Of a stretch of 64,000 bases of DNA, positions 1 through 64,000 are shown piece after piece. Under the pieces are notes generated by a model. It was given only the letters and a program-made list of their open reading frames with translations, ran no database searches and was not told the origin of the DNA. Both the position numbers and the translations under genes were made by a program. Within the stretch, counting starts at the first letter, position 1, and the number at the start of each line of letters is the position of its first letter. Location of the stretch: IMG/VR virus record IMGVR_UViG_3300042391_001376, positions 140,905 through 204,904 of that record, one strand, 5' to 3'.

Positions 1-135
1 ACCACGGCCAGCCTGGAACCCAATACCCGCAGTTATCCCAGGAAGATTCTCTAACGTTCTTGCATACAGAGGAGTTTCAAGCATCTCGTCTTGGGTATAA
101 GGCTTTGGCATTCCTGTCATTGGATCAATTGGCAT
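1..135 (-). CDS. partial hypothetical protein (runs off window start), probable virion/late protein
   Basis: ATG at 135 overlaps the stop of the upstream ORF; open frame MPIDPMTGMPKPY... to the window edge. Confidence 0.6.
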   Translation of the reverse strand, partial: MPIDPMTGMPKPYTQDEMLETPLYARTLENLPGITAGIGFQAGRG

Positions 136-878
136 TAGTAACTCTTCCTTGAATTATGCATTCCGAGAACTATGTCTCCTGAAGCGTTTAATGCTTGAGC
201 TGTTGCAAGTGAAGTGCTGTATGGGCTACTTGATAGTAGTTGTCTATTATCTCTTACTCTTGACATCGCCATGCCAGGCACTACAGCAGCGCCCCCGAGG
301 CCGCCTATTGTTGCCCCGATTGCAGTTCCTATGGCTGCTTTTTTAAAACTTTTTCCATGACCATAACCCAAACCACCTATTGCTCCACCCACAGCTGCAC
401 CAATGCCTGCTGTGGCGAGATTTGCTCCTACAGTAGGATCTGGTCCATAAACACTAAAAGTATCGCTCATACCCCCACCTGAGGCCCCAACCGCTGCTCC
501 GATTGCCCCTGCTCCAGCAATCATAGTTCCTCTGCCCATGCCATACCCAGCTAATTTGCCAAGTTCTGCGCCTTTAGGTATTAACTTTGCTGCTGCCCCG
601 CCACCAATTAATCCGCCAATTGCCATAGCTCCAAGGCCAAGGCTAACAGCACCAGCTGTACCGTGAGTCGCTGCTGCTCCCAAAAATCCACTAGACATAG
701 GTCTCCCCATGAATGTTTCATCTGCATACGGATCGTTGAAGGCTGCATCTAAAACTGCTTCTTTAGCTGATGGACCTATGCCCTTTGCGACGCCGGCCAA
801 ACCAATTGCGCCCATAGCTAAGCCAGTCGTTCCGCCAAACTTACTTCCAACTTTTGCTCCAACATTTAATAAACCCAT
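135..878 (-). CDS. Gly/Ala-rich hydrophobic protein (glycine-zipper-like), probable internal virion protein
   Basis: 247-aa ORF with many GxxxG segments, tightly packed in the minus-strand operon; function is inference. Confidence 0.6.
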   Translation of the reverse strand: MGLLNVGAKVGSKFGGTTGLAMGAIGLAGVAKGIGPSAKEAVLDAAFNDPYADETFMGRPMSSGFLGAAATHGTAGAVSLGLGAMAIGGLIGGGAAAKLIPKGAELGKLAGYGMGRGTMIAGAGAIGAAVGASGGGMSDTFSVYGPDPTVGANLATAGIGAAVGGAIGGLGYGHGKSFKKAAIGTAIGATIGGLGGAAVVPGMAMSRVRDNRQLLSSSPYSTSLATAQALNASGDIVLGMHNSRKSY

Positions 879-883
879 TTAAT

Positions 884-3800
884 TTATCCTCCAAATAAAT
901 GAGCGTGTTTTTTTGAACTCATATTATGATGGCCAATTTTATTTCTATCCAAATTCCCAACAACTCCAGCAGTAACAAGCGGATCTCTTCTATATGAAGA
1001 AAGACTAGCTTGAGGTTGCATTGTTTGTCTCATCATTTCACCATTAGACACCTTTTGTGTTATTGGCTGTTGCTGTATTGTTTCGTCGTAAATTTGGTTT
1101 TCTTTATGCCTACCATACATATAGTAACCAACTCCTGCTGCAAGTATGCCGGCACCAGTCCCATAAATTGATTTTTTATTTTCTATAAAAAAGTTTAAAG
1201 CTTTATTTTCACCAAAACCAAGCCTAGATCTAGTCATAACTTTTCTAGCTTCTGCAGCCGTACCATCCTGGCTTAAAATATCTGCTGCTTTATTAAGCGA
1301 GTTAATGACACCCTTATTGGTTTCTTCCATTCTTCCGGAAACTCCAGCTGCTGCCAATGTTGCTTCATCGGCAAAAGCTGAAACCCTAACGGTATCGCCA
1401 ACTACATCTAGGTGTGATGCTCTTTCTGTTATTAGTTTATCGTTGATTAAATCCCAGCCAGCTCTTAATAAACTCTTAATTGTTCCTTCTGCCCTTGCTC
1501 CACTCTGAGTAGCATATCCTATCCCTCCTTCTTGGAAACTTGATGCCAGGACTCCCACTAAATGACCTTTATCTTTCCCAGATAAATCCATAGATGCTTG
1601 AAATTCTGCCCCTAAATTCTGAAGAGCTCTTACCTTACTAACACCTTCTTCTACTCCAACATCTGTTGCTCTTGCCGTATGTGCTGCCAAAGCGTCATCT
1701 ACAAGTTGCGCTGCTATTGCTTCATAATCTGTAGATTTTGCTTCTGAACCTAATTGCCAAAAAAGATTTATTGTATTTTGATTTTCATTATTTTTAAGTA
1801 CGCTTAAAGAAACTTTTCCTTTTTGCATTGCGTTTTCGCCAATAGTAGATTTTATTGATTCACTATTTAATACATCTTGCAAAACTTCTGTTGGCAAAAA
1901 TACTCTTGATCCAACTTCTATAGAAGACCCTGTTGAAGCCTTTAGCCCGAGGTAAGCTTCTTTTTGTGTTTGGAAATGTGATATACCTGTTTCAGATAAT
2001 ATATCCATATAAGAAGAATAATTTAGACTTTCTAACTGAGCCTTCAAAGAAGCTCTTACTTCCTCGCTTATTCCTTCTTGACTAAGTCTGTTTGCAATAG
2101 TTGTTCTAGCTAATTCTGCGTTAGCTTGTGTGCCTTCGGACATGATTGTGCTAAATACTCTACTCTTTGCGTCAAGAAAATCGTAGCCAATTCCACTTTT
2201 GCCAGCTGCTTTCGATGCATCTAGTGTTCTTACTAAGTAATCATCTAAGCTGTTAACTCCAAAACCGAGTTGAAAAGGAGCTTCTGCTGATCTTCCACCT
2301 ATGCTTATTTTTACTGCTTCAGATAGAGTTGGAGCAGAAGAGAAATTCTTATACACTTTTCCTATAGATCCAAGTATACTTTCTTTGGTTATTTCTCCAG
2401 AAGCTGACTCCCCAACAGCTTGTGTTATTCTTCTTATTTCTTGTATTCTACTTTCTTGACCATACGTAATGCCAAAGTTGGCAATCGAATTTATTGCATC
2501 TGCGTTGCCAGACCTTGCTGCGACTATAGTTCTTCTAACCTCATACGCTCCTCTGTCTGCGCTACCACCCATGTAGTCAATAACACCCTCTGGAGAATGT
2601 TGGACAAATTTAGCTTGAGTCGTATCATACCTAATGTAACCTTTTGTCACATCTTTGTCTGCAAACATTGTTACATTTTTAGTTCCTTCATCTGTTAAAA
2701 GGTAATTAAAAGTTGCTTCAGACAAATGTTGTACATCAGCTATATTTTTGGTTGGAACATTAGCGCTAGATCTATAAATTTTTCTTCTCATATTGTCGGC
2801 TATTTGCTTTGCATCTTCTGACAAAGCTTCGTATACGGAACTACTTCTTCCTCCTCCTGGCCTAGCCAATTGAAGTCTTTCCTTATCTGACGTTGTATAT
2901 CTAAAAATAAAACTTTGCAAAAGTGTGTCATTATCTGCTAAGTGAGAACCTCTTTGCATTTTGTCAAGTAACATTATTGCTGCTTCATCTCCGGCTTCTG
3001 CGTCTCTTACTATTCTAGCTGTGAGATCGGTATTTAAAGACATTGCTTCTACAGATGAATATGCTGCTCCGCCACCAACTTTTACATCAGCCATTGTTTC
3101 TGGAGAATACATAAACTGTCTATGAAGTTCAGCTACTTTAGAATCAGTTCTTGTTATGCCAGTTCTTGCAAATTCATCATCGACAGCTTTATTGACTAAA
3201 TCATTCATGTATGATCTATTATATTCTAGTGTGTCAACAAGTAAAGTTTCCCCACTTTTAATTCTAGAATGCAATCTTTCAATTGCAGCTTTTGCTTCAG
3301 AATGAGAAGAGTAACCCCCCATTTGTTTCATTGTTCCAGTTAACTTTTGAATATCAAAATTAATATTATGACCTGCAATAACTGAATTGGATTCAACTAG
3401 ATTATTGATTAATTTTACTCCTTCATCAAGAAAGTCTTTTCCACCATTTTCTGAACCAACAACTTTTCCAGAAGAAAATAAGTTTACAAAAGGATTACCT
3501 TCTCCATACATTAACCCATTGAGTTGCGGTGATTTAAAGCTTGTATTTAATCCTGCTGATATCTTTCCACTGCTTGCTATATCCGCTGTAGCCATTTGAA
3601 CTATTTGTGAATTTCTAAATATTCCAGAAGTTTCAACGTCAAACATTTTTACTGATCTACCAGCAATAACTTCTGACATATTCCTCAATACAGTTTCACC
3701 GGTTATTTCATCTATCTTAAACATCTGACTTAAAGCTCTATGTCCCATAAGATTAGAAGTTCCAACATTAAATGCTTCAAAACCAGATTTATTTGGATTT

Positions 3801-4275
3801 ACGTTAAACATTGTTCTATTCAAAACAACTTGAGCTGGATTCAATAATCCGTTCTTCTGTGTCTACGCCATATCTAAATGCATGCCTGTATCTGTTGCTT
3901 GAAGGCATTTGTATACCAGGATTGCCTATATCCCTAAACATTTTTGGTAGCCTGAGAACATCTTCTCTATATTCTCTTTCAAGCATGGTCTTTGCTTCCG
4001 CGTTTAATATGTCTAGATTTATTGCGCCACCATTCATTATAAAATCTAAATCAACACCTTGCGCTTTGCCAACATCTAAATTTTTTAAAAGTTCCGACTG
4101 ATATCTTTTCTCAAACTGAGAATATCTTTCCAAAAAATCTTTACCAGTTCCGGTAAACACTATTAGCAGATGAACTACTTATCCTGCCAAAAAAAGAACC
4201 TTTAGTTCCAGTATTGCGCAGTGCGTTAGCTAATAAGTTAGACGGGTGCGTGCTGAAGTCATTGATTATCGCCAT
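884..4275 (-). CDS. large protein with DEDDh (DnaQ-like) 3'-5' exonuclease domain and C-terminal hydrophobic segment; split by two apparent +1 frameshifts
   Basis: ExoI FDVETSG, ExoII GHNINFD and ExoIII HLADND in ORF 884..3844; upstream pieces 3816..4160 and 4141..4275 (ATG GCG ATA ATC, AGAGG upstream) join in successive +1 frames. Confidence 0.7.
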
Positions 4276-5008
4276 TTGGCGGAGCCTCTAATTCTTTACT
4301 AGATGCTTCAATATAATCATCAACTTCATATGTTCCAAGTTTTTGTCTTAACAATTTTTCTTTTTCAATTTGCACAGATTGTACCTTATATAGAATATCA
4401 GATATAGCCTGTGCGCTGTCTGCTTGCATTTGACCAGCTTTAGCTTTAGCTTCTCTGGTTGCAAGAAGTTGATTACGTAAATCTTTTCTTCTCTTATGCA
4501 ATCTATCTTCCAGCTCAACTGCCATGTGTAGTTCTTTCTTTAATATTGGACTACCCTCTTGATCAACTCCAATAATGTTTTCTTGAATAAAATGTTCTTT
4601 AGCCAATAACTTTGTCTTACGAAGATATTGCACTTCTTGATCCACAAGATCTCTAATCATTGAAACTTCAATTAAATTATCAGAATGAACATCTAGCTGT
4701 TCCATATATTCAGCAGTGAACTGTGCAACCATCGCCATTTCTATCGGACATGGTTTTCCTTTCGGAGCAAGATTTTCTTTTAATAAAGGACATGTCGCTG
4801 CAAAAATGCATTTGATAGATTCACAATTCATAGGTATTGAAGAAAACATCGTTGACCTAGTTTTTTGAGGCCTTATTAATTCAACAGCTTTTGTTCTTTC
4901 TTCATCAGTCCAATTTTCTGGAAAAAATAAATCTGGACGAAGTGATTCAAAGCTTTTTAAAAATTGTTCTTTATCATTAAACTTTTGTATATCAGCCATT
5001 AAAATCAA
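4259..5008 (-). CDS. hypothetical protein with Cys cluster and coiled-coil C-terminus
   Basis: 249-aa ORF; CxxxxCxxxxxC...PCP followed by helical charged region. Confidence 0.7.
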   Translation of the reverse strand: MILMADIQKFNDKEQFLKSFESLRPDLFFPENWTDEERTKAVELIRPQKTRSTMFSSIPMNCESIKCIFAATCPLLKENLAPKGKPCPIEMAMVAQFTAEYMEQLDVHSDNLIEVSMIRDLVDQEVQYLRKTKLLAKEHFIQENIIGVDQEGSPILKKELHMAVELEDRLHKRRKDLRNQLLATREAKAKAGQMQADSAQAISDILYKVQSVQIEKEKLLRQKLGTYEVDDYIEASSKELEAPPNGDNQ

Positions 5009-5174
5009 TCCAATCAGAGCTATAAAATTCGGAACCTTTAAAACATTCTATTAAAGCACAAACGCAATTATTACAAAAGTACTCTTTCTTAGACTCGACC
5101 GAAAGTTTTCCATATTCGACAAATCTTTCTTCAGTCATTAACTCCATGCGATAATCGCAACGAGGGCAAAACAT
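4992..5174 (-). CDS. small zinc-ribbon protein
   Basis: CPRC...CNNC, 60 aa, operon packing. Confidence 0.65.
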   Translation of the reverse strand: MFCPRCDYRMELMTEERFVEYGKLSVESKKEYFCNNCVCALIECFKGSEFYSSDWIDFNG

Positions 5175-5176
5175 AA

Positions 5177-5593
5177 TTAACTAATATCTTCTAAAAGCTT
5201 CATTAAACCTTTTTGAAGTTTTTCTTGAACTTCGCTATCTTGCATAGCGTTAACAAAAGTGCTTACTTCTCTCATTTCATCTGGAGATAAATAGGAAGAT
5301 ATTTTATATCTTGAACCTTTACAGACATCACAGTAAGGCTCTGATCTATCAACGTAGCAAACACATTTTTCTAGAATGTCAAAATACTCTAACGCATCTG
5401 CTATGTTTAACCATTTGTTCTTAAATAATTTTTTTGTTTGCTCTTTATAAGCCCTCAGCTTATATTGATCATTAGACAACAATGTTCCCATGTCTAAAGA
5501 ATTTTTCATCAATTCATTAATGCTTTTATACAAAAAATTTGCTAGTTGAAAATCACCATTAACATCTGTATAACTCTTCCAATCATTCATCAC
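5177..5593 (-). CDS. hypothetical protein with CxC...CxxC
   Basis: 138-aa ORF, operon packing. Confidence 0.7.
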   Translation of the reverse strand: MMNDWKSYTDVNGDFQLANFLYKSINELMKNSLDMGTLLSNDQYKLRAYKEQTKKLFKNKWLNIADALEYFDILEKCVCYVDRSEPYCDVCKGSRYKISSYLSPDEMREVSTFVNAMQDSEVQEKLQKGLMKLLEDIS

Positions 5594-5611
5594 ATTTCCT
5601 AACTTTTTTAC

Positions 5612-6016
5612 TTATGGGTTTCTACCTGATCCTGGCCTTGCCCTTGTCATTGGACTTGGGCCACCTCTTGATCCACTACTTCTACCATTATACATGCCCA
5701 TTGTTCCAAGGCCAATGGCTCCAGCTGCATATCTTCCCCCAACTTGTCTTTGTCTTGCAGAAACAAGCGAATCTCTAGTGGCGACTTTTCTACCCATAGC
5801 CACTCTCTCTGCCGGGGAAAGGCCACCCATGCCAACTCTAGCCCCAGTATCGGCGCCCCTTCTTGCTGCTGTACCTGGCCTCATTCTTCTGCCAACTTTA
5901 GCACCTAAACGTTCTACCCTGGCACCGCCGCGATCAACGTGTCTTGCAGCCGCTCCTGCACCTAAACCAAGTTTATCTAAAACATATGGAAGTTTTTTAC
6001 CTGGTAAAGCTGGCAT
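5612..6016 (-). CDS. basic Arg/Gly-rich small protein
   Basis: 134-aa ORF directly downstream of 6018..6224. Confidence 0.6.
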   Translation of the reverse strand: MPALPGKKLPYVLDKLGLGAGAAARHVDRGGARVERLGAKVGRRMRPGTAARRGADTGARVGMGGLSPAERVAMGRKVATRDSLVSARQRQVGGRYAAGAIGLGTMGMYNGRSSGSRGGPSPMTRARPGSGRNP

Positions 6017-6017
6017 G

Positions 6018-6224
6018 TTAGTAGTTCCTTATTCCTTTTTGTGAACCTGGCATTCTTTGCCCAGTTCCAGAACCTCTACGGCCCCTCATGGCCCCATAGC
6101 CAAAAACTGCTCCAGCTCCAATGGCCATGCTCTTCTTAGGGTTTTTTTTGATGGCTGCGCCAATTGATCGACCACTAGTTTTTGTGCGAGCAACTGCTCC
6201 AGAAAGTCTTGTTGCTTCTCCCAT
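6018..6224 (-). CDS. basic Gly-rich small protein with a hydrophobic segment
   Basis: 68 aa, AGGAG RBS upstream. Confidence 0.65.
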   Translation of the reverse strand: MGEATRLSGAVARTKTSGRSIGAAIKKNPKKSMAIGAGAVFGYGAMRGRRGSGTGQRMPGSQKGIRNY

Positions 6225-6268
6225 AGAAACTCCTAATCTAATACTTAATATTAATAGTAATGACTCAG

Positions 6269-7684
6269 TTATGTGGTTTTTACTTTTTTAGCTGGTTTAA
6301 TAACTGTAAAGTGAAAGTTGTCATCCAAATAGTCTAAAGTAAATGTTGTACCTTTAGGAACTGATGTATTGACTATAGTCTTGGCTAATGAGGTTTCTAT
6401 CTTATCTCTACGAACTTGAGCCAATCCTCTTGCCCCCTTGACAGTATCAATTCCTCTGTCAATCAAACCATTGATAACATTTTGATTATATTCAATATTA
6501 AAACCTTTTTTGTTTAATTTGTCAGAAATTATTCGCATTTCTAATTCAGCTATTCTTTCGCAGTCAGCTCTAGTTAAATGATTAAACACAACAACTTTAT
6601 CAATTCTATTTAATAATTCAGGTCTAAAGTATTTTCTTGCTGCGTCCATCGTATTTCTTTCAACCATAGACTTTAGCGGAATAGCGGATGTGGACCCCTG
6701 ATAATTTACATTCTTATTAAAACCTGTTCCAGTGCCAATCATATGATCTACTGTTTTTTCGTTACCAAGATTAGTTGTTAATATTATTATCGTATTTCTA
6801 AAGTCTACTTTTTCACCTTTGCCATCAGTAATAACTCCTTCGTCAAATACTCTTAAAAATGTATTCCAAATATCTGGATGAGCTTTTTCTACTTCATCTA
6901 TCAACACTACTGAGTTAGGATTTTTCTGGATCTGGTTAACCAACTGTCCACCCTCATCATGGCCGACATACCCTGGCGGTGAACCTATTAGCTTTTGGTT
7001 CTCATGTTTTTGTTGGAATTCACCACAATCTATTCTTACCATCGGATAATCTAATGTAAATAAATATTCATGCAACGTTCTTGCTAGATGCGTCTTACCT
7101 ACGCCTGAAGCGCCGGCAAACATAAAAACACCTAATGGTCTATTAGAATCATTTAAGCCAGCTTGAGATCTAATCAATGCTTCGCAAATGGATTCTACTG
7201 CTTCGTCTTGGCCGATAATACTATTCTTAAGATGATGTTCTAATCCAAGAAACTTTTGTTTACTTATCTTCTTGGCAGTTTGTACTGCTTTATCTTGCCC
7301 CTTAGAACTTTTCTTGTCTTTTACTTTACTGAGTATATTTTTTAGTTCTTCAAAGTTTCTATCTGTAGATAGATCATATTCTTCAGCACCAAATGAATAA
7401 GCAATAGCAACCCAGTAATCTATGTCCAAACCAGGGTTTAGCATTACACATCCCGTATACAAGGCTTCTACGCATCTTTCTGCATCTGGTCTAGACATCA
7501 ACCCCAATGCTTGGGATATTTCTGTTTTTAAATTAAAAATTACATATTGAAGAACTTTTCTTCTTCGTTCTTTTTCTGTCTTGGCATTCACTTGTGAAAC
7601 AAACGATTCTATTTCTTCTGGTTCTAATACTTTGTATTTAACGTATGCGTTAAGATCCGGAACATATATTTGGTATATCTTCAT
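6269..7684 (-). CDS. Clp-family AAA+ ATPase (ClpA/B/C second-module-only) with phage-specific N-terminal domain
   Basis: IIGQDEAV, RPLGVFMFAGASGVGKT (Walker A), KLIGSPPGYVG, LIDEVEKAHP, FRPELLNRID, GARGL. Confidence 0.92.
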   Translation of the reverse strand: MKIYQIYVPDLNAYVKYKVLEPEEIESFVSQVNAKTEKERRRKVLQYVIFNLKTEISQALGLMSRPDAERCVEALYTGCVMLNPGLDIDYWVAIAYSFGAEEYDLSTDRNFEELKNILSKVKDKKSSKGQDKAVQTAKKISKQKFLGLEHHLKNSIIGQDEAVESICEALIRSQAGLNDSNRPLGVFMFAGASGVGKTHLARTLHEYLFTLDYPMVRIDCGEFQQKHENQKLIGSPPGYVGHDEGGQLVNQIQKNPNSVVLIDEVEKAHPDIWNTFLRVFDEGVITDGKGEKVDFRNTIIILTTNLGNEKTVDHMIGTGTGFNKNVNYQGSTSAIPLKSMVERNTMDAARKYFRPELLNRIDKVVVFNHLTRADCERIAELEMRIISDKLNKKGFNIEYNQNVINGLIDRGIDTVKGARGLAQVRRDKIETSLAKTIVNTSVPKGTTFTLDYLDDNFHFTVIKPAKKVKTT

Positions 7685-7783
7685 TTTGTGCTCCGTTCAT
7701 GTTTTAAAAATTAAGATTCTATATATTAATATAATATATTATTATATATATACATATTATTTATAACATATATGTATATAGTA

Positions 7784-7804
7784 AGGGGGTAGGGGGTAGG
7801 GGGT
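7784..7804 (+). repeat. three tandem AGGGGGT repeats next to a ~70-bp almost pure A/T tract
   Basis: AGGGGGT x3 at 7784-7804, preceded by a TA-rich run at ~7715-7780. Confidence 0.85.
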
Positions 7805-7842
7805 AAAATCCCAGTCTACTATTTTTTCATCTCTACTTCAAG

Positions 7843-8004
7843 TCACTTGCCAATTTTCTTTATGTTTTCTATTTCAGGCTGTCCTTCATCACAAGGTCCC
7901 GCGTATGCCCAGTACTTAACAAGGTCAGTTACGTTATTAAATCTATTCTTAAGCAAATATACTGCTCTGTAAAAATTGTCATCTAATTCTATTTTGCGTT
8001 GCAT
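7843..8004 (-). CDS. small hypothetical protein (53 aa)
   Basis: manually translated MQRKIELDDNFYRAVYLLKNRF...; below the ORF-track cutoff. Confidence 0.5.
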   Translation of the reverse strand: MQRKIELDDNFYRAVYLLKNRFNNVTDLVKYWAYAGPCDEGQPEIENIKKIGK

Positions 8005-8069
8005 TTTGTATCCCATCTGTATATAATTTCTTGTAGTAATTATACCATCTAGATTAGGAGACCCTCACA

Positions 8070-8249
8070 ATGAGCAAAACAATAAAGCCATCATTTACTT
8101 ATCTTAAGCAGTTAACTAAGTTGCGCGAACAAGTAAGACAATCAATGCTTGGTCAAGATCCACAAACTCAAGCTGAACTTAGATTTGTTGAAGCTAAAGT
8201 TGTGGACAAGATGAAGGAAGTCCAAGCAGCTTTAGCATTGAAAGTATGA
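8070..8249 (+). CDS. small hypothetical protein (59 aa)
   Basis: AGGAG RBS, MSKTIKPSFTYLKQL..., ends just before recA. Confidence 0.6.
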   Translation: MSKTIKPSFTYLKQLTKLREQVRQSMLGQDPQTQAELRFVEAKVVDKMKEVQAALALKV

Positions 8250-8261
8250 TAGAATATCTCT

Positions 8262-9248
8262 ATGGATGAATCAAAAACTTTAGAAGTAATCATCGCTCAA
8301 TTAGAGCGTCAATTTGGTGCCGGATCCGTAATTACTCTCGGGTCTACCAATGTGCAAAAATGGCCTTGTATCCCCACCGGTGCTGCTACGCTAGATAATA
8401 TTCTCGGTATAGGCGGCTTACCTAGAGGGAGAATAGTGGAAATATATGGACCAGAGTCTTCTGGCAAATCCACCATTGCTCTTACTGTTATTACAGAAGC
8501 CCAAAAAATGGGCTTGAAGTGCGCTTATATAGATGCCGAGCATGCTTTAGACCCAATTTACATGACCGCTTTAGGCGTGGATTTAGATAAGTTAATCTTT
8601 TCTCAACCAGATTACGGCGAGCAAGCTTTAGAAATAGTTGACCGTCTTGTACGCTCAGGTGAAGTGGGAGTTGTCGTAATTGACTCTGTTGCTTCACTCA
8701 TTCCAAAAGCAGAGCTAGAAGGTGAGATGGAGTCCGCTCAGATGGGCCTACAAGCTCGTCTAATGGCCAAAGCGATGCGAAAGCTAGTTTCGGCCGCATC
8801 CGAGACAAAAACGCTCCTATTGTTTATAAATCAGTTGCGCAACAAAATTGGTGTTATGTTTGGTAATCCCGAAACCACTCCTGGTGGTATGGCTCTTAAG
8901 TATGCTGCCTCGGTACGCATTGACTTGCGTAAGAAGGAAGATCTTAAGGATAAATCTGGTGAGGCAATAGGAATCAAGGTTAAGGCTAAGATTATTAAAA
9001 ACAAAATGGCTCCTCCACTAAAAATTACAGAATTTGACATTCTTTACGGTAAGGGCGTGGATCAATTTGGCTGCTTGTTTGATCTTGCTTTGGGCCAAGG
9101 TATGTTCACTCAAAAAGGTGCTTGGGTTTATCTTGATGGTGAAAACTTTGCTCAAGGTAGAGACAACGCTGTAGAAAAATTAAAATCTAGAGAAGATCTT
9201 ATTATTAAGATTAAGTCTAACCTAGAGGTTAAATCACCCAATTTATAA
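8262..9248 (+). CDS. recA: RecA recombinase
   Basis: GGLPRGRIVEIYGPESSGKST, DAEHALDP, FINQLR, GNPETTPGG, KNKMAPP. Confidence 0.98.
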   Translation: MDESKTLEVIIAQLERQFGAGSVITLGSTNVQKWPCIPTGAATLDNILGIGGLPRGRIVEIYGPESSGKSTIALTVITEAQKMGLKCAYIDAEHALDPIYMTALGVDLDKLIFSQPDYGEQALEIVDRLVRSGEVGVVVIDSVASLIPKAELEGEMESAQMGLQARLMAKAMRKLVSAASETKTLLLFINQLRNKIGVMFGNPETTPGGMALKYAASVRIDLRKKEDLKDKSGEAIGIKVKAKIIKNKMAPPLKITEFDILYGKGVDQFGCLFDLALGQGMFTQKGAWVYLDGENFAQGRDNAVEKLKSREDLIIKIKSNLEVKSPNL

Positions 9249-9262
9249 GGTACAATTATATT

Positions 9263-10120
9263 ATGTCTATGTATAAAGAATCTTTTAGAAAAAATCCAAA
9301 TATAAAACAATTAGCTCCTAAATTGTTTATATATAAAAATTTTATAAAAGATGATTTATTAAAAAAAATAAACTCTATTTTAAAAGAACATTTAAAAGAC
9401 TCAAACATTCAACATAATCAAGATTGGTACAACTCAAGAGTTACCCCGTTAATTCCTGAGATGCATGAGGTTTGGGAAAAAGCCAGTGAGTTGCTCTACC
9501 CGGAGCTTTCTATGCATCCACAACTTTCCTTATTAAGGTCCAAGGTTGGTCAACCAGGCATGTATCATCATGCAGATGCTCCTGGGGCAGTTCATGAAGA
9601 TTGTGGTCCAGTTTGTGAAACATGTGATATATCTTCAAGGGTTTTAATTTCTCCGGATATGTGGGGCACGTGTTGCCGTCTTCATTATGGGTTAATTGTT
9701 TATTTTGGAGATTTTGAAGGTGGAGAAGTATATTATCCAAATTTTAATAATAAACTAGAATTTGTAGGAGGACTTTTACCTCTTGATAATGGTGAAGAAC
9801 TTTTGGTTAAACCAGAAAATGGAGATTTAATAATTCATGGATCACATGGAGATTATTGCCATGGAGTTAAAGAAGTCACTAGCGGGGTGCGTTTTGCGTA
9901 CTCAAACTTTGTATTACCGTCGTCTAGTAACCCTGGTACATTTTTCTGTTACAAAACTGCAGAGTACGAACAGCAAATAAAAAATATAAAAGAAGATCCA
10001 CACAATAGATGGTCGACTTGGTGCACTCCTGTAAATGGATTTATTTGGGAGGAACCCCTGGAACTTATAGAGGAAAAGAAAAAGGGGATAACCGCTGTAA
10101 GATACAGGGATATTCATTAG
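9263..10120 (+). CDS. 2OG-Fe(II) oxygenase
   Basis: HAD motif, FEGGEVYYP, HGVKEVTSGVR. Confidence 0.85.
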   Translation: MSMYKESFRKNPNIKQLAPKLFIYKNFIKDDLLKKINSILKEHLKDSNIQHNQDWYNSRVTPLIPEMHEVWEKASELLYPELSMHPQLSLLRSKVGQPGMYHHADAPGAVHEDCGPVCETCDISSRVLISPDMWGTCCRLHYGLIVYFGDFEGGEVYYPNFNNKLEFVGGLLPLDNGEELLVKPENGDLIIHGSHGDYCHGVKEVTSGVRFAYSNFVLPSSSNPGTFFCYKTAEYEQQIKNIKEDPHNRWSTWCTPVNGFIWEEPLELIEEKKKGITAVRYRDIH

Positions 10121-10124
10121 TAAA

Positions 10125-10913
10125 ATGAAGTTACATTTAATGTACGTTAATGGCTCATCTAATATAGATGGTTTGAAAAAAATTTCAGAATTAGCAAATA
10201 AATGCAACTATTATTCTGTTCTTTTAGTTTATCATTCTTTAGAAAATGATTTTTGGATAAAATGCGCAAATGTTTTAGATACAACGCATACATTTAAATA
10301 TATGATAGCAATACGAACATATGCAATAAGCCCAGAATATTTCGTTATGATGTACAGAGGCTTTAGCGAAATTCAAGAAAATAGAATAATGTTCAATATA
10401 GTATCTGGTGACATTCATGATTCTGAAACATCTGTAGATGATATTATTTTTAATAAAGAAAATTTTTATACTAGTCAAAAAAGAGTAAAGTATACACATG
10501 AATGGATTAAGAAAGTATTATCTATAATAGATAAAAAAAAGGTACCAGAAATTGTTATGTCTGGCACGTCAGATAATACTCTTGATTCAGCTTCGGTTTT
10601 TGCCGATTACAACTTGTGTATGATGGATAGTTTTGTAGATAATCCAAAAAAATTTAAAAGAAATAACAATAGAATGGTTTGCGCTGCTCTAATAATTAGA
10701 AACACTTATGAAGAAGCAGAAAAAGTTGTAGATCAAATAAAACAAAAACATCAAAAAAGATGGACGATTTTTGGGACAGAAGAACAAGTTTTAGAAAAGA
10801 TAGAATATTTGAAGAGTATTGGTGTAACTGATTTGATGATAAGAAATCATAAAGAAGATAATAAATACAATTTAGTACATGAATTTGTAGCTAAAAATAA
10901 AGGAATAATTTAA
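10125..10913 (+). CDS. luciferase-like (LLM) flavin-dependent oxidoreductase
   Basis: YMIAIR, RIMFNIVSG, IFGTEEQVLEKIEYLKSIGVTDLM pattern. Confidence 0.75.
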   Translation: MKLHLMYVNGSSNIDGLKKISELANKCNYYSVLLVYHSLENDFWIKCANVLDTTHTFKYMIAIRTYAISPEYFVMMYRGFSEIQENRIMFNIVSGDIHDSETSVDDIIFNKENFYTSQKRVKYTHEWIKKVLSIIDKKKVPEIVMSGTSDNTLDSASVFADYNLCMMDSFVDNPKKFKRNNNRMVCAALIIRNTYEEAEKVVDQIKQKHQKRWTIFGTEEQVLEKIEYLKSIGVTDLMIRNHKEDNKYNLVHEFVAKNKGII

Positions 10914-10917
10914 TAAT

Positions 10918-11607
10918 ATGAAAAAAATATATTTGATTGGCGATTGCCATGTTTCTAGAGTCTCTGAACATTATAATAAGAATAAAGCAATGCATAACTT
11001 AGTCGATGTTGTCTTTTGGGGCAAAGCGGCAAAAAAGGTTTGGGATCTTGATTTTAAGAAAATGTATGAGGAAGAAGAATTGTCTTCAGGTAAAGAGGAA
11101 CAGCTTTTCTATGGTGATGGGGTTATACCGTTTTCGGACATAAAAGATGACGGCATACTTCTTTCATGGTTTGGCTATGTTGATATAAGGACTTTTCTTT
11201 CAGGCTACGACAACGCTGATGAAGTAGCTAAAAAATATATAAAAGAAATTGTAAATAATTTTAAAAATTCTACTATAGTAATTATAGAGCCACTTCCACA
11301 GTTTACTGAAATGATGCTTAAGTATGAGGGAATTAGTCCTCATTATACGTATCAGCAAAGATTAAATCAAAATAAAAAATTCTTAGATAGTTTACACAAG
11401 TATGCGCATGATGCTGGAATAACTAATTTTATTTTTCAATCTCAGATTCTTGATGCAGTTGGGGTAAAAGAACTAACTCCAGATATGACCCATAATAAAG
11501 CCCATCATCCAGTAGATGGTCTTAAGGATGAGTATAATAGTAAAATATTAGATTTGTTTATTAAGAAAAGTTTGGAGCTATTAAATGATTGGTCTTGGAT
11601 TAGATGA
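10918..11607 (+). CDS. hypothetical protein, SGNH-hydrolase-like fold
   Basis: N-terminal IGDCH, FGYVDIR; family is inference. Confidence 0.55.
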   Translation: MKKIYLIGDCHVSRVSEHYNKNKAMHNLVDVVFWGKAAKKVWDLDFKKMYEEEELSSGKEEQLFYGDGVIPFSDIKDDGILLSWFGYVDIRTFLSGYDNADEVAKKYIKEIVNNFKNSTIVIIEPLPQFTEMMLKYEGISPHYTYQQRLNQNKKFLDSLHKYAHDAGITNFIFQSQILDAVGVKELTPDMTHNKAHHPVDGLKDEYNSKILDLFIKKSLELLNDWSWIR

Positions 11608-12146
11608 TTAGGTTAACTGATGATATTTTATTATTTACAGATCTTTTTCAGGATTTAGATCAAATATTTTTAGATCTAGATAAGTCTGAGTGGCAATTGT
11701 GGGGCAGAAACAATAATGACCCTAATCATAGAATTGGCGAATTAAACTTTATAAAAAAAAATAGTTACATATTTGAACAGATAAATTCTGCCACCCGAAT
11801 ATGTTTAGACCAGTATATGGCTGAACTCAATATAAATAATGATTTATACTATTATGATGAGGATGGGATCTATATAAGGAAATGGGACTTTCCTATGAGA
11901 GGTATGAGCGCCCACAGGGATTATGCCTATGACGGTAGCGGTAATGCAAGGCCGGTTGAGTATACGCTATGTGGATACTTAAATGAAGATTACGAGGGGG
12001 GGCTGATAGAATTCCCGGAATATGGCCTTTCGTTAAAGCCGCCGGCTGGTTCGGCTATTGTCTTTGCTGCTCATGAGTTACATCTTGTAACAGATCTGAT
12101 AGATAGACATAGATATATGTGGTCTTCTTTTGTTTACAAGAAATAA
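11604..12146 (+). CDS. 2OG-Fe(II) oxygenase
   Basis: HRD, YLNEDYEGGLIEF, H..R motifs. Confidence 0.88.
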   Translation: MIRLTDDILLFTDLFQDLDQIFLDLDKSEWQLWGRNNNDPNHRIGELNFIKKNSYIFEQINSATRICLDQYMAELNINNDLYYYDEDGIYIRKWDFPMRGMSAHRDYAYDGSGNARPVEYTLCGYLNEDYEGGLIEFPEYGLSLKPPAGSAIVFAAHELHLVTDLIDRHRYMWSSFVYKK

Positions 12147-12233
12147 CAAATCTTTGGGCTTCCCCGCAAGTTCCGCGCAAAAATTATTTTTTTTATTTTT
12201 TAACAGATTACTATAAGAGTATCATCTAGTAGA

Positions 12234-12554
12234 ATGATGTGTATGGACTTTTTCAAAAAATTGTTTGAACTTATAATCTATAATAGGGAAAACGGGGAAG
12301 AGTTAGAAGAACAGGTCTTCTTGCTTGATGATGATGACTTAGAGACTGAGAGTGTGGTCACCTTCCATCCTGATGGCAATGGTAACTTAGTATTCAACGT
12401 TTTTAGTATTGAAGTGTGGGAAATGATCGATGATATTTCCGAGCTTACCGGTAGGGATAAATTTTCTATCATAGAGGGCTTGTGCGAAGAGGATGGTATT
12501 GAATCCTGGGTTATCGATCCTAGGGAGTTTCCTAACGATTTAAATGATCTATAA
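12234..12554 (+). CDS. acidic hypothetical protein
   Basis: 106-aa ORF. Confidence 0.6.
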   Translation: MMCMDFFKKLFELIIYNRENGEELEEQVFLLDDDDLETESVVTFHPDGNGNLVFNVFSIEVWEMIDDISELTGRDKFSIIEGLCEEDGIESWVIDPREFPNDLNDL

Positions 12555-12573
12555 TAATACTTATATAAGGATA

Positions 12574-12612
12574 TAAAAAAACCCCCCGGTATATCCAGGG
12601 GGTTTTTCTTTT
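12574..12612. terminator. bidirectional intrinsic terminator
   Basis: A-run, ACCCCC stem...GGGGGT, T-run between convergent genes. Confidence 0.8.
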
Positions 12613-12626
12613 ATATACGTTAAATA

Positions 12627-12821
12627 TTAGTCATTATAGCCGTAGTTGTCGAAATCATAATCTTCAACCTCAACGTAAGCTGACTTAGCTCCATAGTATG
12701 TCTTAGAGTTAAACTGATAGAAGACATCATCTTCCACGTCTAACCCTTCATAATCCTCGAACATATCCAGTTGAATATCATCCTGTGATTTTTGTGTCAA
12801 CGTACTCTTGTTGTTATTCAT
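12627..12821 (-). CDS. small acidic hypothetical protein
   Basis: MNNNKSTLTQK..., AGGA upstream; 3' part of ORF 12627..13013. Confidence 0.55.
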   Translation of the reverse strand: MNNNKSTLTQKSQDDIQLDMFEDYEGLDVEDDVFYQFNSKTYYGAKSAYVEVEDYDFDNYGYND

Positions 12822-13153
12822 TTTCTTATCCTTTTGTACTAGGCATTGATGGTTATATGATTCTTGTACATGATATCTATATGACAACAAAGATAATAGC
12901 AAAGCATGTTTACCTTTGACAACCTCTATCACAATATATTCCAAACTTTTTTTTGCCGGCCGATTTCCTATATAGGTATAAAAATAAGGGAAAAATTTTT
13001 GGTGTAAAAACATATATAAAAAAAACTAATAGGCTAAAAATATGGAAAAAATATGGGCCAGTAGTAGTGGGTATATACACACCCTTAAGATCTTTAACGT
13101 GCCCACCCGGGTATGGGGTCTTAAGGTTAAACAATTAACAAGAGGAGAGTAAT

Positions 13154-13330
13154 ATGATTACTGTTAATAACAGCAACACACCTAGCCGTGGGCCAAGGGT
13201 ATGCACATGGGGTACAGGTAAGGAATTGTCAGTAAAGCACACACCTTTCTTTCAGGTAAATGATGAAGGAAAGACTGTATGTTGGCACATGCATGCTGAT
13301 GGCACTGAGTGCAGGGTAACTAAGGACTAA
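13154..13330 (+). CDS. small hypothetical protein, first gene of early-type region
   Basis: GAGGAG RBS, 58 aa, manually translated. Confidence 0.6.
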   Translation: MITVNNSNTPSRGPRVCTWGTGKELSVKHTPFFQVNDEGKTVCWHMHADGTECRVTKD

Positions 13331-13334
13331 GTAC

Positions 13335-13408
13335 CCCAGTAATACTGTCCATTGGTGGACACTAAACAACATGAACCATACGATAGCCATGGTATGTAAA
13401 ACATTGGG
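13335..13408 (+). ncRNA. candidate structured RNA, copy A of a two-hairpin motif
   Basis: TGTCCA-TTGG-TGGACA CTAAAC ... CATAC...GTATG TAAAAC; covaries with copy B. Confidence 0.55.
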
Positions 13409-13438
13409 CTTTATTCACTTCAAACATAGGAGATAGTC

Positions 13439-13588
13439 ATGGACCATAACAGGACATCATATGCACGTACGTACCGTAAGTACCTACTGCATTGTGTAAA
13501 GCACAACATACCAGTAAATGCAAAGACATGTGCCTATGTAAGGGCATACCTAGTAGAAACATCAATCACCAATAAGGGAGGAAAGTAA
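13439..13588 (+). CDS. small hypothetical protein (49 aa)
   Basis: AGGAG RBS, manually translated. Confidence 0.55.
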   Translation: MDHNRTSYARTYRKYLLHCVKHNIPVNAKTCAYVRAYLVETSITNKGGK

Positions 13589-13590
13589 CC

Positions 13591-13944
13591 ATGTTACCAG
13601 TAACACTAACCACGTGTGAGCAGATGGCTCAGGCGTACAACACACATGCACAGTATGCCGAGGTTATTGGCAAGTACGTGTGCCATGATGGCCAGGCAGT
13701 GTGGATACAGCTTGTTGGGTGCGGTGCATCTGATAGCCATACATTCACACATACCCATAACATCCCAGAGTACATGAATAAGATGTACAATGGAAAGATT
13801 GTCCGCCTTCTAGGTGAGCGTTCATGGGATTCACGTGCACGCATGTGGGGCTACCGCTGGACCCTTCATTCAGTAAACCTATGGGAAGAGTCAGTAAAGG
13901 CTTCTCCTGCAGGTATTAAAGCCTTGTGCGGCACTAACTGCTAA
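13591..13944 (+). CDS. hypothetical protein
   Basis: 117 aa, GGAGG RBS. Confidence 0.7.
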   Translation: MLPVTLTTCEQMAQAYNTHAQYAEVIGKYVCHDGQAVWIQLVGCGASDSHTFTHTHNIPEYMNKMYNGKIVRLLGERSWDSRARMWGYRWTLHSVNLWEESVKASPAGIKALCGTNC

Positions 13945-14020
13945 TTAAGTACATTGTCTATTGGTAGACGTTAACTTCATGACCCAACCGTTAATCAAGA
14001 GGTTGTAAATCACATGGTTA
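13942..14020 (+). ncRNA. candidate structured RNA, copy B of a two-hairpin motif
   Basis: TGTCTA-TTGG-TAGACG TTAAC ... CAACC...GGTTG TAAATC. Confidence 0.55.
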
Positions 14021-14049
14021 TTTATCCAATATCAATTAAGGAGAAAGCA

Positions 14050-14325
14050 ATGAGTAAAGCAACAAAAATGTTCGTTGTTCTTATTGTCGCAATTGCGGCT
14101 TTAATAGCATCGGGCTTGCTAATCAATAAGCCAACATACTGTTACGTAAGTTCAGTTGTTGCATACGAAGGAGATACTCTTTGGAGTATAGCCAAGGCCA
14201 ATTGCTACGGCAATAGCACCACAAATATGGTTGGTGATATCGTGGACCTCAATCCAGAATTGAAGACTCGTTATTTACGAATCGGTGAATCAATTAAGCT
14301 ACCAACAGAAAACGCAGGAAAGTAA
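14050..14325 (+). CDS. LysM-domain membrane-anchored protein
   Basis: N-terminal hydrophobic helix, GDTLWSIA...LNP...LRIGESIKLP; start moved to the ATG after AAGGAG. Confidence 0.85.
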   Translation: MSKATKMFVVLIVAIAALIASGLLINKPTYCYVSSVVAYEGDTLWSIAKANCYGNSTTNMVGDIVDLNPELKTRYLRIGESIKLPTENAGK

Positions 14326-14361
14326 ACATGTCAACAAACAACAATCCAAAAGGAGAAACGA

Positions 14362-14565
14362 ATGTCTGAAGAAAATGTACCAAAACCAAGAGTGTTCACT
14401 GCCGAAGAAATTGTAGCAAAAATACTACAAGAAAAACTAAGCAAGAAAGCACTCATCAATGAATTGGTTTTTGCATTGAACGACGCAGAGGCCAACAAGC
14501 AAGAAAAAGATGCAGACATCTACTGGAATGCAATTATGGTCTTGACGAAAGGCCGAATGCTCTAA
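14362..14565 (+). CDS. hypothetical protein
   Basis: AAGGAG RBS. Confidence 0.65.
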   Translation: MSEENVPKPRVFTAEEIVAKILQEKLSKKALINELVFALNDAEANKQEKDADIYWNAIMVLTKGRML

Positions 14566-14625
14566 GATAGATTTTTGCAATCAACAGAAAAACAGTAAGC
14601 CAAAAAACAACAAAGGAGACAAGTA

Positions 14626-15153
14626 ATGTTAGAAAACAATAATAAATTCCAGTCAAGGCTGGATTTAATCTCAAAAGCTGAAATTGTGTTACATCACATG
14701 GGAGAATGGCATGAGGTTAAAATCCAATCAAATGACAATCGGCTAACAAGTGGAGCATTGACGTATACCCAATACGAAAATGTGTGTGATGAAACAAAAT
14801 CATCATATTCATTTGTTGGCATTTCAGATGATGGTGCAATTGTTAATGGCTTTATCCATGATGGATCCAATAAAATTGGTCGTGGTTATGGAGGCCAGTC
14901 ATTTGAATTGACAATGCAAGATGGATCACACAGGGTTCTTACCGGACCATGGAGTGGAAGGCCATCAGTCCACACTGCCAATAGCGGTATTCAATACACC
15001 GAGGTTAACGTTAATAATACTTTGTATGGATTCTCGAAAGAATTCATTGAAGCCATAATTGATCGGTTTAACCTCAACGCAAGCCTTGAATTGACATGCC
15101 GAGACATGGAAATTGAATTACGAGTAACAAACAACAACCAAGGAGAAAAGTAA
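14626..15153 (+). CDS. hypothetical protein
   Basis: AAGGAG RBS; GYGG..F...G....GPWS pattern. Confidence 0.7.
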   Translation: MLENNNKFQSRLDLISKAEIVLHHMGEWHEVKIQSNDNRLTSGALTYTQYENVCDETKSSYSFVGISDDGAIVNGFIHDGSNKIGRGYGGQSFELTMQDGSHRVLTGPWSGRPSVHTANSGIQYTEVNVNNTLYGFSKEFIEAIIDRFNLNASLELTCRDMEIELRVTNNNQGEK

Positions 15154-15380
15154 TGAGTGATATATTCAAATTAGGTGTGCTTGATTTAGACAGGCAAGCA
15201 TACTTTGATTTCTGCGAAAAGAACAATGGCGGATATCTTTTAAGTTCTCGCCAGCAGAAACAGTTAGAAAAGCATCTCATAATCTGGAAATTAAACACGC
15301 ACATTCAGAAATGTGGTTCGTGTGGTTGGTGTGAGAAAAATGCAAAACAATTCCTAGAAGAAAACATAAAGGGGGAGTAA
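15153..15380 (+). CDS. hypothetical protein with CxxCxxC
   Basis: stop-start overlap, RBS. Confidence 0.65.
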   Translation: MSDIFKLGVLDLDRQAYFDFCEKNNGGYLLSSRQQKQLEKHLIIWKLNTHIQKCGSCGWCEKNAKQFLEENIKGE

Positions 15381-15631
15381 TGGCAAGGTTACATTGGAAG
15401 AACTATTCCCGTTTTGCTCGGGATTCAGAGAAAGAGGTGTGGTGTGCCTTAGGCAAACACTATGTTCACATAGCTAATGCTTGGATTACGTTTTACCCAG
15501 TAAAGCGTGTGTGGTGCACCGAATGCAAAGCAGGCAGTGAAACTAGGGTCGAGAAGAAGAAACTAGTATCTCAAGCAAAGCAAACAATGAAAGACAACCA
15601 ACTATCACTATTCAACGAGGAAGGAAAGTAA
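15380..15631 (+). CDS. hypothetical protein
   Basis: stop-start overlap, RBS. Confidence 0.65.
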   Translation: MARLHWKNYSRFARDSEKEVWCALGKHYVHIANAWITFYPVKRVWCTECKAGSETRVEKKKLVSQAKQTMKDNQLSLFNEEGK

Positions 15632-15633
15632 TC

Positions 15634-16437
15634 ATGAAGCCATTCAATCCAGGGGACAAGGTACGTTCCAAGGCAAAGCCTCATATAACAGGCACTGTAA
15701 AGTGGGTTAGGTTTGAACCCAATGGAGTATCTGTTAATAGGCAAAATTCACGTGGAAAATGGAACTATGTCCAGAAGATACCAAAGGGAGGTTATACCGT
15801 ATCTATTAACTGGGATCCAGTCCCACAACTTGGTTACTACCCAGAGCGTCCTTTGCACGGTCTACAGGGGTCTACCGCAATTGAGTTAGTGCCGCAAGAA
15901 AATGTCAATCAAGAAACAACAAACAACGAAAGGAAAGAAGCCATGTCAAATCAACCAACAACAATTCGGGAGGTAAATCCGATGAAGCAGTGCAAACACC
16001 AAGTCTGGGATTGGAAATTAATTCCAGGACAAGTAAACACAGACTACAAGGCAGTTTATTGTGAACTGTGTGGAGAGCAACTGGCTCAACTTGCACCAAA
16101 GAACAAACCAATGACAGATAAGCAGATAAAGTTTATCCGGTCTTTGTTCTTGGAAGTTAAATCAAACATGACAATTGATGAGCAGGAGTCTTTGACAACA
16201 AAGATGAAAGCACATATCGATGGGACAAATGTACTCACCACCAAGTGGGCATCAGCAGCTATTGACAAGCTTAAGGCATACAAGCCTAAGCCTGTTAAGC
16301 CTGTTCAAGTCATGGAAGAGGATGAGCCATTTGGCAAAGTTGAATGTCATGTATGTGGCACGAAATACCAGCCAGAAGAAATGGGCGGATCAGGCACTGA
16401 AGTATTCACCAACGGATGCATCGCATGTCTGTATTAA
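15634..16437 (+). CDS. multi-module hypothetical protein (SH3-like N-terminus, Zn ribbons, TxKQ helical domain); internal in-frame start at 15982
   Basis: PGDKV, CELC, MTDKQIKFI...ASAAIDKL, CHVC; GGAGGT before 15982. Confidence 0.65.
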   Translation: MKPFNPGDKVRSKAKPHITGTVKWVRFEPNGVSVNRQNSRGKWNYVQKIPKGGYTVSINWDPVPQLGYYPERPLHGLQGSTAIELVPQENVNQETTNNERKEAMSNQPTTIREVNPMKQCKHQVWDWKLIPGQVNTDYKAVYCELCGEQLAQLAPKNKPMTDKQIKFIRSLFLEVKSNMTIDEQESLTTKMKAHIDGTNVLTTKWASAAIDKLKAYKPKPVKPVQVMEEDEPFGKVECHVCGTKYQPEEMGGSGTEVFTNGCIACLY

Positions 16438-16481
16438 ATCAATCAAACAATCAACCAACAACAAATGGGGAGGTAAAACCC

Positions 16482-19157
16482 ATGGAAACACCACAACAAA
16501 AGCTCAATCGTTTAACGACAGAGCCTCAACAGAAAGGAGCAGAAGTGATTGCATTCATGCATGACTTCTTCCATACCATCACCAACGACCCAACAGAGCG
16601 TGAGTCATTGGCCTATTCAACCGTAAAGAAGACGGGCAAACCATTCAAGATGGGGACAACAGTTCGCACTGGTGAGAATGGTGCATACAACCACCATATC
16701 TGGCTTATGCCAATCAACAACAACCCTACTTGGAAGTATGGACTCTTGGAGCACAAGCTTAACAGCCGCGGTAAGAAGTTCAAGCTTAAGATGATCACAA
16801 TCAATGAGCTGAAGCAGTGGATCAGCAAGGACAACGGAGACTTAGATGCACTCATCAAAGAATCCAACTTTGCTTGGGCTAATGCAACACATGCTTTCTT
16901 CTTGAAGATGCGTGAAGACAACAACTGGTCATTGGATGATCTTGGTGTCAGCGTAATCGACATGAAGAAGACATCAAAGCGACTTCAAGAAATCACACGG
17001 TTTACTCAGGTATATCGTTCAAGGTCAATGAAGTCAGTCACCACTAAGGCTTATACGAACGAATGGCTTGAGCAATACTACTCTAGCTATGGATTGAAGT
17101 ATGATCCAGCAGATGAGGTGATGTTCGATGGACCAGCCTTCATGCGCAAATCAGCATTCATCAAAGCTTGTTTCCCTATCAAAGATGCGGAAGTAAGAGG
17201 CAAGATGATTGGTGGTGTACACGGTGACAATCGCACTTGGTTGTTCCGTATGAAAATGGAAGGCTGCATGCTTAAGGGCTTGTTGCACATTGTTGAGGAT
17301 GATGAAATCCCAGCAGACATTGTGTACCATGAATCAATGGAAAAGAAGGAATTGTCCACAACAGATGGTAATTATACATTTGTAGCGTGGCCGATGCCAA
17401 CTCTGTACGAAGTAACGATTGACGATCAATCAATGATCAATAATCCATGGTTGTACACCACTGAACACCTCAAAACTACATGCGACAGTCTTTTGTCTGA
17501 CTTCAAGAAAGAAATCGAAGTGGGCAATATGCCAGAATGGATGACTGTTAGCATGGATGACCAAGAGGATCATGGAGTAGTCAACGAAGACAATGAACTC
17601 CAAGAGTGGCAAGCAAACTACATCAAGTGGCAAAAGGCTGGGTTCTCATTGTATGACAGCTCAAACTTTATTCACATGGCGTACGGTCAGCTTGCTAATC
17701 GCATGAGTGCATCAGTTAAGCGTGGTAACATCTGGTTGCCAATGTTTAACGCATTCATGGCTCCTGTCATTACTCATGAGGCATTGCAAATCATGGGTGG
17801 ACAAGAACTGCCAGAGTCAAAGTCAAATGTTGTATGGTATGACAAGCGCTTCGGTGCAATCATCCCAGGCAACCGCTTTGTTGAGACAGCAGATCTTCAC
17901 GACACATGGGACCAAGATGGTGACATGGCCAGGTTCATCCGCATTAAGTTGTGGAGCTCTTCGCCAGTTGTAACTCTCTATGGGTTGTCACACCAGGAAT
18001 TCAGGGATGGATTTGTTATCCCAGCTGACCTGGAAGTACCAACCACACCAGAAGAAGCAATCGACATGGTTGTCATCATTCGTTCACCAAACGGACCTGG
18101 TGGTTATTCAATCGAGCGTTACGATGCAGAGACAATGCCATTTATGCGTGTAAACGAGGACATGGTACAGGTAATTGACCTTAGCAAAGCAACATTGCCG
18201 ATGAGCACACTGCTTAAAGACACTATTGTTGACACTAAGCTCAATGAAATCCTGAACTCAACACAGTACACCAAGAGGGGATTCACACGGGATAACGCCA
18301 AGGACATGATTGATGCACAACTGCACAACCCTGGGTTTGGTTCATTCTCAAACTTCATGATGGTGCATGCAAGTGTGTTCGGTCCAAGCTACCCAACCTA
18401 CATGCCAGCTAGTGGTAATGACATTATCGATGCAAGCTCTCAGACAGCAAACATTGAGGCATTCCGCTTTATCAGTGGCAGCGTATCAACCATGTGGCAA
18501 TCATTGATCGATGATATGGTCAAACAAGATATCAAGATTGACAGCTACATGATGAGTCGTATCCCTGATCGGTTCAAGCATGAGTTGGAAGGTAATGTCT
18601 ATGATGGACCATTGGCAGAGCTCAGTGAGCACTACATCAAGGTACTCAAGGATGTACGCGAAGAGAAGAAGAACACCATCTATCTCCGCATGCGTTCTGA
18701 GTTAATTCCTCAACTGCAACAGTTAATCCCTACACTGTCAGATCAAACACAGGCTGTCTGTGAAGCATTCAACACCAAGTATATCCACATGTTGCGTGCA
18801 TTTGACGAGCGTAAGGCAGAAGCTAAGGCAGAAGAGACAAAGTGGTCAAGCCGCTACTTCAAGGCATGGAACGCTGTGTATTCTTCAACCGAGTTGGAAG
18901 CCATTGTCAAGATGATGGTCGATGAGATTGAAACGTCCAAGTCACCAACCAAGATGGCTGTTGCTATCTATCGCTGGATGACTGATCCAAAGATGAGCTA
19001 CGAGAGGGTGTATCACGAAGGTCGTGGCGAATACATCAAGGCCAATGCTCATCTGCGTTATGGTCTAGTTGACCGTGTAATGTTCCAAGCCGGCAAGCGT
19101 GGGCAGAAATCAATGATGGATCTGCTTATCCAGGGGCTCAAGGATCTGGGCCTCTAG
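16482..19157 (+). CDS. putative single-subunit two-barrel RNA polymerase, YonO/eukaryotic RdRP-like (paralog 1)
   Basis: KTSKRL, FDG, R...LKG, SMEK, DQDGD (17910-17924), IIRSP, FGSFSN; start set by GGAGGT RBS. Confidence 0.75.
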   Translation: METPQQKLNRLTTEPQQKGAEVIAFMHDFFHTITNDPTERESLAYSTVKKTGKPFKMGTTVRTGENGAYNHHIWLMPINNNPTWKYGLLEHKLNSRGKKFKLKMITINELKQWISKDNGDLDALIKESNFAWANATHAFFLKMREDNNWSLDDLGVSVIDMKKTSKRLQEITRFTQVYRSRSMKSVTTKAYTNEWLEQYYSSYGLKYDPADEVMFDGPAFMRKSAFIKACFPIKDAEVRGKMIGGVHGDNRTWLFRMKMEGCMLKGLLHIVEDDEIPADIVYHESMEKKELSTTDGNYTFVAWPMPTLYEVTIDDQSMINNPWLYTTEHLKTTCDSLLSDFKKEIEVGNMPEWMTVSMDDQEDHGVVNEDNELQEWQANYIKWQKAGFSLYDSSNFIHMAYGQLANRMSASVKRGNIWLPMFNAFMAPVITHEALQIMGGQELPESKSNVVWYDKRFGAIIPGNRFVETADLHDTWDQDGDMARFIRIKLWSSSPVVTLYGLSHQEFRDGFVIPADLEVPTTPEEAIDMVVIIRSPNGPGGYSIERYDAETMPFMRVNEDMVQVIDLSKATLPMSTLLKDTIVDTKLNEILNSTQYTKRGFTRDNAKDMIDAQLHNPGFGSFSNFMMVHASVFGPSYPTYMPASGNDIIDASSQTANIEAFRFISGSVSTMWQSLIDDMVKQDIKIDSYMMSRIPDRFKHELEGNVYDGPLAELSEHYIKVLKDVREEKKNTIYLRMRSELIPQLQQLIPTLSDQTQAVCEAFNTKYIHMLRAFDERKAEAKAEETKWSSRYFKAWNAVYSSTELEAIVKMMVDEIETSKSPTKMAVAIYRWMTDPKMSYERVYHEGRGEYIKANAHLRYGLVDRVMFQAGKRGQKSMMDLLIQGLKDLGL

Positions 19158-19293
19158 GATAAGTATTATCTTAATGTTATATTCTAAACAAGCACCGTGC
19201 TCTGCCTAGTCCCCAAGACTTGGTTCCACTTTGATTCTAAACACGGTTCAAGAGATTTTCCGCGGTCTGGCCCCCATCACGGGTCTGGCCGTT

Positions 19294-19304
19294 GAATAAG
19301 TCGG
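19294..19304 (+). promoter_or_regulatory. GAATAAGTCGG motif copy 1 (candidate phage RNAP promoter)
   Basis: repeated six times in 19.3-28.9 kb, all on the + strand. Confidence 0.55.
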
Positions 19305-19386
19305 GGTCTTTCGGGACTTCGCCTACTGGTAACATCGGGTTGCTGGTAGTTTATGTGACTACGGTCACAGAAAGGGGTTGGGTCTA

Positions 19387-19914
19387 ATGACTCTTCTCAT
19401 CACTAAGGTTGGTGCACCTACAACGCACACACATAACTTGAAGGACGGCTCAGGCTCGTTCAGCAAGACCGAAATTCCTGTAACCCTACAGGCTAAGTTC
19501 GGTGAGGAAGCAGGCTTTCAGATTGGTGTGAACTACACTGTCTGGATGGACGCTGCTCGTGCAAGCAAAGTCGTCGCGATTGCTCAGGCATTCATTGATG
19601 GCACAGCCACTGACAGTAACGGTGAACTGTATCACCCAAGTTGCCGTCTTGCTGTACTCAACGACAGCGAGTGCTTTACTGCGGGCGAACTGCGGACGAA
19701 AGACTTGACCAACAAGTTTGGTGGCACATACACTGTGACCAACCAGACCATTTGGTTGAAGGACGACACGGCTTTGACTTATGACATTGCCGAGTTGGCT
19801 GTTTCCCCTCAGCGTGGCAATATCGATGACCTCGATATCCTCGTTGACTTCCGTGGTGCTGGTTTGGTTGCGCCAGTTGTTACATCCACTGCTACTGCTG
19901 AAGTGCCTTTCTGA
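19387..19914 (+). CDS. hypothetical protein ending in ATAEVPF (SSB-tail-like)
   Basis: ATG after GAAAGGGG; codon usage typical of high expression; followed by a terminator. Confidence 0.75.
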   Translation: MTLLITKVGAPTTHTHNLKDGSGSFSKTEIPVTLQAKFGEEAGFQIGVNYTVWMDAARASKVVAIAQAFIDGTATDSNGELYHPSCRLAVLNDSECFTAGELRTKDLTNKFGGTYTVTNQTIWLKDDTALTYDIAELAVSPQRGNIDDLDILVDFRGAGLVAPVVTSTATAEVPF

Positions 19915-19935
19915 CACTTTAGTTTTAGCCCGTTT

Positions 19936-19990
19936 TGTCAGTCAGGTCGGTATGCCCCCCCGCATATCGGCTTGACTGACATTTTTTTTT
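19936..19990 (+). terminator. intrinsic terminator
   Basis: 20-bp stem TGTCAGTCAGGTCGGTATGC/GCATATCGGCTTGACTGACA plus T9. Confidence 0.9.
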
Positions 19991-20036
19991 GCAACTAGTT
20001 CCCTAATCTTTTTTTTGTTCCTAGTGTCCTAATCCT

Positions 20037-20050
20037 TAGGAATAAGTCGG
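20037..20050 (+). promoter_or_regulatory. TAGGAATAAGTCGG motif copy 2
   Basis: intergenic, just after a terminator and before an RBS. Confidence 0.6.
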
Positions 20051-20250
20051 AGAAAAGGAGAATAGCATGAGTGAACCTTACATTTGCGGAACAGCAGCAC
20101 CTGATCCTTGCGAATTTGAAAGCGTAGAGCATCATGACGCTACTTGTCAAGAATGTCTATCTTGGTTTCCAACATGGACAGCGGCTCAACAAGCAGCTAA
20201 AGCAGCAAGAGATCTGTGTAAATAATCATAGGACACATATAAAAGCCTAT

Positions 20251-20402
20251 GTACTGGTAGCCTGTAAACCAATGGATGTCGAATCAGGCTGAGTAGTCAA
20301 CACTTATATATACATACGGTCGTTCTACCGATGTAAAGTTGATAATGAACAGTCGAGTTACAGCGACTTTTAAACATTTAGGGTAACCTAGGCCACTGGT
20401 AC
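20251..20402 (+). ncRNA. candidate multibranch structured RNA, possibly related to copies A/B
   Basis: closing stem GTACTGGT/ACTGGTAC; AGCCTG/CAGGCT; stem-TAAA-ATGAAC-stem-TAAAC. Confidence 0.4.
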
Positions 20403-20490
20403 AAGGGCGACATTATTGTACTGTCTGACATATGCAGGAATAGCGTTGTATCAATATGTTATATTATTCATCTCAATTGAAAGGATTGTT

Positions 20491-20769
20491 ATGGGAATTC
20501 AAGATGACTCATTTGATGTTAATCTTATTGCGACCAAAGAAGGTCTAATAAAGATTAGCCAGATGACTTTGCTAGAAACGGTCAAGGAAATGAACCGCCG
20601 TACAGACTCATTGCTTGAGATCTGTGAATCACACCAAATACTTATTGAGCAGTTGTCCGATAAAGTTATTTCTTTACAGGACGCACTTGATAATCTCAAG
20701 CCTTGCCAATGCTGTGGAAACAACCCATGCCTCGAATCACTCGATGCAACTAAACATGGAGACTACTAA
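20491..20769 (+). CDS. hypothetical coiled-coil protein
   Basis: AAGGA RBS before the ATG at 20491. Confidence 0.6.
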   Translation: MGIQDDSFDVNLIATKEGLIKISQMTLLETVKEMNRRTDSLLEICESHQILIEQLSDKVISLQDALDNLKPCQCCGNNPCLESLDATKHGDY

Positions 20770-21011
20770 TGGATCTCATCTTACCTTTAGGCATTCTAAT
20801 CCTCATATCAGCAGTCTTCGTTCGCGGGATTGTGCGATATGTTGCCGGCAACCCATGGAAGTTACATCGTTGCATGAACCACCAGTTCTACTTTGAAGAA
20901 ATAGATTGTCGTGGAATATATTGTGGCGTATGTCACAAGGACATAGACATTGAGTATTATTCTAAAGGAATAAGTCGGGAGGGAATAACCCATGAAAATA
21001 CAAATGATTGA
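20769..21011 (+). CDS. membrane-anchored hypothetical protein
   Basis: hydrophobic N-terminus, CxxH/CxxC. Confidence 0.6.
   Translation: MDLILPLGILILISAVFVRGIVRYVAGNPWKLHRCMNHQFYFEEIDCRGIYCGVCHKDIDIEYYSKGISREGITHENTND
20966..20978 (+). promoter_or_regulatory. AGGAATAAGTCGG motif copy 3
   Basis: exact core repeat. Confidence 0.55.
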
Positions 21012-21179
21012 TGACATACCACGCAAAGGTTTGTGTGCCATATGTCACAAGACCAAACTCACAGTAACAGTATCAATCAAATCCAAAGGAAGTCCTATAA
21101 TCACCACTGAAGATTGGTGCTTAGAAGATTTCCACACACTACAAGATAAAACACTCACACTACACTGAAAGGTAGAACC

Positions 21180-21473
21180 ATGATATCAAAATATGAAACA
21201 AAAGATGAAAACTGGGAATCCTATGGTTTTCTTAATGTACTAACCGAATATCACACACGCCCTCAAGGTATGATCAGTTCAATGCGAGCTGAAAAATACA
21301 ACGATGGTAATGTTCATATTGAATTCAACATTCAAAGCCCAAGTGGTACACCAGATTCATCTGACTTCCTAACCTACACTATGCTAGAAATCAATTCATT
21401 TGAACGCGCTAAAGCTATTGTAGATATGTATGCAACCATGTTAGACTCTTACATTCTAAAGATGTCAGCATGA
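21180..21473 (+). CDS. hypothetical protein
   Basis: 97 aa, AAGG RBS. Confidence 0.65.
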   Translation: MISKYETKDENWESYGFLNVLTEYHTRPQGMISSMRAEKYNDGNVHIEFNIQSPSGTPDSSDFLTYTMLEINSFERAKAIVDMYATMLDSYILKMSA

Positions 21474-21668
21474 AAACATTCGGACTAATCTCAATATCAT
21501 TTGCTGCGGGTAGCATCTCAATGATGATGTGGATTCGCAAAATATTCAATAAAACAATGAAAGGAACCTTGTGAAAAAACTTGCAATCATCACTACAACA
21601 ATAGCATTCGTTATTGCCGGCTTAGCATTATACATCAAAAAGATGACATTGTTCAAAGGAGAATAAAC

Positions 21669-21902
21669 ATGAAGCATAAAATACTACTAACATTTGCAAT
21701 TCTTACTTTAGCTATTCCAGTTTCTACTGCAAACGCTAAAGGTGGAGGAAGTCATTGTGTAAAAATATTTAATCAATCAACTAAAATTTGGGGCTGGAAT
21801 TGTGAAGGTAAACCTAAATTCTTTATATGTGGTAAAGCCTACAGATGCATGTCATTACCACCAGGAACTAAAATTTACGCTACAGGCCAAATTTACCCTT
21901 AA
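21669..21902 (+). CDS. small secreted Cys-containing protein
   Basis: signal peptide ending ANA, AAGGAG RBS. Confidence 0.65.
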   Translation: MKHKILLTFAILTLAIPVSTANAKGGGSHCVKIFNQSTKIWGWNCEGKPKFFICGKAYRCMSLPPGTKIYATGQIYP

Positions 21903-21915
21903 AAGGAGAATAAGC

Positions 21916-22182
21916 ATGAACTATAAGAAACTATTCTGGGGCTACATGGCATTTAGTGCTATCACTGGCTTCTTTATTGGCATTGTGCGCGGCATTGAGC
22001 AAGAAAAGATCAAGCGTCGCTTACGCAATAACCCATTGTCTGCCAGTAAAGCATTTCAAGAAGTGTACGGACACTACAACAATGATGACCTAGACTTTCC
22101 TGAATGGGTCAACACTGATGAAGACGCTAGATTCAATAGCATTGTAGGCCGTCTAAACCATCCAACGAACCGACAGAAGTAG
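21916..22182 (+). CDS. membrane-anchored hypothetical protein
   Basis: AAGGAG RBS, N-terminal TM helix. Confidence 0.65.
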   Translation: MNYKKLFWGYMAFSAITGFFIGIVRGIEQEKIKRRLRNNPLSASKAFQEVYGHYNNDDLDFPEWVNTDEDARFNSIVGRLNHPTNRQK

Positions 22183-22193
22183 GAATAAGTCGG
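22180..22193 (+). promoter_or_regulatory. TAGGAATAAGTCGG motif copy 4
   Basis: exact repeat at a gene end. Confidence 0.6.
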
Positions 22194-22287
22194 GATATTT
22201 TCGGAGGGGGGTGACCGTTGTTTGATTGGCTATTCGATATTATCCAAGATATATTAGATTCAATATTCAACTAAGGAGAAAAACATT

Positions 22288-22467
22288 ATGTTAGGTAAAT
22301 TTCTAGGCAAAGTTACTGGCAAATCAGTGGAAGTAGTTACTGCTACGCCAGATTTTCTAAAGACGAACACTAAAGCGACTATGGAAGCACTCAAGAGTGC
22401 AAAAGATGGATTCGTAACTGATTTCAAGGCTGAATACAACAAGCCTGAAGTAACTAACGAGGACTAA
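22288..22467 (+). CDS. small hypothetical protein (59 aa)
   Basis: AAGGAG RBS, manually translated MLGKFLGKVTG... Confidence 0.6.
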   Translation: MLGKFLGKVTGKSVEVVTATPDFLKTNTKATMEALKSAKDGFVTDFKAEYNKPEVTNED

Positions 22468-22546
22468 TACAAAGATTTGGGCTAGTCCCAAAATAAGCAA
22501 TAAACACATATCATATCCACATAATAAACACATAAGGAATAAACAC

Positions 22547-23590
22547 ATGTCATTACTCGAAAAATTCGGTTACAAGAAAGACGAGTTCGCAATCGCTTTG
22601 GAAAACCCAGAGTTGTTTGCATCAAACTCAACTACCACTAAAATTACTGTTGGTACACCAGCCAAGATTGCTGGTTCTATCAATGGCGTTGCTGTTCCAA
22701 CCACCATTCTAGTAAAGAATGCTAACTGGAGCCGTCTCACCGTGCGTGACCATGTTATCCGTCGTCAGGACGCAGAGCCACGCATCAGCCAAGTATTCGG
22801 TGGTGTATTCAATAACTTCCAAGCAGACATCACGCTTGAAGTTGATGGTACTGAAATGTCATTGTATGAACTCATGAAGCAGTTCTGCATCGAATCGTTC
22901 GGTACATCCCTTACAGATGACCAAGTAAACAAGATGTTGGAGAGCAACCTTTCGCTCAACGGCATTCGTAACGGTGGCCCTCTGATGTTCCAGCAAATGG
23001 GTGCAAATCCTGCTGGTATCGCACACGCAGTAGAAGCGTTCCGTACAGCTGGAGCAATTGACGATATGAAGTCTGTTGCATCAAGCAAATCATTCAATAC
23101 AGCTTATAAGATTCCTGGCGATGGTGCTGGTCTTGAAGTTGTATCGTTTGAACTTGGTACATCTGACCGTTCACTCTCAAAGACAGGACAAGGCTTCATT
23201 GACATCGTCAGTGCAGTGACTGAGAACTTTGAGCGTGTAAAGAATCACAAGTCTGTTGCTAAAGTATTGCAGGACAAGTTGAACGCAAGCATCGGTTCAA
23301 TGAGCCAAGAAGCAATCAAGAAAGCACAGGCAGAAATCAAGATTGAACTTGACATGGCTAAAGACTATGCTAACTGCTGGTCTGGTGCTGCTCGTCAAAC
23401 CAAGATTGACAATGGTCGCAAGATCGTTGAGAACAAGTACAATGCAGTAAACGCCCCATGTGGTCGTTGGTCTGCAGTAGTTGCTGGTCAAACCATCGAC
23501 TTTGATGTATGGTCAAACTCGACAAAAGCACCAGTACAAACCGCAGAACAGCAGATCAGCGATATCGCAACCGCTGAGGTACCGTTCTAA
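22547..23590 (+). CDS. hypothetical protein ending in ATAEVPF (SSB-tail-like)
   Basis: 347 aa, AAGGA RBS, followed by a hairpin. Confidence 0.8.
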   Translation: MSLLEKFGYKKDEFAIALENPELFASNSTTTKITVGTPAKIAGSINGVAVPTTILVKNANWSRLTVRDHVIRRQDAEPRISQVFGGVFNNFQADITLEVDGTEMSLYELMKQFCIESFGTSLTDDQVNKMLESNLSLNGIRNGGPLMFQQMGANPAGIAHAVEAFRTAGAIDDMKSVASSKSFNTAYKIPGDGAGLEVVSFELGTSDRSLSKTGQGFIDIVSAVTENFERVKNHKSVAKVLQDKLNASIGSMSQEAIKKAQAEIKIELDMAKDYANCWSGAARQTKIDNGRKIVENKYNAVNAPCGRWSAVVAGQTIDFDVWSNSTKAPVQTAEQQISDIATAEVPF

Positions 23591-23602
23591 GGTTATCTAA
23601 AT

Positions 23603-23652
23603 TTGGTGGGGTTGGCCTGACTGATCGCGGGTCAACCCTACTAATAAACTTT
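23603..23652 (+). terminator. probable terminator or stabilising hairpin
   Basis: TTGGTGGGGTTGGCCTG/CGGGTCAACCCTACTAA stem. Confidence 0.6.
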
Positions 23653-23760
23653 TAGTGGGTAGTAAGTGTGCACATTCCCGATGAATGCTGCGAACCAACC
23701 ATTTGCTACCCACTATTTAAGTATAATAAAAAAAATTTTATTAACTCAAAAAGGATTAAC

Positions 23761-24024
23761 ATGAGCACCCCACTTGAAATGCTAAATATCCAGCGTTGGA
23801 TGAAGGACGCCGCATGCAAAGGAAACACTGAAGGTGACTGGTTCCCAGAACAACCAGGCAGGACCCCAGCTATCAAAATAGCAATAGACATCTGTAAGCA
23901 ATGCGCGGTAAAACAAGAATGCTATGATTATGCTATAAACCGCCCAGAACTACAAGGCATCTGGGGTGGAGTAACAGCACGCAAACGTGGGAACCTACGA
24001 TCCAAAGGAAAGAAAAGTGAATGA
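23761..24024 (+). CDS. whiB: WhiB-family Fe-S transcription factor
   Basis: W...AACKG...WFP...CxxCxVxxxC...GIWGG. Confidence 0.92.
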   Translation: MSTPLEMLNIQRWMKDAACKGNTEGDWFPEQPGRTPAIKIAIDICKQCAVKQECYDYAINRPELQGIWGGVTARKRGNLRSKGKKSE

Positions 24025-24394
24025 ATACCCAACAAATTATCCTAAGCATGGCTTTCACATGTGTCATGGGTGCGGGTCTATGGCTCCGCATCATACTCAA
24101 GAAAACTTTCCAGATAATGGATGGGCATTTAATCTCAATCACTTCGGATACTATGCCGGCTTCACAGATCCAATCGGAGAACCAGAACAACTAGTCAGAC
24201 TATGTCACGACTGCGTAATAAAGTTCCTAGACGCCTTCCCACTACTCAGTGTACTAGTAGGCAAAGGATGCCACAGCCAATCAGGCCCCAATGAAAAACC
24301 ATGCTGTCAATATGCATGGAAAGCAGAATGGATAGGCAACAGTGCCATAACCTATTTAGCTTCAGAAGATGGCCAACAATGGATCATCCAATAA
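24017..24394 (+). CDS. Cys/His-rich hypothetical protein
   Basis: GTG start after AAGGA; CHGC, GYYAGFTD, LCHDC. Confidence 0.65.
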   Translation: MNEYPTNYPKHGFHMCHGCGSMAPHHTQENFPDNGWAFNLNHFGYYAGFTDPIGEPEQLVRLCHDCVIKFLDAFPLLSVLVGKGCHSQSGPNEKPCCQYAWKAEWIGNSAITYLASEDGQQWIIQ

Positions 24395-24556
24395 CACTCT
24401 CTATTACTCCCTATATAACAATACTACTCCCCAAACCTTTTTTCTTGGGGGGCCGAGCGAAGCGAGGCCTCCCTTACCCTAGTAGACTTCCGCAAGGAAG
24501 CTCATAAAAAAATTCGAGGTAGTCCTCAGACCGCCGAGAAAAAAAGAGTACAGATG

Positions 24557-24586
24557 TTGCAAGTGAGTACACGAGACTGCTATACT
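24557..24586 (+). promoter_or_regulatory. sigma-70-type promoter with extended -10
   Basis: TTGCAA-N18-TATACT with TG. Confidence 0.65.
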
Positions 24587-24623
24587 GATATCCTAGGAAA
24601 TAAACACTAAAAGGAGATTATGT

Positions 24624-24839
24624 ATGCCTCGGCAGCATCAATCTAAAGCTGTTCGGAAAGTTCTTGCAGAACTAACCAGACTAGGCTTTAACGTTGAACA
24701 AAAGAAATCAGGTGTCTATCGGATCACTCCACCCCCAGGGGTAGATGGTCCACTGTATACGACACATGGCACGGAATCAGCATTGCATCCGATGCGCCGT
24801 GACTTTAAAAAATATTATAACATAGATATCAACGTTTAA
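24624..24839 (+). CDS. HicA-like small RNA-binding/toxin-fold protein
   Basis: helix-GF-strand-KKSG-strand...T.HGT pattern; family is inference. Confidence 0.5.
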   Translation: MPRQHQSKAVRKVLAELTRLGFNVEQKKSGVYRITPPPGVDGPLYTTHGTESALHPMRRDFKKYYNIDINV

Positions 24840-25186
24840 AGTGTTTGCTTCCATGGGAGAGCTCATCTCGTATCTCTACTAGGTGGTGGTAGCTATACTT
24901 GGGTGGGTGGGCTCTCCCGCCCCCCTACACTATAAGTATTAAATTAAGTTTAATAATAAGATTAAGCTTACACTACCTCTACCACACACACACAAAACCT
25001 AGACCCAACCCAACAAAAATGTTAGACAAACCAATAAATGGAACCCTCTCGCCCCAGCACCCATTATAACTTATATAACTCAGTATAAATCGATATAAAC
25101 ATATAGATACACATGTGTACACACATCTATTCCGTATACAGTACACTTGTGTACACAATAAAGAATTCTCCCTCTGAATTCTGATA

Positions 25187-25200
25187 TAGGAATAAGACAG
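25187..25200 (+). promoter_or_regulatory. TAGGAATAAGACAG motif copy 5
   Basis: variant of the repeated motif, intergenic. Confidence 0.45.
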
Positions 25201-25277
25201 ATCAACAATGCCTAGTCCGTATAGGATAGTATTAGAATAGTATTAGAATAAACAATGTATCGTGAAAGGATACTTAT

Positions 25278-25709
25278 ATGCTCTTTATGATGATGATATG
25301 GTTAGCTGTAGCTTCTACCGTAGTAGAAATGATGTTCGCGGCAAGGATCCCAGCCTGGCGTAAGAACGCACACAAATACAAATGGGTTAACATGGCACTA
25401 TCCTTACTCTTATCATTCGTCCTAGGTGTAATGTTCGGTGCAGCCGGACTAATCGCCTTAGGTGCAGCCATGATATCCACCGTCCTATCCATCCCAGGCT
25501 ATGCTATCCTACACTGGAATTATGATTCCAAGGAAGCACAAAAGCATGGTGGCAATATGACGCATTACCTTCGCGGCAAATGGATACAAGCATTCAAAGA
25601 CCTAGCAAAGGTTATTTACGGAATTATTAGAATAATCACATTCCCCATCTGGGCAACCAGAGCAGTAATAAATAAACTTAACTCAGTCAAACAACGTAGG
25701 ACGGCATAG
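25278..25709 (+). CDS. integral membrane protein
   Basis: several hydrophobic helices. Confidence 0.75.
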   Translation: MLFMMMIWLAVASTVVEMMFAARIPAWRKNAHKYKWVNMALSLLLSFVLGVMFGAAGLIALGAAMISTVLSIPGYAILHWNYDSKEAQKHGGNMTHYLRGKWIQAFKDLAKVIYGIIRIITFPIWATRAVINKLNSVKQRRTA

Positions 25710-25768
25710 ACATCCTGTCAGCGAAAGCAATATAACAAAAAATTACAAAAAAATTTCGCGCCGAACGG

Positions 25769-25841
25769 GCCTTGGTAGCTCAGGGGATAGAGCAACGGAC
25801 TTCTAATCCGCAGGTCGTAGGTTCAATTCCTACCCAAGGCG
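25769..25841 (+). tRNA. tRNA-Arg(TCT)
   Basis: GCCTTGG/CCAAGGC acceptor, CT-TCT-AA loop, GGTTCAATTCC. Confidence 0.95.
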
Positions 25842-25886
25842 CCCACTCAAAATCAAAGAAGTGACAACCAAAGCAAAGGACATGTA

Positions 25887-26252
25887 ATGGCCAAATACTC
25901 TATGACATGGGAAGACCACTACTTTATCTTCTACAAGATGAACCGCAACAGAACCATAACTTCTGTCGGTACACCAAAGGAAATAACCCTTTGTAATAAC
26001 AAATACAACGAAGCATTCTACGGCGTTCGAGCCGGCAAATACGGTATTTTTATACCGTCAGACGCAGAACGCTGGGGAGTCTTCAGTTTTATCAATAACA
26101 TATGGACACCACAATTTGGTGACCTTATACCTAAAGAATATGAACGCCAACTGTACACTCTGGACCAAGGACGCTTTGCGCTCCTCAGAAGAAGTACAGT
26201 GAATATTAATTTCTCAATAACCACCAAAACAAACACAAAGGCTAAATCATGA
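25887..26252 (+). CDS. hypothetical protein
   Basis: 121 aa, AAGGA RBS. Confidence 0.65.
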   Translation: MAKYSMTWEDHYFIFYKMNRNRTITSVGTPKEITLCNNKYNEAFYGVRAGKYGIFIPSDAERWGVFSFINNIWTPQFGDLIPKEYERQLYTLDQGRFALLRRSTVNINFSITTKTNTKAKS

Positions 26253-26893
26253 GTACCGTCCGAATCAACCTCCCAAATGACATCACTATTGAAGCAACAC
26301 CCGACCAAGCAGTTGCTATCCTAGCCAAGCTGTCTACCCCTAACGCAGAGACTGAAGATCAGCGTATTAACAGAATTAAAGCTCAGAATGCGGCAATTAA
26401 GCCTAAGCTTGAAGCCGAACTAAAAGAGCTTGAAGCCAAGATTGTCAAAGACAAGAAGGCTCCAGCTAATAAAACAATCATTGCTGACCTTCCAGTATCA
26501 TCACAAATCAGTCGTCCACAGCGTGAAGTATTGGACTCAATATTCTTCTACGCCCCAAGCAGAACAAAGTCTAAAGGCAAAGCAGCTTATGTGGCGGCCA
26601 TCTTAATGGATCGCGAAATACACAGCATGCAAGAGCTTAAGCGTCTTTCTAATGCGCCAACAAGCACCGTCACATTTGCTATACGCCGTCTACGCGAAGC
26701 TGGTAGCACCGTTGAAGTTAGCTCGCAAGTAATGAGTAAGAATACTTTAGTACAGCTTACTCGTCTTGCTAAACCTAAGTTTAAAGTTAACAGAACACTT
26801 ACGCGTACTAAAACAAAGACACAGAATTCCTCTGCGTCAGCAAAGAATTCACCAATCATAATCCCTAAAGGATTCACAGAACTAACCGTGTAA
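26249..26893 (+). CDS. basic protein with probable winged-helix domain
   Basis: HSMQELKRLS...TVTFAIRRLREAG. Confidence 0.6.
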   Translation: MSTVRINLPNDITIEATPDQAVAILAKLSTPNAETEDQRINRIKAQNAAIKPKLEAELKELEAKIVKDKKAPANKTIIADLPVSSQISRPQREVLDSIFFYAPSRTKSKGKAAYVAAILMDREIHSMQELKRLSNAPTSTVTFAIRRLREAGSTVEVSSQVMSKNTLVQLTRLAKPKFKVNRTLTRTKTKTQNSSASAKNSPIIIPKGFTELTV

Positions 26894-26906
26894 ACGGTTA
26901 ACAAGT

Positions 26907-27029
26907 TGTCAGTACTGGGCTATGTAATCAAGGTTGTTCATGGTCTGATTGCACAGGGTCCCTTTCAACTTAAACTTCCTGAGAGTTTAAGTCCGCTCCG
27001 CTTCCCCAGGCGTGAGCCCCAGTCTGGCA
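26907..27029 (+). ncRNA. candidate four-way-junction structured RNA
   Basis: closing TGTCAG.ACTGGG/CCCAGTCTGGCA with three internal hairpins. Confidence 0.45.
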
Positions 27030-27047
27030 TTTATTTAAAGGAATATT

Positions 27048-27509
27048 ATGACCATAACACAAACAGAAATACCAGCACATATAGAGCAATTACTTGATGT
27101 ACACAATACATTATGGGATGCTCTCTCAGACTCCTATGCCGGTTTAAAATTAGACTATAAAGGCAGTAAGTATGATATATATAAGCCAGAACATAATGGC
27201 TTTACATCTACTGTTCTATCTAATGACAACGGCAAAAACTTTTTGTGGATTACACAAAATTTAAACAAGTCATCTTACGGTTCATTCGAAATTAAAAGAG
27301 CTCGCTCTCAAGGAGACGATAAACGTATCACTTGGATAGTTGATAACAGCAATGATAAATTTTATTATTGCGCTCTTATTAAAACTTGTGTTTATTTTGA
27401 TGGCAAAAAAGATATTCTTGTCGAAAGATATATCAACGATAACACAGAAGTTGTTTATTGTACCAATCCAACTTATGCAAGTTACGTTACACACAAATCA
27501 AAATATTAA
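27048..27509 (+). CDS. hypothetical protein
   Basis: 153 aa, AAGGA RBS. Confidence 0.7.
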   Translation: MTITQTEIPAHIEQLLDVHNTLWDALSDSYAGLKLDYKGSKYDIYKPEHNGFTSTVLSNDNGKNFLWITQNLNKSSYGSFEIKRARSQGDDKRITWIVDNSNDKFYYCALIKTCVYFDGKKDILVERYINDNTEVVYCTNPTYASYVTHKSKY

Positions 27510-27584
27510 CTCAAAAATGTTGGACACCTTAATTTATACACCTTAGGTGTTCACGCATACATTATATATATATTTCTTGTAATG

Positions 27585-27613
27585 TTGCATTCTAATAAAT
27601 TAAGTGTTATACT
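27585..27613 (+). promoter_or_regulatory. sigma-70-type promoter with extended -10
   Basis: TTGCAT-N17-TATACT with TG. Confidence 0.65.
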
Positions 27614-27699
27614 ATATTTCTAGTAAAAATAAGATATTATTTATATACCTATATATACCTTTCATAACTCAAATTAACTCACATTAAGGACATATTATC

Positions 27700-27903
27700 A
27701 TGGCTAAGCCTTCAAAAACACCCCTCATTCAAGAATTCATTTCAATGAATAATGGAAAGACATTTTCCACAAAAGAGATGTGCAAAGAAATCGGAGTAAG
27801 TCTTCCTACTCTTCTTGCATTCATCAAAAACAATCCAGACACCTTTAGCTCAATGAGCTATGGCGTCTACAAGATCGAAGTAAACATACAGGCTACATAC
27901 TAA
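27700..27903 (+). CDS. small HTH DNA-binding protein
   Basis: FSTKEMCKEIGVSLPTL. Confidence 0.7.
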   Translation: MAKPSKTPLIQEFISMNNGKTFSTKEMCKEIGVSLPTLLAFIKNNPDTFSSMSYGVYKIEVNIQATY

Positions 27904-28040
27904 AACATATATACAAATAAAGAATGAAACTTAACTTTTATTCTTTATACAGGTACTATTCATCTATCGTTAATAAACGATAGCGCAGGTAAGTTAACAC
28001 TTACCCATCCCCTAAACAAGGATATGTATTGAATAGATAC

Positions 28041-28069
28041 TTGTTACACCACCATATATGTGATAGAAT
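28041..28069 (+). promoter_or_regulatory. sigma-70-type promoter
   Basis: TTGTTA-N17-TAGAAT with TG. Confidence 0.55.
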
Positions 28070-28075
28070 AATACC

Positions 28076-28171
28076 AATGCCCGTAACCAGCGGGCAGGGG
28101 AATAATCCCTAACGTAACAGAGAAATACTGTGAAGTCGGAGATGGCTAACCTTGCCACTGTGACGGGCATT
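28076..28171 (+). ncRNA. candidate structured leader/sRNA upstream of the lytic transglycosylase
   Basis: long closing stem AATGCCCGT...ACGGGCATT with internal hairpins, starting at the predicted TSS. Confidence 0.5.
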
Positions 28172-28269
28172 TCGTATATGTCCGCACATCTTCGGTTTCG
28201 CAACCTGCGCCGTACTAATGGTTTCCATTTCGGAAATCAGACAAAGACGAAAAGGAGCGAACACGGAAT

Positions 28270-28866
28270 ATGCAGAATAAATATAACAAATCAATTATAG
28301 GTGTTATAGCTATATTTTTAGCTTTAACAACTGGAGCCAATGCGCTACTTGCGCAAAAAGTTCCTGACATGGAACCTCCCAGTACCCCTTGGGTACTTAG
28401 ACACATTCCCGACATAATTGAAAGTAAAACAGCACAAGAACCAATTGCCTTTAAACATGGTGATGTATCATGGTTGGCAGACCTAGCTATTAAAGTAGGC
28501 TGGCCCAAGAAAACAATACCTCGCTTAGAGCACATTGTTCTTCGCGAATCAGGCGGTTGTCCTAACCGCATTGGTGGATCCATAGTTGATAAGAACTGTA
28601 ATATTATTGGACACACAGGTGCTACCAATAAATCCGACTCAGGATTATTACAGATCAACGGTGTTAACTGGGATCCTAAAAGACCAGGAACACAAATTGC
28701 TTGTGCTCGACTTAGGATATGTACACAGGAAGCTATATTAGATCCTGTCAACAATCTTAAAGTGGGACTTCTTCTTTATGAAGAAGCTGGTTGGGGACCT
28801 TGGGACCCATGTCAGTGGGGCCCAGAGTACGCAAGCAGATGCAAAACAATGCCTAAAATGCCTTGA
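28270..28866 (+). CDS. secreted lytic transglycosylase (SLT/lysozyme-like)
   Basis: signal peptide; RESGG catalytic Glu, DSGLLQIN, DPVNNL, GWGPW. Confidence 0.88.
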   Translation: MQNKYNKSIIGVIAIFLALTTGANALLAQKVPDMEPPSTPWVLRHIPDIIESKTAQEPIAFKHGDVSWLADLAIKVGWPKKTIPRLEHIVLRESGGCPNRIGGSIVDKNCNIIGHTGATNKSDSGLLQINGVNWDPKRPGTQIACARLRICTQEAILDPVNNLKVGLLLYEEAGWGPWDPCQWGPEYASRCKTMPKMP

Positions 28867-28888
28867 TGATAATAATCATTTAGGTTTA

Positions 28889-28902
28889 TAGGAATAAGAC
28901 GG
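28889..28902 (+). promoter_or_regulatory. TAGGAATAAGACGG motif copy 6
   Basis: intergenic, upstream of polymerase paralog 2. Confidence 0.55.
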
Positions 28903-28925
28903 GGGGCCGAAAGGCCCCCCTTTTT
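28901..28925 (+). terminator. GC hairpin with GAAA loop and T-run
   Basis: GGGGGGCC-GAAA-GGCCCCCC-TTTTT. Confidence 0.75.
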
Positions 28926-28992
28926 AGTTAACCCAAAAAACATCTTTTTTTGCTAATTCAAAAGTATAGCAAAAACTTAAACTGAAAGGTAC

Positions 28993-31626
28993 ATGAACAT
29001 GCCAATATATCAGCCTGCCGTCCGTTTACAAACAATGCACAACGGACCATTGCGAAGCATTAACGATTATCAATTTGGATTCTATGATGTCGGCTTCGGT
29101 CGGCAAGCTCTTCAATATCTTCACGAAGTAGAAGGTCTTGAAAATCCAATATTTAGAATGGCTACTATGCCAATTCCTTCCAATAAGATTGAAGCAAAGA
29201 TTGCAGAAGCATACATCCGTAATCCTAACATCTGCTATTCAATAGTAGATAAAAATAAGATCGTATTAGTACATATCAACGGCAACGATGGTTGGCTTGA
29301 TGTATACAAGAAACTTGGTTATGAAATCCTTAGTGGCGACAAGACAGCTAAGCGACTCAAAACCTTCCACCGTGCAGCATTGTTAAATGCTCACTTCACT
29401 AAAGATGAAATCAATGTCCAGATCGTAGATCCAGATGAATATTCATCTTGGTCATTTGAAGATCCATCCTTTCAAGAATGGGCTACAAAAGAATACCCTA
29501 ATATCGACGTTACAGATCCTAAGGTCATCGAGCGTTTGCTTGATGGCGGTTTCGTAATCTCTCGTAAGTTTATTCAGCGTGCAGCTGAAAACTTACCAGT
29601 ATACGAACCACACAAAACTTTAGATACTAAAGAATATTATTACGACTGGCGTGTTCGTAAGAACTTTATTAAAGATATGATGGAATGCTCTATATTCAAT
29701 ACTCGTATTGTATTCGAAGAGGGTTTCCTCAAGGGCAATGCCATCGTATCTGACAACATGCCAGAAGGTGTAGATATTATCACTACACGCACAAATATAA
29801 AGAACGAAATCAAGTATCACAATGGCTTTCAGTTTCTAGCTGAGCCAGTGGGATCGTATGATTCTGTTCTTACTGACACCCAAACTGTTATTAATCTTCC
29901 TAAACTATTCCCTAACGCTGATCTAGAGTATTGGCTTGACGAAGAATACAAAAAGATCTTTGATCTTGCTGTATCCGACAAGCTACTCACTAACTGGCGT
30001 GCAGTTTACAAGCGTCAGTTCCGCAAAATCCACGAAGCAGAAGACGAAGAAGCATATGCCCGCATGAACTATGTGGGCTATCGTTGGCGTAAGCTTGGCA
30101 TGAAAATCACTGATTCACCATGGTTGTTTGAAACCTTGGCGATCAGTCATGCCCGACCATTTGCCGATTCATCTAAGCCTCGTATACCAGTTCCATGCGC
30201 AATAAGTGAACAGGTTATTCCTGAGTCACTTTCTCGTATGGCTGGCTATGACATCGAAGTAGACCAAGGCAAGATACGACGTATCGAAGAACTTGGTGTA
30301 CACGTAGTTAGTGACCTTGACTGGCTAGAAATGTATGAGAGCCATGGCGGTCACGACGAGGACGACTACTTCAAGCTGTTCTATCGCACCATGCGTGGTG
30401 GCGAATACGACGGCAAGAAGGTAGTTATCATCTGCCGTTCACCCAATGACCTTGGTGAGTATTCAATCTTTGAATACACCGAAGGTGATTGGTCTCCAGT
30501 ATGGCACAACGCTGCTGGTATCCCAACAGAATTTCCAGAAATAAGCGGACGTGACTGGCCAAAGCGTTTAAGTAAAGCTATCTTTGATGGCGACATTACT
30601 TATTCAGGTTTGCCATCTAAATCACTACCTAAAACTAAGCCTGAACAGGCACCCTATACACCTGACGACGTCATTCGAGATATGAATATCGCAATGGCTG
30701 GCGGTCAAATCGGTGGATATGTAAATGCTTGCATGCTTTATTCTTCGGTGATTCACCGTCACCGTCCAATTCAATTGTGCACTTTAGAGACTGCTCTCGA
30801 CAAATGCATTAACCCAGATTCTATAGAAGATGTTATAGCAATTGACAACGAAGCTAAAGCTATTGTTCGTCAAGTTATCGAAAGCAAAACCCCAATCGAT
30901 CAATTCGTTTGGAGTACTCGTGGTTCAGCCCGTTTACTTGAAGAAGATGATGATCTTCTGATAGATGAAAACGGCAAGCTAACCATGATGTCTAAATTAT
31001 GCTATGATAAATTTGCAGAACACACTGCTCGCGTTCGTGAATGGGCACAAAATAATGCCCGTCCATCCGATCCACGCATAGCAGAATTGGGCAATAGCCA
31101 ATTGCAAATGTTCTATCATGCACTACCAATTGTCAACCAGTTCCGCTCAGGCATATGGTCAATTAATACATCTGAAGCAACAGCTGAAAATGGATCTATT
31201 GTACGCAACTCTTGGGAATATTTATATTCCAAACAAGTTGACATCATCAATTCATTTGAACTTGAATCTGATCGTCACGACTTCGTACTTGCACTATATT
31301 CTGTCTGTCTTAATGTGCCAACCAAAGGTGGCAAAATTACAGACCATTATATGATGAACAGATTTGTTTATCCATATCTAGAATCCGCTTTGCAGTATTA
31401 TGGTTTGGGCAAATCTGTCAACTTCCTGATGCAAGAAGATGGTGATGTTAAGATTCTCGAAACATTAGTTACCGAATGGAAGTTTACCGATCCTGAAGGC
31501 AACTCAACTTTATTCAATGATCCAATTGAATTTCAACAAGCTCAGTCTGTTTATTCTAAAGTTCAATTTGTTACAAATTCTGCTTCGTTACTTTCTTCGG
31601 AAGTACGAACTACTTCAAAGTATTAA
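28993..31626 (+). CDS. putative YonO/RdRP-like two-barrel RNA polymerase (paralog 2, variant DEDD loop)
   Basis: KTAKRL, LDGGFVIS, R...FLKG, NIK, RIPVP, GGHDEDDYF (acidic loop 30355-30366), ICRSP, IGGYVN; colinear with 16482..19157. Confidence 0.7.
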   Translation: MNMPIYQPAVRLQTMHNGPLRSINDYQFGFYDVGFGRQALQYLHEVEGLENPIFRMATMPIPSNKIEAKIAEAYIRNPNICYSIVDKNKIVLVHINGNDGWLDVYKKLGYEILSGDKTAKRLKTFHRAALLNAHFTKDEINVQIVDPDEYSSWSFEDPSFQEWATKEYPNIDVTDPKVIERLLDGGFVISRKFIQRAAENLPVYEPHKTLDTKEYYYDWRVRKNFIKDMMECSIFNTRIVFEEGFLKGNAIVSDNMPEGVDIITTRTNIKNEIKYHNGFQFLAEPVGSYDSVLTDTQTVINLPKLFPNADLEYWLDEEYKKIFDLAVSDKLLTNWRAVYKRQFRKIHEAEDEEAYARMNYVGYRWRKLGMKITDSPWLFETLAISHARPFADSSKPRIPVPCAISEQVIPESLSRMAGYDIEVDQGKIRRIEELGVHVVSDLDWLEMYESHGGHDEDDYFKLFYRTMRGGEYDGKKVVIICRSPNDLGEYSIFEYTEGDWSPVWHNAAGIPTEFPEISGRDWPKRLSKAIFDGDITYSGLPSKSLPKTKPEQAPYTPDDVIRDMNIAMAGGQIGGYVNACMLYSSVIHRHRPIQLCTLETALDKCINPDSIEDVIAIDNEAKAIVRQVIESKTPIDQFVWSTRGSARLLEEDDDLLIDENGKLTMMSKLCYDKFAEHTARVREWAQNNARPSDPRIAELGNSQLQMFYHALPIVNQFRSGIWSINTSEATAENGSIVRNSWEYLYSKQVDIINSFELESDRHDFVLALYSVCLNVPTKGGKITDHYMMNRFVYPYLESALQYYGLGKSVNFLMQEDGDVKILETLVTEWKFTDPEGNSTLFNDPIEFQQAQSVYSKVQFVTNSASLLSSEVRTTSKY

Positions 31627-31635
31627 GGAGACAAC

Positions 31636-31866
31636 ATGAAAATATCATCTAAACTTGGCAAGTACACAGGTAAATTCTGTCGTTTTATGAAACGAAGAGA
31701 AACACGCGCAGCGTGGCTAACAGCAGAATGGGCCGCAAGTACTTTAGCATTTGCTACAACAGTTTATGCATTGCTTGTAATTGGTTCCCCTTTACTAGCA
31801 TTGCTCTTTTTAGCTATTTACGCTTACGGTAGTTACGCATTGTTTTCAATAATGCTATCTAAATAG
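31636..31866 (+). CDS. small membrane protein
   Basis: two hydrophobic helices, AAGGAG RBS. Confidence 0.65.
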   Translation: MKISSKLGKYTGKFCRFMKRRETRAAWLTAEWAASTLAFATTVYALLVIGSPLLALLFLAIYAYGSYALFSIMLSK

Positions 31867-31877
31867 ATTGGATTTAT

Positions 31878-32480
31878 ATGTCTGATATTAAATATTCTAA
31901 CTTAGAAATGTTCTGCAAAGAACCACAACAAGAAATAATTAACATAAAGAAATCATTCGAAGAACACGTATCACTTGTCCCCGATACAAAGTTTAGACCT
32001 AAACTTATGTTGTTTGATTTCTTTGGAACTAAGAAATTTGGTATATCTTCTAAACAATATGATACCGAAAAAGATTTCTATATTTCAATTTCAGAAATGC
32101 TTTATGCCTACTCTGGCTTTAATGCTGGTTCATGTCTTTTGGTATTAGATTCTAATTCTAAAATAAATGATCATTCTTCTGGCGCTTTAGTTGTTTACTT
32201 TGCGTCAGACGATGCAGCTGCAAGCATCAAACTCTATTACCATCAAACTGAGTCTAACTCAATTGAATGGATTGAATCTGAAGATGAACATGAAGTGATA
32301 GATTTAAAATCTAAAGATTCACCAAATAGAATAGTTGAACTATTATTTGTTCACACTCATCTCGATAGAGAACCATTCACTCAATCTGAATTACTTTCCT
32401 ACTATTCATTGAAAGGTTATAACTTTAGATCTTTTAAAGATTTAAAAACTTTTTATATAGACTATAGTTTTAAAAACTAA
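31878..32480 (+). CDS. hypothetical protein
   Basis: 200-aa ORF. Confidence 0.7.
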   Translation: MSDIKYSNLEMFCKEPQQEIINIKKSFEEHVSLVPDTKFRPKLMLFDFFGTKKFGISSKQYDTEKDFYISISEMLYAYSGFNAGSCLLVLDSNSKINDHSSGALVVYFASDDAAASIKLYYHQTESNSIEWIESEDEHEVIDLKSKDSPNRIVELLFVHTHLDREPFTQSELLSYYSLKGYNFRSFKDLKTFYIDYSFKN

Positions 32481-32651
32481 TTATGAAACATAAAGAATAT
32501 AAAAATAACGCAAAACAAAACAACAAAAAAATCTGTTCTATTTCAAACAAGTCTGTATTAATTTCTACTATAATTAATGAAGACGAAAGTGATGAAGTAG
32601 ACCAGTTAATGGCAACTCACAAAACATTTCATTGGACGGAGTCTTACTAAA

Positions 32652-34331
32652 ATGACTTTAACTTTAAGACCTTATCAGATAGAAGCACTTGAATCTATTC
32701 AAAATCATCTAGACAAAGGTATAGTTAAACAACTTGTCGTTCTCCCAACTGGAGCCGGCAAGACTGTAATTTTTAGTAATATTCCTCAGACCATAAAAGA
32801 CAGTTTACCTATGCTAGTTTTAGCTCACCGTGGTGAGTTATTAACCCAAGCTAAAGATAAAATTCTTTGGTCTAATCCTCAACTGGATGTTCAGATTGAA
32901 AAAGCTGAAGATACAGCTGATCTATGCGATGTTGTAGTAGCATCTGTACCCACTTTGGGTAGAGCTGATTCTCAAAGAATATTAAAATATCCTAAAGACT
33001 ATTTTAAAACTATTATCATTGATGAAGCACACCACGCTGCTGCTGAAACATACCGTAGAATACTTGATTACTTTACTCCTAAATTTCTATTGGGTGTTAC
33101 AGCAACTCCTCAGAGATCTGACTCTGTTAGATTAACTGATGTATTTGATGAAATCACCTACTATAAAACTATTCAAGACTTGATCCAAGAAGGATACTTA
33201 TGTAGACTTGTTGGCTATAGAATAAAGACCGACACTGACATTTCAGAAGTGGAGACTTCGCATGGCGACTACATGGCATCCCAGTTGGAAGATACTATCA
33301 ATACTCCTACTCGTAACGCTATTGTTGTTAAATCTTATTTTGAGTTTGCGCAGAACAAAAAAGCAGTCGTATTCGCATCCGGTGTTAAGCACGCCAGAGA
33401 CTTGGCCGCATCCTTTGCGCAAAAGCAGATACCTGTACGAGTAATACTTGGAGACACTCCAGATGATGAACGAAAACAAGCACTTGCTGACTTTGCATCT
33501 GGTACTATCAAGGTAATAGTTAACGTTGGCGTACTAACAGAAGGGTTCGATGAGCCTTCTATCGGTGCGATTATACTTGCCCGACCAACACGTTCTTCCC
33601 TACTGTATACACAAATAGTAGGTCGTGGTACTAGACTTTACGAAGGTAAAGACAACTGCATTATCATAGATATTGCTGACACCACTAAAGGCAAGAAGCC
33701 TTTGGGATTACCAACTTTGTTGGGAATGCCACCTGAATTCGACCTGAAGGGTCAAGACCTAGTTGATGTAGCAGAAAAATATAAAGAGCTTGAAGACTAC
33801 TGTCCTGGTGAAGCTGTTCGTGTTTTATCTTTAGATGATATAGAACTAGCTTACAAACGTATCGATCTCTTTATGCCACCACCACCTAACGAAATAGTTC
33901 AAACCTATTCTCGTTTTGTTTGGGCCGAAGTAGCCGAAAATGATTTTCATTTAGGTATCAATCAGGATGAATCTATTAGAATTCATGTTGATGCTTTAGG
34001 CAGATGGACTACCACTCTAAAACAAAAAATAAAAGACGGTTCTAAAGATACTGTGCTTGGTCATCCAGAAGATATGCGTGAAGCATTTGTTCGTACCGAT
34101 AGGTGGATTACAAGTAACAGATCTTATAACCTAAATCTTTTAGATAATACTGCTGCTTGGAGATCTGATTCTCCAACAGATAAACAACACAAGATGCTTA
34201 AGCGCATGGGTATCCCAATCACTGCTGATATGACTAAAGGAACTGCTAGTCAGATTATATCTAAATACTATGAAGCTAATCCCAAGCCTAAATGGCTTGA
34301 AAACAAAATAGCTTCTAAAAAATGGAATTAA
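32652..34331 (+). CDS. superfamily II DEAH helicase (RadD/Irc3-like)
   Basis: LRPYQ, PTGAGKT, DEAHH, TATP, LTEGFDEP, QIVGRGTR. Confidence 0.95.
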   Translation: MTLTLRPYQIEALESIQNHLDKGIVKQLVVLPTGAGKTVIFSNIPQTIKDSLPMLVLAHRGELLTQAKDKILWSNPQLDVQIEKAEDTADLCDVVVASVPTLGRADSQRILKYPKDYFKTIIIDEAHHAAAETYRRILDYFTPKFLLGVTATPQRSDSVRLTDVFDEITYYKTIQDLIQEGYLCRLVGYRIKTDTDISEVETSHGDYMASQLEDTINTPTRNAIVVKSYFEFAQNKKAVVFASGVKHARDLAASFAQKQIPVRVILGDTPDDERKQALADFASGTIKVIVNVGVLTEGFDEPSIGAIILARPTRSSLLYTQIVGRGTRLYEGKDNCIIIDIADTTKGKKPLGLPTLLGMPPEFDLKGQDLVDVAEKYKELEDYCPGEAVRVLSLDDIELAYKRIDLFMPPPPNEIVQTYSRFVWAEVAENDFHLGINQDESIRIHVDALGRWTTTLKQKIKDGSKDTVLGHPEDMREAFVRTDRWITSNRSYNLNLLDNTAAWRSDSPTDKQHKMLKRMGIPITADMTKGTASQIISKYYEANPKPKWLENKIASKKWN

Positions 34332-34345
34332 CCTGATATACTTTC

Positions 34346-34807
34346 ATGGTGAATAGATTTGATATTAAACATCCTCAAATAACTCCTGAAAAATATATCT
34401 TAAATAAATCAGATAAAAGATATAATTATTTAAAAGGATTATACATCCCATCTGATCCTGTAGAAACTCCTAAAATAATATACGCTGATCCTAACGATGC
34501 TTTAGAAGAATACATATCTTATGATAGCAAGCTTGATATAATTCCATTACATAGCCGCTATCATATGTACGTTGATTTACTATATTATGTTGATCCCGAT
34601 AGTATTAATATTATTGCAACAAAAATATATAGATTAGCTTTTGCTAATAACATTGGAAGAAACAGTACAGAAATAATACATGGACCTGTAATGATTTACG
34701 GAACTTCAATTGATTCACTTAATTCTAAATATAAAAATTGTTCTGTTCCTTACGAAGTAATAGAACAAGCATTTAGATTATATGACAACTATTGTTACGA
34801 AATTTAA
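34346..34807 (+). CDS. hypothetical protein
   Basis: 153-aa ORF; N..AT...IHGPVMIYG. Confidence 0.65.
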   Translation: MVNRFDIKHPQITPEKYILNKSDKRYNYLKGLYIPSDPVETPKIIYADPNDALEEYISYDSKLDIIPLHSRYHMYVDLLYYVDPDSINIIATKIYRLAFANNIGRNSTEIIHGPVMIYGTSIDSLNSKYKNCSVPYEVIEQAFRLYDNYCYEI

Positions 34808-34863
34808 GTTACAGCAAAACCTCGGGGATAGACACAAACCCATACAATAAATAAGGAAACAAT

Positions 34864-35064
34864 ATGTTAAGTGTAGTTATAGGTAACGACATCAAAGATG
34901 TAGAAAAATTAAATACTGCTATTGATAAACTACAACAACTTAATAACGACAATCAAACAGATGAAGTTATTGATTGGTTAAAGGGTATACATAGCATCTT
35001 GACTGATAAAAATTTTGGTCAAGAAATGTATGACACGTCTGAATTACTAGACGAAACATTATAA
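34864..35064 (+). CDS. hypothetical protein
   Basis: AAGGA RBS. Confidence 0.6.
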   Translation: MLSVVIGNDIKDVEKLNTAIDKLQQLNNDNQTDEVIDWLKGIHSILTDKNFGQEMYDTSELLDETL

Positions 35065-35072
35065 CCGGTTAT

Positions 35073-35158
35073 GCCCAGGTGGCGGAACCGGTAGACGCAA
35101 GGGGCTTAAACCCCCTCGATTAGAAATGATCGTACGGGTTCGATCCCCGTCTTGGGCA
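35073..35158 (+). tRNA. tRNA-Leu(TAA)
   Basis: GCCCAGG/CTTGGGC, AGGGG-CTTAAAC-CCCCT, long variable arm. Confidence 0.95.
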
Positions 35159-35178
35159 CAAAAGAACAAAGGAACTCT

Positions 35179-36618
35179 ATGCGGAATAAGAGCCACTATC
35201 TAAAACTGTTGTTAACAACAGCATTAATGTTAACAGTTCTTGTTAACTCAAAAACTAATACAGCTAATGCTGGCGATGTTGCACCAGCTGTTTCAACTGT
35301 TAAGTTTTATCGTAAACTGACCAACTATTATTTGCCCAATTTATCATCTGCAGTCCCAAGAATGGGTGCAGATATAGCTTACAATAATAACTTCAGAGGA
35401 CAAGATTCCTTTATAGTTATTCTTGATACTGGCATTGAAGCTGTCCACTCATTCTTTGGTGGCAGAGTAGCACTTGAAGCTTGCTTCGCCGTCAAATGCC
35501 CCAATGGTCAAATATCTATGGTTGGTTCTGGTGCAGCAGCCCCAATTCATTGGCACGGTACCCATGTTGCAGGCATTGCCGCTGGACTTAACTCATCTAT
35601 TAGAGGTATAGCACCAAGCGCAAAGATCATTGCAGTAAATGTTTTTGCTGCAGATGGTTCTGCTTCAGACTCTGATCTTATTCGCGCATTACAATGGGTT
35701 GATTCTATATCTGATCAATATAATATTGCGGCTGTCAACATGTCTCTTGGTACACCAGGAACATTTAAATCTTCATGCAACTCTTATATACCAGATTTAA
35801 CTTCAATTATTTCTACATTGAAGTCTAAAAATATTGCTACTGTAGTTTCAGCCGGCAACGAAGGCCAGCGTGGAATGAGTTCCCCAGCATGCATTACAGA
35901 CACTGTCAGTGTTGCCGCAACTTACACTGCTGGAGACGGCAGTGACAGAGTTACTAGCTTTAGCAACGTTAATGAATTAACTGATTTATCAGCTCCTGGA
36001 TACAACATAGTGTCTTCCAAACTTATGGGTGCATATGGTGCATCTTCAGGAACATCTATGTCAGCACCTATGGTTGCTGGCGCATTTGCAGTATACCGTT
36101 CTAAGTTTGGCGTACAATCAGTAGATAAAGTAGTATCTGACTTTCAATCTACTGGAATCAACGCAGTAGATGATTACACCAAAATTGTTACAAAAAGAAT
36201 AGATTTTAGATCCCTGTTTTCAACACCTGGATCTACACCCCCACCACCCACCACAACTATTCCCTCACCAACTACAACAACTCCATCACCTACTACCACC
36301 GTACTTGATGAAGATGATGAATCAGAAGACTATTTAAATATTCCTTACATTATAACTTTGAAAAAGTTTGCAACTAGACTATCTTATATTCGATTAGACT
36401 TTACATACAGATATACAAATATACCTGTGTCTAATTTTATTTTAAGGTGCAGATATGCAGACAATAAAATTGTTGATAAAGTTATTAGCAATAGAAACAG
36501 AACAACTAATTCTTACTTTATATCAATATCTTCATTAAATATTCGCTCATGTAGAATGGCCGCAGTATCAACAGATGGTACTGTCGGTCAATTCTCCAAA
36601 TACATATTGGTGAAATAA
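35179..36618 (+). CDS. secreted S8 (subtilisin-like) serine protease
   Basis: LDTG, HGTHVAG, SAGN, GTSMSAP; signal peptide; P/T linker; start moved downstream of the tRNA. Confidence 0.95.
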   Translation: MRNKSHYLKLLLTTALMLTVLVNSKTNTANAGDVAPAVSTVKFYRKLTNYYLPNLSSAVPRMGADIAYNNNFRGQDSFIVILDTGIEAVHSFFGGRVALEACFAVKCPNGQISMVGSGAAAPIHWHGTHVAGIAAGLNSSIRGIAPSAKIIAVNVFAADGSASDSDLIRALQWVDSISDQYNIAAVNMSLGTPGTFKSSCNSYIPDLTSIISTLKSKNIATVVSAGNEGQRGMSSPACITDTVSVAATYTAGDGSDRVTSFSNVNELTDLSAPGYNIVSSKLMGAYGASSGTSMSAPMVAGAFAVYRSKFGVQSVDKVVSDFQSTGINAVDDYTKIVTKRIDFRSLFSTPGSTPPPPTTTIPSPTTTTPSPTTTVLDEDDESEDYLNIPYIITLKKFATRLSYIRLDFTYRYTNIPVSNFILRCRYADNKIVDKVISNRNRTTNSYFISISSLNIRSCRMAAVSTDGTVGQFSKYILVK

Positions 36619-36689
36619 TTATGTATATACTTCCATTAATTGGCATATTAATTATACTTGTTGTACTTTTAACTTAAAAACGGAGTTCT

Positions 36690-37004
36690 ATGAACTGGCA
36701 AGACAGAGCTTATTGCAAAGGGTTTACCCATATATTTTATGGTAAACTTGCTGAAAGACCACAAGCTACAGCTCGTAGAGAAGCAATTGCATATTCTATT
36801 TGCGCAAAATGTCCAGTCTTTAACGAATGCAGACAACATGCTAGAGCTCATGGCGAGCTAGGATATTGGGCTGGAGAAAATGAATATGATAGATATTTGT
36901 TAGGTTTTAAACCAATAGTTTCATTTGGTGCTTTTTTAAGATCTGCTCAGATTTATTTAGAAAGAAAACAAAAATTAATTAAAAAGGAAAATAAAACATC
37001 ATGA
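36690..37004 (+). CDS. whiB: WhiB-family transcription factor
   Basis: WQDRAYCKG...CAKCPVFNEC...GYWAG. Confidence 0.9.
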   Translation: MNWQDRAYCKGFTHIFYGKLAERPQATARREAIAYSICAKCPVFNECRQHARAHGELGYWAGENEYDRYLLGFKPIVSFGAFLRSAQIYLERKQKLIKKENKTS

Positions 37005-37243
37005 CTAAGAACAAAAAAATTGATTCTAAAATTAATGATATCAAAGATCATTTAGCAACGGCTATTTACACTAGAAGAACTAGTCTCGGATATACACAAC
37101 AACAGCTTGCTGATGTTTGTGCTATAGACCGCAAAACAATTAATCGTATTGAAAATGGACATTTTTCCCCAAACCTTGATACATTAGTGCGGATCTTTGA
37201 TATACTAGACATCAAATCAAAATCAGTGTTTGAAGCTAAGTAG
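37001..37243 (+). CDS. XRE-family HTH regulator
   Basis: TQQQLAD...RKTINRIENGHFSP. Confidence 0.9.
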   Translation: MTKNKKIDSKINDIKDHLATAIYTRRTSLGYTQQQLADVCAIDRKTINRIENGHFSPNLDTLVRIFDILDIKSKSVFEAK

Positions 37244-37361
37244 TAAAACATTATGAATTGGTTTGACTGGCTTAGAATTGCACTTGTTATTCCAGCTACT
37301 TTAGCTGTTATTGGATTAATTTTAGTGTTAGTTGATGACATTAAACAAAACAAATAAATAT

Positions 37362-37420
37362 TAATAGGGGATCCGTTAGCGTATAGCTCGGCTTAAACGA
37401 CACTGTGGTGTGCCCTATTA
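37362..37420 (+). ncRNA. candidate three-way-junction RNA immediately 5' of tRNA-Asn
   Basis: TAATAGGG/CCCTATTA closing stem, two inner hairpins, CTTAAAC linker. Confidence 0.45.
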
Positions 37421-37423
37421 TAT

Positions 37424-37499
37424 TGGCGAGTAGCTCAGTTGGCAGAGCAAGGGACTGTTAATCCCTGGGTCGTAGGTTCGAGCCCTACCTCGCCAGCCA
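37424..37499 (+). tRNA. tRNA-Asn(GTT)
   Basis: TGGCGAG/CTCGCCA, CT-GTT-AA, encoded CCA. Confidence 0.95.
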
Positions 37500-37670
37500 T
37501 GATACAACTTATAAAACAAATAATTTTACCTGGACCATTTGATCCAGACTTAAGACTACCAATTATTATTATTATATCAATGATTTTTTATATGAGAAAT
37601 TATATAAAAAGAAATTGGGATTACATTCAAGATGAACTTGATAGTGATTGGGAATAACATTTAATAGATT

Positions 37671-37743
37671 GCGCTTTTAGCTCAGTCGGTAGAGCACCGG
37701 ACTTTTAATCCGTTGGTCCTGGGTTCGAACCCCAGAGAGCGCA
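37671..37743 (+). tRNA. tRNA-Lys(TTT)
   Basis: GCGCTTT/AGAGCGC, CT-TTT-AA, GGTTCGAAC. Confidence 0.95.
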
Positions 37744-37808
37744 CAAGTGCTCGAAATAAAAACATACTGTGATATGTCTTTTGGCACAAGAACTACAAAA
37801 GGAACAAT

Positions 37809-38522
37809 ATGAAAAACAAAATTAAATTATCTTTAGTTACATCTTTATTAATACTAGGATCTTTATCTTTTCCAACAGCTTTACTTGCTAATAATCAGGA
37901 GCCTATATTGATTCAAATATATGATACTGATATTGGCACTGAAGCTTTTGAGCAGTTGGTTAATTACGGCAATGGCGGTCATGCTGCATTAGGTGCTATA
38001 CTTGGGGATGCCCAAAATATGCAACAGAACCCAGGTATCGGCCTTGGCATTGGTTCAGGTGGCCTCGGTTATAGGCCTTCTGTTACTATCGCCGTATGGA
38101 CTGATGCAGTCTTTGACAAATCTCTTGGATTGGCTACTATTAAAAGTTACTTTAATGTACCTAGCAGTCCAGTAACTACCAACGGTGATTGTGCTATAGC
38201 TTGCGATGGAACAGTTCAACAACCTGAACCTGTCCAACAAATAGTGGAGACTGTTGTTCAACAACCTGTTTTAATTCAACAGCCAGAACCGCAAGAACAA
38301 GCATCAGCACCACAAATATTATTAGATAATACACCACAGCATATAGAGCCCACAGTATCTCTTGAACCACTTTCTTCATATACTACTCCAGCTGTTTTGA
38401 CTCTTCAATCATCTATTAGTAACAAAGTTGTTTCTGATAAAAAAGTTATTAACAAAAAGAAAATTATCACCAAGAAAGTAGCACGACATGCCACCAGTAA
38501 AGCAGTTAAAAGACACCCGTAG
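37809..38522 (+). CDS. secreted protein with Q/P-rich linker and basic tail
   Basis: signal peptide, QQPE repeats. Confidence 0.7.
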   Translation: MKNKIKLSLVTSLLILGSLSFPTALLANNQEPILIQIYDTDIGTEAFEQLVNYGNGGHAALGAILGDAQNMQQNPGIGLGIGSGGLGYRPSVTIAVWTDAVFDKSLGLATIKSYFNVPSSPVTTNGDCAIACDGTVQQPEPVQQIVETVVQQPVLIQQPEPQEQASAPQILLDNTPQHIEPTVSLEPLSSYTTPAVLTLQSSISNKVVSDKKVINKKKIITKKVARHATSKAVKRHP

Positions 38523-38820
38523 TCCAGAAGAAATTGCCATCCAATCCGCAATGACTTCACACTATACTATTTTGGTTCCAGGCTATAAAGCTAAAAATGT
38601 ACGCATTAAAAATCCACTTACTGGTAAAGACCCACTCTTTAGCGTAGAAGATCCACAATTCTTTGAGTTGTTTTATGATCTTGCTCAAAAAGGTCTTAAA
38701 GAAAAAATGATGCGCGAGATTGAAACATTTGCTGCCAATCTAGATCCTGATTGGCAAGCTGTTTATTCTGCTCTTGAAGGTTACTTCAAAGCAAAAGAAT
38801 CTTCTAATGAGATTGCTTAA
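38488..38820 (+). CDS. hypothetical protein
   Basis: 110-aa ORF. Confidence 0.65.
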   Translation: MPPVKQLKDTRSPEEIAIQSAMTSHYTILVPGYKAKNVRIKNPLTGKDPLFSVEDPQFFELFYDLAQKGLKEKMMREIETFAANLDPDWQAVYSALEGYFKAKESSNEIA

Positions 38821-38966
38821 ATCTTTAGTTACACGTAATATCCAACATGCTAGAACAAGACGATCTGAAATTTTAGAAAATGATATTTCAACTATTCGTT
38901 ATTGGGATGGATACATAAGTGCTTTAGAATCCATAGTGCACGTTTTACCTGAAGACACCGAAACAC

Positions 38967-39320
38967 ATGAACAACAAGAAAAAATACATGGACACCAAAC
39001 AGATTAAATCAGGAAGTTCTACGCTTCTAATCCTAAATTACTTAGGTATGCGAAAGCGTATGGATAAACCTTGGGCAACAGATTTAAATATAGCTCAGTT
39101 TTTTTCACATAAGTTACAAAAAAGAACTAAGCAGGGCGCGGATGCTAGACAGGCTTTAGATAATTTGCTTAAAGCAGATTATGTTGTCAAAAAAAAAATT
39201 AAAGGTATTGATTATTATTCTATTACAGAATTAGGTTGTCGCATACCTTATATAGTTGCAAACCGTCTAGCTAGCAGCCCTACTTATCAACACAGAACTA
39301 AACATCACAACGATGATTAA
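38967..39320 (+). CDS. probable winged-helix protein
   Basis: ALDNLLKADYV...YYSITELG. Confidence 0.6.
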   Translation: MNNKKKYMDTKQIKSGSSTLLILNYLGMRKRMDKPWATDLNIAQFFSHKLQKRTKQGADARQALDNLLKADYVVKKKIKGIDYYSITELGCRIPYIVANRLASSPTYQHRTKHHNDD

Positions 39321-39481
39321 TTAAATCTGCGTGGTTCTTTGATCGCATCCCAATACATTTGTCCTACGCGATCTTCGTAACTTCTAGGTGTATTGTGATA
39401 TTCGTAGTTGTTTACTGCTTTCATTGTAAATTTATGAAATGTAAATGCTATTGCTGTTAAAATTATTAGTGTGATTATCAT
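39317..39481 (-). CDS. small membrane protein (54 aa), lone minus-strand gene
   Basis: manually translated MIITLIILTAIAFTFHKF... Confidence 0.5.
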   Translation of the reverse strand: MIITLIILTAIAFTFHKFTMKAVNNYEYHNTPRSYEDRVGQMYWDAIKEPRRFN

Positions 39482-39557
39482 GTTCTACATAGTATCATGC
39501 TATCACGTTAAGTGAACCCACTAACTTGTAGTATCTCTAAAATAGATAGGTCCCATC

Positions 39558-40097
39558 ATGCATGAAGAAGTATTAGCTTGTTCGTATTCTAAATGTGATG
39601 TTTATCTTTTGAAGCCCGGCAAAGCTCAATGTTCTTATGAGGGCACTGATGAATGCAAGGCTGAAACAGAATATTTACAGAACACTATTGATAAAACTAA
39701 AGTTCTTAAAACAGATAAAGAATCTTTTAACGAAATCAAAAAATTGGAAGATGACATTAAACTTTGGAAGAAAATTGCAGATGATTGGAGACAAGCAGCT
39801 ATTGCACTAGCAACAGACGCAGGTGATCCTTACATGGCTATAGACTGTTATGAAGATATTAGCAGTGGACTATACGATACAGTCCGCGAAAGAATGTATG
39901 TTAGTCCATCAACTAAACAAAGAGCTTTTGATGGCATTCATGATTATGCAACTTTGATTTGTACAAAAGCAGGCGAAGCTCAAGAACTTAGAGTTGCAGC
40001 AGAAGATGTTAGTGATGCTGAGAATACCTATTATTGGGAAGGCTATGAAGCAGCATTAGACTTTGCTATTGACTCATTGCCAAATTATAACAATTAA
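39558..40097 (+). CDS. hypothetical protein
   Basis: 179-aa ORF. Confidence 0.7.
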   Translation: MHEEVLACSYSKCDVYLLKPGKAQCSYEGTDECKAETEYLQNTIDKTKVLKTDKESFNEIKKLEDDIKLWKKIADDWRQAAIALATDAGDPYMAIDCYEDISSGLYDTVRERMYVSPSTKQRAFDGIHDYATLICTKAGEAQELRVAAEDVSDAENTYYWEGYEAALDFAIDSLPNYNN

Positions 40098-40102
40098 TTA
40101 TG

Positions 40103-40175
<73 letters not shown>

Positions 40176-40177
40176 CT

Positions 40178-40399
40178 ATGAAAAAAATACTTATATTATT
40201 TATATTAATAACAACACTTTCTAGTTGTGCTACTTCTAGCTACGATAACTATTATCAAGAAGAACCTTATCCAGGTTATAGTGATGGTTATGATCAAGAC
40301 TGTTCAGACATTGGTCAAGAAGTTCCAGTCCCATATGATGATCCAGATGGTCTTGATGCTGATGGCGATGGCTGGGGTTGTGAAAGTTACGGAGGCTAA
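40178..40399 (+). CDS. lipoprotein with Excalibur-type Ca-binding motif
   Basis: lipobox LSSC; DCSD...LDADGDGWGCE. Confidence 0.8.
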   Translation: MKKILILFILITTLSSCATSSYDNYYQEEPYPGYSDGYDQDCSDIGQEVPVPYDDPDGLDADGDGWGCESYGG

Positions 40400-40578
40400 T
40401 TATGAAAACAGAATCTGAACAACAACCATATATTAAACAAATGCCTAAGGGTGAATGTACTTATTGCGACCTAGAGTATGATAAGCCTACTGGCTTCTTT
40501 CCGCCTCACACAGCGTCTCCTAGGTGCCAATCAGGGCATCACAGTCACTGTACCTGCGATACTTGTTTTTAGGACTTT

Positions 40579-40848
40579 ATGAAAAAATATATTATAATAC
40601 CAATATTAACTTTAGTGTTAGCCTCTTGTTCTATTGGTGAGCCCTGGTCACAGCAGCGCACTGAGAAATTAAGAGAAGAGTTTTGCGTTGATCTTATGGA
40701 AGAACAACCATACTCTGGAAGTTGTGATTGTTTTGTCGCAGCAACACTAAAGAACTTTAAAACATTTACATCTTATGCTAGAGCAAGTGGTCCATCAGAA
40801 CAATACCGCAAAGACCTTGAGTGGTGCGGTTATTTACTAAAACCATAA
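40579..40848 (+). CDS. lipoprotein
   Basis: lipobox LASC. Confidence 0.7.
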   Translation: MKKYIIIPILTLVLASCSIGEPWSQQRTEKLREEFCVDLMEEQPYSGSCDCFVAATLKNFKTFTSYARASGPSEQYRKDLEWCGYLLKP

Positions 40849-40869
40849 TTACAAATAGGAGTAAACTTT

Positions 40870-41190
40870 ATGATTAATCAATCTATGAAACATTGGTCAA
40901 AAGAAGAAAGAAAAAGTTTTAATCAAACACTTGATCAAATTGCCAATCAACTTGGTTACGCTTTAAAGTATTCTGCAGATGGCCCAGTTTTTGAAATAGG
41001 TACAATGGAACAGCTTCAAGAGACTGTTACCTTTTTTGAAGAACAGGACGCTATGTGCGGTTGCAAAAAAGCTAGTAGTCTTGTTATCGTTCCAATATCA
41101 GAATTACATTGGAGCACAAGACGTAGTTTGGTAAAAGAAAAACTTGAACGTAGAGCTCTTATGGATGCAGTAGACAGTCAAAATAATTAA
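40870..41190 (+). CDS. hypothetical protein
   Basis: AGGAG RBS. Confidence 0.65.
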   Translation: MINQSMKHWSKEERKSFNQTLDQIANQLGYALKYSADGPVFEIGTMEQLQETVTFFEEQDAMCGCKKASSLVIVPISELHWSTRRSLVKEKLERRALMDAVDSQNN

Positions 41191-41216
41191 ACCTTTAAAT
41201 ATAAAAAAGGAACAAC

Positions 41217-41441
41217 ATGCAAACAATAACATTGCCTTTAAACCCAGCCAATTACTTTGGCACATTGCCAGCAGTAACTAATCTATCTGTTGGTGATATA
41301 CTTTATATTGGCCCAAGAGACTTAGTCGAAGAAATGACAATTCAATCTTTTGAAAGAGATGATGTTAATTTTATTATTAATACCGACAAAGCCGTACTTG
41401 TAGCCACAAGAACTACACGCGTTAACAGAAAAGATATTTAG
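41217..41441 (+). CDS. hypothetical protein
   Basis: AAGGA RBS. Confidence 0.6.
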   Translation: MQTITLPLNPANYFGTLPAVTNLSVGDILYIGPRDLVEEMTIQSFERDDVNFIINTDKAVLVATRTTRVNRKDI

Positions 41442-41442
41442 C

Positions 41443-41898
41443 ATGGGTATGGATGTTTACGGAACAGAACCTATTGACCCAAAGGGTGAATACTTCCGCA
41501 ATAATGTTTGGTGGTGGCGTCCACTTTGGGACTACTGTTTAACTCATCATCCAGATCCTGCAGCAAAAGTGGAAAATGGACACTCCAATGATGGAGATGG
41601 ACTCAACGCTACAGATGCCACAAAACTTGGTACACTTTTAAAACAGGATATACTTTCCGGTAAAGTGGATTCATATGAAGAAAAATACAAACAGGAACTT
41701 GAATCATTACCTATGGGCAAATGTGAACATTGTTCCGGTACTGGAATACGCAATGACGAATATGTTCAGGGCACTTGTAACGCTTGCAAAGGCGAAGGCA
41801 AAGTAAAGCATTGGGCAACCAGTTATCCTTTTAGTAAAGAAAATATTCAAGAGTTTTCTGAATTCTTAATTAATTCTGGTGGCTTTAGCATTTGTTAA
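41443..41898 (+). CDS. hypothetical protein with DnaJ-type zinc finger
   Basis: CEHCSGTG and CNACKGEG. Confidence 0.75.
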   Translation: MGMDVYGTEPIDPKGEYFRNNVWWWRPLWDYCLTHHPDPAAKVENGHSNDGDGLNATDATKLGTLLKQDILSGKVDSYEEKYKQELESLPMGKCEHCSGTGIRNDEYVQGTCNACKGEGKVKHWATSYPFSKENIQEFSEFLINSGGFSIC

Positions 41899-41904
41899 AC
41901 CATC

Positions 41905-41976
41905 GCCCGTTTAGCTCAGTGGTAGAGCTCTGCACTTGTAATGCAGTGGTCCTCGGTTCAATCCCGAGAGCGGGCT
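41905..41976 (+). tRNA. tRNA-Thr(TGT)
   Basis: GCCCGTT/AGCGGGC, CTGCA-CTTGTAA-TGCAG. Confidence 0.95.
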
Positions 41977-41978
41977 CT

Positions 41979-42069
41979 AAGACAGTAGCGTGTCCTACTT
42001 AATCGTGGGCGAACCCAATGATGCAATAAGCACGTGAGACCCATATTCTCTTGGCATCACTGCTGTCTT
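41979..42069 (+). ncRNA. candidate pseudoknotted RNA, copy 1
   Basis: AAGACAGTAG/CTGCTGTCTT; CGTGT/GCACG crossing TGATGC/GCATCA. Confidence 0.6.
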
Positions 42070-42078
42070 TTATCTTCA

Positions 42079-42163
42079 TGATAGTAGCGCATTTCAATGT
42101 TGGTAATGATAGAATATAATGCGTACTACAACTTCCCGTTGTGGAACTCTATCACTACTATCA
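42079..42163 (+). ncRNA. candidate pseudoknotted RNA, copy 2
   Basis: TGATAGTAG/CTACTATCA; CGCATT/AATGCG crossing TGATAGA/TCTATCA. Confidence 0.6.
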
Positions 42164-42220
42164 CCTTTTACAGAAAGATAATTAAATGTCAACTAACCGA
42201 ATAGGTAGCCGCTAATATAC

Positions 42221-42296
42221 AGGGCGGTATACCCTCACTCTTATAAAGTGTTGAAAGGTTAGTTGGTCCACGTGGGTTCAATCCCCACCCGCCCTA
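42221..42296 (+). tRNA. non-canonical tRNA-like RNA with TAT (Ile) anticodon, no D-arm, 20-nt variable region
   Basis: AGGGCGG/CCGCCCT acceptor, CACT-CTTATAA-AGTG, GTGGG-TTCAATC-CCCAC. Confidence 0.8.
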
Positions 42297-42312
42297 CTAG
42301 TCAGGCATCAAA

Positions 42313-42645
42313 ATGTTAATAGAACGAAAGCCCTGGATGCAGGAATCTTCTTGTAATGAAGAAGATACAATTGTATTTTTCCCTAACAGATATACTGAAG
42401 CTACAGTGGCTAAGCCATTTTCTCTATGCGACACATGTTTAGTTAAAGCCGACTGTCTTTACGAGGCAATGATTACTGATTCTGTTGGCATATGGGGCGG
42501 AACAACCGAATACCAACGACTCATGCTTTTATCTAAATTATTTAATGATAACTCAAAAAATGTTAACATGAAAGCAATTATTAAGATAATAGAAAACAAC
42601 TACTACTCAATACCAATTTCATCTAGATATGAACAAAAATATTAA
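42313..42645 (+). CDS. whiB: WhiB-family transcription factor
   Basis: W...SSC...FFP...CDTCLVKADC...GIWGG. Confidence 0.9.
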   Translation: MLIERKPWMQESSCNEEDTIVFFPNRYTEATVAKPFSLCDTCLVKADCLYEAMITDSVGIWGGTTEYQRLMLLSKLFNDNSKNVNMKAIIKIIENNYYSIPISSRYEQKY

Positions 42646-42686
42646 TTCTAAAAAAAGCCTTATAGATCAAAAGAGTAGGTAGCATA

Positions 42687-43430
42687 ATGACAAACGAAGC
42701 TTTCTCCAACGATGATGACCTGTTTTCTTACGACCCTTCGCAAGAACCAGTAATTGATAAATCAGATTTTTCTGCTAGTGCCTCAGGCAAAGTTAATTCT
42801 GACATATTAGAAGACATATCTAAACGGATAGATGGCGCAAAGGATGATGATATCCTTGGATCTTTTAGTATGAAAATAAGATTTGCTCAATCCTTCATTG
42901 AATCATATACTTATTTCATTCAAACTAGTAACACCTTTTTCCATAGAGCTGTACACCAAACTTTAGATCAATTAACTTCTGGTAGATTCTCTATGATATA
43001 CATGTTTAATCATTTAGAGCATAACTTGTTGCGCCGGCTAAATGTTAAGTATATCTTAGAGAATACTTTTTTAGATACCGGTGAACCATCTTCTGAAGAT
43101 TTTCAAACATTTCTTAAAAGAGTTGGTTTAGATTTAGATGAAACTTTTATTGGTTGCTATATTCAAAGTAATATAGATATCAACAATCATGTCATTAATA
43201 ACGAACGGTCTTTGTACATGGAACTAGCAGAACGCTTAGACTTAAACCCACACCACGTCATTGCTAATTCAAATCCAACACTAGACGATTTGGTAGGGTC
43301 TCTTCCAACTTCTGTAGACAGATATCATCAAGAAATGTATGAAGCCATGTTCGCTTCATTAGCTGATTCTGGGTATACAGATAAACTTTCTGATCTTTAT
43401 TCTGACAAAGTTAGGCTATCTCAAATATGA
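42687..43430 (+). CDS. hypothetical protein
   Basis: 247-aa ORF. Confidence 0.7.
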   Translation: MTNEAFSNDDDLFSYDPSQEPVIDKSDFSASASGKVNSDILEDISKRIDGAKDDDILGSFSMKIRFAQSFIESYTYFIQTSNTFFHRAVHQTLDQLTSGRFSMIYMFNHLEHNLLRRLNVKYILENTFLDTGEPSSEDFQTFLKRVGLDLDETFIGCYIQSNIDINNHVINNERSLYMELAERLDLNPHHVIANSNPTLDDLVGSLPTSVDRYHQEMYEAMFASLADSGYTDKLSDLYSDKVRLSQI

Positions 43431-43885
43431 GCAAAAAGCATTTAAAACAATTTTTACTGTCCGTGGCTACAGCTTCTGCTGTTGCTGCAATAAACTATAC
43501 TATATTTCATAGTCATTTTGTTTTTGTAGTATTAATGGTTTTAATTGCTCACGAACTTGGTCACTATATAACAGCAAGAATGAATGGCGCTAAAGCAGAT
43601 CTTCCATACTTTATCCCATTTCCAATAATTTCTATTGGCATAACACATATTAAGAATATGAAGTTTCTTTCTAAATCTACTAGAAAGAAAATATTGGCTT
43701 ATGGTCCCATAACTGGATTCATTACAGCTTTTTATTTTTTATTATTATCACTTCTCTTTTCATCACTCCCATCAGCTCCACTTTTATTTATTTGTTTTTC
43801 TGAATTGGTATTTAATTATTTTGGTTCTGATGGTAAAAAATATCGTCAAATAAAAGAACAGGAATTATCTTTATGTATTTCATAA
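43427..43885 (+). CDS. M50/site-2-type intramembrane metalloprotease-like protein
   Basis: HELGH in a TM helix, YGP, GSDG. Confidence 0.78.
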   Translation: MSKKHLKQFLLSVATASAVAAINYTIFHSHFVFVVLMVLIAHELGHYITARMNGAKADLPYFIPFPIISIGITHIKNMKFLSKSTRKKILAYGPITGFITAFYFLLLSLLFSSLPSAPLLFICFSELVFNYFGSDGKKYRQIKEQELSLCIS

Positions 43886-44278
43886 TTGCACCATTGGTGT
43901 TAATAGGTTTAGCTGCAAAGCTAATAAACAATAAAATAGATAAACAAAAACAAAATAATGACTCATTGTTATTTAACAGTGAGCTTTCCAAATTCATGCA
44001 ACAGATAACCAAAGAGGCAGATACCAGTGACACCGACAGAAACAATATACGACAATTCACCAAAAAACCAAAGCGCAATCAATTCTAAAAAAATACAATC
44101 TTATTTAGATGATTGTTGTTTTGATATGCAAGTAAACCCAAACAGCACACTATCTGGAACAGAAGCATATATCATAAAAATGATATCTAAAATTGCTGTT
44201 GGTTCTGCGACTGTGTGGTGGTCGGTTATTGAACTTAGACAATTTATTAAAAATCGCAAATCCTTGTAAGGAGAAATA

Positions 44279-44662
44279 ATGAGCTCAGAAGATTATAAAA
44301 AGTTAGATAAAATTAAAAAATTTAACTTTTCTTTTGATATGGTAACAAAAAGTAAAGCTGAGCTCCAAGAACAACGCGATGCAGTAAAGGAAAGAATAGA
44401 CAAGATCGTTAACCATTTTACGATAGACGATGTACCTATTCTTTCCTACATACTGCATGTAACTACTTCTCGTGTAGAATTAAAGAAGCTAGCTAAAGCT
44501 ATAGACAGACTCGCTGATTTAGCTGATGTCAATACTGCCTTAAGTAATAAGCTTAAAGTTATCGAAGCTGCAGAGTCAGACCCAAATTGGTTTGCTCTAG
44601 CTTTTGGTGACTTTGACCAAGAAATTGATCTTGATCTAGAAAAATTTTTTACCCAAGAATAG
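44279..44662 (+). CDS. hypothetical protein
   Basis: AAGGAG RBS. Confidence 0.65.
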   Translation: MSSEDYKKLDKIKKFNFSFDMVTKSKAELQEQRDAVKERIDKIVNHFTIDDVPILSYILHVTTSRVELKKLAKAIDRLADLADVNTALSNKLKVIEAAESDPNWFALAFGDFDQEIDLDLEKFFTQE

Positions 44663-44680
44663 CCTAAGGAATATAATATC

Positions 44681-46324
44681 ATGGATAAAGTTTCTTACAG
44701 TTTTGTAAAAGAAGACAGCAATCTTATCTTTCGGTCTAAAGTAAATTCATTTAATCTTGACCACGTTACAGATAAAGATATAACTTCATTTTTTACATCT
44801 TTTTCTAATTATGCTTACTTTGATACTGGCTTGCTTCCTGTTGATGGAACTGGCTTATTAGGTATCAGACGCGCAGGAGACCACACTCAAGTTATATACC
44901 AGTATAAGCCTGGTATGTATTATGTTAATTGGGGTGCATATGAAAGAGACTCTGATTACACTAAGTATTATTTAGCTCAACCTTACAGGATTGTTGTTAT
45001 AGACTTTCTTAGCGACAACCTTTTAGGTGCTAGAACATTTTATACTGTAGAGCCGGCTATCCATTCTGCTGTTCAGCTTTACCATGTAAACTTACCAAAC
45101 ATTAATTGCAGAGGTTACCGAGGCAACGGTGTTGGTTGGATTTGCCTATACCATAATGAAGATTGGTCTACTCTTCCATTTAATGAAAGATTGAACAGAG
45201 CTCTTGAGCGTTGTTCTGGCGTTGAAGTATATAACGATGCCAACATGAGTGAAACAGACGGCCCACGCTTTTACCAAGAAAGAGAAATGCCTTTGTATAC
45301 TTGGTCCCCAAGTAAGTGGGAAAAAAAATCTACTGAAGAAGGTTGGGAATGGACTTTAGATTCATCTAATTGGATACCAATTCATGTTGAAAGCAGAGAC
45401 AGCCAAGGGCAACACAAAGAAGGCGGCATTCCCCTTACTTTAGTAGACGCAATTATTGGCAACTATAGTTCATACTATGGAGATACTTATTTGCCAAAAC
45501 CAGTAAACGCTTTGACTCGTTCAGATCTTGAAATTAATCCAATACAAGTTACTGATTGGTTTGTTAAATCTTATAATTCATCTAAAACTACATTTTCTGG
45601 GTTAGACCCATATTCTGCTAGTTCACAAATCAGAGAACAAAATTCTGTAGCTGTACCTAATTTGTTTGATGAAGACGAAGAAGAAATTGATGAAGACAGC
45701 GAAGACTACATAGCCTGTACAATGACAGGTGAAGCTACACCAATCGAAGATTGTTCAAAAGATCATTCTTATTACAATGTTAATACAGGCAAATGCATGA
45801 AGATTTGTTCTGAATGCATAAGCAGTCACGAGATGGTTTACGCAGAAAACACCATGCAGTTTTATGTCCCTGATCATATGGGCGACAGCCTTTATTATGA
45901 TACACACCACGATCAGTATTACGACACTAATGCCATAAAGACTCCTTGGGGCAACTGCTCTAATTGCGGAGGTATTCACATTTCTCCATTCCCAGATAAA
46001 CAATTATTCTTAATTTGGGAAAATCAACAAGAAGAACATTCTTCACTTTGTGCTTTCTGTATAGGTGGAGAAAATGTTGCTGATTGTATTAATTGTGGCG
46101 TCAATGTACCAAGTCACACTTCTCAACATTTTGATCCAACAACAGTAAAGTATGATCCTTCCACACAATACTACCATTGTGCGGTGTGTGTTGAAATCCT
46201 TCAATCAGCCAATTCTGAAGACGTAGCAGAATCAAACCAAGCTGAAGCTAAAAATTTATTACAACTATTGTCAGAACTTACAGATGGTACTTTAATTATA
46301 TCTTCTGATGAAGAACCGTTCTAA
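44681..46324 (+). CDS. prokaryotic E2 family D-like conjugating enzyme fused to CxxC-rich C-terminal region; ends SDEEPF
   Basis: DTGLLP, YLAQPYRIV, LYHVNLPNI...GWICL; adjacent to JAB/E1/Ubl. Confidence 0.72.
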   Translation: MDKVSYSFVKEDSNLIFRSKVNSFNLDHVTDKDITSFFTSFSNYAYFDTGLLPVDGTGLLGIRRAGDHTQVIYQYKPGMYYVNWGAYERDSDYTKYYLAQPYRIVVIDFLSDNLLGARTFYTVEPAIHSAVQLYHVNLPNINCRGYRGNGVGWICLYHNEDWSTLPFNERLNRALERCSGVEVYNDANMSETDGPRFYQEREMPLYTWSPSKWEKKSTEEGWEWTLDSSNWIPIHVESRDSQGQHKEGGIPLTLVDAIIGNYSSYYGDTYLPKPVNALTRSDLEINPIQVTDWFVKSYNSSKTTFSGLDPYSASSQIREQNSVAVPNLFDEDEEEIDEDSEDYIACTMTGEATPIEDCSKDHSYYNVNTGKCMKICSECISSHEMVYAENTMQFYVPDHMGDSLYYDTHHDQYYDTNAIKTPWGNCSNCGGIHISPFPDKQLFLIWENQQEEHSSLCAFCIGGENVADCINCGVNVPSHTSQHFDPTTVKYDPSTQYYHCAVCVEILQSANSEDVAESNQAEAKNLLQLLSELTDGTLIISSDEEPF

Positions 46325-46363
46325 TCAAAAACAACGAATACAATATAACATTAGGGAGAACAT

Positions 46364-48103
46364 ATGTCTCAGCAAGTTGAACAAACTAGCAAGATAACTC
46401 TTGATCAACTCCAATACTTTTGGATGCCATCAGGTTTGCCTTGCTTCGTCGCAGACAGGGATAGTATTTGCGACATAGTAGAAGATTTTGGTTTTAATAT
46501 TTATTATCTTCTAGCTAATAAAAAAACTGTTAAAACCATTCCGAACAACAGTGTTAAAACCACGACCACAACTGGTTATTCAAGTGGCGCTACAACATAC
46601 AACTATCCGAGTGCTCAGCCAACACAAGTTATAACATATAACTCTTCTTTGTTTAAAGTTATAAATAATTTTGTTGGTAGAGTTATAGAGCTTTCCGACG
46701 ATGAACTTCCAGAAACATTCTTTGTAGCTGAAGAAACATGCGAGTACAATATGCCCGCTATGCCGCATGTTCTTGTTGACAAAATGGATCAATTCTTTAG
46801 ACTTGTTTATTCTCAACATGGCACTGAATCAATTGTCTTGTTGACATATGATATGACTAAGACTGGTCCAGAAGGTTGGGGAGTTTTAGTTCCTGAACAG
46901 TCAAACACCGCAGCACATTGTAAGTATGATGCAGACAGCATTGCTCTTATTAAGCCAGAAGATGTTTTGATTGTCGGATCTGTTCATAGTCACCCAGAAA
47001 TGTCGGCTTATGCTTCTGGCACAGACCACGCTGACCAGGCTGATTTTGATGGTCTTCACATTACTTACGGTTGGCAGAAGTCTCAAAACAATGGTGCTAC
47101 TCAGTACCACTTAGAGCTTCAAATGGCAGGAACTGCTTACACCTTAAAGCCTGAAGATGTTTTTGAGGATTATACTTTTCAAAAAGAACCAGACCCAGAC
47201 GTAGTTGAATGGTCAGGTAAAGTAAAAAAAGCGCTCCCCCCTATAGCGGGGGGTACAACACCGCTGGCTTCGGCGCAGGCACAGTATCAACAACAAGCAC
47301 AAAAAATGACCTCATTACAAAATGGGACAACACCTATGGTGGGTGGAACACTTACTAGCAGGAATCTTAGCTGGCAACAAATGGTAGAAGGCTTAGAGCC
47401 TCAAGCTATTGTAATTGTAGAAGTAGATCTTCAACTTTCTAGAACTTCAATTTGTCCAAGTTGTGATTTTGATTTAGATACACCAGATGTAAATGCTGGA
47501 TATTGTTGCTCATGCGACGTTCCAGTTATATCATCTACACATGGTATCATGCAGATTGCTGCTCAGTTTGCTAAATATTGTGAACAAAGAAATTTAGATT
47601 ATCTTAAAACTATTCCTTATCTTTATGGTCAATCTGAAAAAGATGAAGTCTTTTTAATGAAGCTAAATCTTCAAGAAGAACTTACCGATATTCATACATA
47701 TGATTATGTTTATGAAAAAGATTCCGATTATGTTTATCTTCCTGAAGAAGACCCATATGATTCTATCTACGATATAAACGGAACAAGAACTGTCTGTTGC
47801 AATATTCCTATGGAGGATTTTGTATCTGATTGTTCGTGCAATCCAGCTATATTATTTGAAGATTTAACAAATTTTGAAGAACATATTAGGGATACAGAAA
47901 TGTACGCTGAAGGAACTTCATGTTTGGAATGCGTGCATTATTATAATGCTACCTGTCCAGCATTTCGTTCTGCTTTAACTACTTATGTTAAGCAGGGGTT
48001 TACACTAAATCTTGATCAACACAGAAACACGATAATTCCTTGCGAAAACTATCATTCTGTATATAGTTCATTTGAATCAACAGGAGCAAAAAATGGCAAC
48101 TAA
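46364..48103 (+). CDS. JAB/MPN+ metallo-isopeptidase with Cys-rich C-terminal extension
   Basis: TES...VPEQ...GSVHSHP...ASGTD..D (JAMM motif). Confidence 0.88.
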   Translation: MSQQVEQTSKITLDQLQYFWMPSGLPCFVADRDSICDIVEDFGFNIYYLLANKKTVKTIPNNSVKTTTTTGYSSGATTYNYPSAQPTQVITYNSSLFKVINNFVGRVIELSDDELPETFFVAEETCEYNMPAMPHVLVDKMDQFFRLVYSQHGTESIVLLTYDMTKTGPEGWGVLVPEQSNTAAHCKYDADSIALIKPEDVLIVGSVHSHPEMSAYASGTDHADQADFDGLHITYGWQKSQNNGATQYHLELQMAGTAYTLKPEDVFEDYTFQKEPDPDVVEWSGKVKKALPPIAGGTTPLASAQAQYQQQAQKMTSLQNGTTPMVGGTLTSRNLSWQQMVEGLEPQAIVIVEVDLQLSRTSICPSCDFDLDTPDVNAGYCCSCDVPVISSTHGIMQIAAQFAKYCEQRNLDYLKTIPYLYGQSEKDEVFLMKLNLQEELTDIHTYDYVYEKDSDYVYLPEEDPYDSIYDINGTRTVCCNIPMEDFVSDCSCNPAILFEDLTNFEEHIRDTEMYAEGTSCLECVHYYNATCPAFRSALTTYVKQGFTLNLDQHRNTIIPCENYHSVYSSFESTGAKNGN

Positions 48104-48851
48104 AAGATTTGTAGTTATTGGAGCAGGAGGCGTAGGCACTTGGCTTACCGCTGGCCTAGTAAGACTTCTTGAATGGAAGTTTCCTGGTTCTGGTTTAATT
48201 ATAGTAGATGGAGATAACTATGAAGAAAAAAATAAAGAACGTCAAGAGTTCGCTAAAATTGGCAACAAAGCTGTTGTCAAAGCGCACGAACTTACGCCTC
48301 AATTCCAGAAAACAACAATTATACCGGTTCCGAAGTGGGTTGTCAGTGACACCTTCAAAGGAGTCAGTGCAGACGAAGACTCTCCGAAGATTAAAGCGTC
48401 GGATCTCATATCTGAAGGAGATGTTGTTTTTGCAGTTGTCGATAACTTCGCTGCGCGTAAGATTATTTTTGATGCAGCTGCGAGGTTAAACAACGTAGAT
48501 GTATTTACTGGTGGCAATGACGACGCTTTGTTTGGTTCTATATATCATTACCAAAAAAGAAACGGCGTTGCAATAACCGAACATCCTTCAACATTCCATC
48601 CTGAATATGAAAATGCTCCAGATAAAAATCCTGGTGAACTATCATGCCAGGAGAGATCAGAAATAGAAGGTGGTACTCAACTACTAGCCACTAATATGGC
48701 AGTAGCTGCACTAATCCTTGGTCGCGTACAAAAAACAATTGTACTAGACCAAAGCCCCGAAGAAACTGAAATATATTTTGATTTAGGCGTAGGCAAAGCT
48801 GAGCCTTACAATCGGATGGTATCTCATGTTTCTGAATATATTACAGCATAA
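48093..48851 (+). CDS. ThiF/E1-like Ubl-activating adenylyltransferase
   Basis: VVIGAGGVG, DGD...NKERQ, VVDNFAAR, ELSC, Q...TN. Confidence 0.92.
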   Translation: MATKRFVVIGAGGVGTWLTAGLVRLLEWKFPGSGLIIVDGDNYEEKNKERQEFAKIGNKAVVKAHELTPQFQKTTIIPVPKWVVSDTFKGVSADEDSPKIKASDLISEGDVVFAVVDNFAARKIIFDAAARLNNVDVFTGGNDDALFGSIYHYQKRNGVAITEHPSTFHPEYENAPDKNPGELSCQERSEIEGGTQLLATNMAVAALILGRVQKTIVLDQSPEETEIYFDLGVGKAEPYNRMVSHVSEYITA

Positions 48852-48870
48852 ACAATAACAAGGAGCAATC

Positions 48871-49122
48871 ATGGAAAACAATATGTCAGGTGCATCAGCA
48901 TCACAAGCAACGGGAATGGCAAATCTTAGATTTGGCGTTTACAATCAACCTACTAACGTAGCTGGTAAATCAGTACAACAGACTCGTGAACAGTTCTCAA
49001 AAATTTGGGGTATCCCAACAGACGCAGTTGCCTACAAGGGCAAAGAGAAACTCGACGAGAACTATGTTATCCAACCAGGTGACAACGTAGAATTCCACCG
49101 TCGTGCTGGAGAAAAGGGCTGA
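48871..49122 (+). CDS. ubiquitin-like (beta-grasp) protein with C-terminal Gly
   Basis: 83 aa ending PGDNVEFHRRAGEKG; directly after E1. Confidence 0.85.
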   Translation: MENNMSGASASQATGMANLRFGVYNQPTNVAGKSVQQTREQFSKIWGIPTDAVAYKGKEKLDENYVIQPGDNVEFHRRAGEKG

Positions 49123-49140
49123 TACATTCAGTCTCAGGTT

Positions 49141-49190
49141 TGTGGGAAGGCTCTATACATTCCGCGTAAGAGTCTTCCCACATTTTTTTT
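49141..49190 (+). terminator. intrinsic terminator after the Ubl gene
   Basis: TGTGGGAAGGCTCT/AGAGTCTTCCCACA plus T8. Confidence 0.85.
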
Positions 49191-49222
49191 AAAAGGCTAG
49201 AGTCTATCTATTAGGGGACATA

Positions 49223-50827
49223 ATGTTATTTGATGAAATAAAACTAGGCTATCCAGCTTTATGGCTTAAGACCACTGAATTTTCCAGGGCCGCCGAAAGC
49301 TTAATCTCTTATAATTTTAGAGATTTTTATACTATTGATTTTGAATCTGCTTTTTCTCAGTATGTTGATGGCTCATGGAAGACTGTTCTTATTGAAACAC
49401 TTAATCCAGAAACAAATGAAAGAGTTGCACAGTCAACTTTTGATCCTTCTGTTTCTTTGGATTATCTTATTAATTTAAAGTCTGAAAAACCTGTTACTTT
49501 TATTCTTTCTATTATTGGTAAGCCAGATATGACATTGCCTCCATACATGTCATTTATTGCTTCTTTGAACAGTAAGTACAGAAAGAATTTCTGGGCCGAT
49601 GATGCCAACGCTGGAGCAATACAGATTATATTCTTATCTTCTACTGACGCACCAGAAGAATACGCTCACATGTTTAAGAATGTTGAATTTTCTTATCCAA
49701 ATGCTGAAGAACTATTCACTGTTGTAAACCATATTGACAATGCTTCTGCAGGGCGATTTATAAAACAAGATTCAGTTAAAGATATTGTTCGTTCTGGTTT
49801 AGGTCTTGCTGAAGATCAGTTTGTAGATCTTTGTTTGCGTTCCATTTTGCATCACAACGAAGTTAACCCAAAGTACATATATGATCAAAAGATGGCTAAG
49901 ATTAAACAAGCCGGCATTCTTGAAATCATTAAGCCAACTATATCTTTTGCTAACATTGGTGGCTTAGATAATATTAAAGATATTATTCAAAGAACTAAAC
50001 TTCTTTGGGATAACAGAGAGCAAGCAAAATCTTTTGGCGTTGTACCAATCAGAAGAGTTCTTATGGTGGGCGTTCCAGGCACTGGCAAGTCAGCTATCTG
50101 CCAAGCAACTGCTCATGAACTAGGTCTTGACTTAGCTCGTACTGGAATTAGCCAAGTTATGAATTCTTTTGTTGGCCAGTCAGAGCAGAACATGCGAGCA
50201 GTTTTTCAACAGATTAAGATGATGACTCCACTTTGTGTTTGGATCGACGAGTTTGGTCGAGATCTTTCAGGTGGTGCTTCTTCTGCTTCTGTAGATGCGG
50301 GCACTACTGATCGCGTACACGGCGAATTCTTAACTGGTCTTCAAGAACTTCCAGAAGATACATTTCTTATGTGTGCAGCTAATCAAATAGAGAACCTTCG
50401 TCCCGAGATGCTTCGCGCAGATCGTTTCGATAAAATTGTTTTTGTTGGTCTTCCATCTCTTGAGGAAAGAAAAGATATCTTTAAGATATGCTTGAAGACA
50501 ATTGAAACAGATCACCAATTTGATCTAGATGCCCTAGCTGAAAAAGCAGAATACTTTACTGGCGCAGAAATAACTGCATTGATCAAAGAAGTTAAGTTCT
50601 TTGTAGTTTCATCTGAACTTAGATCTATAAATACTAATGATATTATATCTTATATTCCAAACGTTCGTAATATACTTTGGAACAAGAACAGAGACATGAT
50701 CAAGGGTATGTACCAATACGCCCTTGAACAGTGGGACTGGGCTTCGACACAACAACAAAAAGATGCTAAACTAATATTAGCAGGAAGAAAGTCTAATTCT
50801 GAATCAGAGTTAGCTTGGAAGATTTAA
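49223..50827 (+). CDS. classical-clade AAA ATPase (Ycf46-like)
   Basis: IGGLDNIK, GVPGTGKS, FVGQSE pore loop, WIDE, RADRFD. Confidence 0.92.
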   Translation: MLFDEIKLGYPALWLKTTEFSRAAESLISYNFRDFYTIDFESAFSQYVDGSWKTVLIETLNPETNERVAQSTFDPSVSLDYLINLKSEKPVTFILSIIGKPDMTLPPYMSFIASLNSKYRKNFWADDANAGAIQIIFLSSTDAPEEYAHMFKNVEFSYPNAEELFTVVNHIDNASAGRFIKQDSVKDIVRSGLGLAEDQFVDLCLRSILHHNEVNPKYIYDQKMAKIKQAGILEIIKPTISFANIGGLDNIKDIIQRTKLLWDNREQAKSFGVVPIRRVLMVGVPGTGKSAICQATAHELGLDLARTGISQVMNSFVGQSEQNMRAVFQQIKMMTPLCVWIDEFGRDLSGGASSASVDAGTTDRVHGEFLTGLQELPEDTFLMCAANQIENLRPEMLRADRFDKIVFVGLPSLEERKDIFKICLKTIETDHQFDLDALAEKAEYFTGAEITALIKEVKFFVVSSELRSINTNDIISYIPNVRNILWNKNRDMIKGMYQYALEQWDWASTQQQKDAKLILAGRKSNSESELAWKI

Positions 50828-50829
50828 GG

Positions 50830-51483
50830 ATGCACATGTCAGATCAAATAGATTTTTCTAATATTGAAGAAGTATTAAACAGTATAGAAATGGATAAAGA
50901 TATCCCGTCGAACCATTCTATATCTGACGCTAAGCAGTATGATCAGGACCTTTATAAAAAATGGTTTCGTTCTAAAACTCAGAGCGGTTTTCTTTCAATT
51001 AAACCTTGGTACCAAGGACTTAAATTTAAAATAGATATTGGCAAGACTTCGCCTGATGGCAAGTTACTCGGTAGCACTATGGTTTTTGTTGACGCAATTG
51101 ATTTTGCCGCATATCTTGATTCTATCATTAATGGAACAGCTAAAATTAATTTTCCTACTAATGAAAAGAATGGCAGCCCCACCGATGAATCTTTTGTTTC
51201 TTATGGCGGAGGATTAATAGATTCTAAGCCAATATCTAGAATATTTAAATCTCATTATTGGCAGAATTCAGACAAGTCTTATGACAGCAATGCTTTCACC
51301 TGGAAGTGCGGCCACTTTGCTGCACGCAAAACAGAGAGCGGAGCCTTCATCCCCAACATGTCTTCACCAGTTTCTGTTGATTCTATCAAAGTAACTAGAC
51401 AAGATATTGTTAGTATAGCTTTTATATTGAAGCTATCACTTACATCCCACGTTACAAACAACCCAGATTGGTATAATATCTAA
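50830..51483 (+). CDS. hypothetical protein
   Basis: ORF 50815..51483; start moved to the first ATG. Confidence 0.7.
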   Translation: MHMSDQIDFSNIEEVLNSIEMDKDIPSNHSISDAKQYDQDLYKKWFRSKTQSGFLSIKPWYQGLKFKIDIGKTSPDGKLLGSTMVFVDAIDFAAYLDSIINGTAKINFPTNEKNGSPTDESFVSYGGGLIDSKPISRIFKSHYWQNSDKSYDSNAFTWKCGHFAARKTESGAFIPNMSSPVSVDSIKVTRQDIVSIAFILKLSLTSHVTNNPDWYNI

Positions 51484-51485
51484 TT

Positions 51486-51875
51486 ATGGAAACGCCTATT
51501 GAACAACCAGATGCTAGTTTAATTACTGGTTTACTTTCTACCTTGATGGAAGAAGTTTATAAAAAAATTTATGACGATATTGAAAATCAATTTAAGGATA
51601 TCATCAAGAAGATAGAAGCCTACGAAGATCAGGTCGCTACAATAGTTTATGCTTACGGCGAACAAGCAGTAGTGATGGAAGCTTTAGCAACTCAGTTGAA
51701 CTATGCTTCACCTGAAGCACAAAAAGCTTTTACCGATTCGCTTTCGGAACAAAGAAAAAAGATGGTGGAGACATTAAATGAAGGATCTAAAGGATTTGTG
51801 GCCGATAAAGATCCAGGACTTGCCAGAGCCATTAACAACGTGGTTAAGGAAAAGTTATCTAACACAGATAAATAA
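51486..51875 (+). CDS. helical hypothetical protein
   Basis: 129-aa ORF. Confidence 0.7.
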   Translation: METPIEQPDASLITGLLSTLMEEVYKKIYDDIENQFKDIIKKIEAYEDQVATIVYAYGEQAVVMEALATQLNYASPEAQKAFTDSLSEQRKKMVETLNEGSKGFVADKDPGLARAINNVVKEKLSNTDK

Positions 51876-52064
51876 TAATGAATGCGTTTTGTTTGTAGAT
51901 AAACAGAACTATTTATTATTACAGAATATAGCTTATCTGTCTCAAATTTATCCAATTGTTAAATCTATTTGTCCTGAATTTAAATCTCTTCATATGGTTG
52001 AAAGTTCACTCTTAACCTATCTTCGACAATCAAAAATAGAACTATACTCTATAGAGGTCAACTA

Positions 52065-52724
52065 ATGTTAATAACTGATTTTAAGTCTCATTCTTCTTTT
52101 AATGCTTTCTGGAATGAAGCAATGCCGAACCTTCATGGTAGTAAGCGGCTAACTTTTGATTTATATATCCTGTGGAAATTTAACCGGATAGATATTATTA
52201 AAGCTCACATCGAAAATGATGTTAGCATTACAAATTATGTAGAACAATATTCTGCTTCACACAAAGAAGAATATGATCAGTTTGTAAGTAACTACAATTA
52301 CTTTTATTCTGAAAGAGAATTCTATGTTTATCCATATAGTTCTACTAAATTTATTAATCACATGTTTAAAAATGTTCTTCCATCAGCAAAAGACAACTTG
52401 TTCAATGTGTTATTTGATAATTCATTATTCATAAAAGATAAATTTGAGCCTTCCACTACTGGCTTCAAAGGTTGCATTATTGCCAAATATACACCCGACG
52501 ACGCAGCACTAGTCTCTATACATAACAACGTATTCGAAGCGACCCCTTTCGACTCTATAGGGCATGCTAAGAAGATAGTAGAGTGTTTAGATAGTTTGGC
52601 AAAAGACAATGAAGCTTACCGTACTTATATAGCAGAGTTGGAAACAGCTGTTCTTCACTTGAACAAGCAAATAGACTTGCAACAAAAACAGGGACTTAAC
52701 GGTTATCTTTTAAGTTGGCATTAA
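52065..52724 (+). CDS. hypothetical protein
   Basis: GAGG RBS, 219 aa. Confidence 0.7.
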   Translation: MLITDFKSHSSFNAFWNEAMPNLHGSKRLTFDLYILWKFNRIDIIKAHIENDVSITNYVEQYSASHKEEYDQFVSNYNYFYSEREFYVYPYSSTKFINHMFKNVLPSAKDNLFNVLFDNSLFIKDKFEPSTTGFKGCIIAKYTPDDAALVSIHNNVFEATPFDSIGHAKKIVECLDSLAKDNEAYRTYIAELETAVLHLNKQIDLQQKQGLNGYLLSWH

Positions 52725-52757
52725 TATTATAAACATCTAATATATTTAAAGGATTTT

Positions 52758-53633
52758 ATGTATAAAATAAAATTAAGTGAAATAGGTTCAAAGTTTTCAA
52801 CAGTAAAAATGGACAGTGAGCACACTGTAAATTTTTACATTAATAATTATAATAAAATTCCTGTTAATAAAGTAGTTTATGATTTTTTTAATAGCGGTGA
52901 ATTGTACATTAATTATCCTGCACACTTAGGTGAAATCACTGCTTTGAGCGAAACTATCCAAACTATATATTCTAACTATATTATGAAAGATAGTTTCATG
53001 AAACAGTTAGATCCGGACAAAAGTCAAATTCCTCATTGGACCGAAAGATATGTAGACGATAAATTAAATGGTTGGATGCTAGATTTAACTCTTATATTTA
53101 AAGTTTCTCCTTCATCAGTTCCTGTTCCAGTATGCAAGAATTTTACCGGGATGACCAAAGATGGTTCTATACATATTTCTTCTGGTTATCTTTTTGCCAA
53201 CAAACCATCTACCGTAGACACTAATTGTTCTAGTCCCAAGGTTTATGTAAACAAGCTTACCCCTCATCATTGCGTTTACTCTAATCCTTCTAATTCAACT
53301 TACGGTTTTTCTTCTTGTCCTTTTTATGAATATGATTATGAACTCATTAAATCCGTAGAGGTTAATTCAAACACTTCTAAGGCTCAAAGTTTTGAAATTA
53401 GATATATTAAATTATCTAATGGTTTTGCAACTTACCAATTGTTTGACAAAACAAACAGTCAAATAAATTATGTTGTTCATGAAAAAGATACTCAAGAATT
53501 AAGAGATAGTATAATTTCAGTTATGGATGAAGTTATGTCTTCTTATGATCATTATATTCTTAAGCCAAATCAAAAACACGAAGAATCTTTAAATTCTTTT
53601 GAAAAAAAAAGCTATATTCTATCTTTAGTTTGA
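52758..53633 (+). CDS. hypothetical protein with four spaced Cys
   Basis: 291-aa ORF. Confidence 0.7.
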   Translation: MYKIKLSEIGSKFSTVKMDSEHTVNFYINNYNKIPVNKVVYDFFNSGELYINYPAHLGEITALSETIQTIYSNYIMKDSFMKQLDPDKSQIPHWTERYVDDKLNGWMLDLTLIFKVSPSSVPVPVCKNFTGMTKDGSIHISSGYLFANKPSTVDTNCSSPKVYVNKLTPHHCVYSNPSNSTYGFSSCPFYEYDYELIKSVEVNSNTSKAQSFEIRYIKLSNGFATYQLFDKTNSQINYVVHEKDTQELRDSIISVMDEVMSSYDHYILKPNQKHEESLNSFEKKSYILSLV

Positions 53634-53642
53634 GGCCCAATT

Positions 53643-55097
53643 ATGCAACATATCTTTGATTCTAACAGTGACCACACGAGGATCTATACAATTGAATCCT
53701 CCCAACCCTATGCCTATTCAGAGTTTACTGATTGGATTAGACACTACGACTCTGCTAGGTATGTTCCTCCATATTTAGAAAAAGTTGCTTTCCAAGAAAT
53801 GATACAGATTCCAACTCCTAGACTTTACAGCATAAAAAAAGTTCGTTCTTTTGAACGATATAAAGATTTTGTTTACCCAATGGCAGTAAGGTATATTTCC
53901 CAAAATAATACCTATGTTATAGAACGTCCTCCTTTTGAATTAGAAGTTGATTTTCGCATGGGTGGCGCTCATTCAGGGCATCCTAAAATGCCAGCTGTTA
54001 AAATCTGGATTCCTTGGACAGTTATGATATTCAAGGCTAACTCATTTGTTACTGGATCTTTTTCTGATGTTCAGCTTTTTCTAAACAGTGGGCCAATTGA
54101 ATCTCTTGATGACCAACTTATTCCTTGTCTTTACCCTAATTCTTATAGCAATTCTAAGATATGTTTTTCTGCTTCCTTAAGTGACTTTAATGATGTTTTA
54201 GATCTTGAAGAATTTGAAAAAGGAAACATTGGTTATATCTATAATTACATATTTAATAATTATATGATGGGTGGATGGAATGCTGATCTTGAACAGAACT
54301 TAGTGCGCATTCGTTACATGAAGAATAATAAAGATTATCCTATAACAAACTTGTTTCTTAACCCTAGTTCTGATAAAGATTTTTATTCTAAGCTATCTTC
54401 TGTTTTTTCTAAAGAATTTTTTTCTAAAATTAAAAGATTTTATAAAGAAGACTTTGAATTAAATAGGTCTAGAATTAGTAGAGAAAAACTCTACACTAGA
54501 AACTTTGGTATATTTTCTGCTTTTACTTTAGAACAAAAAATTAATTTTATCAAAGAAATTCAAACTTACAATTCTTTAAATAAAATAGATGGTTATAAAC
54601 TTTCAAATTTAATTGAAGAACATGAGCATAGAAGTCATTGTGAAACTTCCGCTTCTGGCGTAAGTTCAATACTTAAACTAACTGATTCTTCTATACAGTA
54701 CACCTATAAAAGTAATGTATTTGATTTTTATTTTGTAAGAAATAGAACTATGATATCTAGACATGAATCAATTTTTCAACAAATTCCTCCTCAACAGCTT
54801 ACTTTAATTCAGCGTCAGCTTATAGACTTTATGGCTAATAGAAGTGAGAATGAACAAATTGCTTTTGTTTACGATTTGACCGATAACACTTATGAAGTAA
54901 TTATTAATTATAATGATAGAGAATTTATTTCTGAAATATATAACACTATACTTGCGCATTGCAAAGAACGCCTTGAAGAAACACAAGAAAGATCTAGATT
55001 TAGAACCTGGTTTAATACAGTAGATGAATCATTTTTGGCAAGATCTATAGACCACCTTTGCAAGCCAAAACAAAATATTGAACAGGATGTTGTATGA
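53643..55097 (+). CDS. prokaryotic E2 family D-like protein (paralog 2)
   Basis: VIERPP, IWIPWTVMIF, LYPNSYSNSKICF, WNADL. Confidence 0.7.
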   Translation: MQHIFDSNSDHTRIYTIESSQPYAYSEFTDWIRHYDSARYVPPYLEKVAFQEMIQIPTPRLYSIKKVRSFERYKDFVYPMAVRYISQNNTYVIERPPFELEVDFRMGGAHSGHPKMPAVKIWIPWTVMIFKANSFVTGSFSDVQLFLNSGPIESLDDQLIPCLYPNSYSNSKICFSASLSDFNDVLDLEEFEKGNIGYIYNYIFNNYMMGGWNADLEQNLVRIRYMKNNKDYPITNLFLNPSSDKDFYSKLSSVFSKEFFSKIKRFYKEDFELNRSRISREKLYTRNFGIFSAFTLEQKINFIKEIQTYNSLNKIDGYKLSNLIEEHEHRSHCETSASGVSSILKLTDSSIQYTYKSNVFDFYFVRNRTMISRHESIFQQIPPQQLTLIQRQLIDFMANRSENEQIAFVYDLTDNTYEVIINYNDREFISEIYNTILAHCKERLEETQERSRFRTWFNTVDESFLARSIDHLCKPKQNIEQDVV

Positions 55098-56272
55098 ACG
55101 ATAAAGGTTACAGACTCACAATAGCAGACTTTAATTTAGAAGATTCTAATTATCGGACACACAATGCCGCCAGTCTTCAGACTCATATAAACATTACTAA
55201 TCCTTTTTTGTTTGATGCCGAGAGAAACAATACCATGCTTCTTGTTGGCGACACCGCAAAAAGAACTATAGGTGAATATTTTTCTGTTTTTAATCCTGTA
55301 AAAACTAACTCTACAGATACAGGTATATTGCCTCCTGGAGTCAAAATAATCGGAACTAATTATTTAGTTTTTGAAAAACCTCCTACATTTAAAAATATAT
55401 TTTATGTTCCTGCATCTAGATCTGATGTCCCAGATGATTGTGAAGATCTTGAACAGGTTTATCGTATTCCAATACCTTGGCAATTATATTTTGTTAAGTT
55501 TAATCCTAACATGTATACCTATGAAGTAAGAATGTTCTTCATGAAGAGCAGCTTATCTTCTACTGACCAAGAGTTATTTCTTCCACCTATTCCAAACTTT
55601 TATACTGACGGTTTACTTTGTTCCCCAACAATGTCAAACATGGAGGATGTTGATAGATATCCTAAGAATCATGCAGGCATAATACAGTCTGCTTATGACT
55701 GGGTTTGGAATTCTGGCACGAACCATGATTTGACAGAAGCTTGTTTACATCTTTCTATGCAGTTGCCGCGGAACCAAACAGTGCTAAAGAACATCCCTGA
55801 GCAAGTATATCAATTAAATTTTCCCACTAGCAATATGTCCATAAACAGATACAGTGCTTCTCCAGGGCAGGTTAAACTTATCCTAAGTGTTTGGGAAAAA
55901 TTTTCTTTATCCGATGTTTGCGAAATGTCATGGCCGAATGTGTCTGGTCCTACTCGCACTTTTGATTATCGAACTGACAGTGTCCGTGACCAGAGCGCTT
56001 ATTACGATAATTTAGCAGATTACCTTTCTGGCCATTATGACCCTGAAGATATAGAAGCAGTTATGGAAAATGACGATTATGACCATAGCGACTATGTCTC
56101 ATATTTATTAGACAATGGTTTAATCAGCATCCCTTCTGGAAGACCGTGGGATATAACTTATACTTATTCTTCTTTACTCCCTCATCTTATTGCAACACTC
56201 GGTGCTGAATTAAATACCGCTGATTGCAGCTTTGAGCGCGAAATTCAAGTAATGACCACAAATAATGTGTGA
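55094..56272 (+). CDS. prokaryotic E2 family D-like protein (paralog 3)
   Basis: DTGILPPG, VFEKPP, YRIPIPWQLYF, PPIPNFYTDGLLC, WNSGTNHDL. Confidence 0.8.
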   Translation: MNDKGYRLTIADFNLEDSNYRTHNAASLQTHINITNPFLFDAERNNTMLLVGDTAKRTIGEYFSVFNPVKTNSTDTGILPPGVKIIGTNYLVFEKPPTFKNIFYVPASRSDVPDDCEDLEQVYRIPIPWQLYFVKFNPNMYTYEVRMFFMKSSLSSTDQELFLPPIPNFYTDGLLCSPTMSNMEDVDRYPKNHAGIIQSAYDWVWNSGTNHDLTEACLHLSMQLPRNQTVLKNIPEQVYQLNFPTSNMSINRYSASPGQVKLILSVWEKFSLSDVCEMSWPNVSGPTRTFDYRTDSVRDQSAYYDNLADYLSGHYDPEDIEAVMENDDYDHSDYVSYLLDNGLISIPSGRPWDITYTYSSLLPHLIATLGAELNTADCSFEREIQVMTTNNV

Positions 56273-56281
56273 CCATTAAGG

Positions 56282-56310
56282 TTGATTTTTTATCAAATAA
56301 ATGATATTAT
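56282..56310 (+). promoter_or_regulatory. sigma-70-type promoter
   Basis: TTGATT-N17-TATTAT with TG. Confidence 0.55.
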
Positions 56311-56345
56311 ATTATCATATATAAACTTAAATAAAGGTAGATAAA

Positions 56346-56642
56346 ATGTCCCGTAATTCTATCACTGAACCAATCTTTAACAGGTCCGAAGTAGCCCAAA
56401 TACTTAATGTTTCTACTCTTACAATTTCTAATAGAGAAAAAAACAATAAGTACCCTAGTCCTAAAAGAGACTTAAACAACTATAGAGTTTACAGCTTGAA
56501 TGATGTTTTTAATCTTCAACTTATAACTTACAACCACATTGATCCAAAGCCAATCATATCAATCATGTATGACAAAGGGTTTGAAGATGTAAAACAGCTT
56601 GGTAAGATGATAGATTCAGCTTTATCTAGAAGGACGCAATAA
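56346..56642 (+). CDS. MerR-like HTH DNA-binding protein
   Basis: SEVAQILNVSTLTISNRE...PKRDLNNYRVYS. Confidence 0.85.
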   Translation: MSRNSITEPIFNRSEVAQILNVSTLTISNREKNNKYPSPKRDLNNYRVYSLNDVFNLQLITYNHIDPKPIISIMYDKGFEDVKQLGKMIDSALSRRTQ

Positions 56643-56643
56643 C

Positions 56644-56886
56644 ATGCAGGACGAAGACGATAACACAAAGGTAGACGGATTAATTGATCAGGTAGATGAG
56701 TACGTATCTACTGATAAAGTTCTTGACTTAAAGAGTGGAATATACAATTTGTTTGTTTCGCTTTTTAACGACTACACGATTGACTTTGGTCCTGTTAAGG
56801 CTGTAGAATTATCAACGCAGTTTCTTGACGAAATATCAACTAACTTTAAACAAATCCTAAATAACAATACAGAAAGCAAGGAATAG
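56644..56886 (+). CDS. hypothetical protein
   Basis: operon packing. Confidence 0.6.
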   Translation: MQDEDDNTKVDGLIDQVDEYVSTDKVLDLKSGIYNLFVSLFNDYTIDFGPVKAVELSTQFLDEISTNFKQILNNNTESKE

Positions 56887-56888
56887 CT

Positions 56889-57320
56889 ATGATAGACCCA
56901 CGCAACTTAATTAACCTTACCGGAGGAGTTGTTACCGATGTTGAATTGGTTAACGACAAAATTGCAAAGTTTCGTTTAGCGGTAGATTACGCTGGATCAG
57001 AAAAAGGTTCAGATAATACATCAGGATATTTTGATGTGGTGTATTACCTCAAAGATGCCAATGGTTTTATTGGCAAGAACGCAACCTTTATCCATGGTCA
57101 AGTAAAGGCTGATAAAATTAAGAAGGGCGCAAAGCTTCAAATTGTTGGACGCTTAGTGCAAGAAAGATGGAAGCAAGACGATCAAAATAAGAATCGTGTT
57201 GTTGTAGTTGCAGAGCATATTTCTTATGCAACAACTGCTGGAGCCCAAGGAGCTAAAACAGCTTCCGCTGGAACATCGTCTGACACAGAAACGCAAAGCT
57301 CTGTACCAGACAGCTTCTAA
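56889..57320 (+). CDS. ssb: single-stranded DNA-binding protein
   Basis: NLINLTG, FRLAVD, KKG...VGRL...W, tail VPDSF. Confidence 0.9.
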   Translation: MIDPRNLINLTGGVVTDVELVNDKIAKFRLAVDYAGSEKGSDNTSGYFDVVYYLKDANGFIGKNATFIHGQVKADKIKKGAKLQIVGRLVQERWKQDDQNKNRVVVVAEHISYATTAGAQGAKTASAGTSSDTETQSSVPDSF

Positions 57321-58069
57321 TGGAAGAATTTAGTGAAGAGTTATTAAACTCTTTAATAGAGGAAGCCCTGAACGAAAAGGGGGAGAGTCTATTAAGACCA
57401 GCTTCTGGGATGTACCTATCCTTTGGAGAAACAGATCTGCTTGCTTTAACACATCAATATATGTCAAAGCATTTGCCGCAGTCTGAACTTAATAGTATTT
57501 TTCAAGAGTTTCGTTCAGAGCTTCTTTCTAGAAAAGTTGCGATAACTCCCAAAGAAGTACATACCGTTACTCGTAACTGCAGGAAATGCGCCATACCATC
57601 CACTGCCGAATTGCCCAAATGGAACGTAGTCAATCCAGATGTAGTAATCGTTGCAGAATCTCCTTCTATAGAACCTGACGCCATAAATTTAATGGTAGAA
57701 TCTATTAAGGAAGCCGGCTTTAAATCAAATGACTTATGCTTAACGTATGTTAATAGATGTCCTAAGTTTGGTAAGTATGATAGCAAAGAAATAATTAATT
57801 GTTCTCCATATTTACATACTGAAATACAATCTTTGAATCCTAAGCTCATAGTTACTATGGGCGGGCTTGCTTGTTCGGTTATATTTGGAACTGAGATTAA
57901 AATAAAAGATTACCGTGGTAGTGTGACATGGCTAGGCTATTGGCCCGTGCTGCCAACATATTCTCCTGGATATGTTTTAAAATCAGGTGCTAATGCAGTG
58001 GAGCAGTTCCGCTCTGATATGATTCAAGCTTATCAATTTATACATCAATCTAAGAAAGAAGTTGTATGA
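57320..58069 (+). CDS. uracil-DNA glycosylase family 4-like protein
   Basis: CRKC, VAESP, NRCP, CSPYL..EI, TYSP. Confidence 0.85.
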   Translation: MEEFSEELLNSLIEEALNEKGESLLRPASGMYLSFGETDLLALTHQYMSKHLPQSELNSIFQEFRSELLSRKVAITPKEVHTVTRNCRKCAIPSTAELPKWNVVNPDVVIVAESPSIEPDAINLMVESIKEAGFKSNDLCLTYVNRCPKFGKYDSKEIINCSPYLHTEIQSLNPKLIVTMGGLACSVIFGTEIKIKDYRGSVTWLGYWPVLPTYSPGYVLKSGANAVEQFRSDMIQAYQFIHQSKKEVV

Positions 58070-58467
58070 TGAAAGAAACAATATTTACTCACTCTCTTAT
58101 ATCTGACCTTGACGCTAAACAGTTTACTAAATTTGAAGAACTAGTTACAAAAGATGTTAAGTCTACTTCTACCTCAGAAGAGTTAGAAATATTAAAATCA
58201 AATTTAGATCTTTGGCTTTATTCATTGTCTTCAATTAGAAGAAATGTTGAATACCATTTGTCTTCAAGATCTGCTGCCCGCAAAGCTAAGATTAACGAAA
58301 TGCTTCAAAGCCAGGAACCTAAAGAAGCTATAAATGCTTTTAAGAATACTGAAGCTGAGTGGAGAGTTAACGCAATAAAGTTTCTTTCGACTATAGAGAA
58401 GAAAACTCTTTATGTAAAGATGATTGTAAAAGAGCAGAAACAATTAGAGAGAATAGAATACATTTAA
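58066..58467 (+). CDS. hypothetical protein
   Basis: 133-aa ORF. Confidence 0.7.
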   Translation: MMKETIFTHSLISDLDAKQFTKFEELVTKDVKSTSTSEELEILKSNLDLWLYSLSSIRRNVEYHLSSRSAARKAKINEMLQSQEPKEAINAFKNTEAEWRVNAIKFLSTIEKKTLYVKMIVKEQKQLERIEYI

Positions 58468-58468
58468 G

Positions 58469-58918
58469 ATGCAGGCCATTATCCATTGCCCAGAAATTCT
58501 TCATTCTGTTGAATCTACTTTGGATGAACAAAGTTCTTTTGGTCTTGTAGAAAACTTCTACCATGTTTTTCCGTTGTTTTACCACTATTCAGCTAGTGAA
58601 TATGGCCTTAAAGAAACTCTTGACTTAGCAACAACTTTTTCTGCGCTGCATGCTAGAGTCAAGGTTCAGGTTAATGGCTTTGACCAAACGATAAATTCTT
58701 CTATACCATTAGATATTTTAAGATATAAGATGTTGGAAGATGGCTCATATCATACGATAAGCCGTGCAAAAGGTTTTTATAAACCAGGCTACATAGTAGA
58801 AGGTGCTTTGTGGTCTAACGGTTTTTACCATTTGACCAGAGAAGAAGAATCTACCCAAATACTAGATCTACATTTCTATATCGACCAGTACACCAAAACG
58901 ATGCATAGGTACATATGA
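58469..58918 (+). CDS. hypothetical protein
   Basis: 149-aa ORF. Confidence 0.65.
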   Translation: MQAIIHCPEILHSVESTLDEQSSFGLVENFYHVFPLFYHYSASEYGLKETLDLATTFSALHARVKVQVNGFDQTINSSIPLDILRYKMLEDGSYHTISRAKGFYKPGYIVEGALWSNGFYHLTREEESTQILDLHFYIDQYTKTMHRYI

Positions 58919-59190
58919 CAATTAAATCTTATTTCTTTCGCGACAGTTCTTTTATTATAAATGTTTCTTGGGATGAAGACTCTGATTTTTTATATATAAA
59001 ATTTAATTCTGGAACCACTTGGGTATATTATGATGTTTCTGAAGAAACATATAATCGTTTGATTAGATCTGTTTCTGTTGGTGAGTACTTTAATAAAAAT
59101 ATAAGAAATAAATATTCGTCTGCAAGAATTAATTATCCAATTGAAAATGGTAATATCGATGTCCAGAAAAAAGAACAAGAAGCATCGTAA
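58915..59190 (+). CDS. KTSC-domain protein
   Basis: SSFI..V.WD...LYIKFNSG..WVY..V...SVGEYFNKNIR. Confidence 0.9.
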   Translation: MTIKSYFFRDSSFIINVSWDEDSDFLYIKFNSGTTWVYYDVSEETYNRLIRSVSVGEYFNKNIRNKYSSARINYPIENGNIDVQKKEQEAS

Positions 59191-59322
59191 TAACAAAAAT
59201 TACGCTTATTACGAAAAAATGTGGAAACCAGCTAATTCAAATGATATAAACAGAATAGCTGTTCAGGTTTTTGGGTCACTTTATTTTTCGCAACAATATG
59301 AAAATGATGATATAATAAATAC

Positions 59323-59937
59323 ATGACAACTATTGTTGGTTTACAAGGCGATAATTTTGCTGTTGTCTATGTTGATTCACGCATATCGTCTAGTGATTCC
59401 GGTGGATATATCTCCCAAATTTCAACTCTAAAAGAGGGATGCGGTAAAGTTGCGGTTAATGGCAAATACCTTTTGGGTGCCGCAGGAGATGTTAGAGCTA
59501 TCAACATTCTTCACCATGTATTCCAACCACCAACACCACCGCCAAATATGCGAGGCAAGCGTTTAGATCAATTCTTTACAGCTAAGTTTATTCCCGCATT
59601 AAGAGAATGTTTTGAACAACAGGGTTACGCAATACCTGATATTAAAGAAGACAAAGAGCACATGGCCGAACAGGCTTCTACAATACTTGTAGTTATACAT
59701 GGAATAATTTATGTCGTTGATGGAGATTACTCCTGGACCTCTGATTCTTCTGGCATGTATGCTCTTGGTTCTGGTTCATCTTATGCCTTAGGAGCATTGC
59801 AGGCTTTAGCTACTAATAGAAAGCTTACTATACCTCAAGCTAAAAAATTAGCCTTAAAAGCTTTATCTACAGCGGCAAAGTTCGATCCATATACAGGTCC
59901 GCCTTTTCATTGCCATATACAGGAACAAGGTAAATAG
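59323..59937 (+). CDS. Ntn-hydrolase threonine protease (proteasome beta/HslV-like)
   Basis: N-terminal M-TTIVG, DSR, K, GAAG, LGSGSSYALGAL, DPYTG. Confidence 0.9.
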   Translation: MTTIVGLQGDNFAVVYVDSRISSSDSGGYISQISTLKEGCGKVAVNGKYLLGAAGDVRAINILHHVFQPPTPPPNMRGKRLDQFFTAKFIPALRECFEQQGYAIPDIKEDKEHMAEQASTILVVIHGIIYVVDGDYSWTSDSSGMYALGSGSSYALGALQALATNRKLTIPQAKKLALKALSTAAKFDPYTGPPFHCHIQEQGK

Positions 59938-59944
59938 TTAGTTT

Positions 59945-59974
59945 TTGACTTTTTGTTGCTTACCTATATATAAT
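59945..59974 (+). promoter_or_regulatory. sigma-70-type promoter
   Basis: TTGACT-N18-TATAAT. Confidence 0.6.
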
Positions 59975-60018
59975 ATCCAAAGTACAGAGTTTGGCAATTA
60001 GAAATAAGGGAGCATATA

Positions 60019-60372
60019 ATGCCTAAAGAAAGTTTAGTTTGCGAAGAGTGCCAGTCATCATGGCGAAGAGAACAAACAAGAGGACGTAAACCCCGCTTAT
60101 GCCCTAACTGTCTATCTGCCCCTCAGACAGCTTCTAAGCCCTCTAGAATCGTCATAGAAGACCAGTCCCTACGAAAGCCTACCATCAAGGTTTTAGACAC
60201 AAGTATTAAGACACCTGTCAAATACAAAGGTAAGAACTCCTGGTTCTGCCCAGATTGCAAATCAACCTTCCAAACATTTGTTGGCCTAATGGAAGAACCC
60301 ATGCACTGGTGCAAGAACAATGCCAGAAACTACATCCCTTTCGTCCTTAGTCGGCAGGACGCGCAAGCATAA
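60019..60372 (+). CDS. zinc-finger protein
   Basis: CEEC...RGRKPRLCPNC, CPDC. Confidence 0.75.
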   Translation: MPKESLVCEECQSSWRREQTRGRKPRLCPNCLSAPQTASKPSRIVIEDQSLRKPTIKVLDTSIKTPVKYKGKNSWFCPDCKSTFQTFVGLMEEPMHWCKNNARNYIPFVLSRQDAQA

Positions 60373-60571
60373 TTAATATATTATATTTTCACTACTCTTT
60401 TCATCTCACAAAGGACACTCCGTGCAGACTATGATTAATAAAGATAACTTTAAAAAAATTATTTCTAAAGTTACAGACTTAAAATTTCTTATATCTTTAT
60501 TTCAAGAAATATTATTTTTATTATTCAAATTAGTCTACGGGAACAAGCCTTTGTTCACTATATAAAATAAT

Positions 60572-60805
60572 ATGGAACAGAACAACGAGGAAATCGTGAA
60601 ACTTAAAGAAACACTCTCAGAACTTCAAGCGAAGTACGAGGGAATGAAAATGCAAAAGTCAGCAGAAACCTTTTTAAGAAACAAAGATTCTGACTTAATG
60701 GACGACATGATGGAACTTATAGATCAGTTTGCTACAGGCAACGTAGATCTCAAATTCTACCAAAGAATCCAAAGAGCATATTCAAGATCAGTCAAGGAAA
60801 GATAA
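60572..60805 (+). CDS. hypothetical coiled-coil protein
   Basis: 77-aa ORF. Confidence 0.6.
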   Translation: MEQNNEEIVKLKETLSELQAKYEGMKMQKSAETFLRNKDSDLMDDMMELIDQFATGNVDLKFYQRIQRAYSRSVKER

Positions 60806-61184
60806 AGACTCATGACAGTCCCGGGACAACGCAACAACCCCTGTGCCTGCTCTGGACCCATCCCCCAAAAACCATTCTGCGGTGACCGCGGAGTAGAAGA
60901 CGACGATTAAATTAAATCTTTTAACAATGTCTTTTGTTAACTCAAAAAAATGTTTTTTAAATAGTGCCTTAGATCGCGGACCACATGCTATACTGTATAT
61001 ACGAAGTCAGATGCTCTCCGAGGGTGAGGCCAACTTTTGTTGGTCTCATCCTTTGGGTTACTGGATAAAAATATGGCCTACAGCGAAACAAGTACCTAAA
61101 AAAGATTCGTACTAAGTTTTCTTATTATCCATGATGATAGTATAATACACAACAAAACAATCGATAAATTTTATTGGGGCAATA

Positions 61185-61556
61185 ATGGGAATGTTTGATT
61201 ATCTAGATGTAAATTATGATTTACCTTTACCCGAGAACGCTACAAGCGAACATATAGTTTTTATTAAAAACGCAATTGCTGCGGACAACTTTCAAACTAA
61301 AGATTTTGAATGCATGTTAGATGTTTACTACCTTGATAAAGACGGATTCATGTATTTAAAAAATATTAATAACCATGAAGAATACTACGTTCATCAGCAC
61401 GTTAGGTGCTATACTTATATTAAGATTCCTTCCGAGGATGCTAGGTACTGGCTAGAATACGACCTTAAATTTACTGATGGAAAACTTCAACAAACTACTG
61501 TTGTTGAGTGGAGAAAGATGATACTATTTGAGCCAATAGAAATAGATAAAGAATAG
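61185..61556 (+). CDS. phage hypothetical protein
   Basis: MGMFD...FQTKD...F.DGKL pattern. Confidence 0.75.
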   Translation: MGMFDYLDVNYDLPLPENATSEHIVFIKNAIAADNFQTKDFECMLDVYYLDKDGFMYLKNINNHEEYYVHQHVRCYTYIKIPSEDARYWLEYDLKFTDGKLQQTTVVEWRKMILFEPIEIDKE

Positions 61557-61563
61557 GAATAAA

Positions 61564-61815
61564 ATGACTGAATATACTAAAATTTATATAGAAATTTATG
61601 AGGCCCTGAAAGCTGACTTAATACCTAATGAAAATTTAGATGTTGCTGCCCGAAAAATTACACGAGCAATTTGGGATATAAAACTATCAACTGCTTACAA
61701 TCTCGATTTTTCAAATACGATGGTAGCAATTCAAGATATTGTTAACAACGGTTTTCAGAAGAAAAGCAGAAAAAAACAGAATCTCAATACTAATACGTAT
61801 TGGTTTTTAAATTAA
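61564..61815 (+). CDS. hypothetical protein
   Basis: AGGA RBS. Confidence 0.6.
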   Translation: MTEYTKIYIEIYEALKADLIPNENLDVAARKITRAIWDIKLSTAYNLDFSNTMVAIQDIVNNGFQKKSRKKQNLNTNTYWFLN

Positions 61816-61819
61816 ATTT

Positions 61820-61892
61820 GCGGTTGTAACTTAACAGTAGAGTACATGAGTTTCCGATCCATGGTGTGAGGGTGCAATTCCCTTCAACCGCT
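61820..61892 (+). tRNA. atypical tRNA-Gly(TCC)
   Basis: GCGGTTG/CAACCGC plus T73, TT-TCC-GA loop, T-loop TGCAATT, D-loop without GG. Confidence 0.8.
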
Positions 61893-61904
61893 CCTTTAGA
61901 AAGA

Positions 61905-62303
61905 ATGTATATGAAAGAAATTTTAATTTCATTAAAAGAAAAAAACTTAAATAAAGTTGATTACAAAAAACAGTATCAAAGAACATGGTTGCAAATTCGC
62001 AGAACTCAATGGATTAAAGAAAATGGTCCGTGTAAAGTTTGTGGTTCTTGGGAAGGTCTAGAAGTAGACCATATTGATCCTGATAAAAAAGAATTTAGAA
62101 TAGCTACAATTTGGAGCCGCAGAAAAGAAGTAAGAGAAAAAGAATTGGCTAAGTGCCAAGTCCTATGTAAGACACATCATATTGAGAAAACCTCAAAAGA
62201 AAATAGTTTACTTGGACACGGTAGCCCAGAAAGATATAAAGATAAAAATTGCAAATGCGCCTCATGTGCAGCGGCAAAGAAAAAAGCTTCTTTTAAATCT
62301 TAG
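61905..62303 (+). CDS. HNH endonuclease
   Basis: CKVCG...LEVDHIDP...CQVLCKTHH..KT. Confidence 0.9.
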   Translation: MYMKEILISLKEKNLNKVDYKKQYQRTWLQIRRTQWIKENGPCKVCGSWEGLEVDHIDPDKKEFRIATIWSRRKEVREKELAKCQVLCKTHHIEKTSKENSLLGHGSPERYKDKNCKCASCAAAKKKASFKS

Positions 62304-62357
62304 TTTTTCCCTCAGATTATTACTATAGCCAAATGTTAATAATCTAGGAGGTGTACC

Positions 62358-62561
62358 ATGGCCGGCAAAAAACCAGCTAAAGTTAATTCGTTAGGAAACG
62401 TAAAACAAGCTGAACAGATTGGTAAGATAATTAAATATATTGGTGCCGCTAAGGGCGTCTTTCATATCTGCCCCACCTGCAATAGTAAAGTTAACAGAGG
62501 CCTTGTATATGAGCACGGCAACATAACTTATTGCACTAGAAATTGCATACCAAAAGCTTAA
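62358..62561 (+). CDS. small zinc-binding protein
   Basis: GGAGG RBS, CPTC...YCTRNC. Confidence 0.7.
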   Translation: MAGKKPAKVNSLGNVKQAEQIGKIIKYIGAAKGVFHICPTCNSKVNRGLVYEHGNITYCTRNCIPKA

Positions 62562-62577
62562 GTGCTACTATAGCAGT

Positions 62578-62967
62578 ATGCAAAATTACTGGCTTTCTGA
62601 CGTTAACTATCAAAAATCATTAGTTAAAAATATTAACGAGATGAAAAATGAGCCCATGCAGGGCACAGTAGCCCCAGCTGAGAGAGAATTCGCTGATTCT
62701 TTATTGGCAATCGTAAAAAAATATGGTAAGCTTTCAAATAACGACGGTAACGGCATTTGGGTTGGGTACGTTCCTGAAGCAGAAAATGAGAATTACGAGA
62801 TTGGGGTACGTTGCGAGAATTGTATTCTTCATGAATCAGCATCTGTTTGTAAAATTGTTAAACAAAGAATTCAACCTGGAGGGTACTGCAGATTAGCCGC
62901 TATACCCGATGGAGTTGTGGGATCATCTAAGGACGATGATGATGACGATGATTCAGATGAAGAATAG
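62578..62967 (+). CDS. HiPIP-like four-Cys protein with acidic tail
   Basis: CENC...C.IV...I.PGGYC. Confidence 0.55.
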   Translation: MQNYWLSDVNYQKSLVKNINEMKNEPMQGTVAPAEREFADSLLAIVKKYGKLSNNDGNGIWVGYVPEAENENYEIGVRCENCILHESASVCKIVKQRIQPGGYCRLAAIPDGVVGSSKDDDDDDDSDEE

Positions 62968-62982
62968 GTTTACAAATAAACA

Positions 62983-63228
62983 ATGAAAGTTTGGATTGAC
63001 CAAGACCTATGTACTGGAGATGGACTATGCGCAGAGATAGCACCAGATGTATTCCACATGATGCCAGATGGTCTTGCGTATGTAAAAGAAGGGGACAAGA
63101 TTTATGCGGCCGCTGTGGGGAACCCAGAAGGCGCAGCTGGAATGGCATATTTCGCAGACGATAGGCTTGCAGATGTAATTGAAGCAGCCGAAGAATGCCC
63201 TGGTGAGTGCATTTTTATAGAACCATAA
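62983..63228 (+). CDS. ferredoxin (single cluster, 3Fe-4S/4Fe-4S type)
   Basis: IDQDLCTGDGLCAEIAPDVF...AAEECPGECI. Confidence 0.93.
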   Translation: MKVWIDQDLCTGDGLCAEIAPDVFHMMPDGLAYVKEGDKIYAAAVGNPEGAAGMAYFADDRLADVIEAAEECPGECIFIEP

Positions 63229-63443
63229 AGGAATATAGTATGAATCAAGAAAATTTTTATGACTCTGAAAAACCAGAAGAATATGTCTATGATCCTGAAC
63301 TTATTGACTATGATTTATTCTTTAAAGATTTGTGGAAAAAAGAAGACGACTTTTTAAAGTCTGTGGGCGTCGAGCCAACTAGCTAGTAACTGGTGTATCT
63401 CGTATAGGCAATTACTATAATCCCAGCAAACAGGAGGGATTAT

Positions 63444-63701
63444 ATGGAACAAATTAAAAATATTATAATGCGCATTGTTGCGACTTTCGCAGCTTCGGGC
63501 TTAGGCGTAATTGGTGCTGGCACAATAGCCGGTGTGCCACTCTGGAAAGCCATTTTCATGGCAGGTATTGCTGGCGTAGCAACTGTAGTAGAAGGTTTAT
63601 CTAGGGCGTTTCTTGATGACGGTAAATTATCTGTTGCAGAAATAAATGAAGTCTTTAATGGAGTAGACAAAAAAGTTAGAAAAGCAGCAGATGCCAAATG
63701 A
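63444..63701 (+). CDS. small membrane protein, possible holin
   Basis: two hydrophobic helices, charged C-terminus, AGGAGG RBS. Confidence 0.6.
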   Translation: MEQIKNIIMRIVATFAASGLGVIGAGTIAGVPLWKAIFMAGIAGVATVVEGLSRAFLDDGKLSVAEINEVFNGVDKKVRKAADAK

Positions 63702-63907
63702 AGAAAGTGCTTTTAGCATTTGGAATACTTATTTTATCTGCATGTGGCTACGATGGAAATTACAGATACTCTTGTCAGGACCCAGAAAACTGGGAAGCAG
63801 AAGAGTGCAATCCGCCATTATGCAGAGTAGATGGAAACTGCACAGAAACTTTACTTGGATTCAATCCAAACGAAACAACAACAACACAGGAGATAGTCGC
63901 CCCATGA
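63698..63907 (+). CDS. small lipoprotein
   Basis: lipobox LSAC, Cys/Pro-rich. Confidence 0.7.
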   Translation: MKKVLLAFGILILSACGYDGNYRYSCQDPENWEAEECNPPLCRVDGNCTETLLGFNPNETTTTQEIVAP

Positions 63908-64000
63908 AAAAACGTTTAACACCAGCAGAACTTGATGCTCGACTTAAGTTTGTGGTTGGTTGCGTTATGGCAACCGTTTTAACCCTTACAACTATTGGAG
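63904..64000 (+). CDS. partial membrane protein (runs off window end)
   Basis: ATGA overlap, AGGAG RBS, MKKRLTPAELDARLKFVVG... Confidence 0.6.
   Translation, partial: MKKRLTPAELDARLKFVVGCVMATVLTLTTIG

Follow-up and report, generated by a model that had tools for sequence, protein, structure and literature searches.

The element at 42221-42296 is likely a functional phage tRNA-Ile(UAU) that reads AUA and whose backbone runs through the tRNA in a noncanonical order; we put the probability of this reading at roughly 0.65, with charging, CCA addition and decoding all inferred. It lies in a 64,000-nt stretch of DNA, the whole of which was analysed and is hereafter called the window. Much firmer, and in our judgement close to certain, is that the element belongs to a conserved family of structured RNAs of the tRNA class in which the D segment has been relocated. 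In the proposed arrangement nt 10-21 (the 5' strand of the D-stem and the D-loop) would have left their place between nt 9 and 22 and entered the variable region, so that the segments would follow each other as acceptor, U8-A9, [22-25], 26, anticodon arm (27-43), U44-G45-AAA, [10-13], [14-21], Y48, T-arm, acceptor and A73. The order of the cloverleaf segments is among the most constant features in biology, and its known exceptions lose arms, in mitochondria for instance, or change stem lengths. What seems to be new here is a tRNA with a new topology, spread across phage lineages, left unannotated and, in our scans, found almost entirely on phage or viral contigs.

The acceptor stem and the anticodon stem were separated by a spacer of only 8 nt, TATACCC(T), and the D hairpin that belongs between nt 9 and 26 was absent (Table 1). 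The 20-nt stretch before the T-arm, TGAAAGGTTAGTTGGTCCAC (42252-42271), included AGTTGGTC. In the geometry that we propose, ACC (42231-42233) stands in for canonical nt 23-25. No CCA was present in the gene sequence at the 3' end of the element. The T-arm was identical to that of a canonical tRNA with anticodon CAT at 40103-40175 (+). The element was intergenic, with a short ORF upstream and a gene for a WhiB-family regulator downstream (42313-42645 (+); Pfam PF02467, E = 1.3e-12). G+C content was ~36-37% around the element and 32-46% across the window. From the WhiB gene, the G+C content and the freshwater origin of relatives, we take the window to come from a phage of freshwater Actinobacteria. 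Other genes near the element included an M50-peptidase-like ORF (43427-43885) and a subtilase (35152-36618).

Table 1. Parts of the rearranged tRNA-like gene, in window coordinates
Feature	Position	Strand	Remarks
Rearranged tRNA-like gene	42221-42296	+	76 nt
Acceptor stem, 5' strand, AGGGCGG (nt 1-7)	42221-42227	+	Partner 42289-42295
TAT: U8, A9 and the U facing U13	42228-42230	+	
ACC, 5' strand of the long-range D-stem equivalent	42231-42233	+	Partner 42257-42259
C26 and anticodon arm	42234-42251	+	U27.U43; 4-bp stem CACT/AGTG; loop CTTATAA
Anticodon stem-loop CACT-CTTATAA-AGTG	42236-42250	+	
Anticodon TAT (UAU)	42242-42244	+	Loop: C32, U33, A37, A38
Linker UGAAA, from anticodon arm to 3' strand of the D-stem equivalent	42252-42256	+	Proposed U44, G45 and three A
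GGT, 3' strand of the D-stem equivalent (position of nt 10-12), and U13	42257-42260	+	
D-loop-like segment AGTTGGTCCA, then C48 at 42271	42261-42271	+	A14, G15, G18-G19 at 42265-42266, U20, C-A
T-arm GTGGG-TTCAATC-CCCAC	42272-42288	+	5-bp stem, 7-nt loop
Acceptor stem, 3' strand CCGCCCT	42289-42295	+	Pairs with the 5' strand over all 7 bp
Discriminator A	42296	+	
Trailer C	42297	+	Conserved

On the window ARAGORN called seven canonical tRNAs (Arg-TCT, Leu-TAA, Asn-GTT, Lys-TTT, CAT, Thr-TGT and Gly-TCC), and the element was not among its calls. Nor was the element reported by a default Rfam scan at the gathering score. When the Rfam scan was run locally and permissively, RF00005 matched with 30.9 bits (gathering score 29), in an alignment that deleted the D-arm and placed a 17-nt insertion in the variable region; no family besides tRNA matched the element in that scan. 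A covariance model built from the homologues described below gave the element 91.7 bits (E ~4.5e-24), far beyond chance, and the canonical tRNAs of the window no more than 23.5 bits, the score of the CAT tRNA at 40103-40175, which was the best non-self match. This family model (R1) gave 85-92 bits for members and at most 24 bits for canonical tRNAs, with one copy per genome. Folded as a single sequence, the element was not unusually stable (z = -1.23). The original prediction, made without database searches, had described the acceptor stem, T-arm, anticodon arm, short linker, 20-nt stretch and 76-nt length, and all of these held on the + strand. It had also expected ARAGORN to miss the element or score it low, as was the case, and had noted the CAT tRNA at 40103, which is present and for which the choice between a Met type and an Ile2 (lysidine) type is undecided. 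Its statement that there is no D-arm was too strong, as a D-stem equivalent is present through long-range pairing around the anticodon arm.

No GenBank phage matched the region in a near-identity BLAST search. In distant mode BLAST found the element in 84 GenBank phage records, at 79-86% identity over the whole element; these comprised 82 Streptomyces phages (Stanwilliamsviridae, cluster BE), Rhodococcus phage Peregrin and the crAss-like Kehishuvirus tikkala, the last with a weaker match (78% identity over 69% of the query). The site carried no tRNA annotation in 80 of the 84 records. In Streptomyces phages the element was always flanked by genes for a nucleotidyltransferase and an FtsK-like protein, and in tikkala it occupied a gap in a tRNA array, with tRNA-Trp on one side and tRNA-Met on the other. 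With a WhiB gene next to the element in the window, no shared partner gene was apparent among these three settings. Viral contig L066 (205 kb) shared the flanks of the window.

A degenerate DNA pattern over the 3' half of the element matched 81 viral and at least 120 metagenome contigs, as well as 22 contigs of the genome collection. Only about four of the 22 were true family members, all on MAG contigs, one of which equals a 363-kb jumbo-phage contig of IMG/VR in length (L109 and L021), and the genome-collection scan gave no evidence of a cellular home for the family. The first two DNA patterns run on viral contigs were discarded, having returned no match and a single chance match (L010), respectively. 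Stem checks and parsing left 199 instances, corresponding to 126 distinct sequences. Because the search pattern imposed UGAAAG, UA, GGU and GGGUUCRA on the pattern-found set, part of the invariance of that set is built in; the UGAAA linker was also conserved in the BLAST-found homologues, which were free of any pattern constraint. The family spanned phages of unrelated host phyla, Actinobacteria and Bacteroides, and also occurred in lytic phage groups. Conservation stopped exactly at the borders of the element, beyond which the flanks diverged. Three relatives (L023, L061 and L196) had only 4/7 acceptor pairs in an otherwise intact core, and are possibly decaying copies.

Covariation was evaluated in an alignment of 80 representatives sharing <88% identity. 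Paired bases filled 96.2% of the cells in which pairing was expected, compared with 65.2% after shuffling, and the covariation score was 0.783 compared with 0.177 for shuffled alignments (0/500 reached 0.783) and 0.10-0.16 when the partners were slid. Compensatory changes were found in all seven acceptor pairs and in all four anticodon-stem pairs, and the T-stem was paired in 97.8% of cells, in a pattern-found set that had been selected for GGGTTCRA. The decisive helix is the one of 3 bp between ACC (42231-42233) and GGT (42257-42259), which was paired in 100% of cells, with compensatory changes in two of its three pairs. RNAalifold independently returned the same four helices, the ACC/GGT helix included. 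Among all 126 sequences the D-stem equivalent was Watson-Crick paired in 124, through six combinations: CCC/GGG in 54, CUC/GAG in 27, ACC/GGU in 23, CGC/GCG and CAC/GUG in 7 each, and UCC/GGA in 6. The second GGT (G18-G19-U20) was rejected as an alternative partner for ACC, since 66.7% of cells were paired in that register and compensation was absent. G.U pairs were frequent on the + strand, which fits an RNA read from that strand.

The signature of the tRNA core was retained outside the helices as well. The purine following the U-A that comes after the helix and the base preceding the T-stem covary in the manner of the 15:48 Levitt pair (A:U in 70 sequences, G:C in 37, G:G in 15 and other in 4; n=126), and the D-loop-like string keeps A14, R15, G18 and G19. 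Several conserved positions were not forced by the search: U8-A9-U was found in 123/126 and C26-U27 in 125/126 although both lie outside the pattern, and the C-A dinucleotide before position 48, likewise unforced, was found in 126/126. At the level of sequence, the bases for the tertiary contacts of a tRNA core (U8-A14, R15-Y48, and G18-G19 to the T-loop) are in place; the three-dimensional fold that they would support is inferred.

Members of the family carried only NAU anticodons (UAU 79, GAU 37, CAU 10; n=126), in which the wobble base varied between U, G and C and A35-U36 was fixed. The anticodon loop was canonical, with C32, U33 and A37 in all but one of the 126 sequences, and the discriminator was A in 126/126. 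Other tRNAs were encoded in 125 of 149 distinct loci, in 97 of them within 300 nt of the element. A canonical tRNA-Ile occurred in the same locus in 35 cases, with the same anticodon in only 7. The near-complete tRNA set of tikkala, for example, includes a canonical Ile(UAU), and the rearranged gene supplies GAU. Streptomyces phage Evy has canonical tRNA-Ile for both AUC and AUA, and its rearranged GAU copy is redundant.

No canonical GAU or UAU tRNA-Ile was found in the window, whose canonical tRNAs read AGA, UUA, AAA, ACA and GGA. Codon usage, counted in window ORFs of at least 200 aa, leaned heavily on A-ending codons, with AGA making up 46% of Arg, UUA 32% of Leu and ACA 37% of Thr codons; AUA made up 36% of Ile codons (287/798). 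Given this A-ending tRNA set and the share of AUA, a UAU tRNA fits the repertoire of the window.

These comparisons bear on the remaining claims of the original prediction. It would have been refuted by an absence of homologues with covariation, and such homologues were found; its central idea, an internally rearranged tRNA with the elbow rebuilt from the 3' side, is supported by the comparative data. The pairing between ACC and GGT that it put forward held, but only with the first GGT (42257-42259). It had left open whether the RNA reads AUA or acts as a decoy, and here the genomic context favours a decoding tRNA, although this function is inferred and neither alternative has been demonstrated.

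The base after the discriminator was almost always C in the family, followed by AA, TA, TT or CA. The 791 canonical tRNAs of the same loci shared this trailer profile (C74 in 95%; order CAA > CCA > CTA > CTT). This common profile suggests, indirectly, a 3' maturation route shared by the family and canonical tRNAs. Part of the element was present in 24 RNA-library runs. Each of the four runs examined gave one low-depth contig, the element-bearing ones at 2-3x. Three of these contigs (X6, X7 and X9) were relatives that matched to 42221 or 42190 on the left and to 42297-42299 on the right and then diverged, and the fourth (X8) lay upstream of the element, off it. The RNA contigs ran into the flanks, and it is possible that they represent precursor RNA, or else DNA carry-over. 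Their divergence at the borders shows selection on exactly the stretch of the element, not processing. Nothing in the four metatranscriptome runs examined directly demonstrates a mature RNA, an added CCA or charging.

The proposed model explains how a full tRNA shape may be reached despite the changed connectivity. The ACC/GGU helix encloses the anticodon arm and could stack on it like a normal D-stem, the A14-R15-..-G18-G19 string could reach the T-loop, and R15 would pair with Y48, so that the L-shape, the distance from anticodon to acceptor and the elbow would all be rebuilt from a different strand order. Since the ACC strand leads directly into the 5' half of the anticodon stem, stacking of the two helices would put this strand at the position of nt 22-25. 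The 3' strand of the helix would then head to the elbow, continuing into A14-R15 as nt 13 normally does. Counting 4 bp, U.U, the internal loop, 3 bp and U13.U22, the stack would comprise about ten layers, the normal number for a tRNA. Judged by the known structure of yeast tRNA-Phe, the residues that the new junctions 9-22, 45-10 (via AAA) and 21-48 would connect lie in adjacent tertiary layers. The three-dimensional model is reasoning from known tRNA structure and was not computed. Processing by RNase P, 3' maturation with CCA addition, charging by the host IleRS and decoding of AUA on the ribosome are likewise inferred.

ARAGORN called none of the 126 native family sequences, either in its default or in its mitochondrial mode. 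After segment 10-21 had been moved back in silico, it called all 126 (Ile 115, Met-CAU 10, other 1), compared with 28/126 when the moved segment was letter-reversed as a control. This result agrees with the model but can lend it only limited support, as spacing alone explains part of the effect.

The layout was not restricted to the main family. A structure descriptor without the sequence motifs of the family, run on the collected loci, picked out 130 distinct rearranged tRNAs, whereas controls with reversed sequence yielded none. The 130 fell into the main family and two further groups. The first was a longer Ile subclass of 80-82 nt with UAU or GAU anticodons (L128:1223-1302 (+); also L054, L164, L206, L207 and L127), in which the moved segment directly followed the anticodon arm and a TGAAAAY-like stretch preceded the T-arm, suggesting an insertion point that differs from that of the main family. 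In the un-permutation test, control and test gave the same result for this subclass together with the Arg types described next (25/25 each), and the test carries no weight there. The second group comprised Arg types with anticodons UCU (6) and single cases of CCU, UCG and ACG, exemplified by L075:2084-2163 (+) and L128:2592-2672 (+), with more in L085, L074, L031 and L255-L336. These had a TAA linker after the anticodon arm and TAATTGGA, in which position 20 is A, and the tail leading up to the T-arm was longer. A further scan added ~13 distinct Arg-UCU sequences; most Arg-type matches to the DNA pattern were chance hits in AT-rich coding sequence, including giant-virus contigs, and were set aside, leaving the ~13 as real. 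In this Arg-UCU set the 3-bp long-range helix covaried (five combinations), 15:48 was A:U in 12/13, and an A followed G18-G19. One relative with the Ile-type scaffold had the anticodon ACG and GGA in place of GGU, that is, A20 for U20. In E. coli, A20 is the chief identity element for ArgRS. ARAGORN detected none of the Arg-type or longer Ile rearranged tRNAs.

A bolder reading would be that phages of many lineages carry a class of permuted working tRNAs, for at least Ile and Arg, that are charged, take part in translation and have been overlooked by annotation, and whose core may also evade host factors that recognise the D-arm. On present evidence we see the case for this wider claim as balanced, with no clear lean in either direction.

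The main rival to a decoding tRNA-Ile is a tRNA mimic acting outside translation, as a decoy or regulator that, for example, soaks up a tRNA-targeting nuclease or a tRNA-binding factor. In its favour are the redundancy with canonical tRNA-Ile(GAU) and (UAU) in Evy, the possibility that the odd core impairs recognition by some tRNA-handling proteins, and the fact that evidence of charging or CCA addition was not obtained. Against it, the wobble base changes on a fixed background of A35-U36, U33, A37 and A73, the anticodon usually complements that of the neighbouring canonical tRNA-Ile, and the rearranged gene fills the GAU slot in the array of tikkala. Occurrence in phages of unrelated host phyla fits a universal role in translation better than a host-specific target, and the Arg-type relatives keep A20. 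We therefore consider a mimic unlikely, and a working tRNA-Ile the better explanation.

Less likely still is that the rearrangement exists only in the DNA and the precursor, the RNA being cut and religated to a canonical tRNA in the manner of the red alga Cyanidioschyzon. As this idea would have it, the gene contains precisely the segments of a canonical tRNA, only reordered, and the un-permuted sequence is called tRNA-Ile by ARAGORN. Restoring the canonical order, however, would need the transposition of a segment, with several cuts and ligations rather than one circularisation, and there were no conserved splicing motifs or extra flanking helices, conservation ending at the borders of the element. 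No pathway for such a transposition of RNA segments is known from bacteria. A decayed pseudo-tRNA or a chance tRNA-like string is also very unlikely and is contradicted by the covariation: the element is missed by standard tools and the acceptor stem is weak in a few of its relatives (L023, L061 and L196), but 126 distinct sequences from very different phages show compensatory changes in every helix, and conservation ends exactly at borders beyond which the flanks diverge. A site acting at the level of DNA, such as a tRNA-gene-derived attachment or recombination site, can be all but excluded. Integration often targets tRNA genes, but the pairing here is maintained by G.U pairs possible on one strand only, and the element, single in each genome, sits within tRNA arrays on the strand of the tRNAs themselves and also occurs in lytic phage groups.

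Set beside canonical tRNA-Ile, the phage family is alike in its 7-bp acceptor stem, discriminator A, TTCRA T-loop, 7-nt anticodon loop with U33 and A37, and NAU anticodon, in U8, A14, R15 and G18-G19, in its length of 76-78 nt, in its placement in phage tRNA arrays and in its trailer profile. It differs in that the D hairpin (nt 9-26) is absent, a 3-bp long-range helix is present and the D-loop lies directly before the T-arm. The D-arm-lacking mitochondrial tRNAs (tRNA-Ser(AGY) and the truncated tRNAs of nematodes and mites) also have no D hairpin in the usual place and a short connector between acceptor and anticodon, but they are shortened and have lost the elbow contacts between D-loop and T-loop (PMC7609411), whereas the phage family is of full length and keeps G18-G19, A14, R15:Y48 and a D-stem equivalent. 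At the level of sequence, the phage family has moved its D parts instead of losing them.

Circularly permuted tRNA genes are reported from Cyanidioschyzon merolae, in which the ends have reportedly been moved, with the 3' half placed ahead of the 5' half and the mature termini inside the gene, and the mature tRNA is canonical, and laboratory circular permutants of yeast tRNA-Phe reportedly indicate that the fold tolerates changed connectivity. The segment order of the Cyanidioschyzon genes departs from the cloverleaf, as here, but in the phage element the acceptor strands remain at both ends, the ends are normal and an internal segment is transposed, and the mature phage RNA would be expected to keep the rearranged order. 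Allo-tRNAs (8/4 or 9/3 tRNAs) were found by metagenome mining in phage tRNA clusters, some with UAU anticodons, and have altered acceptor and T-stem lengths, long variable arms and a D-arm in the normal position (PMC5389517). They resemble the phage family in being noncanonical, in occurring in phage tRNA clusters and, in some cases, in the UAU anticodon, and differ from it in having neither its 7/5 acceptor branch nor its relocated D segment. The YrlA Y-RNA-like RNAs of bacteria and phages and the tRNA-like structures of plant viruses mimic the acceptor/T-arm elbow with unusual topology; these mimics are parts of larger RNAs without a conserved decoding anticodon loop, which the phage element has. 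We found no description of the relocated-D layout in the full-text literature searched, which mostly excluded subscription journals, so that prior work cannot be ruled out; it was also absent from the review of non-canonical tRNAs (PMC7609411) and from the allo-tRNA paper (PMC5389517).

If the tRNA-Ile reading is correct, the L-shape can be reached through another topology, and the family would make it possible to test which features of the tRNA core are required by synthetases, EF-Tu, RNase P, the CCA-adding enzyme and the ribosome, and would offer a new scaffold for engineered orthogonal tRNAs. Some 80 deposited genomes of Streptomyces phages, and that of a crAss-like phage, lack annotation of these genes, and analyses of phage tRNA repertoires and codon supply are incomplete as a consequence. 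Several carriers are cultured (the Streptomyces cluster BE phages, Rhodococcus phage Peregrin and Kehishuvirus tikkala), which makes direct testing feasible.

Some further observations concern the carriers and their tRNA genes. A full CCA was encoded in only ~13% of the 791 canonical phage tRNAs (149 loci, L011-L233), CAA being the commonest trailer, and a C at the start of the trailer seems to mark the 3' side of these phage tRNA genes in general. Evy (L235; MK977711.1 82244-83893 and 97001-97267) encodes a Ro-like RNA-binding protein, a tmRNA and >30 tRNAs. In Streptomyces phage EGole (L001:1499-1575; MK494112.1 75265-75341) the homologue has been annotated, as a tRNA-Leu (codon UUA); its anticodon loop is CTGATAA, that is, GAU (Ile), despite that label, and ~80 sister genomes are unannotated at this site.

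Follow-up and report, generated by a model that had tools for sequence, protein, structure and literature searches.

A phage-encoded, predicted ubiquitin-like tagging cassette linked to an AAA ATPase in uncultured lake-water jumbo phages

The analysis of a 64,000-nucleotide window (positions 140,905 to 204,904 of IMG/VR record IMGVR_UViG_3300042391_001376) reveals a run of genes on the + strand at 44681-51875 that encode, in order, a divergent E2-like protein, a JAMM/JAB protease, a ThiF-type E1, an 83-aa protein ending in Gly, a classical AAA ATPase, and two small conserved proteins, with two further E2-like paralogs at 53643-56272 and an HslV-like Thr protease at 59323-59937. All open reading frames named in the preliminary description are present, and its observation is confirmed. 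The block is preceded by a conserved 127-aa protein (44279-44662, +) with no Pfam or NCBIfam hit, whose ortholog was found immediately upstream of the first E2-like gene in 44 of 45 loci, the exception being a truncated contig, as well as in distant relatives.

The E1 (48072-48851, +; 259 aa from a TTG start, with an ATG at 48093 as an alternative start) was identified by Pfam ThiF at 48.8 bits against a cut-off of 28.1, and the motifs GxGGxG, DGDxxExxNxxRQ, and DNFxAR together with Cys192, which lies after the adenylation motifs, are invariant in 23 orthologs (G17/G19/G20, D46/D48, R57/Q58, K66, D124/N125, R129, and C192). Its profile hits UBA5, MccB, TcdA, ATG7, and Uba4 in the PDB at E about 2e-3, while among family models it scores best against the ThiF/MoeB type. 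The JAB protein (46364-48103, +; 579 aa) carries an N-terminal extension and a C-terminal Cys-rich region in which C364/C367/C381/C384 are invariant. Although its Prok-JAB score of 23.5 bits falls just under the cut-off of 25, the full JAMM motif (E155, H208-x-H210, S218, and D221) is present and at least 95% conserved, a weak AMSH match covers the motif, and a distant ortholog, at locus L069, carries a precomputed Prok-JAB (PF14464) hit.

The 83-aa protein (48871-49122, +) gave no Pfam hit, yet its AlphaFold2 model is confident (pLDDT about 90 over residues 17-76) and shows a beta-beta-alpha-beta-beta-beta order preceded by a disordered N-terminal tail. The top Foldseek matches of this model are all ubiquitin, SUMO, and NEDD8 (probability 1.00, TM about 0.6), thus identifying a predicted beta-grasp ubiquitin-like protein (Ubl). 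K33, K60, and K82 are invariant, as is the C-terminal EFHR[RK][AS]GEKG, and the protein ends at Gly in 28 of 29 distinct orthologs, the remaining one having a 2-residue extension that would need trimming.

The three E2-like proteins gave no Pfam hit over threshold, and their link to E2 enzymes is remote, resting on sub-threshold Prok-E2_D hits and low-Z structural matches that are almost all UBC enzymes. In the first (E2#1; 44681-46324, +; 547 aa), residues 1-270 form a highly conserved divergent UBC-like domain with invariant N140 and C155, followed by a Cys-rich C-terminal part (CxxC pairs) of variable length. The second (E2#2; 53643-55097, +; 484 aa) has conserved N165 and C173, 8 residues apart, and the third (E2#3; 55094-56272, +; 392 aa, 96 homologs) has invariant N168, C176, and P178. 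E2#3 matches Prok-E2_D at E 0.047 over 34-167 of 171 profile positions, and 13 of 46 family members hit this profile. E2#2 and E2#3 are paralogs (BLASTP 1e-5), and the N-domain of E2#1 was linked to them by hhalign (97.4%, E 1e-11), so that the three form one superfamily with an invariant Asn...Cys motif; the Cys is invariant in all three, the PN...C motif of E2#2 being at least 95% conserved in 29 orthologs. The tandem pair E2#2 and E2#3 is present in all five genomes searched, including the divergent ones.

The AAA ATPase (49223-50827, +; 534 aa) consists of an N-domain (about 1-230) without family assignment and one AAA module with Walker A/B, an F-V-G pore loop, and Arg fingers, these motifs being at least 95% conserved. 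It was recognized by Pfam AAA (82.5 bits) and AAA_lid_3, and its nearest models are CDC48 (127.5 bits) and PAN (121.8 bits). The next gene overlaps its end and encodes a conserved 222-aa protein (50815-51483, +), for which the ESM Atlas gave only weak leads to a Whirly/PurA-like ssDNA-binding fold, and the invariant block closes with a conserved 129-aa protein (51486-51875, +) that gave only sub-threshold Pfam hits. Orthologs of both were found in all loci that reach them. The protease (59323-59937, +; 204 aa) scores 36.8 bits against Pfam Proteasome, belongs to the HslV family phrog_1040, starts with MTTIV, placing Thr at the N-terminus, and is the only such gene in the genome.

This arrangement is not a chance one. 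The order small ORF, E2, JAB, E1, Ubl, AAA, and two small ORFs is conserved wherever contigs allow in about 60 related phage contigs, comprising 45 + 12 IMG/VR loci, the most distant family members, and two MAG contigs, with E1 (46-90% identity) and Ubl as the best-conserved genes of the block. The AAA gene follows the Ubl gene in every relative long enough to show it, although small ORFs or a 2.4-kb insert separate the two in some lineages. The genes are tightly packed with no + strand terminator-like site between them, and independent lake metagenomes reproduce the sequence. Small contigs from two lake metatranscriptome libraries fall on JAB, E1, Ubl, and AAA, which is weak evidence. The cassette occurs only in this phage context, has no homologs in GenBank phages, and we found no prior description of it. 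Despite about 36% GC, an actinobacterial host is plausible, as three WhiB genes exceed the Pfam cut-off and the best cultured relative of the protease is in an Actinomycetia phage.

Taken together, we consider it more likely than not, though by a limited margin, that the block 44279-51875 and the tandem pair at 53643-56272 are a core conserved module of a widespread clade of freshwater jumbo phages with probable actinobacterial hosts, encoding a self-contained Ubl conjugation and deconjugation system coupled to an AAA remodeller, whereas such systems were so far described in bacteria, mostly as anti-phage defences. In this view, the E1 would adenylate the free C-terminal Gly83 of the SUMO-shaped Ubl and probably take it onto Cys192, from which it would pass to Cys155 of E2#1, encoded beside JAB and E1, or to Cys173 or Cys176 of the downstream paralogs, the different and variable C-terminal regions of the three E2s most likely giving three target specificities without a separate E3. 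The Ubl would then be attached to lysines of target proteins, the JAB protease would remove it again and trim rare extended precursors, and the co-inherited CDC48/PAN-like ATPase would unfold or extract the tagged proteins. What the analysis establishes is the identity of the folds and motifs, their conservation, and the invariant gene linkage; in the absence of biochemical evidence, every chemical step, the coupling to the AAA, and the targets (host proteins during takeover or counter-defence, or the phage's own replication proteins) are inferred, and no E3 and no target have been identified.

The interpretation offered in the preliminary description is partly supported. The presence of E1, JAB, a predicted beta-grasp Ubl ending in Gly, three E2-like paralogs with a conserved Cys, and a co-inherited classical AAA holds, as does the suggestion that JAB is more likely a deconjugase, since the Ubl needs no C-terminal processing in 28 of 29 orthologs. 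Its assignment to the PRTRC type (NCBIfam TIGR03735-TIGR03742), which likewise includes a ThiF-family and a JAB-type protein, is not supported: PRTRC_ThiF scores 25.9 against a cut-off of 144.75 and PRTRC_A 18.7 against 101.8, PRTRC B, C, D, E, and F gave no hit, and no ParB-family gene was found in the genome, so that the cassette is not a member. Functional linkage to the protease, by which tagged proteins would be unfolded by the AAA and fed into it for degradation, is also not supported, and we regard this full model as unlikely. In its favor, the protease has an N-terminal Thr and conserved Lys and GSG residues, it is syntenic 14.3-16 kb downstream in seven large relatives, the AAA C-termini carry a conserved aromatic residue near the end, and no ClpP or HslU was found in the genome, leaving the protease with no obvious other phage-encoded partner. 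However, it lies 15 kb from the cassette start beyond MerR-like, SSB, UDG, and other genes and is probably independent of the module. It was not found in genomes G005, G006, G010, and G011, and no Proteasome-family gene was found in the divergent lineage that keeps cassette, AAA, and E2 pair, including a 90%-complete genome. Its closest cultured homolog (50% identity) sits beside WhiB in Actinomycetia phage DSL-LC01, in whose genome no E1 is found, and the AAA tail is not a canonical HbYX motif and is also present in lineages lacking the protease.

A further possibility, also unlikely in our assessment, is that the adjacency is only synteny, with E1, Ubl, JAB, and E2 forming a conjugation or regulatory unit and the AAA with the 222-aa and 129-aa proteins a separate replication or remodelling unit. 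The whole 44-59 kb region is collinear across the clade, the weak ssDNA-binding-fold leads of the 222-aa protein and the downstream SSB and UDG would fit replication, and AAA relatives at 28-34% identity stand alone in mycobacteriophages that have no E1 homolog. Against this, the AAA stays next to the Ubl cassette even in relatives whose E2#1 domain matches at only E about 1e-55 and where surrounding genes differ, and classical CDC48/PAN-type AAA proteins are protein unfoldases rather than replication factors. Still less likely is a phage-borne exclusion system that, like bacterial Bil systems, tags proteins of competing phages and protects the infected cell from superinfection. Although all characterised bacterial E1/E2/Ubl systems (type II CBASS, Bil, and probably Bub) are linked to anti-phage immunity (PMC11601596), PADLOC gave no matches to such systems beyond trivial E1 and AAA similarity, and the cassette is core, syntenic, and strongly conserved across a deep clade, while defence cargo is usually variable and patchy. 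The least likely reading is that the E1 only converts the Ubl to a thiocarboxylate for a thiolation reaction, as with ThiS, MoaD, or TtuB, without protein conjugation. The E1 does score best against ThiF/MoeB-type models and such pairs are ancestrally sulfur carriers (PMC1779556). The Ubl tail resembles ThiS/MoaD C-termini. Yet no rhodanese domain was found on the E1 or anywhere in the genome, nor a TtuA-type PP-loop ATPase, whereas three E2-like proteins with an invariant Cys and a JAMM protease are co-conserved and the Ubl model is closest to SUMO/ubiquitin.

Among known systems, the bacterial E1/E2/JAB/small-Ubl operons of type "6d" (Iyer, Burroughs and Aravind 2006; PMC1779556), whose E2 we take to correspond to Pfam Prok-E2_D, share separate genes for a JAB with an N-terminal extension, an E1-like enzyme without a rhodanese domain, a small standalone beta-grasp protein ending in Gly, and an E2-like protein with a conserved Cys but no classical His before it. 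This similarity is supported by the recurrent weak Prok-E2_D hits and by Prok-E2_D-bearing ESM Atlas neighbours, but in this comparison every Pfam score is below the gathering threshold, no hit to Prok_Ub or alpha-hel2 was obtained, and the phage has three E2 paralogs with large extra domains, an AAA ATPase as a fixed neighbour, and a location in the core genome of a phage rather than on an island, plasmid, or ICE. As in Bil and CBASS, Cys residues on E1 and E2 are conserved; compared with Bil, type II CBASS (Cap2/Cap3), and Bub (PMC10557695, PMC10097602, PMC11601596), however, the PADLOC search gave no specific match, the genes are separate, unlike the Cap2 fusion, and the cassette is encoded by the phage, not the host, with an AAA partner and three E2s.

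Eukaryotic and archaeal ubiquitin/SAMP systems with Cdc48/PAN unfoldases likewise combine a beta-grasp modifier bearing a flexible Gly-ended tail with E1, E2-fold, and JAMM enzymes and a classical AAA ATPase. The phage AAA differs in having a single AAA module with an N-domain without family assignment and no HbYX tail, there is no 20S-type alpha/beta pair but only one HslV-like gene far away, and the Ubl tail ends in KG rather than GG. The lambda/T1 tail-assembly Ubl (TAPI) with the JAB-NlpC protein TAPK (PMC1779556) also places a phage-encoded beta-grasp protein with a conserved C-terminal Gly next to a JAB peptidase, but it has no E1 or E2 and lies in the tail module, while the cassette described here lies among early and replication-type genes and includes the activation and transfer enzymes.

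The 204,904-bp IMG/VR record, of which the window is the last 64 kb, is rated 97% complete. The window has a GC content of about 36% and encodes RecA, a helicase, SSB, UDG, a subtilase, and a ClpB-D2-like ATPase. Three WhiB-family genes over the Pfam cut-off were found in this one phage genome (window 23668-24024, 36690-37004, and 42313-42645, all on the + strand), a family that was found in only one of 14 control genomes, Corynebacterium, and WhiB also sits just upstream of the cassette in two distant relatives (loci L067 and L069). The assumption of an actinobacterial host made in the preliminary description is therefore reasonable, with low-GC freshwater actinobacteria as the probable hosts. 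Near-identical sequence is present in at least 18 lake-water metagenome runs from many studies, and DNA contigs from runs other than the likely source reproduce the cassette, one of them without a difference over 4.2 kb. By contrast, megablast and tblastn searches of the cassette, the E1, and the third E2-like protein (E2#3) against 50,697 GenBank phages returned no match, leaving no cultured relative of these to lean on.

All of the open reading frames named in the preliminary description exist as described, and its observation is confirmed. The E1 (48072-48851) matches Pfam ThiF (PF00899) at 48.8 bits against a cut-off of 28.1, and at 49.6 bits in the genome search. Its nucleotide-binding GxGGxG loop (G17/G19/G20), DGD..E..N..RQ adenylation motif (D46/D48, R57/Q58), DNF.AR Mg-site motif (D124/N125, R129), and Cys192 are invariant in 23 orthologs, while its profile weakly finds UBA5, MccB, TcdA, ATG7, and Uba4 in the PDB. 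As listed, the E1 frame starts at a TTG and overlaps the JAB gene by 32 nt (48072-48103), but similarity to orthologs begins near residue 7-11 and an ATG at 48093 is a plausible true start. The JAB protein (46364-48103) scores 23.5 bits against the Prok-JAB (PF14464) cut-off of 25, and a distant ortholog carries a precomputed PF14464 hit; the complete JAMM motif (E155, H208, H210, S218, and D221; E ... HxH x7 S xx D) is present and at least 95% conserved. The AAA protein (49223-50827) is a classical AAA ATPase (PF00004; 82.5 bits, with the lid domain at 30.7 bits) that scores highest against CDC48 and PAN models, and its Walker A/B motifs, F-V-G pore loop, and Arg fingers are at least 95% conserved.

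The 83-aa protein matches no sequence family. However, an AlphaFold2 model built on 28 orthologs is confident over residues 17-76 (pLDDT about 90) and shows the beta-grasp order of elements (bb-a-bb-b), with a disordered N-terminal tail and a flexible C-terminal tail of low pLDDT. Its best Foldseek matches in the PDB and in Swiss-Prot models are all ubiquitin, NEDD8, and above all SUMO (probability 1.00, TM about 0.6). The C-terminus EFHR[RK][AS]GEKG is invariant and ends the frame in 28 of 29 distinct orthologs; the remaining one (locus L057, 9177-9431) extends two residues (NI) past the otherwise terminal Gly and would need C-terminal processing, presumably by the JAB protease. A protein lacking a beta-grasp fold had been named beforehand as grounds for rejecting the proposal, and the predicted structure does not bear this out; the proposed role of JAB as mainly a deconjugase is a reasonable inference.

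The three E2-like proteins constitute the weakest part of the observation and required the most work. E2#2 and E2#3 are paralogs (BLASTP 1e-5), whereas direct BLASTP of E2#1 against either was not significant and only deep profiles linked them. The E2#3 family (96 homologs) has a single invariant Cys (C176) eight residues after an invariant Asn (N168) in 46 sequences, which is the spacing of the canonical HPN...Cys motif of E2 enzymes, and the corresponding N165 and C173 of E2#2 are at least 95% conserved. E2#3 gives a nearly full-length Prok-E2_D (PF14460) match that falls below threshold (13.9 bits against 25), as do 13 of 46 relatives, the best at E 0.0037, and the genome search returned no Prok-E2_D match. 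E2#1 has a very conserved 270-residue N-domain, with 463 homologs and 226 cluster representatives among 1.84 billion proteins, but 0 of 62 family members scanned against Pfam hit Prok-E2_D. With a diverse alignment of these 62 sequences, its profile matched the E2#3 family at 97.4% probability (E 1e-11), the alignment ending exactly at the PN motif; N140 and C155 are invariant in the 62 sequences, though with a spacing of 15, and a second Cys (C143) and two His residues are also conserved.

The AlphaFold2 model of E2#1 is very confident (pLDDT 94.7), yet Foldseek found no solved relative in the PDB and only uncharacterized proteins in AlphaFold DB clusters and BFVD. HMM profiles of both E2 families searched against PDB sequences gave only spurious hits (haemagglutinin HA2 and a LOV kinase). 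ESM Atlas neighbors, by features and by shape, are viral clusters in which 13-20% of members carry Prok-E2_D, while a search with the Cys-rich C-terminus of E2#1 gave noise-level scores with faint Prok-RING_2 and LIM leads and was set aside. Weak leads to PUR-alpha/Whirly/PC4-type ssDNA-binding folds were obtained for the small N-terminal subdomain of E2#1 (residues 1-45 of the protein at 44681) and for the 222-aa protein after the AAA gene (50815-51483, +). Although formal Pfam membership is not reached, we read the three proteins as putative members of a very divergent, phage-specific branch of the UBC/Prok-E2_D-like fold, in which a catalytic role of the Cys is inferred from sequence alone.

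In 12 loci found with the E1 and 45 found with the E2#1 domain, the order 127-aa ORF, E2#1, JAB, E1, Ubl, AAA, 222-aa ORF, and 129-aa ORF is kept wherever the contig is long enough. These loci lie on contigs of up to 268 kb, many of them near 200 kb, and E1 and Ubl are the best-conserved genes. The most distant family members found by the exhaustive profile search keep the same order with small extra ORFs. The gap between the Ubl and AAA genes, 101 nt in the window, is a recurrent insertion site, with a 2.4-kb insert in three loci of one lineage (L052-L054, between about 14.3 and 16.6 kb) and one or two small ORFs in distant relatives (L068, 15181-15663; L069, 8360-9134). The tandem E2#2/E2#3 pair lies 9-13 kb downstream in all five genomes searched, including the divergent ones. 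Unlinking of the AAA gene from the cassette in relatives, which had also been named beforehand as grounds for rejecting the proposal, was not seen. In a search for cellular copies among 185,579 species genomes, E2#1 gave none and the Ubl gave two contigs filed under bacterial MAGs (L076, Cyclobacteriaceae; L077, Ectothiorhodospiraceae), which carry the same phage synteny (M50-like, small ORF, E2, JAB, E1, Ubl) and are likely mis-binned phage DNA; as L077 has 52% GC, the clade may reach other habitats or hosts.

Taken as a whole, the interpretation in the preliminary description is partly supported, the best-supported reading being a phage-encoded Ubl conjugation/deconjugation system working with an AAA remodeller. 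What the analysis establishes are the sequence motifs, their conservation, and the gene linkage, together with the predicted fold of the modifier, whereas Ubl adenylation, the E1~Ubl thioester on Cys192, E2~Ubl thioester formation, covalent attachment to target proteins, deconjugation, and the coupling to the AAA are inferred. The genes are packed with gaps of 3-40 nt or overlaps, apart from the 101-nt gap before the AAA gene, and no + strand terminator-like site lies between them. A promoter-like site (44648-44677, +; 10 of 12 matches), whose -10 hexamer ends 4 nt before the E2#1 start codon, might fit a leaderless transcript, although the promoter scan overall was not above the shuffled expectation. 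A few small contigs (151-275 nt) from two lake metatranscriptome libraries fall on JAB, E1, Ubl, and AAA but not on E2#1, which is only a weak hint of transcription because such libraries can contain DNA.

Among the alternatives, that the position of the AAA gene reflects mere synteny is unlikely but ranks first, closely followed by the full tag, unfold, and degrade model of the preliminary description, which we also consider unlikely. The case of the HslV-like protease (59323-59937) is different. This protein matches Pfam Proteasome (PF00227; 36.8 bits against 22.4) and the PHROG "peptidase HslV family" (phrog_1040), and begins MTTIV (MTTI[VI] in the window and all 6 orthologs aligned), consistent with an N-terminal Thr nucleophile after Met. 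It is syntenic in seven large relatives and is the only proteasome-family gene in the genome, which has no ClpP. However, it lies 15 kb from the start of the cassette, beyond MerR-like, SSB, UDG, and KTSC genes, and neither its protein nor the Pfam model finds anything in four records of the divergent lineage, one of them 90% complete. Its closest cultured homolog (50% identity) sits beside a WhiB gene in Actinomycetia phage DSL-LC01, which has no E1 homolog. The AAA C-termini have a conserved aromatic residue near the end but not the HbYX motif, and this holds also where the protease is absent. We therefore treat the protease as a separate gene. Less likely still is a phage-borne exclusion system, and least likely is a sulfur carrier, as no rhodanese or PP-loop partner is found in the genome.

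The nearest described architecture is the "6d" operon type of Iyer et al. 2006, which comprises a JAB with an N-terminal extension, an E1, a small Gly-ended Ubl, a helical protein, and an E2-like protein with Cys but without the classical His (PMC1779556). Membership of the NCBIfam PRTRC system, which had been proposed in the preliminary description, was rejected, since PRTRC_ThiF scores 25.9 against a cut-off of 144.75 and PRTRC_A 18.7 against 101.8, PRTRC B, C, D, E, and F give no hits, and no ParB_N is found in the 204.9-kb genome, although a distant relative does have one upstream. The characterized bacterial pathways (type II CBASS, Bil, and Bub; PMC10097602, PMC10557695, PMC11601596) are host-encoded immunity, and a comparison with PADLOC models of type II CBASS and any other E1/E2-type systems yielded only faint E1-E2 model hits on the E1 N-terminus (E at best 5e-4) and generic AAA hits, giving no defence-system membership. 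Phage precedents are limited to the lambda/T1 tail-assembly Ubl with JAB, which has no E1 or E2, and the E1-like genes in the Asgard virus Nidhogg. A survey of 224 cultured jumbo phages mentions no such system, and full-text searches, in a library that is not exhaustive, found no report of a phage with E1, E2, Ubl, and JAB.

What distinguishes the present cassette from these systems is its place as a conserved core module of an abundant, globally distributed group of lake-water jumbo phages, its three E2 paralogs, and its fixed AAA unfoldase neighbor, an architecture not found in any paper searched. If active, it would show that phages also use ubiquitin-like tagging, extending such tagging to the virus side of the phage-bacterium conflict, and would offer a compact bacterial-virus model of modifier-plus-unfoldase coupling along with a new, very divergent branch of the E2 fold. 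The components of the cassette are small and lend themselves to direct testing. A more far-reaching possibility, which we regard as tentative, is that this would be the first complete ubiquitin-like "tag and unfold" system encoded by a virus of bacteria, in which the phage would bring its own modifier, E1, three target-selecting E2s, a deconjugase, and a Cdc48-like unfoldase to mark and dismantle host proteins, for example, defence or housekeeping complexes of actinobacteria, whose own tagging system is Pup. This would mirror the way eukaryotic viruses exploit ubiquitin and invert the known bacterial use of such systems against phages.

Further features of the window and its relatives were also observed. 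A 152-aa ORF (43427-43885, +) matches Peptidase_M50 (site-2 protease family) over threshold (39.1 bits), covering only the first half of the profile, and is conserved upstream of the cassette in many relatives. The AAA_2/ClpB_D2-small protein (6269-7684, - strand) was considered as an HslU partner for the protease, but it is a single-module ClpB/ClpA D2-type AAA+ protein and not HslU, in a genome with no ClpP and no HslU. An S8 subtilase (35152-36618, +) shows a sub-threshold resemblance to type VII secretion mycosins and, faintly, to the anti-phage peptidase IteS. One relative of 267,766 bp (G004) holds two diverged copies of the E2-like pair and of the HslV-like gene (25120-27362 and 32096-32698; 240707-242852 and 251442-252044), about 215-219 kb apart, which could be a real duplication or a chimeric assembly of two related phages. 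Finally, the HslV-like ortholog of a complete relative (G009:C1:160334-160945, - strand) contains one in-frame TAA, so it may be a pseudogene or a sequencing error.

What the first reader, a model, noticed from the sequence alone, without database searches (positions are those of the whole stretch)
53643..56272. E2 expansion: three divergent E2-D paralogs for one E1 and one Ubl
ORFs 44681, 53643 and 55094 share the D/P-G-x-LP ... (E)xPP ... P(W/Y) ... PN(x)n-C ... N.(D/A)L pattern but have unrelated extensions. This gives a eukaryote-like one-E1, many-E2 hierarchy. Inference: each E2 extension selects a different substrate, replacing E3 ligases.
Basis: partly seen in the sequence, partly recalled or inferred. 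Interest (0 to 1): 0.75.

Follow-up and report, generated by a model that had tools for sequence, protein, structure and literature searches.

The report
Jumbo-phage ubiquitin-like system, three E2s
A roughly 205-kb lake-water phage, and every sampled relative, carries one ubiquitin-like protein, one activating enzyme, one deubiquitinase-type peptidase, a Cdc48-type unfoldase and three diverged E2-type conjugating-enzyme paralogs, a multi-E2 arrangement I found no report of in phages.

Summary
ORFs 53643-55097 and 55094-56272 are clear paralogs (hhalign 96.6%, E 4.7e-10). ORF 44681-46324 is a remote third member (N-terminal profile against the other two: 90%, E 1.7e-6; controls at most 1.2%).

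AlphaFold2 models of 55094 and 44681 have an embellished UBC fold. Their best solved-structure matches are mostly or entirely eukaryotic E2s. Both match the same AlphaFold DB clusters, named 'PRTRC system protein B' and 'UBC core domain'. An invariant P-N followed by a conserved Cys marks each family.

The genome (virus record, 204,904 bp, 97% complete) has a single ThiF-type E1, a single JAMM peptidase and one 83-aa protein that ends in an invariant Gly. These lie next to a Cdc48/VAT-like AAA+ ATPase. Gene order is conserved in 52 metagenomic phage loci, and all 17 related large genomes searched carry the tandem E2 pair.

Untested: thioester transfer to all three E2s, and the idea that their unrelated extensions choose substrates. 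One extension is a Cys-rich zinc-finger array weakly resembling LIM/RING/PHD domains, so it may be a fused E3-like part rather than a replacement for one.

No sequence model reaches its cut-off for Prok-E2_D or PRTRC. I file it as a new phage-borne variant of prokaryotic Ubl conjugation operons.

The parts
44681..46324 (+). E2-like protein 1 (547 aa). UBC-like N-terminal domain (about residues 1-300) with invariant H135, N137, P139, N140, C143, C155 and C178. C155 aligns with the Cys of the other two. The C-terminal Cys-rich array (about residues 343-512, five CxxC) is absent in a quarter of homologues.
46364..48103 (+). JAB/JAMM metallopeptidase (579 aa) with an intact H-x-H-x7-S-x2-D motif read directly in the translation, plus a Cys-rich C-terminal region. 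The only JAB match in the genome.
48072..48851 (+). ThiF/UBA5-like E1 adenylating enzyme (probable ATG start at 48093, 252 aa). It has an invariant GxGGxG and an invariant Cys in G-E-L-S-C-Q-E-R. The only ThiF match in the genome.
48871..49122 (+). Ubl candidate (83 aa). The C-terminus E-F-H-R-R-A-G-E-K-G is invariant and ends at Gly in 32 of 35 distinct sequences (window included); three loci carry a 2-residue tail. The beta-grasp fold is not demonstrated.
49223..50827 (+). AAA+ ATPase (534 aa) of the classical clade. One AAA domain plus lid is closest to the D2 ring of VAT/Cdc48/p97. The N-terminal 230 aa are uncharacterised.
53643..55097 (+). E2-like protein 2 (484 aa). The core is about residues 62-240, with invariant E94, P96, P97, P124, W125, P165, N166 and C174. 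The C-terminal roughly 240 aa have no detectable relatives outside the family.
55094..56272 (+). E2-like protein 3 (392 aa). Its start overlaps the stop of the previous gene by 4 bases. The core is about residues 70-280, with invariant E94, P96, P97, P128, W129 and N168, and C176 in 43 of 44 homologues. The C-terminal domain is helical.
42687..44662 (+). Three syntenic genes upstream: 42687-43430 of unknown function, 43427-43885 M50-like, and 44279-44662 of unknown function. They are conserved next to E2-like 1 in most related loci. Their role in the system is unknown.
50815..51875 (+). Two genes of unknown function (222 aa and 129 aa), conserved directly after the AAA+ gene in nearly all related loci.

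Best explanation
This is a phage-encoded ubiquitin-like protein conjugation module, conserved in a clade of roughly 160-270-kb lake-water phages.

Proposed mechanism:
1. The ThiF/UBA5-like E1 adenylates the C-terminal Gly of the 83-aa Ubl and takes it onto its conserved Cys.
2. The Ubl is passed to the conserved Cys of three diverged UBC-fold E2s: C155 in 44681, C174 in 53643 and C176 in 55094.
3. Each E2 delivers the Ubl to targets set by its own non-homologous extension.
4. The JAMM peptidase trims Ubl precursors and removes conjugates.
5. The adjacent Cdc48/VAT-like AAA+ ATPase acts on tagged proteins.

Shown: the homology, the folds, the conserved residues, the gene content and the synteny.

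Inferred: every chemical step, the sharing of one E1 by three E2s, the targets, and whether host or phage proteins are modified.
For: Fold:
- In a search of 48,161 solved chains, the first 27 matches of the 55094 model are E2 enzymes and ranks 28-31 are UEV or E2 proteins. The best is UBE2S, Z 5.4, 128 aligned residues.
- The 44681 model gives mostly E2s (UBE2S Z 4.1).
- Both models match the same AlphaFold DB clusters at probability 1.00. These include 'PRTRC system protein B' (E 2.9e-8 and 4.1e-6) and 'UBC core domain-containing protein' (E 2.4e-6 and 1e-3).
- ESM Atlas clusters carrying Prok-E2_D align at TM 0.62, 200 residues, rmsd 3.3.

Sequence:
- Prok-E2_D is the only Pfam family that recurs among homologues: 11 of 44 (best E 0.0037) and 6 of 60 (best E 1.1e-4).
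- The Cys is kept in 43/44, 30/30 and 32/32 homologues. The preceding Asn is kept in all.

Partners:
- One ThiF E1 (E 6.4e-13; one genome-wide match).
- One JAMM peptidase with an intact motif.
- A Ubl candidate with an invariant terminal Gly, carrying a 2-residue tail in three loci.
- An AAA+ ATPase closest to VAT/Cdc48 (E 2e-53).

Conservation:
- Gene order is the same in 52 IMG/VR loci.
- The tandem E2 pair is in 17 of 17 related genomes.
- A more distant contig keeps JAB-ThiF-small ORF-AAA, then the tandem E2s, then SSB-UDG.

RNA: short contigs from four lake metatranscriptome libraries match 53654-55270 at 95-100% identity.
Against: - No biochemical evidence exists.
- Z-scores of 4-5 are in the range that the tool itself calls middling.
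- Whole-model Foldseek against the PDB found nothing significant.
- No sequence model passes its curated cut-off for any E2 family.
- The 53643 protein was not folded. Its fold is inferred from homology.
- The Ubl's beta-grasp fold is not shown. There are only weak hits of 5 of 31 homologues to Poly_export and one to TGS, both beta-grasp families by my recollection of Burroughs et al. 2007.
- The tandem pair lies 5 kb from the E1, with four unrelated genes between them.
- The E1-Ubl-E2 complex prediction gave no answer.
- The RNA-library contigs could be DNA carry-over.
Confidence: 0.6

Rival explanations
1. Only the E2 next to the E1 (44681) works with the phage Ubl. The tandem pair (53643, 55094) are UBC-fold proteins with a separate job. 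They might be decoys or inhibitors that engage host Ubl-based defence enzymes (Bil, type II CBASS Cap2-type systems), or they might be charged by a host E1.
For: - 44681 is directly adjacent to JAB-E1-Ubl and is far more conserved (about 60% identity over 330 aa among relatives) than the tandem pair (30-50%).
- The pair is separated from the E1 by the AAA+ gene and four other genes.
- The complex prediction with 55094 gave no support, although the tool says this is not evidence against binding.
- Faster divergence fits an arms-race role.
Against: - The pair co-occurs with the E1/Ubl block in every one of 17 genomes, in the same orientation.
- The Cys and the P-N Asn are kept almost without exception, which a pure binding decoy would not need.
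- No case was seen of the pair without the E1 block, though the short contig L056 cannot tell.
Confidence: 0.22
2. The E1 and the small protein form a non-conjugating adenylation or sulfur-carrier pair, as in ThiF-ThiS or MoeB-MoaD. This might serve a phage nucleic-acid or cofactor modification. The UBC-like proteins would then be scaffolds.
For: - The best NCBIfam hits of the E1 are ThiF, MoeZ and MoeB, all far below their cut-offs.
- The small protein has no detectable similarity to ubiquitin.
Against: - A JAMM peptidase with an intact motif and three Cys-bearing UBC-fold proteins are always present.
- No rhodanese or other sulfurtransferase domain showed up in the Pfam scans of the module.
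- Three loci have a 2-residue tail after the Gly, which implies proteolytic maturation as in conjugation systems.
- The E1's nearest solved relative by profile is UBA5.
Confidence: 0.08
3. It is simply a copy of a PRTRC-type mobile-element cassette (ParB-related, ThiF-related) carried by a phage, with whatever unknown function PRTRC has on plasmids and integrative elements.
For: - There are weak hits of the JAB protein to PRTRC_A (E 0.001) and of the E1 to PRTRC_ThiF (E 5.5e-6).
- Both E2 models match AlphaFold DB clusters named PRTRC system protein B.
Against: - The PRTRC_B, PRTRC_C and ParB_N models find nothing in the genome.
- The PRTRC_A and PRTRC_ThiF scores are 5-6 times below their cut-offs.
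- By my recollection of the TIGRFAM description, PRTRC has one protein B and no AAA+ ATPase.
Confidence: 0.07

Closest known systems
PRTRC cassettes and Pfam Prok-E2_D operons of plasmids and integrative elements (Iyer, Burroughs and Aravind 2006, PMC1779556, operon classes 6a-6d; NCBIfam TIGR03735-03738)
   Same: - They combine a ThiF-type E1, a JAB peptidase, a small Ubl and a diverged UBC-fold protein with a conserved Cys but without the classical His of H-P-N.
- Both E2 models match 'PRTRC system protein B' clusters.
- Prok-E2_D is the only Pfam family that recurs in homologues.
   Different: - No PRTRC_B, PRTRC_C or ParB match.
- Every score is below its curated cut-off.
- There are three E2 paralogs instead of one.
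- A Cdc48-like AAA+ gene is inside the block.
- The module is carried by a lytic-type jumbo phage genome rather than by a plasmid or ICE.
Bacterial BilABCD (Type I and II) ubiquitination-like defence operons (PMC10557695)
   Same: - Separate Ubl, E1, E2 and JAB-family DUB genes.
- The Ubl has a conserved Gly that in some members is followed by a short tail needing DUB processing. The same is seen here in three loci.
- The E2 is a diverged UBC fold.
   Different: - Bil has one E2 with a C...H (CEHH) signature and a multidomain E1 (PMC10557695). Here the E1 is a minimal 252-aa ThiF-size protein and the E2 signature is P-N...C.
- Bil is a host defence system, whereas this is in the phage.
- PADLOC models hit neither the E2s, the JAB protein nor the Ubl.
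Eukaryotic ubiquitin system: one or two E1s charging many E2s, with Cdc48/p97 acting on conjugates
   Same: - The layout is a single E1 and a single modifier with several UBC-fold paralogs that differ in their appended regions.
- An AAA+ ATPase whose closest solved relatives are VAT/Cdc48/p97 D2 sits beside them.
- A JAMM peptidase is present, as in Rpn11/CSN5.
   Different: - The E2 core is heavily embellished (six-stranded meander, long insertions) and lacks the His of H-P-N in two of the three.
- The E1 has no UFD or separate Cys domain.
- The modifier ends in a single Gly.
- No proteasome-type peptidase is in the block.
- The resemblance is in layout, not in descent.
Archaeal E1/E2/small-RING operon of Caldiarchaeum subterraneum (PMC3082918, PMC5654768)
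   Same: It is a compact operon with a Ubl, an E1, an E2, a JAMM peptidase and a zinc-finger ligase element. The 44681 protein here joins a UBC-like domain to a zinc-finger array.
   Different: - The archaeal proteins are close to the eukaryotic families, and that operon has one E2 with a separate RING protein.
- Here the zinc-finger array is fused to the E2, and its RING nature is unproven: Foldseek gives LIM at E 4.4e-3, while RBR and RING matches are not significant.

Membership tests
UBC/E2 fold superfamily | UBC fold: N-terminal helix, antiparallel beta-meander, active-site loop, C-terminal helices | tested here: met
   - 55094 model (core pLDDT 85-96): the top 31 of 48,161 solved chains are E2 or UEV proteins, Z up to 5.4, 120-139 aligned residues.
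- 44681 model: mostly E2s, Z up to 4.1.
- Foldseek probability 1.00 to a 'UBC core domain' cluster for both.
- 53643 was not folded. It is linked to 55094 by hhalign at 96.6%.
- Z values are modest, and Foldseek against the PDB was not significant.
UBC/E2 fold superfamily | Conserved catalytic Cys in the loop after the meander, preceded by the Asn of the (H)P-N motif | tested here: met
   - P-N then Cys 8 residues later in 53643 (N166, C174) and in 55094 (N168, C176).
- In 44681, N140 then C155 after a 7-residue insertion.
- Conservation of the Cys is 30/30, 43/44 (one Ser) and 32/32.
- Superposition of this Cys on the E2 catalytic Cys in three dimensions was not checked.
UBC/E2 fold superfamily | Forms a thioester with a Ubl received from an E1 | not testable with these tools
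   The complex prediction of the E1 dimer, the Ubl and the 55094 core returned 'no answer'.
Pfam PF14460 Prok-E2_D | Score at or above the gathering cut-off (25 bits) | tested here: not met
   - 55094 scores 13.9 bits, E 0.047. 53643 and 44681 have no hit.
- The best among 104 homologues is E 1.1e-4.
- None of 32 homologues of 44681 has a hit.
Pfam PF14460 Prok-E2_D | Structural similarity to members of the family | tested here: met
   - ESM Atlas clusters in which 19% and 85% of members carry Prok-E2_D align with TM 0.62 and 0.30 normalised by the cluster model (0.44 and 0.38 by the query), rmsd 3.3-3.8 over 176-200 residues.
- The language-model neighbours of all three proteins include such clusters.
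PRTRC system (NCBIfam TIGR03735-03738 plus ParB) | PRTRC protein B, protein C and a ParB-related protein present | tested here: not met
   TIGR03737, TIGR03738 and PF02195 have no match in the genome at permissive thresholds.
PRTRC system (NCBIfam TIGR03735-03738 plus ParB) | PRTRC_A and PRTRC_ThiF at or above their cut-offs | tested here: not met
   18.7 bits against 101.8, and 25.9 bits against 144.75.
ThiF/MoeB/E1 adenylating enzymes (PF00899) | Pfam score above the cut-off, nucleotide-binding glycine motif, conserved Cys | tested here: met
   - 48.8 bits against a cut-off of 28.1.
- 49.6 bits in the six-frame search.
- GxGGxG, D39, R50, K59, D117 and C185 are invariant in 31 orthologues.
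- The equivalence of C185 to ThiF Cys184 rests on my recollection and was not tested.
JAB/JAMM metallopeptidases (PF14464) | H-x-H-x7-S-x2-D metal-binding motif and a family score | tested here: met
   - The motif can be read in the translation as H-S-H-P-E-M-S-A-Y-A-S-G-T-D.
- 26.8 bits against a cut-off of 25 in the six-frame search.
- 23.5 bits in the protein scan.
Ubiquitin-like beta-grasp modifiers | Beta-grasp fold | tested here: inconclusive
   - No Pfam or PDB sequence match.
- Among 31 orthologues there are weak hits to Poly_export (5) and TGS (1), which by recollection are beta-grasp families.
Ubiquitin-like beta-grasp modifiers | Conserved C-terminal Gly exposed or exposable, gene next to an E1 | tested here: met
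   - Gly is invariant and is the last residue in 32 of 35 distinct sequences (window included). Three have a 2-residue tail.
- The gene starts 20 bases after the E1 stop.
BilABCD / type II CBASS (PADLOC models) | Match to defence-system models | tested here: not met
   - Only weak E1 hits to Cap2-type 'E1-E2' models (E 5e-4 and weaker).
- Nothing for the E2s, the JAB protein or the Ubl.
- The PADLOC release is from 2023 and may lack Bil models.

The most novel reading that the evidence does not exclude
A clade of lake-water jumbo phages carries a self-contained protein-tagging and unfolding system: Ubl, E1, JAMM peptidase and a Cdc48-like AAA+ ATPase. Within it the E2 has radiated into three specialised paralogs, one of them fused to an E3-like zinc-finger array. 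The phage would use them to mark distinct sets of host or phage proteins during infection. That would be a viral, independent parallel to the eukaryotic one-E1/many-E2 hierarchy, and the first offensive, phage-side use of ubiquitin-like conjugation.
Probability: 0.35. Interest if true: 0.85.

Novelty: new variant of a known kind. Interest (0 to 1): 0.72.

Why it matters
Prokaryotic Ubl-E1-E2-JAB operons have so far been described as bacterial or mobile-element systems with a single E2. Those that have been tested act in defence against phages (PMC10557695, PMC1779556).

Here the complete enzyme set sits in the phage. It is a conserved core block of a widespread, uncultivated group of 160-270-kb lake phages. 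It has three E2 paralogs and a Cdc48-type unfoldase.

I found no description of it in several places:
- The full-text searches.
- A comparative survey of 224 jumbo phages, which has no text hit for JAB, ThiF or E1-like and mentions ubiquitin only in passing (PMC7824862).
- The GenBank phage collection, which holds no relative.

If active, it would show that phages use ubiquitin-like tagging themselves. It would also give a small, tractable system for asking how E2 diversification sets target choice without separate E3s.

Tried and rejected
- Megablast and tblastn against 50,697 GenBank phage records: no match.
- Sequence profiles of all three families against PDB sequences: nothing meaningful.
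- Foldseek of the whole 55094 model against the PDB: best E 0.11, with Rad6 only at rank 22. The fold was recovered only by VIA-align and by AlphaFold DB clusters.
- PHROGs, NCBIfam and PADLOC: no family for any of the three proteins.
- Pfam on 32 homologues of 44681: only scattered zinc-ribbon or RING hits in single sequences.
- Full-length hhalign of 44681 against the 53643 family: not significant (N-terminal version 6.3%). The link runs through 55094 and the combined core.
- The combined-core profile against the window's own 44681: E 2.1, not significant. The significant hits are to orthologues in other genomes.
- The exhaustive representative search listed only the 150 best of 1,167 hits, all within the family, so the bacterial tail could not be inspected.
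- Complex prediction: no answer.
- Similarity between the Cys-rich tails of 44681 and the JAB protein: none.
- The promoter and terminator scan was uninformative.
- One literature hit for 'PRTRC' turned out to be the promoter name PRtrc.
With two jobs in all, 53643 and the Ubl were not folded.
Full report
**What the window is.** The window is the last 64 kb of a single 204,904-bp contig with 37% G+C and seven tRNA genes. The genome tool identifies it as an IMG/VR virus record that CheckV estimates to be 97% complete. Near-identical DNA is present in many lake-water metagenomes from 2016 to 2024. No record in the GenBank phage collection resembles it at the DNA or protein level.

**The observation.** The three ORFs exist exactly as stated.

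The products of 53643-55097 and 55094-56272 are paralogs:
- BLASTP gives 23% identity over 183 residues, E 1e-5.
- An HMM of the 53643 family finds 55094 at E 1.5e-8 and finds nothing else in the genome.
- Profile-profile comparison gives 96.6% probability, E 4.7e-10, over about 200 columns.

The two families are well populated in metagenomes, with 96 and 63 clusters. An exhaustive search with their combined core found 1,167 representatives at E of 0.001 or lower.

The 44681 protein is a harder case. BLASTP sees nothing, and full-length hhalign gives only 33%. I built an N-terminal-only alignment of 172 family members. It aligns to the combined core at 90% probability, E 1.7e-6, over 113 columns.

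- D-T-G-L-L-P falls on D-T-G-I-L-P-P.
- A-Q-P-Y falls on I-P-I-P-W.
- L-P-N-I-N falls on I-P-N-F-Y.
- G-W-I-C155 falls on G-L-L-C176.

The same query against the E1 alignment, the Ubl alignment and the reversed core gives 0.3-1.2%. Independently, the combined-core profile hits the 44681 orthologue in 8 of 17 related genomes at E 9e-6 to 7e-4, always in the same region.

**Fold.** AlphaFold2 models were made from the family alignments. The 55094 model has mean pLDDT 77.5, with the 80-370 core mostly 85-96. The 44681 model has mean pLDDT 76. Both show one helix, a six-stranded meander, a long loop carrying the conserved Cys, and then helices.

- Whole-model Foldseek against the PDB was not significant.
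- In an alignment of the 55094 model to 48,161 solved chains that does not use Foldseek, the first 27 places went to E2 enzymes and the next four to UEV or E2 proteins. They cover model residues about 70-280, with 101-139 aligned positions and Z up to 5.4. RWD and UEV relatives and the bacterial Bub and CBASS E2 entries rank lower.
- The 44681 model gives the same picture more weakly: UBE2S at Z 4.1, with a few non-E2 chains mixed in.
- The tool warns that such Z values are middling. The weight lies in the uniformity of the list.
- Against AlphaFold DB fold clusters both models hit the same set at Foldseek probability 1.00. These include 'PRTRC system protein B' (E 2.9e-8 and 4.1e-6) and 'UBC core domain-containing protein' (E 2.4e-6 and 1e-3).
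- ESM Atlas clusters whose members carry Pfam Prok-E2_D align at TM 0.62 over 200 residues.
- Prok-E2_D is also the only Pfam family that recurs among homologues, always below its cut-off.

I conclude that all three are diverged, embellished UBC-fold proteins of the prokaryotic E2 type. The 53643 protein was not folded, so its fold rests on homology.

**The partners.**
- The genome has one ThiF-family match, 48072-48851. Its probable ATG start is at 48093. The glycine motif and a Cys in G-E-L-S-C-Q-E-R are invariant in 31 orthologues. The nearest solved relative by profile is UBA5.
- It has one JAB match, 46364-48103. The H-x-H-x7-S-x2-D motif is intact in the translation.
- Twenty bases after the E1 stop lies an 83-codon gene. 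Its product ends in an invariant E-F-H-R-R-A-G-E-K-G. Gly is the last residue in 32 of 35 distinct sequences (window included), and a two-residue tail follows it in the other three.
- That pattern is typical of modifiers that are adenylated at Gly and sometimes need trimming, as reported for BilA (PMC10557695). Its beta-grasp fold is not demonstrated here.
- Next comes an AAA+ ATPase whose closest solved relatives are the D2 rings of VAT, Cdc48 and p97, at E 2e-53.

**Conservation.** Using the 44681 family as bait, 52 IMG/VR loci were fetched from contigs of up to 268 kb. The order is kept almost without exception: WhiB, two or three small genes, 44681-like, JAB, E1, Ubl, AAA+, two small genes, a variable stretch, then the 53643/55094-like genes. 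Every one of 17 related large genomes searched whole has the tandem pair. A more distant contig still has JAB, ThiF, an 84-aa gene and AAA+. These are followed by tandem E2-like genes of only 251 and 278 aa, and then by SSB and UDG, as in the window. The three-E2 set is therefore a stable feature of the clade and not an accident of this genome.

**The extensions.**
- Outside the core the three proteins are unrelated.
- The 44681 tail has five CxxC pairs. It is modelled confidently for residues 380-510. Its structural matches to LIM, RBR, RING, TRAF and PHD zinc fingers are weak.
- Of 120 homologues, 30 lack this tail altogether, and the rest fall into three length classes.
- The 55094 tail is helical.
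- The 53643 tail has no relatives outside its family.

**Mechanism and its limits.** The best-supported reading is a Ubl conjugation cascade. It has one E1, three E2s, a JAMM peptidase for maturation and removal, and an AAA+ unfoldase acting on conjugates. The gene content, the folds and the conserved residues are shown. The chemistry, the sharing of the E1 and the targets are inferred.

A complex prediction of the E1 dimer, the Ubl and the 55094 core gave no answer either way. Four lake metatranscriptome libraries hold short contigs matching 51.2-51.4 kb and 53.65-55.27 kb at 95-100% identity. Two of these contigs span the overlap of the two E2 genes. DNA carry-over cannot be excluded.

The main rival is that only the E1-adjacent E2 is cognate and the faster-evolving tandem pair does something else, such as interfering with host Ubl-based defences. 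Strict co-occurrence and the retained Cys argue against it but do not exclude it.

**Comparison with known systems.**
- The nearest known kinds are the Prok-E2_D/PRTRC cassettes of mobile elements and the other bacterial Ubl-E1-E2-JAB operons first catalogued in 2006 (PMC1779556), of which Bil has been characterised (PMC10557695).
- Membership in PRTRC fails. The protein B, protein C and ParB models find nothing, and the A and ThiF models score far below their cut-offs.
- Membership in Pfam Prok-E2_D fails on score but holds on structure.
- Three things differ from all of them: the carrier is a phage, there are three E2 paralogs, and a Cdc48-like ATPase is embedded in the block.
- The full-text searches found no report of such a phage module. 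A survey of 224 jumbo phages has no text hit for JAB, ThiF or E1-like and mentions ubiquitin only in passing.

**Verdict.** I file it as a new variant of a known kind, with interest 0.72.

Noticed in passing
window 42313-42645 (+): A WhiB-family transcription factor gene (Pfam E 1.3e-12) heads the conserved block and is syntenic in most related loci. By general knowledge WhiB is typical of Actinobacteria and their phages, so the host may be a freshwater actinobacterium.
   Followed up: partly
window 6269-7684 (-), 8262-9248 (+), 35152-36618 (+), 43427-43885 (+): The phage also encodes a ClpX/ClpB-type AAA_2 ATPase, a full RecA (E 7e-116), a subtilase S8 peptidase and a short M50-like peptidase fragment. 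This is an unusually rich set of protein-handling genes beside the Ubl module.
   Followed up: no
L033 and L038 (both in IMGVR_UViG_3300042868_009074, 267,766 bp; G012): This one record carries two complete, diverged copies of the whole module, with six E2-core matches. It may be a chimeric assembly of two related phages or a true duplication.
   Followed up: no
alignment A1, column of C176 of the 55094 protein: One of 44 homologues has Ser in place of the conserved Cys.
   Followed up: no
L040, L041, L052 (Ubl orthologues): The Ubl carries two extra residues (S-L or N-I) after the otherwise terminal Gly, which implies that processing is needed in those phages.
   Followed up: partly
window 25769-61894 (genome 166673-202798): All seven tRNA genes of the genome (Arg, Leu, Asn, Lys, Met, Thr, Gly) lie inside this window, scattered among + strand genes.
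   Followed up: no
window 56889-58069 (+): SSB and a uracil-DNA glycosylase-family gene follow about 600 bases after the tandem E2 pair, beyond two small ORFs. The same E2-E2, small ORFs, SSB, UDG order is kept in the distant contig L055.
   Followed up: partly
window 46364-48103, residues 364-560 of the JAB protein: The JAMM peptidase has its own Cys-rich C-terminal region (Cys at 364, 367, 381, 382, 384 and further on). It is not detectably similar to the Cys-rich tail of the neighbouring E2.
   Followed up: partly
AlphaFold DB hits of both models: The same E2-like domain appears at one end of large bacterial proteins annotated with KOW, Hint/intein and Band 7 domains. This suggests the domain is also used in multidomain 'polyvalent'-type proteins.
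   Followed up: no
window 1-8000: Genes here are on the - strand with strongly negative GC skew. The switch to + strand genes at about 8 kb coincides with the change of sign of the skew.
   Followed up: no
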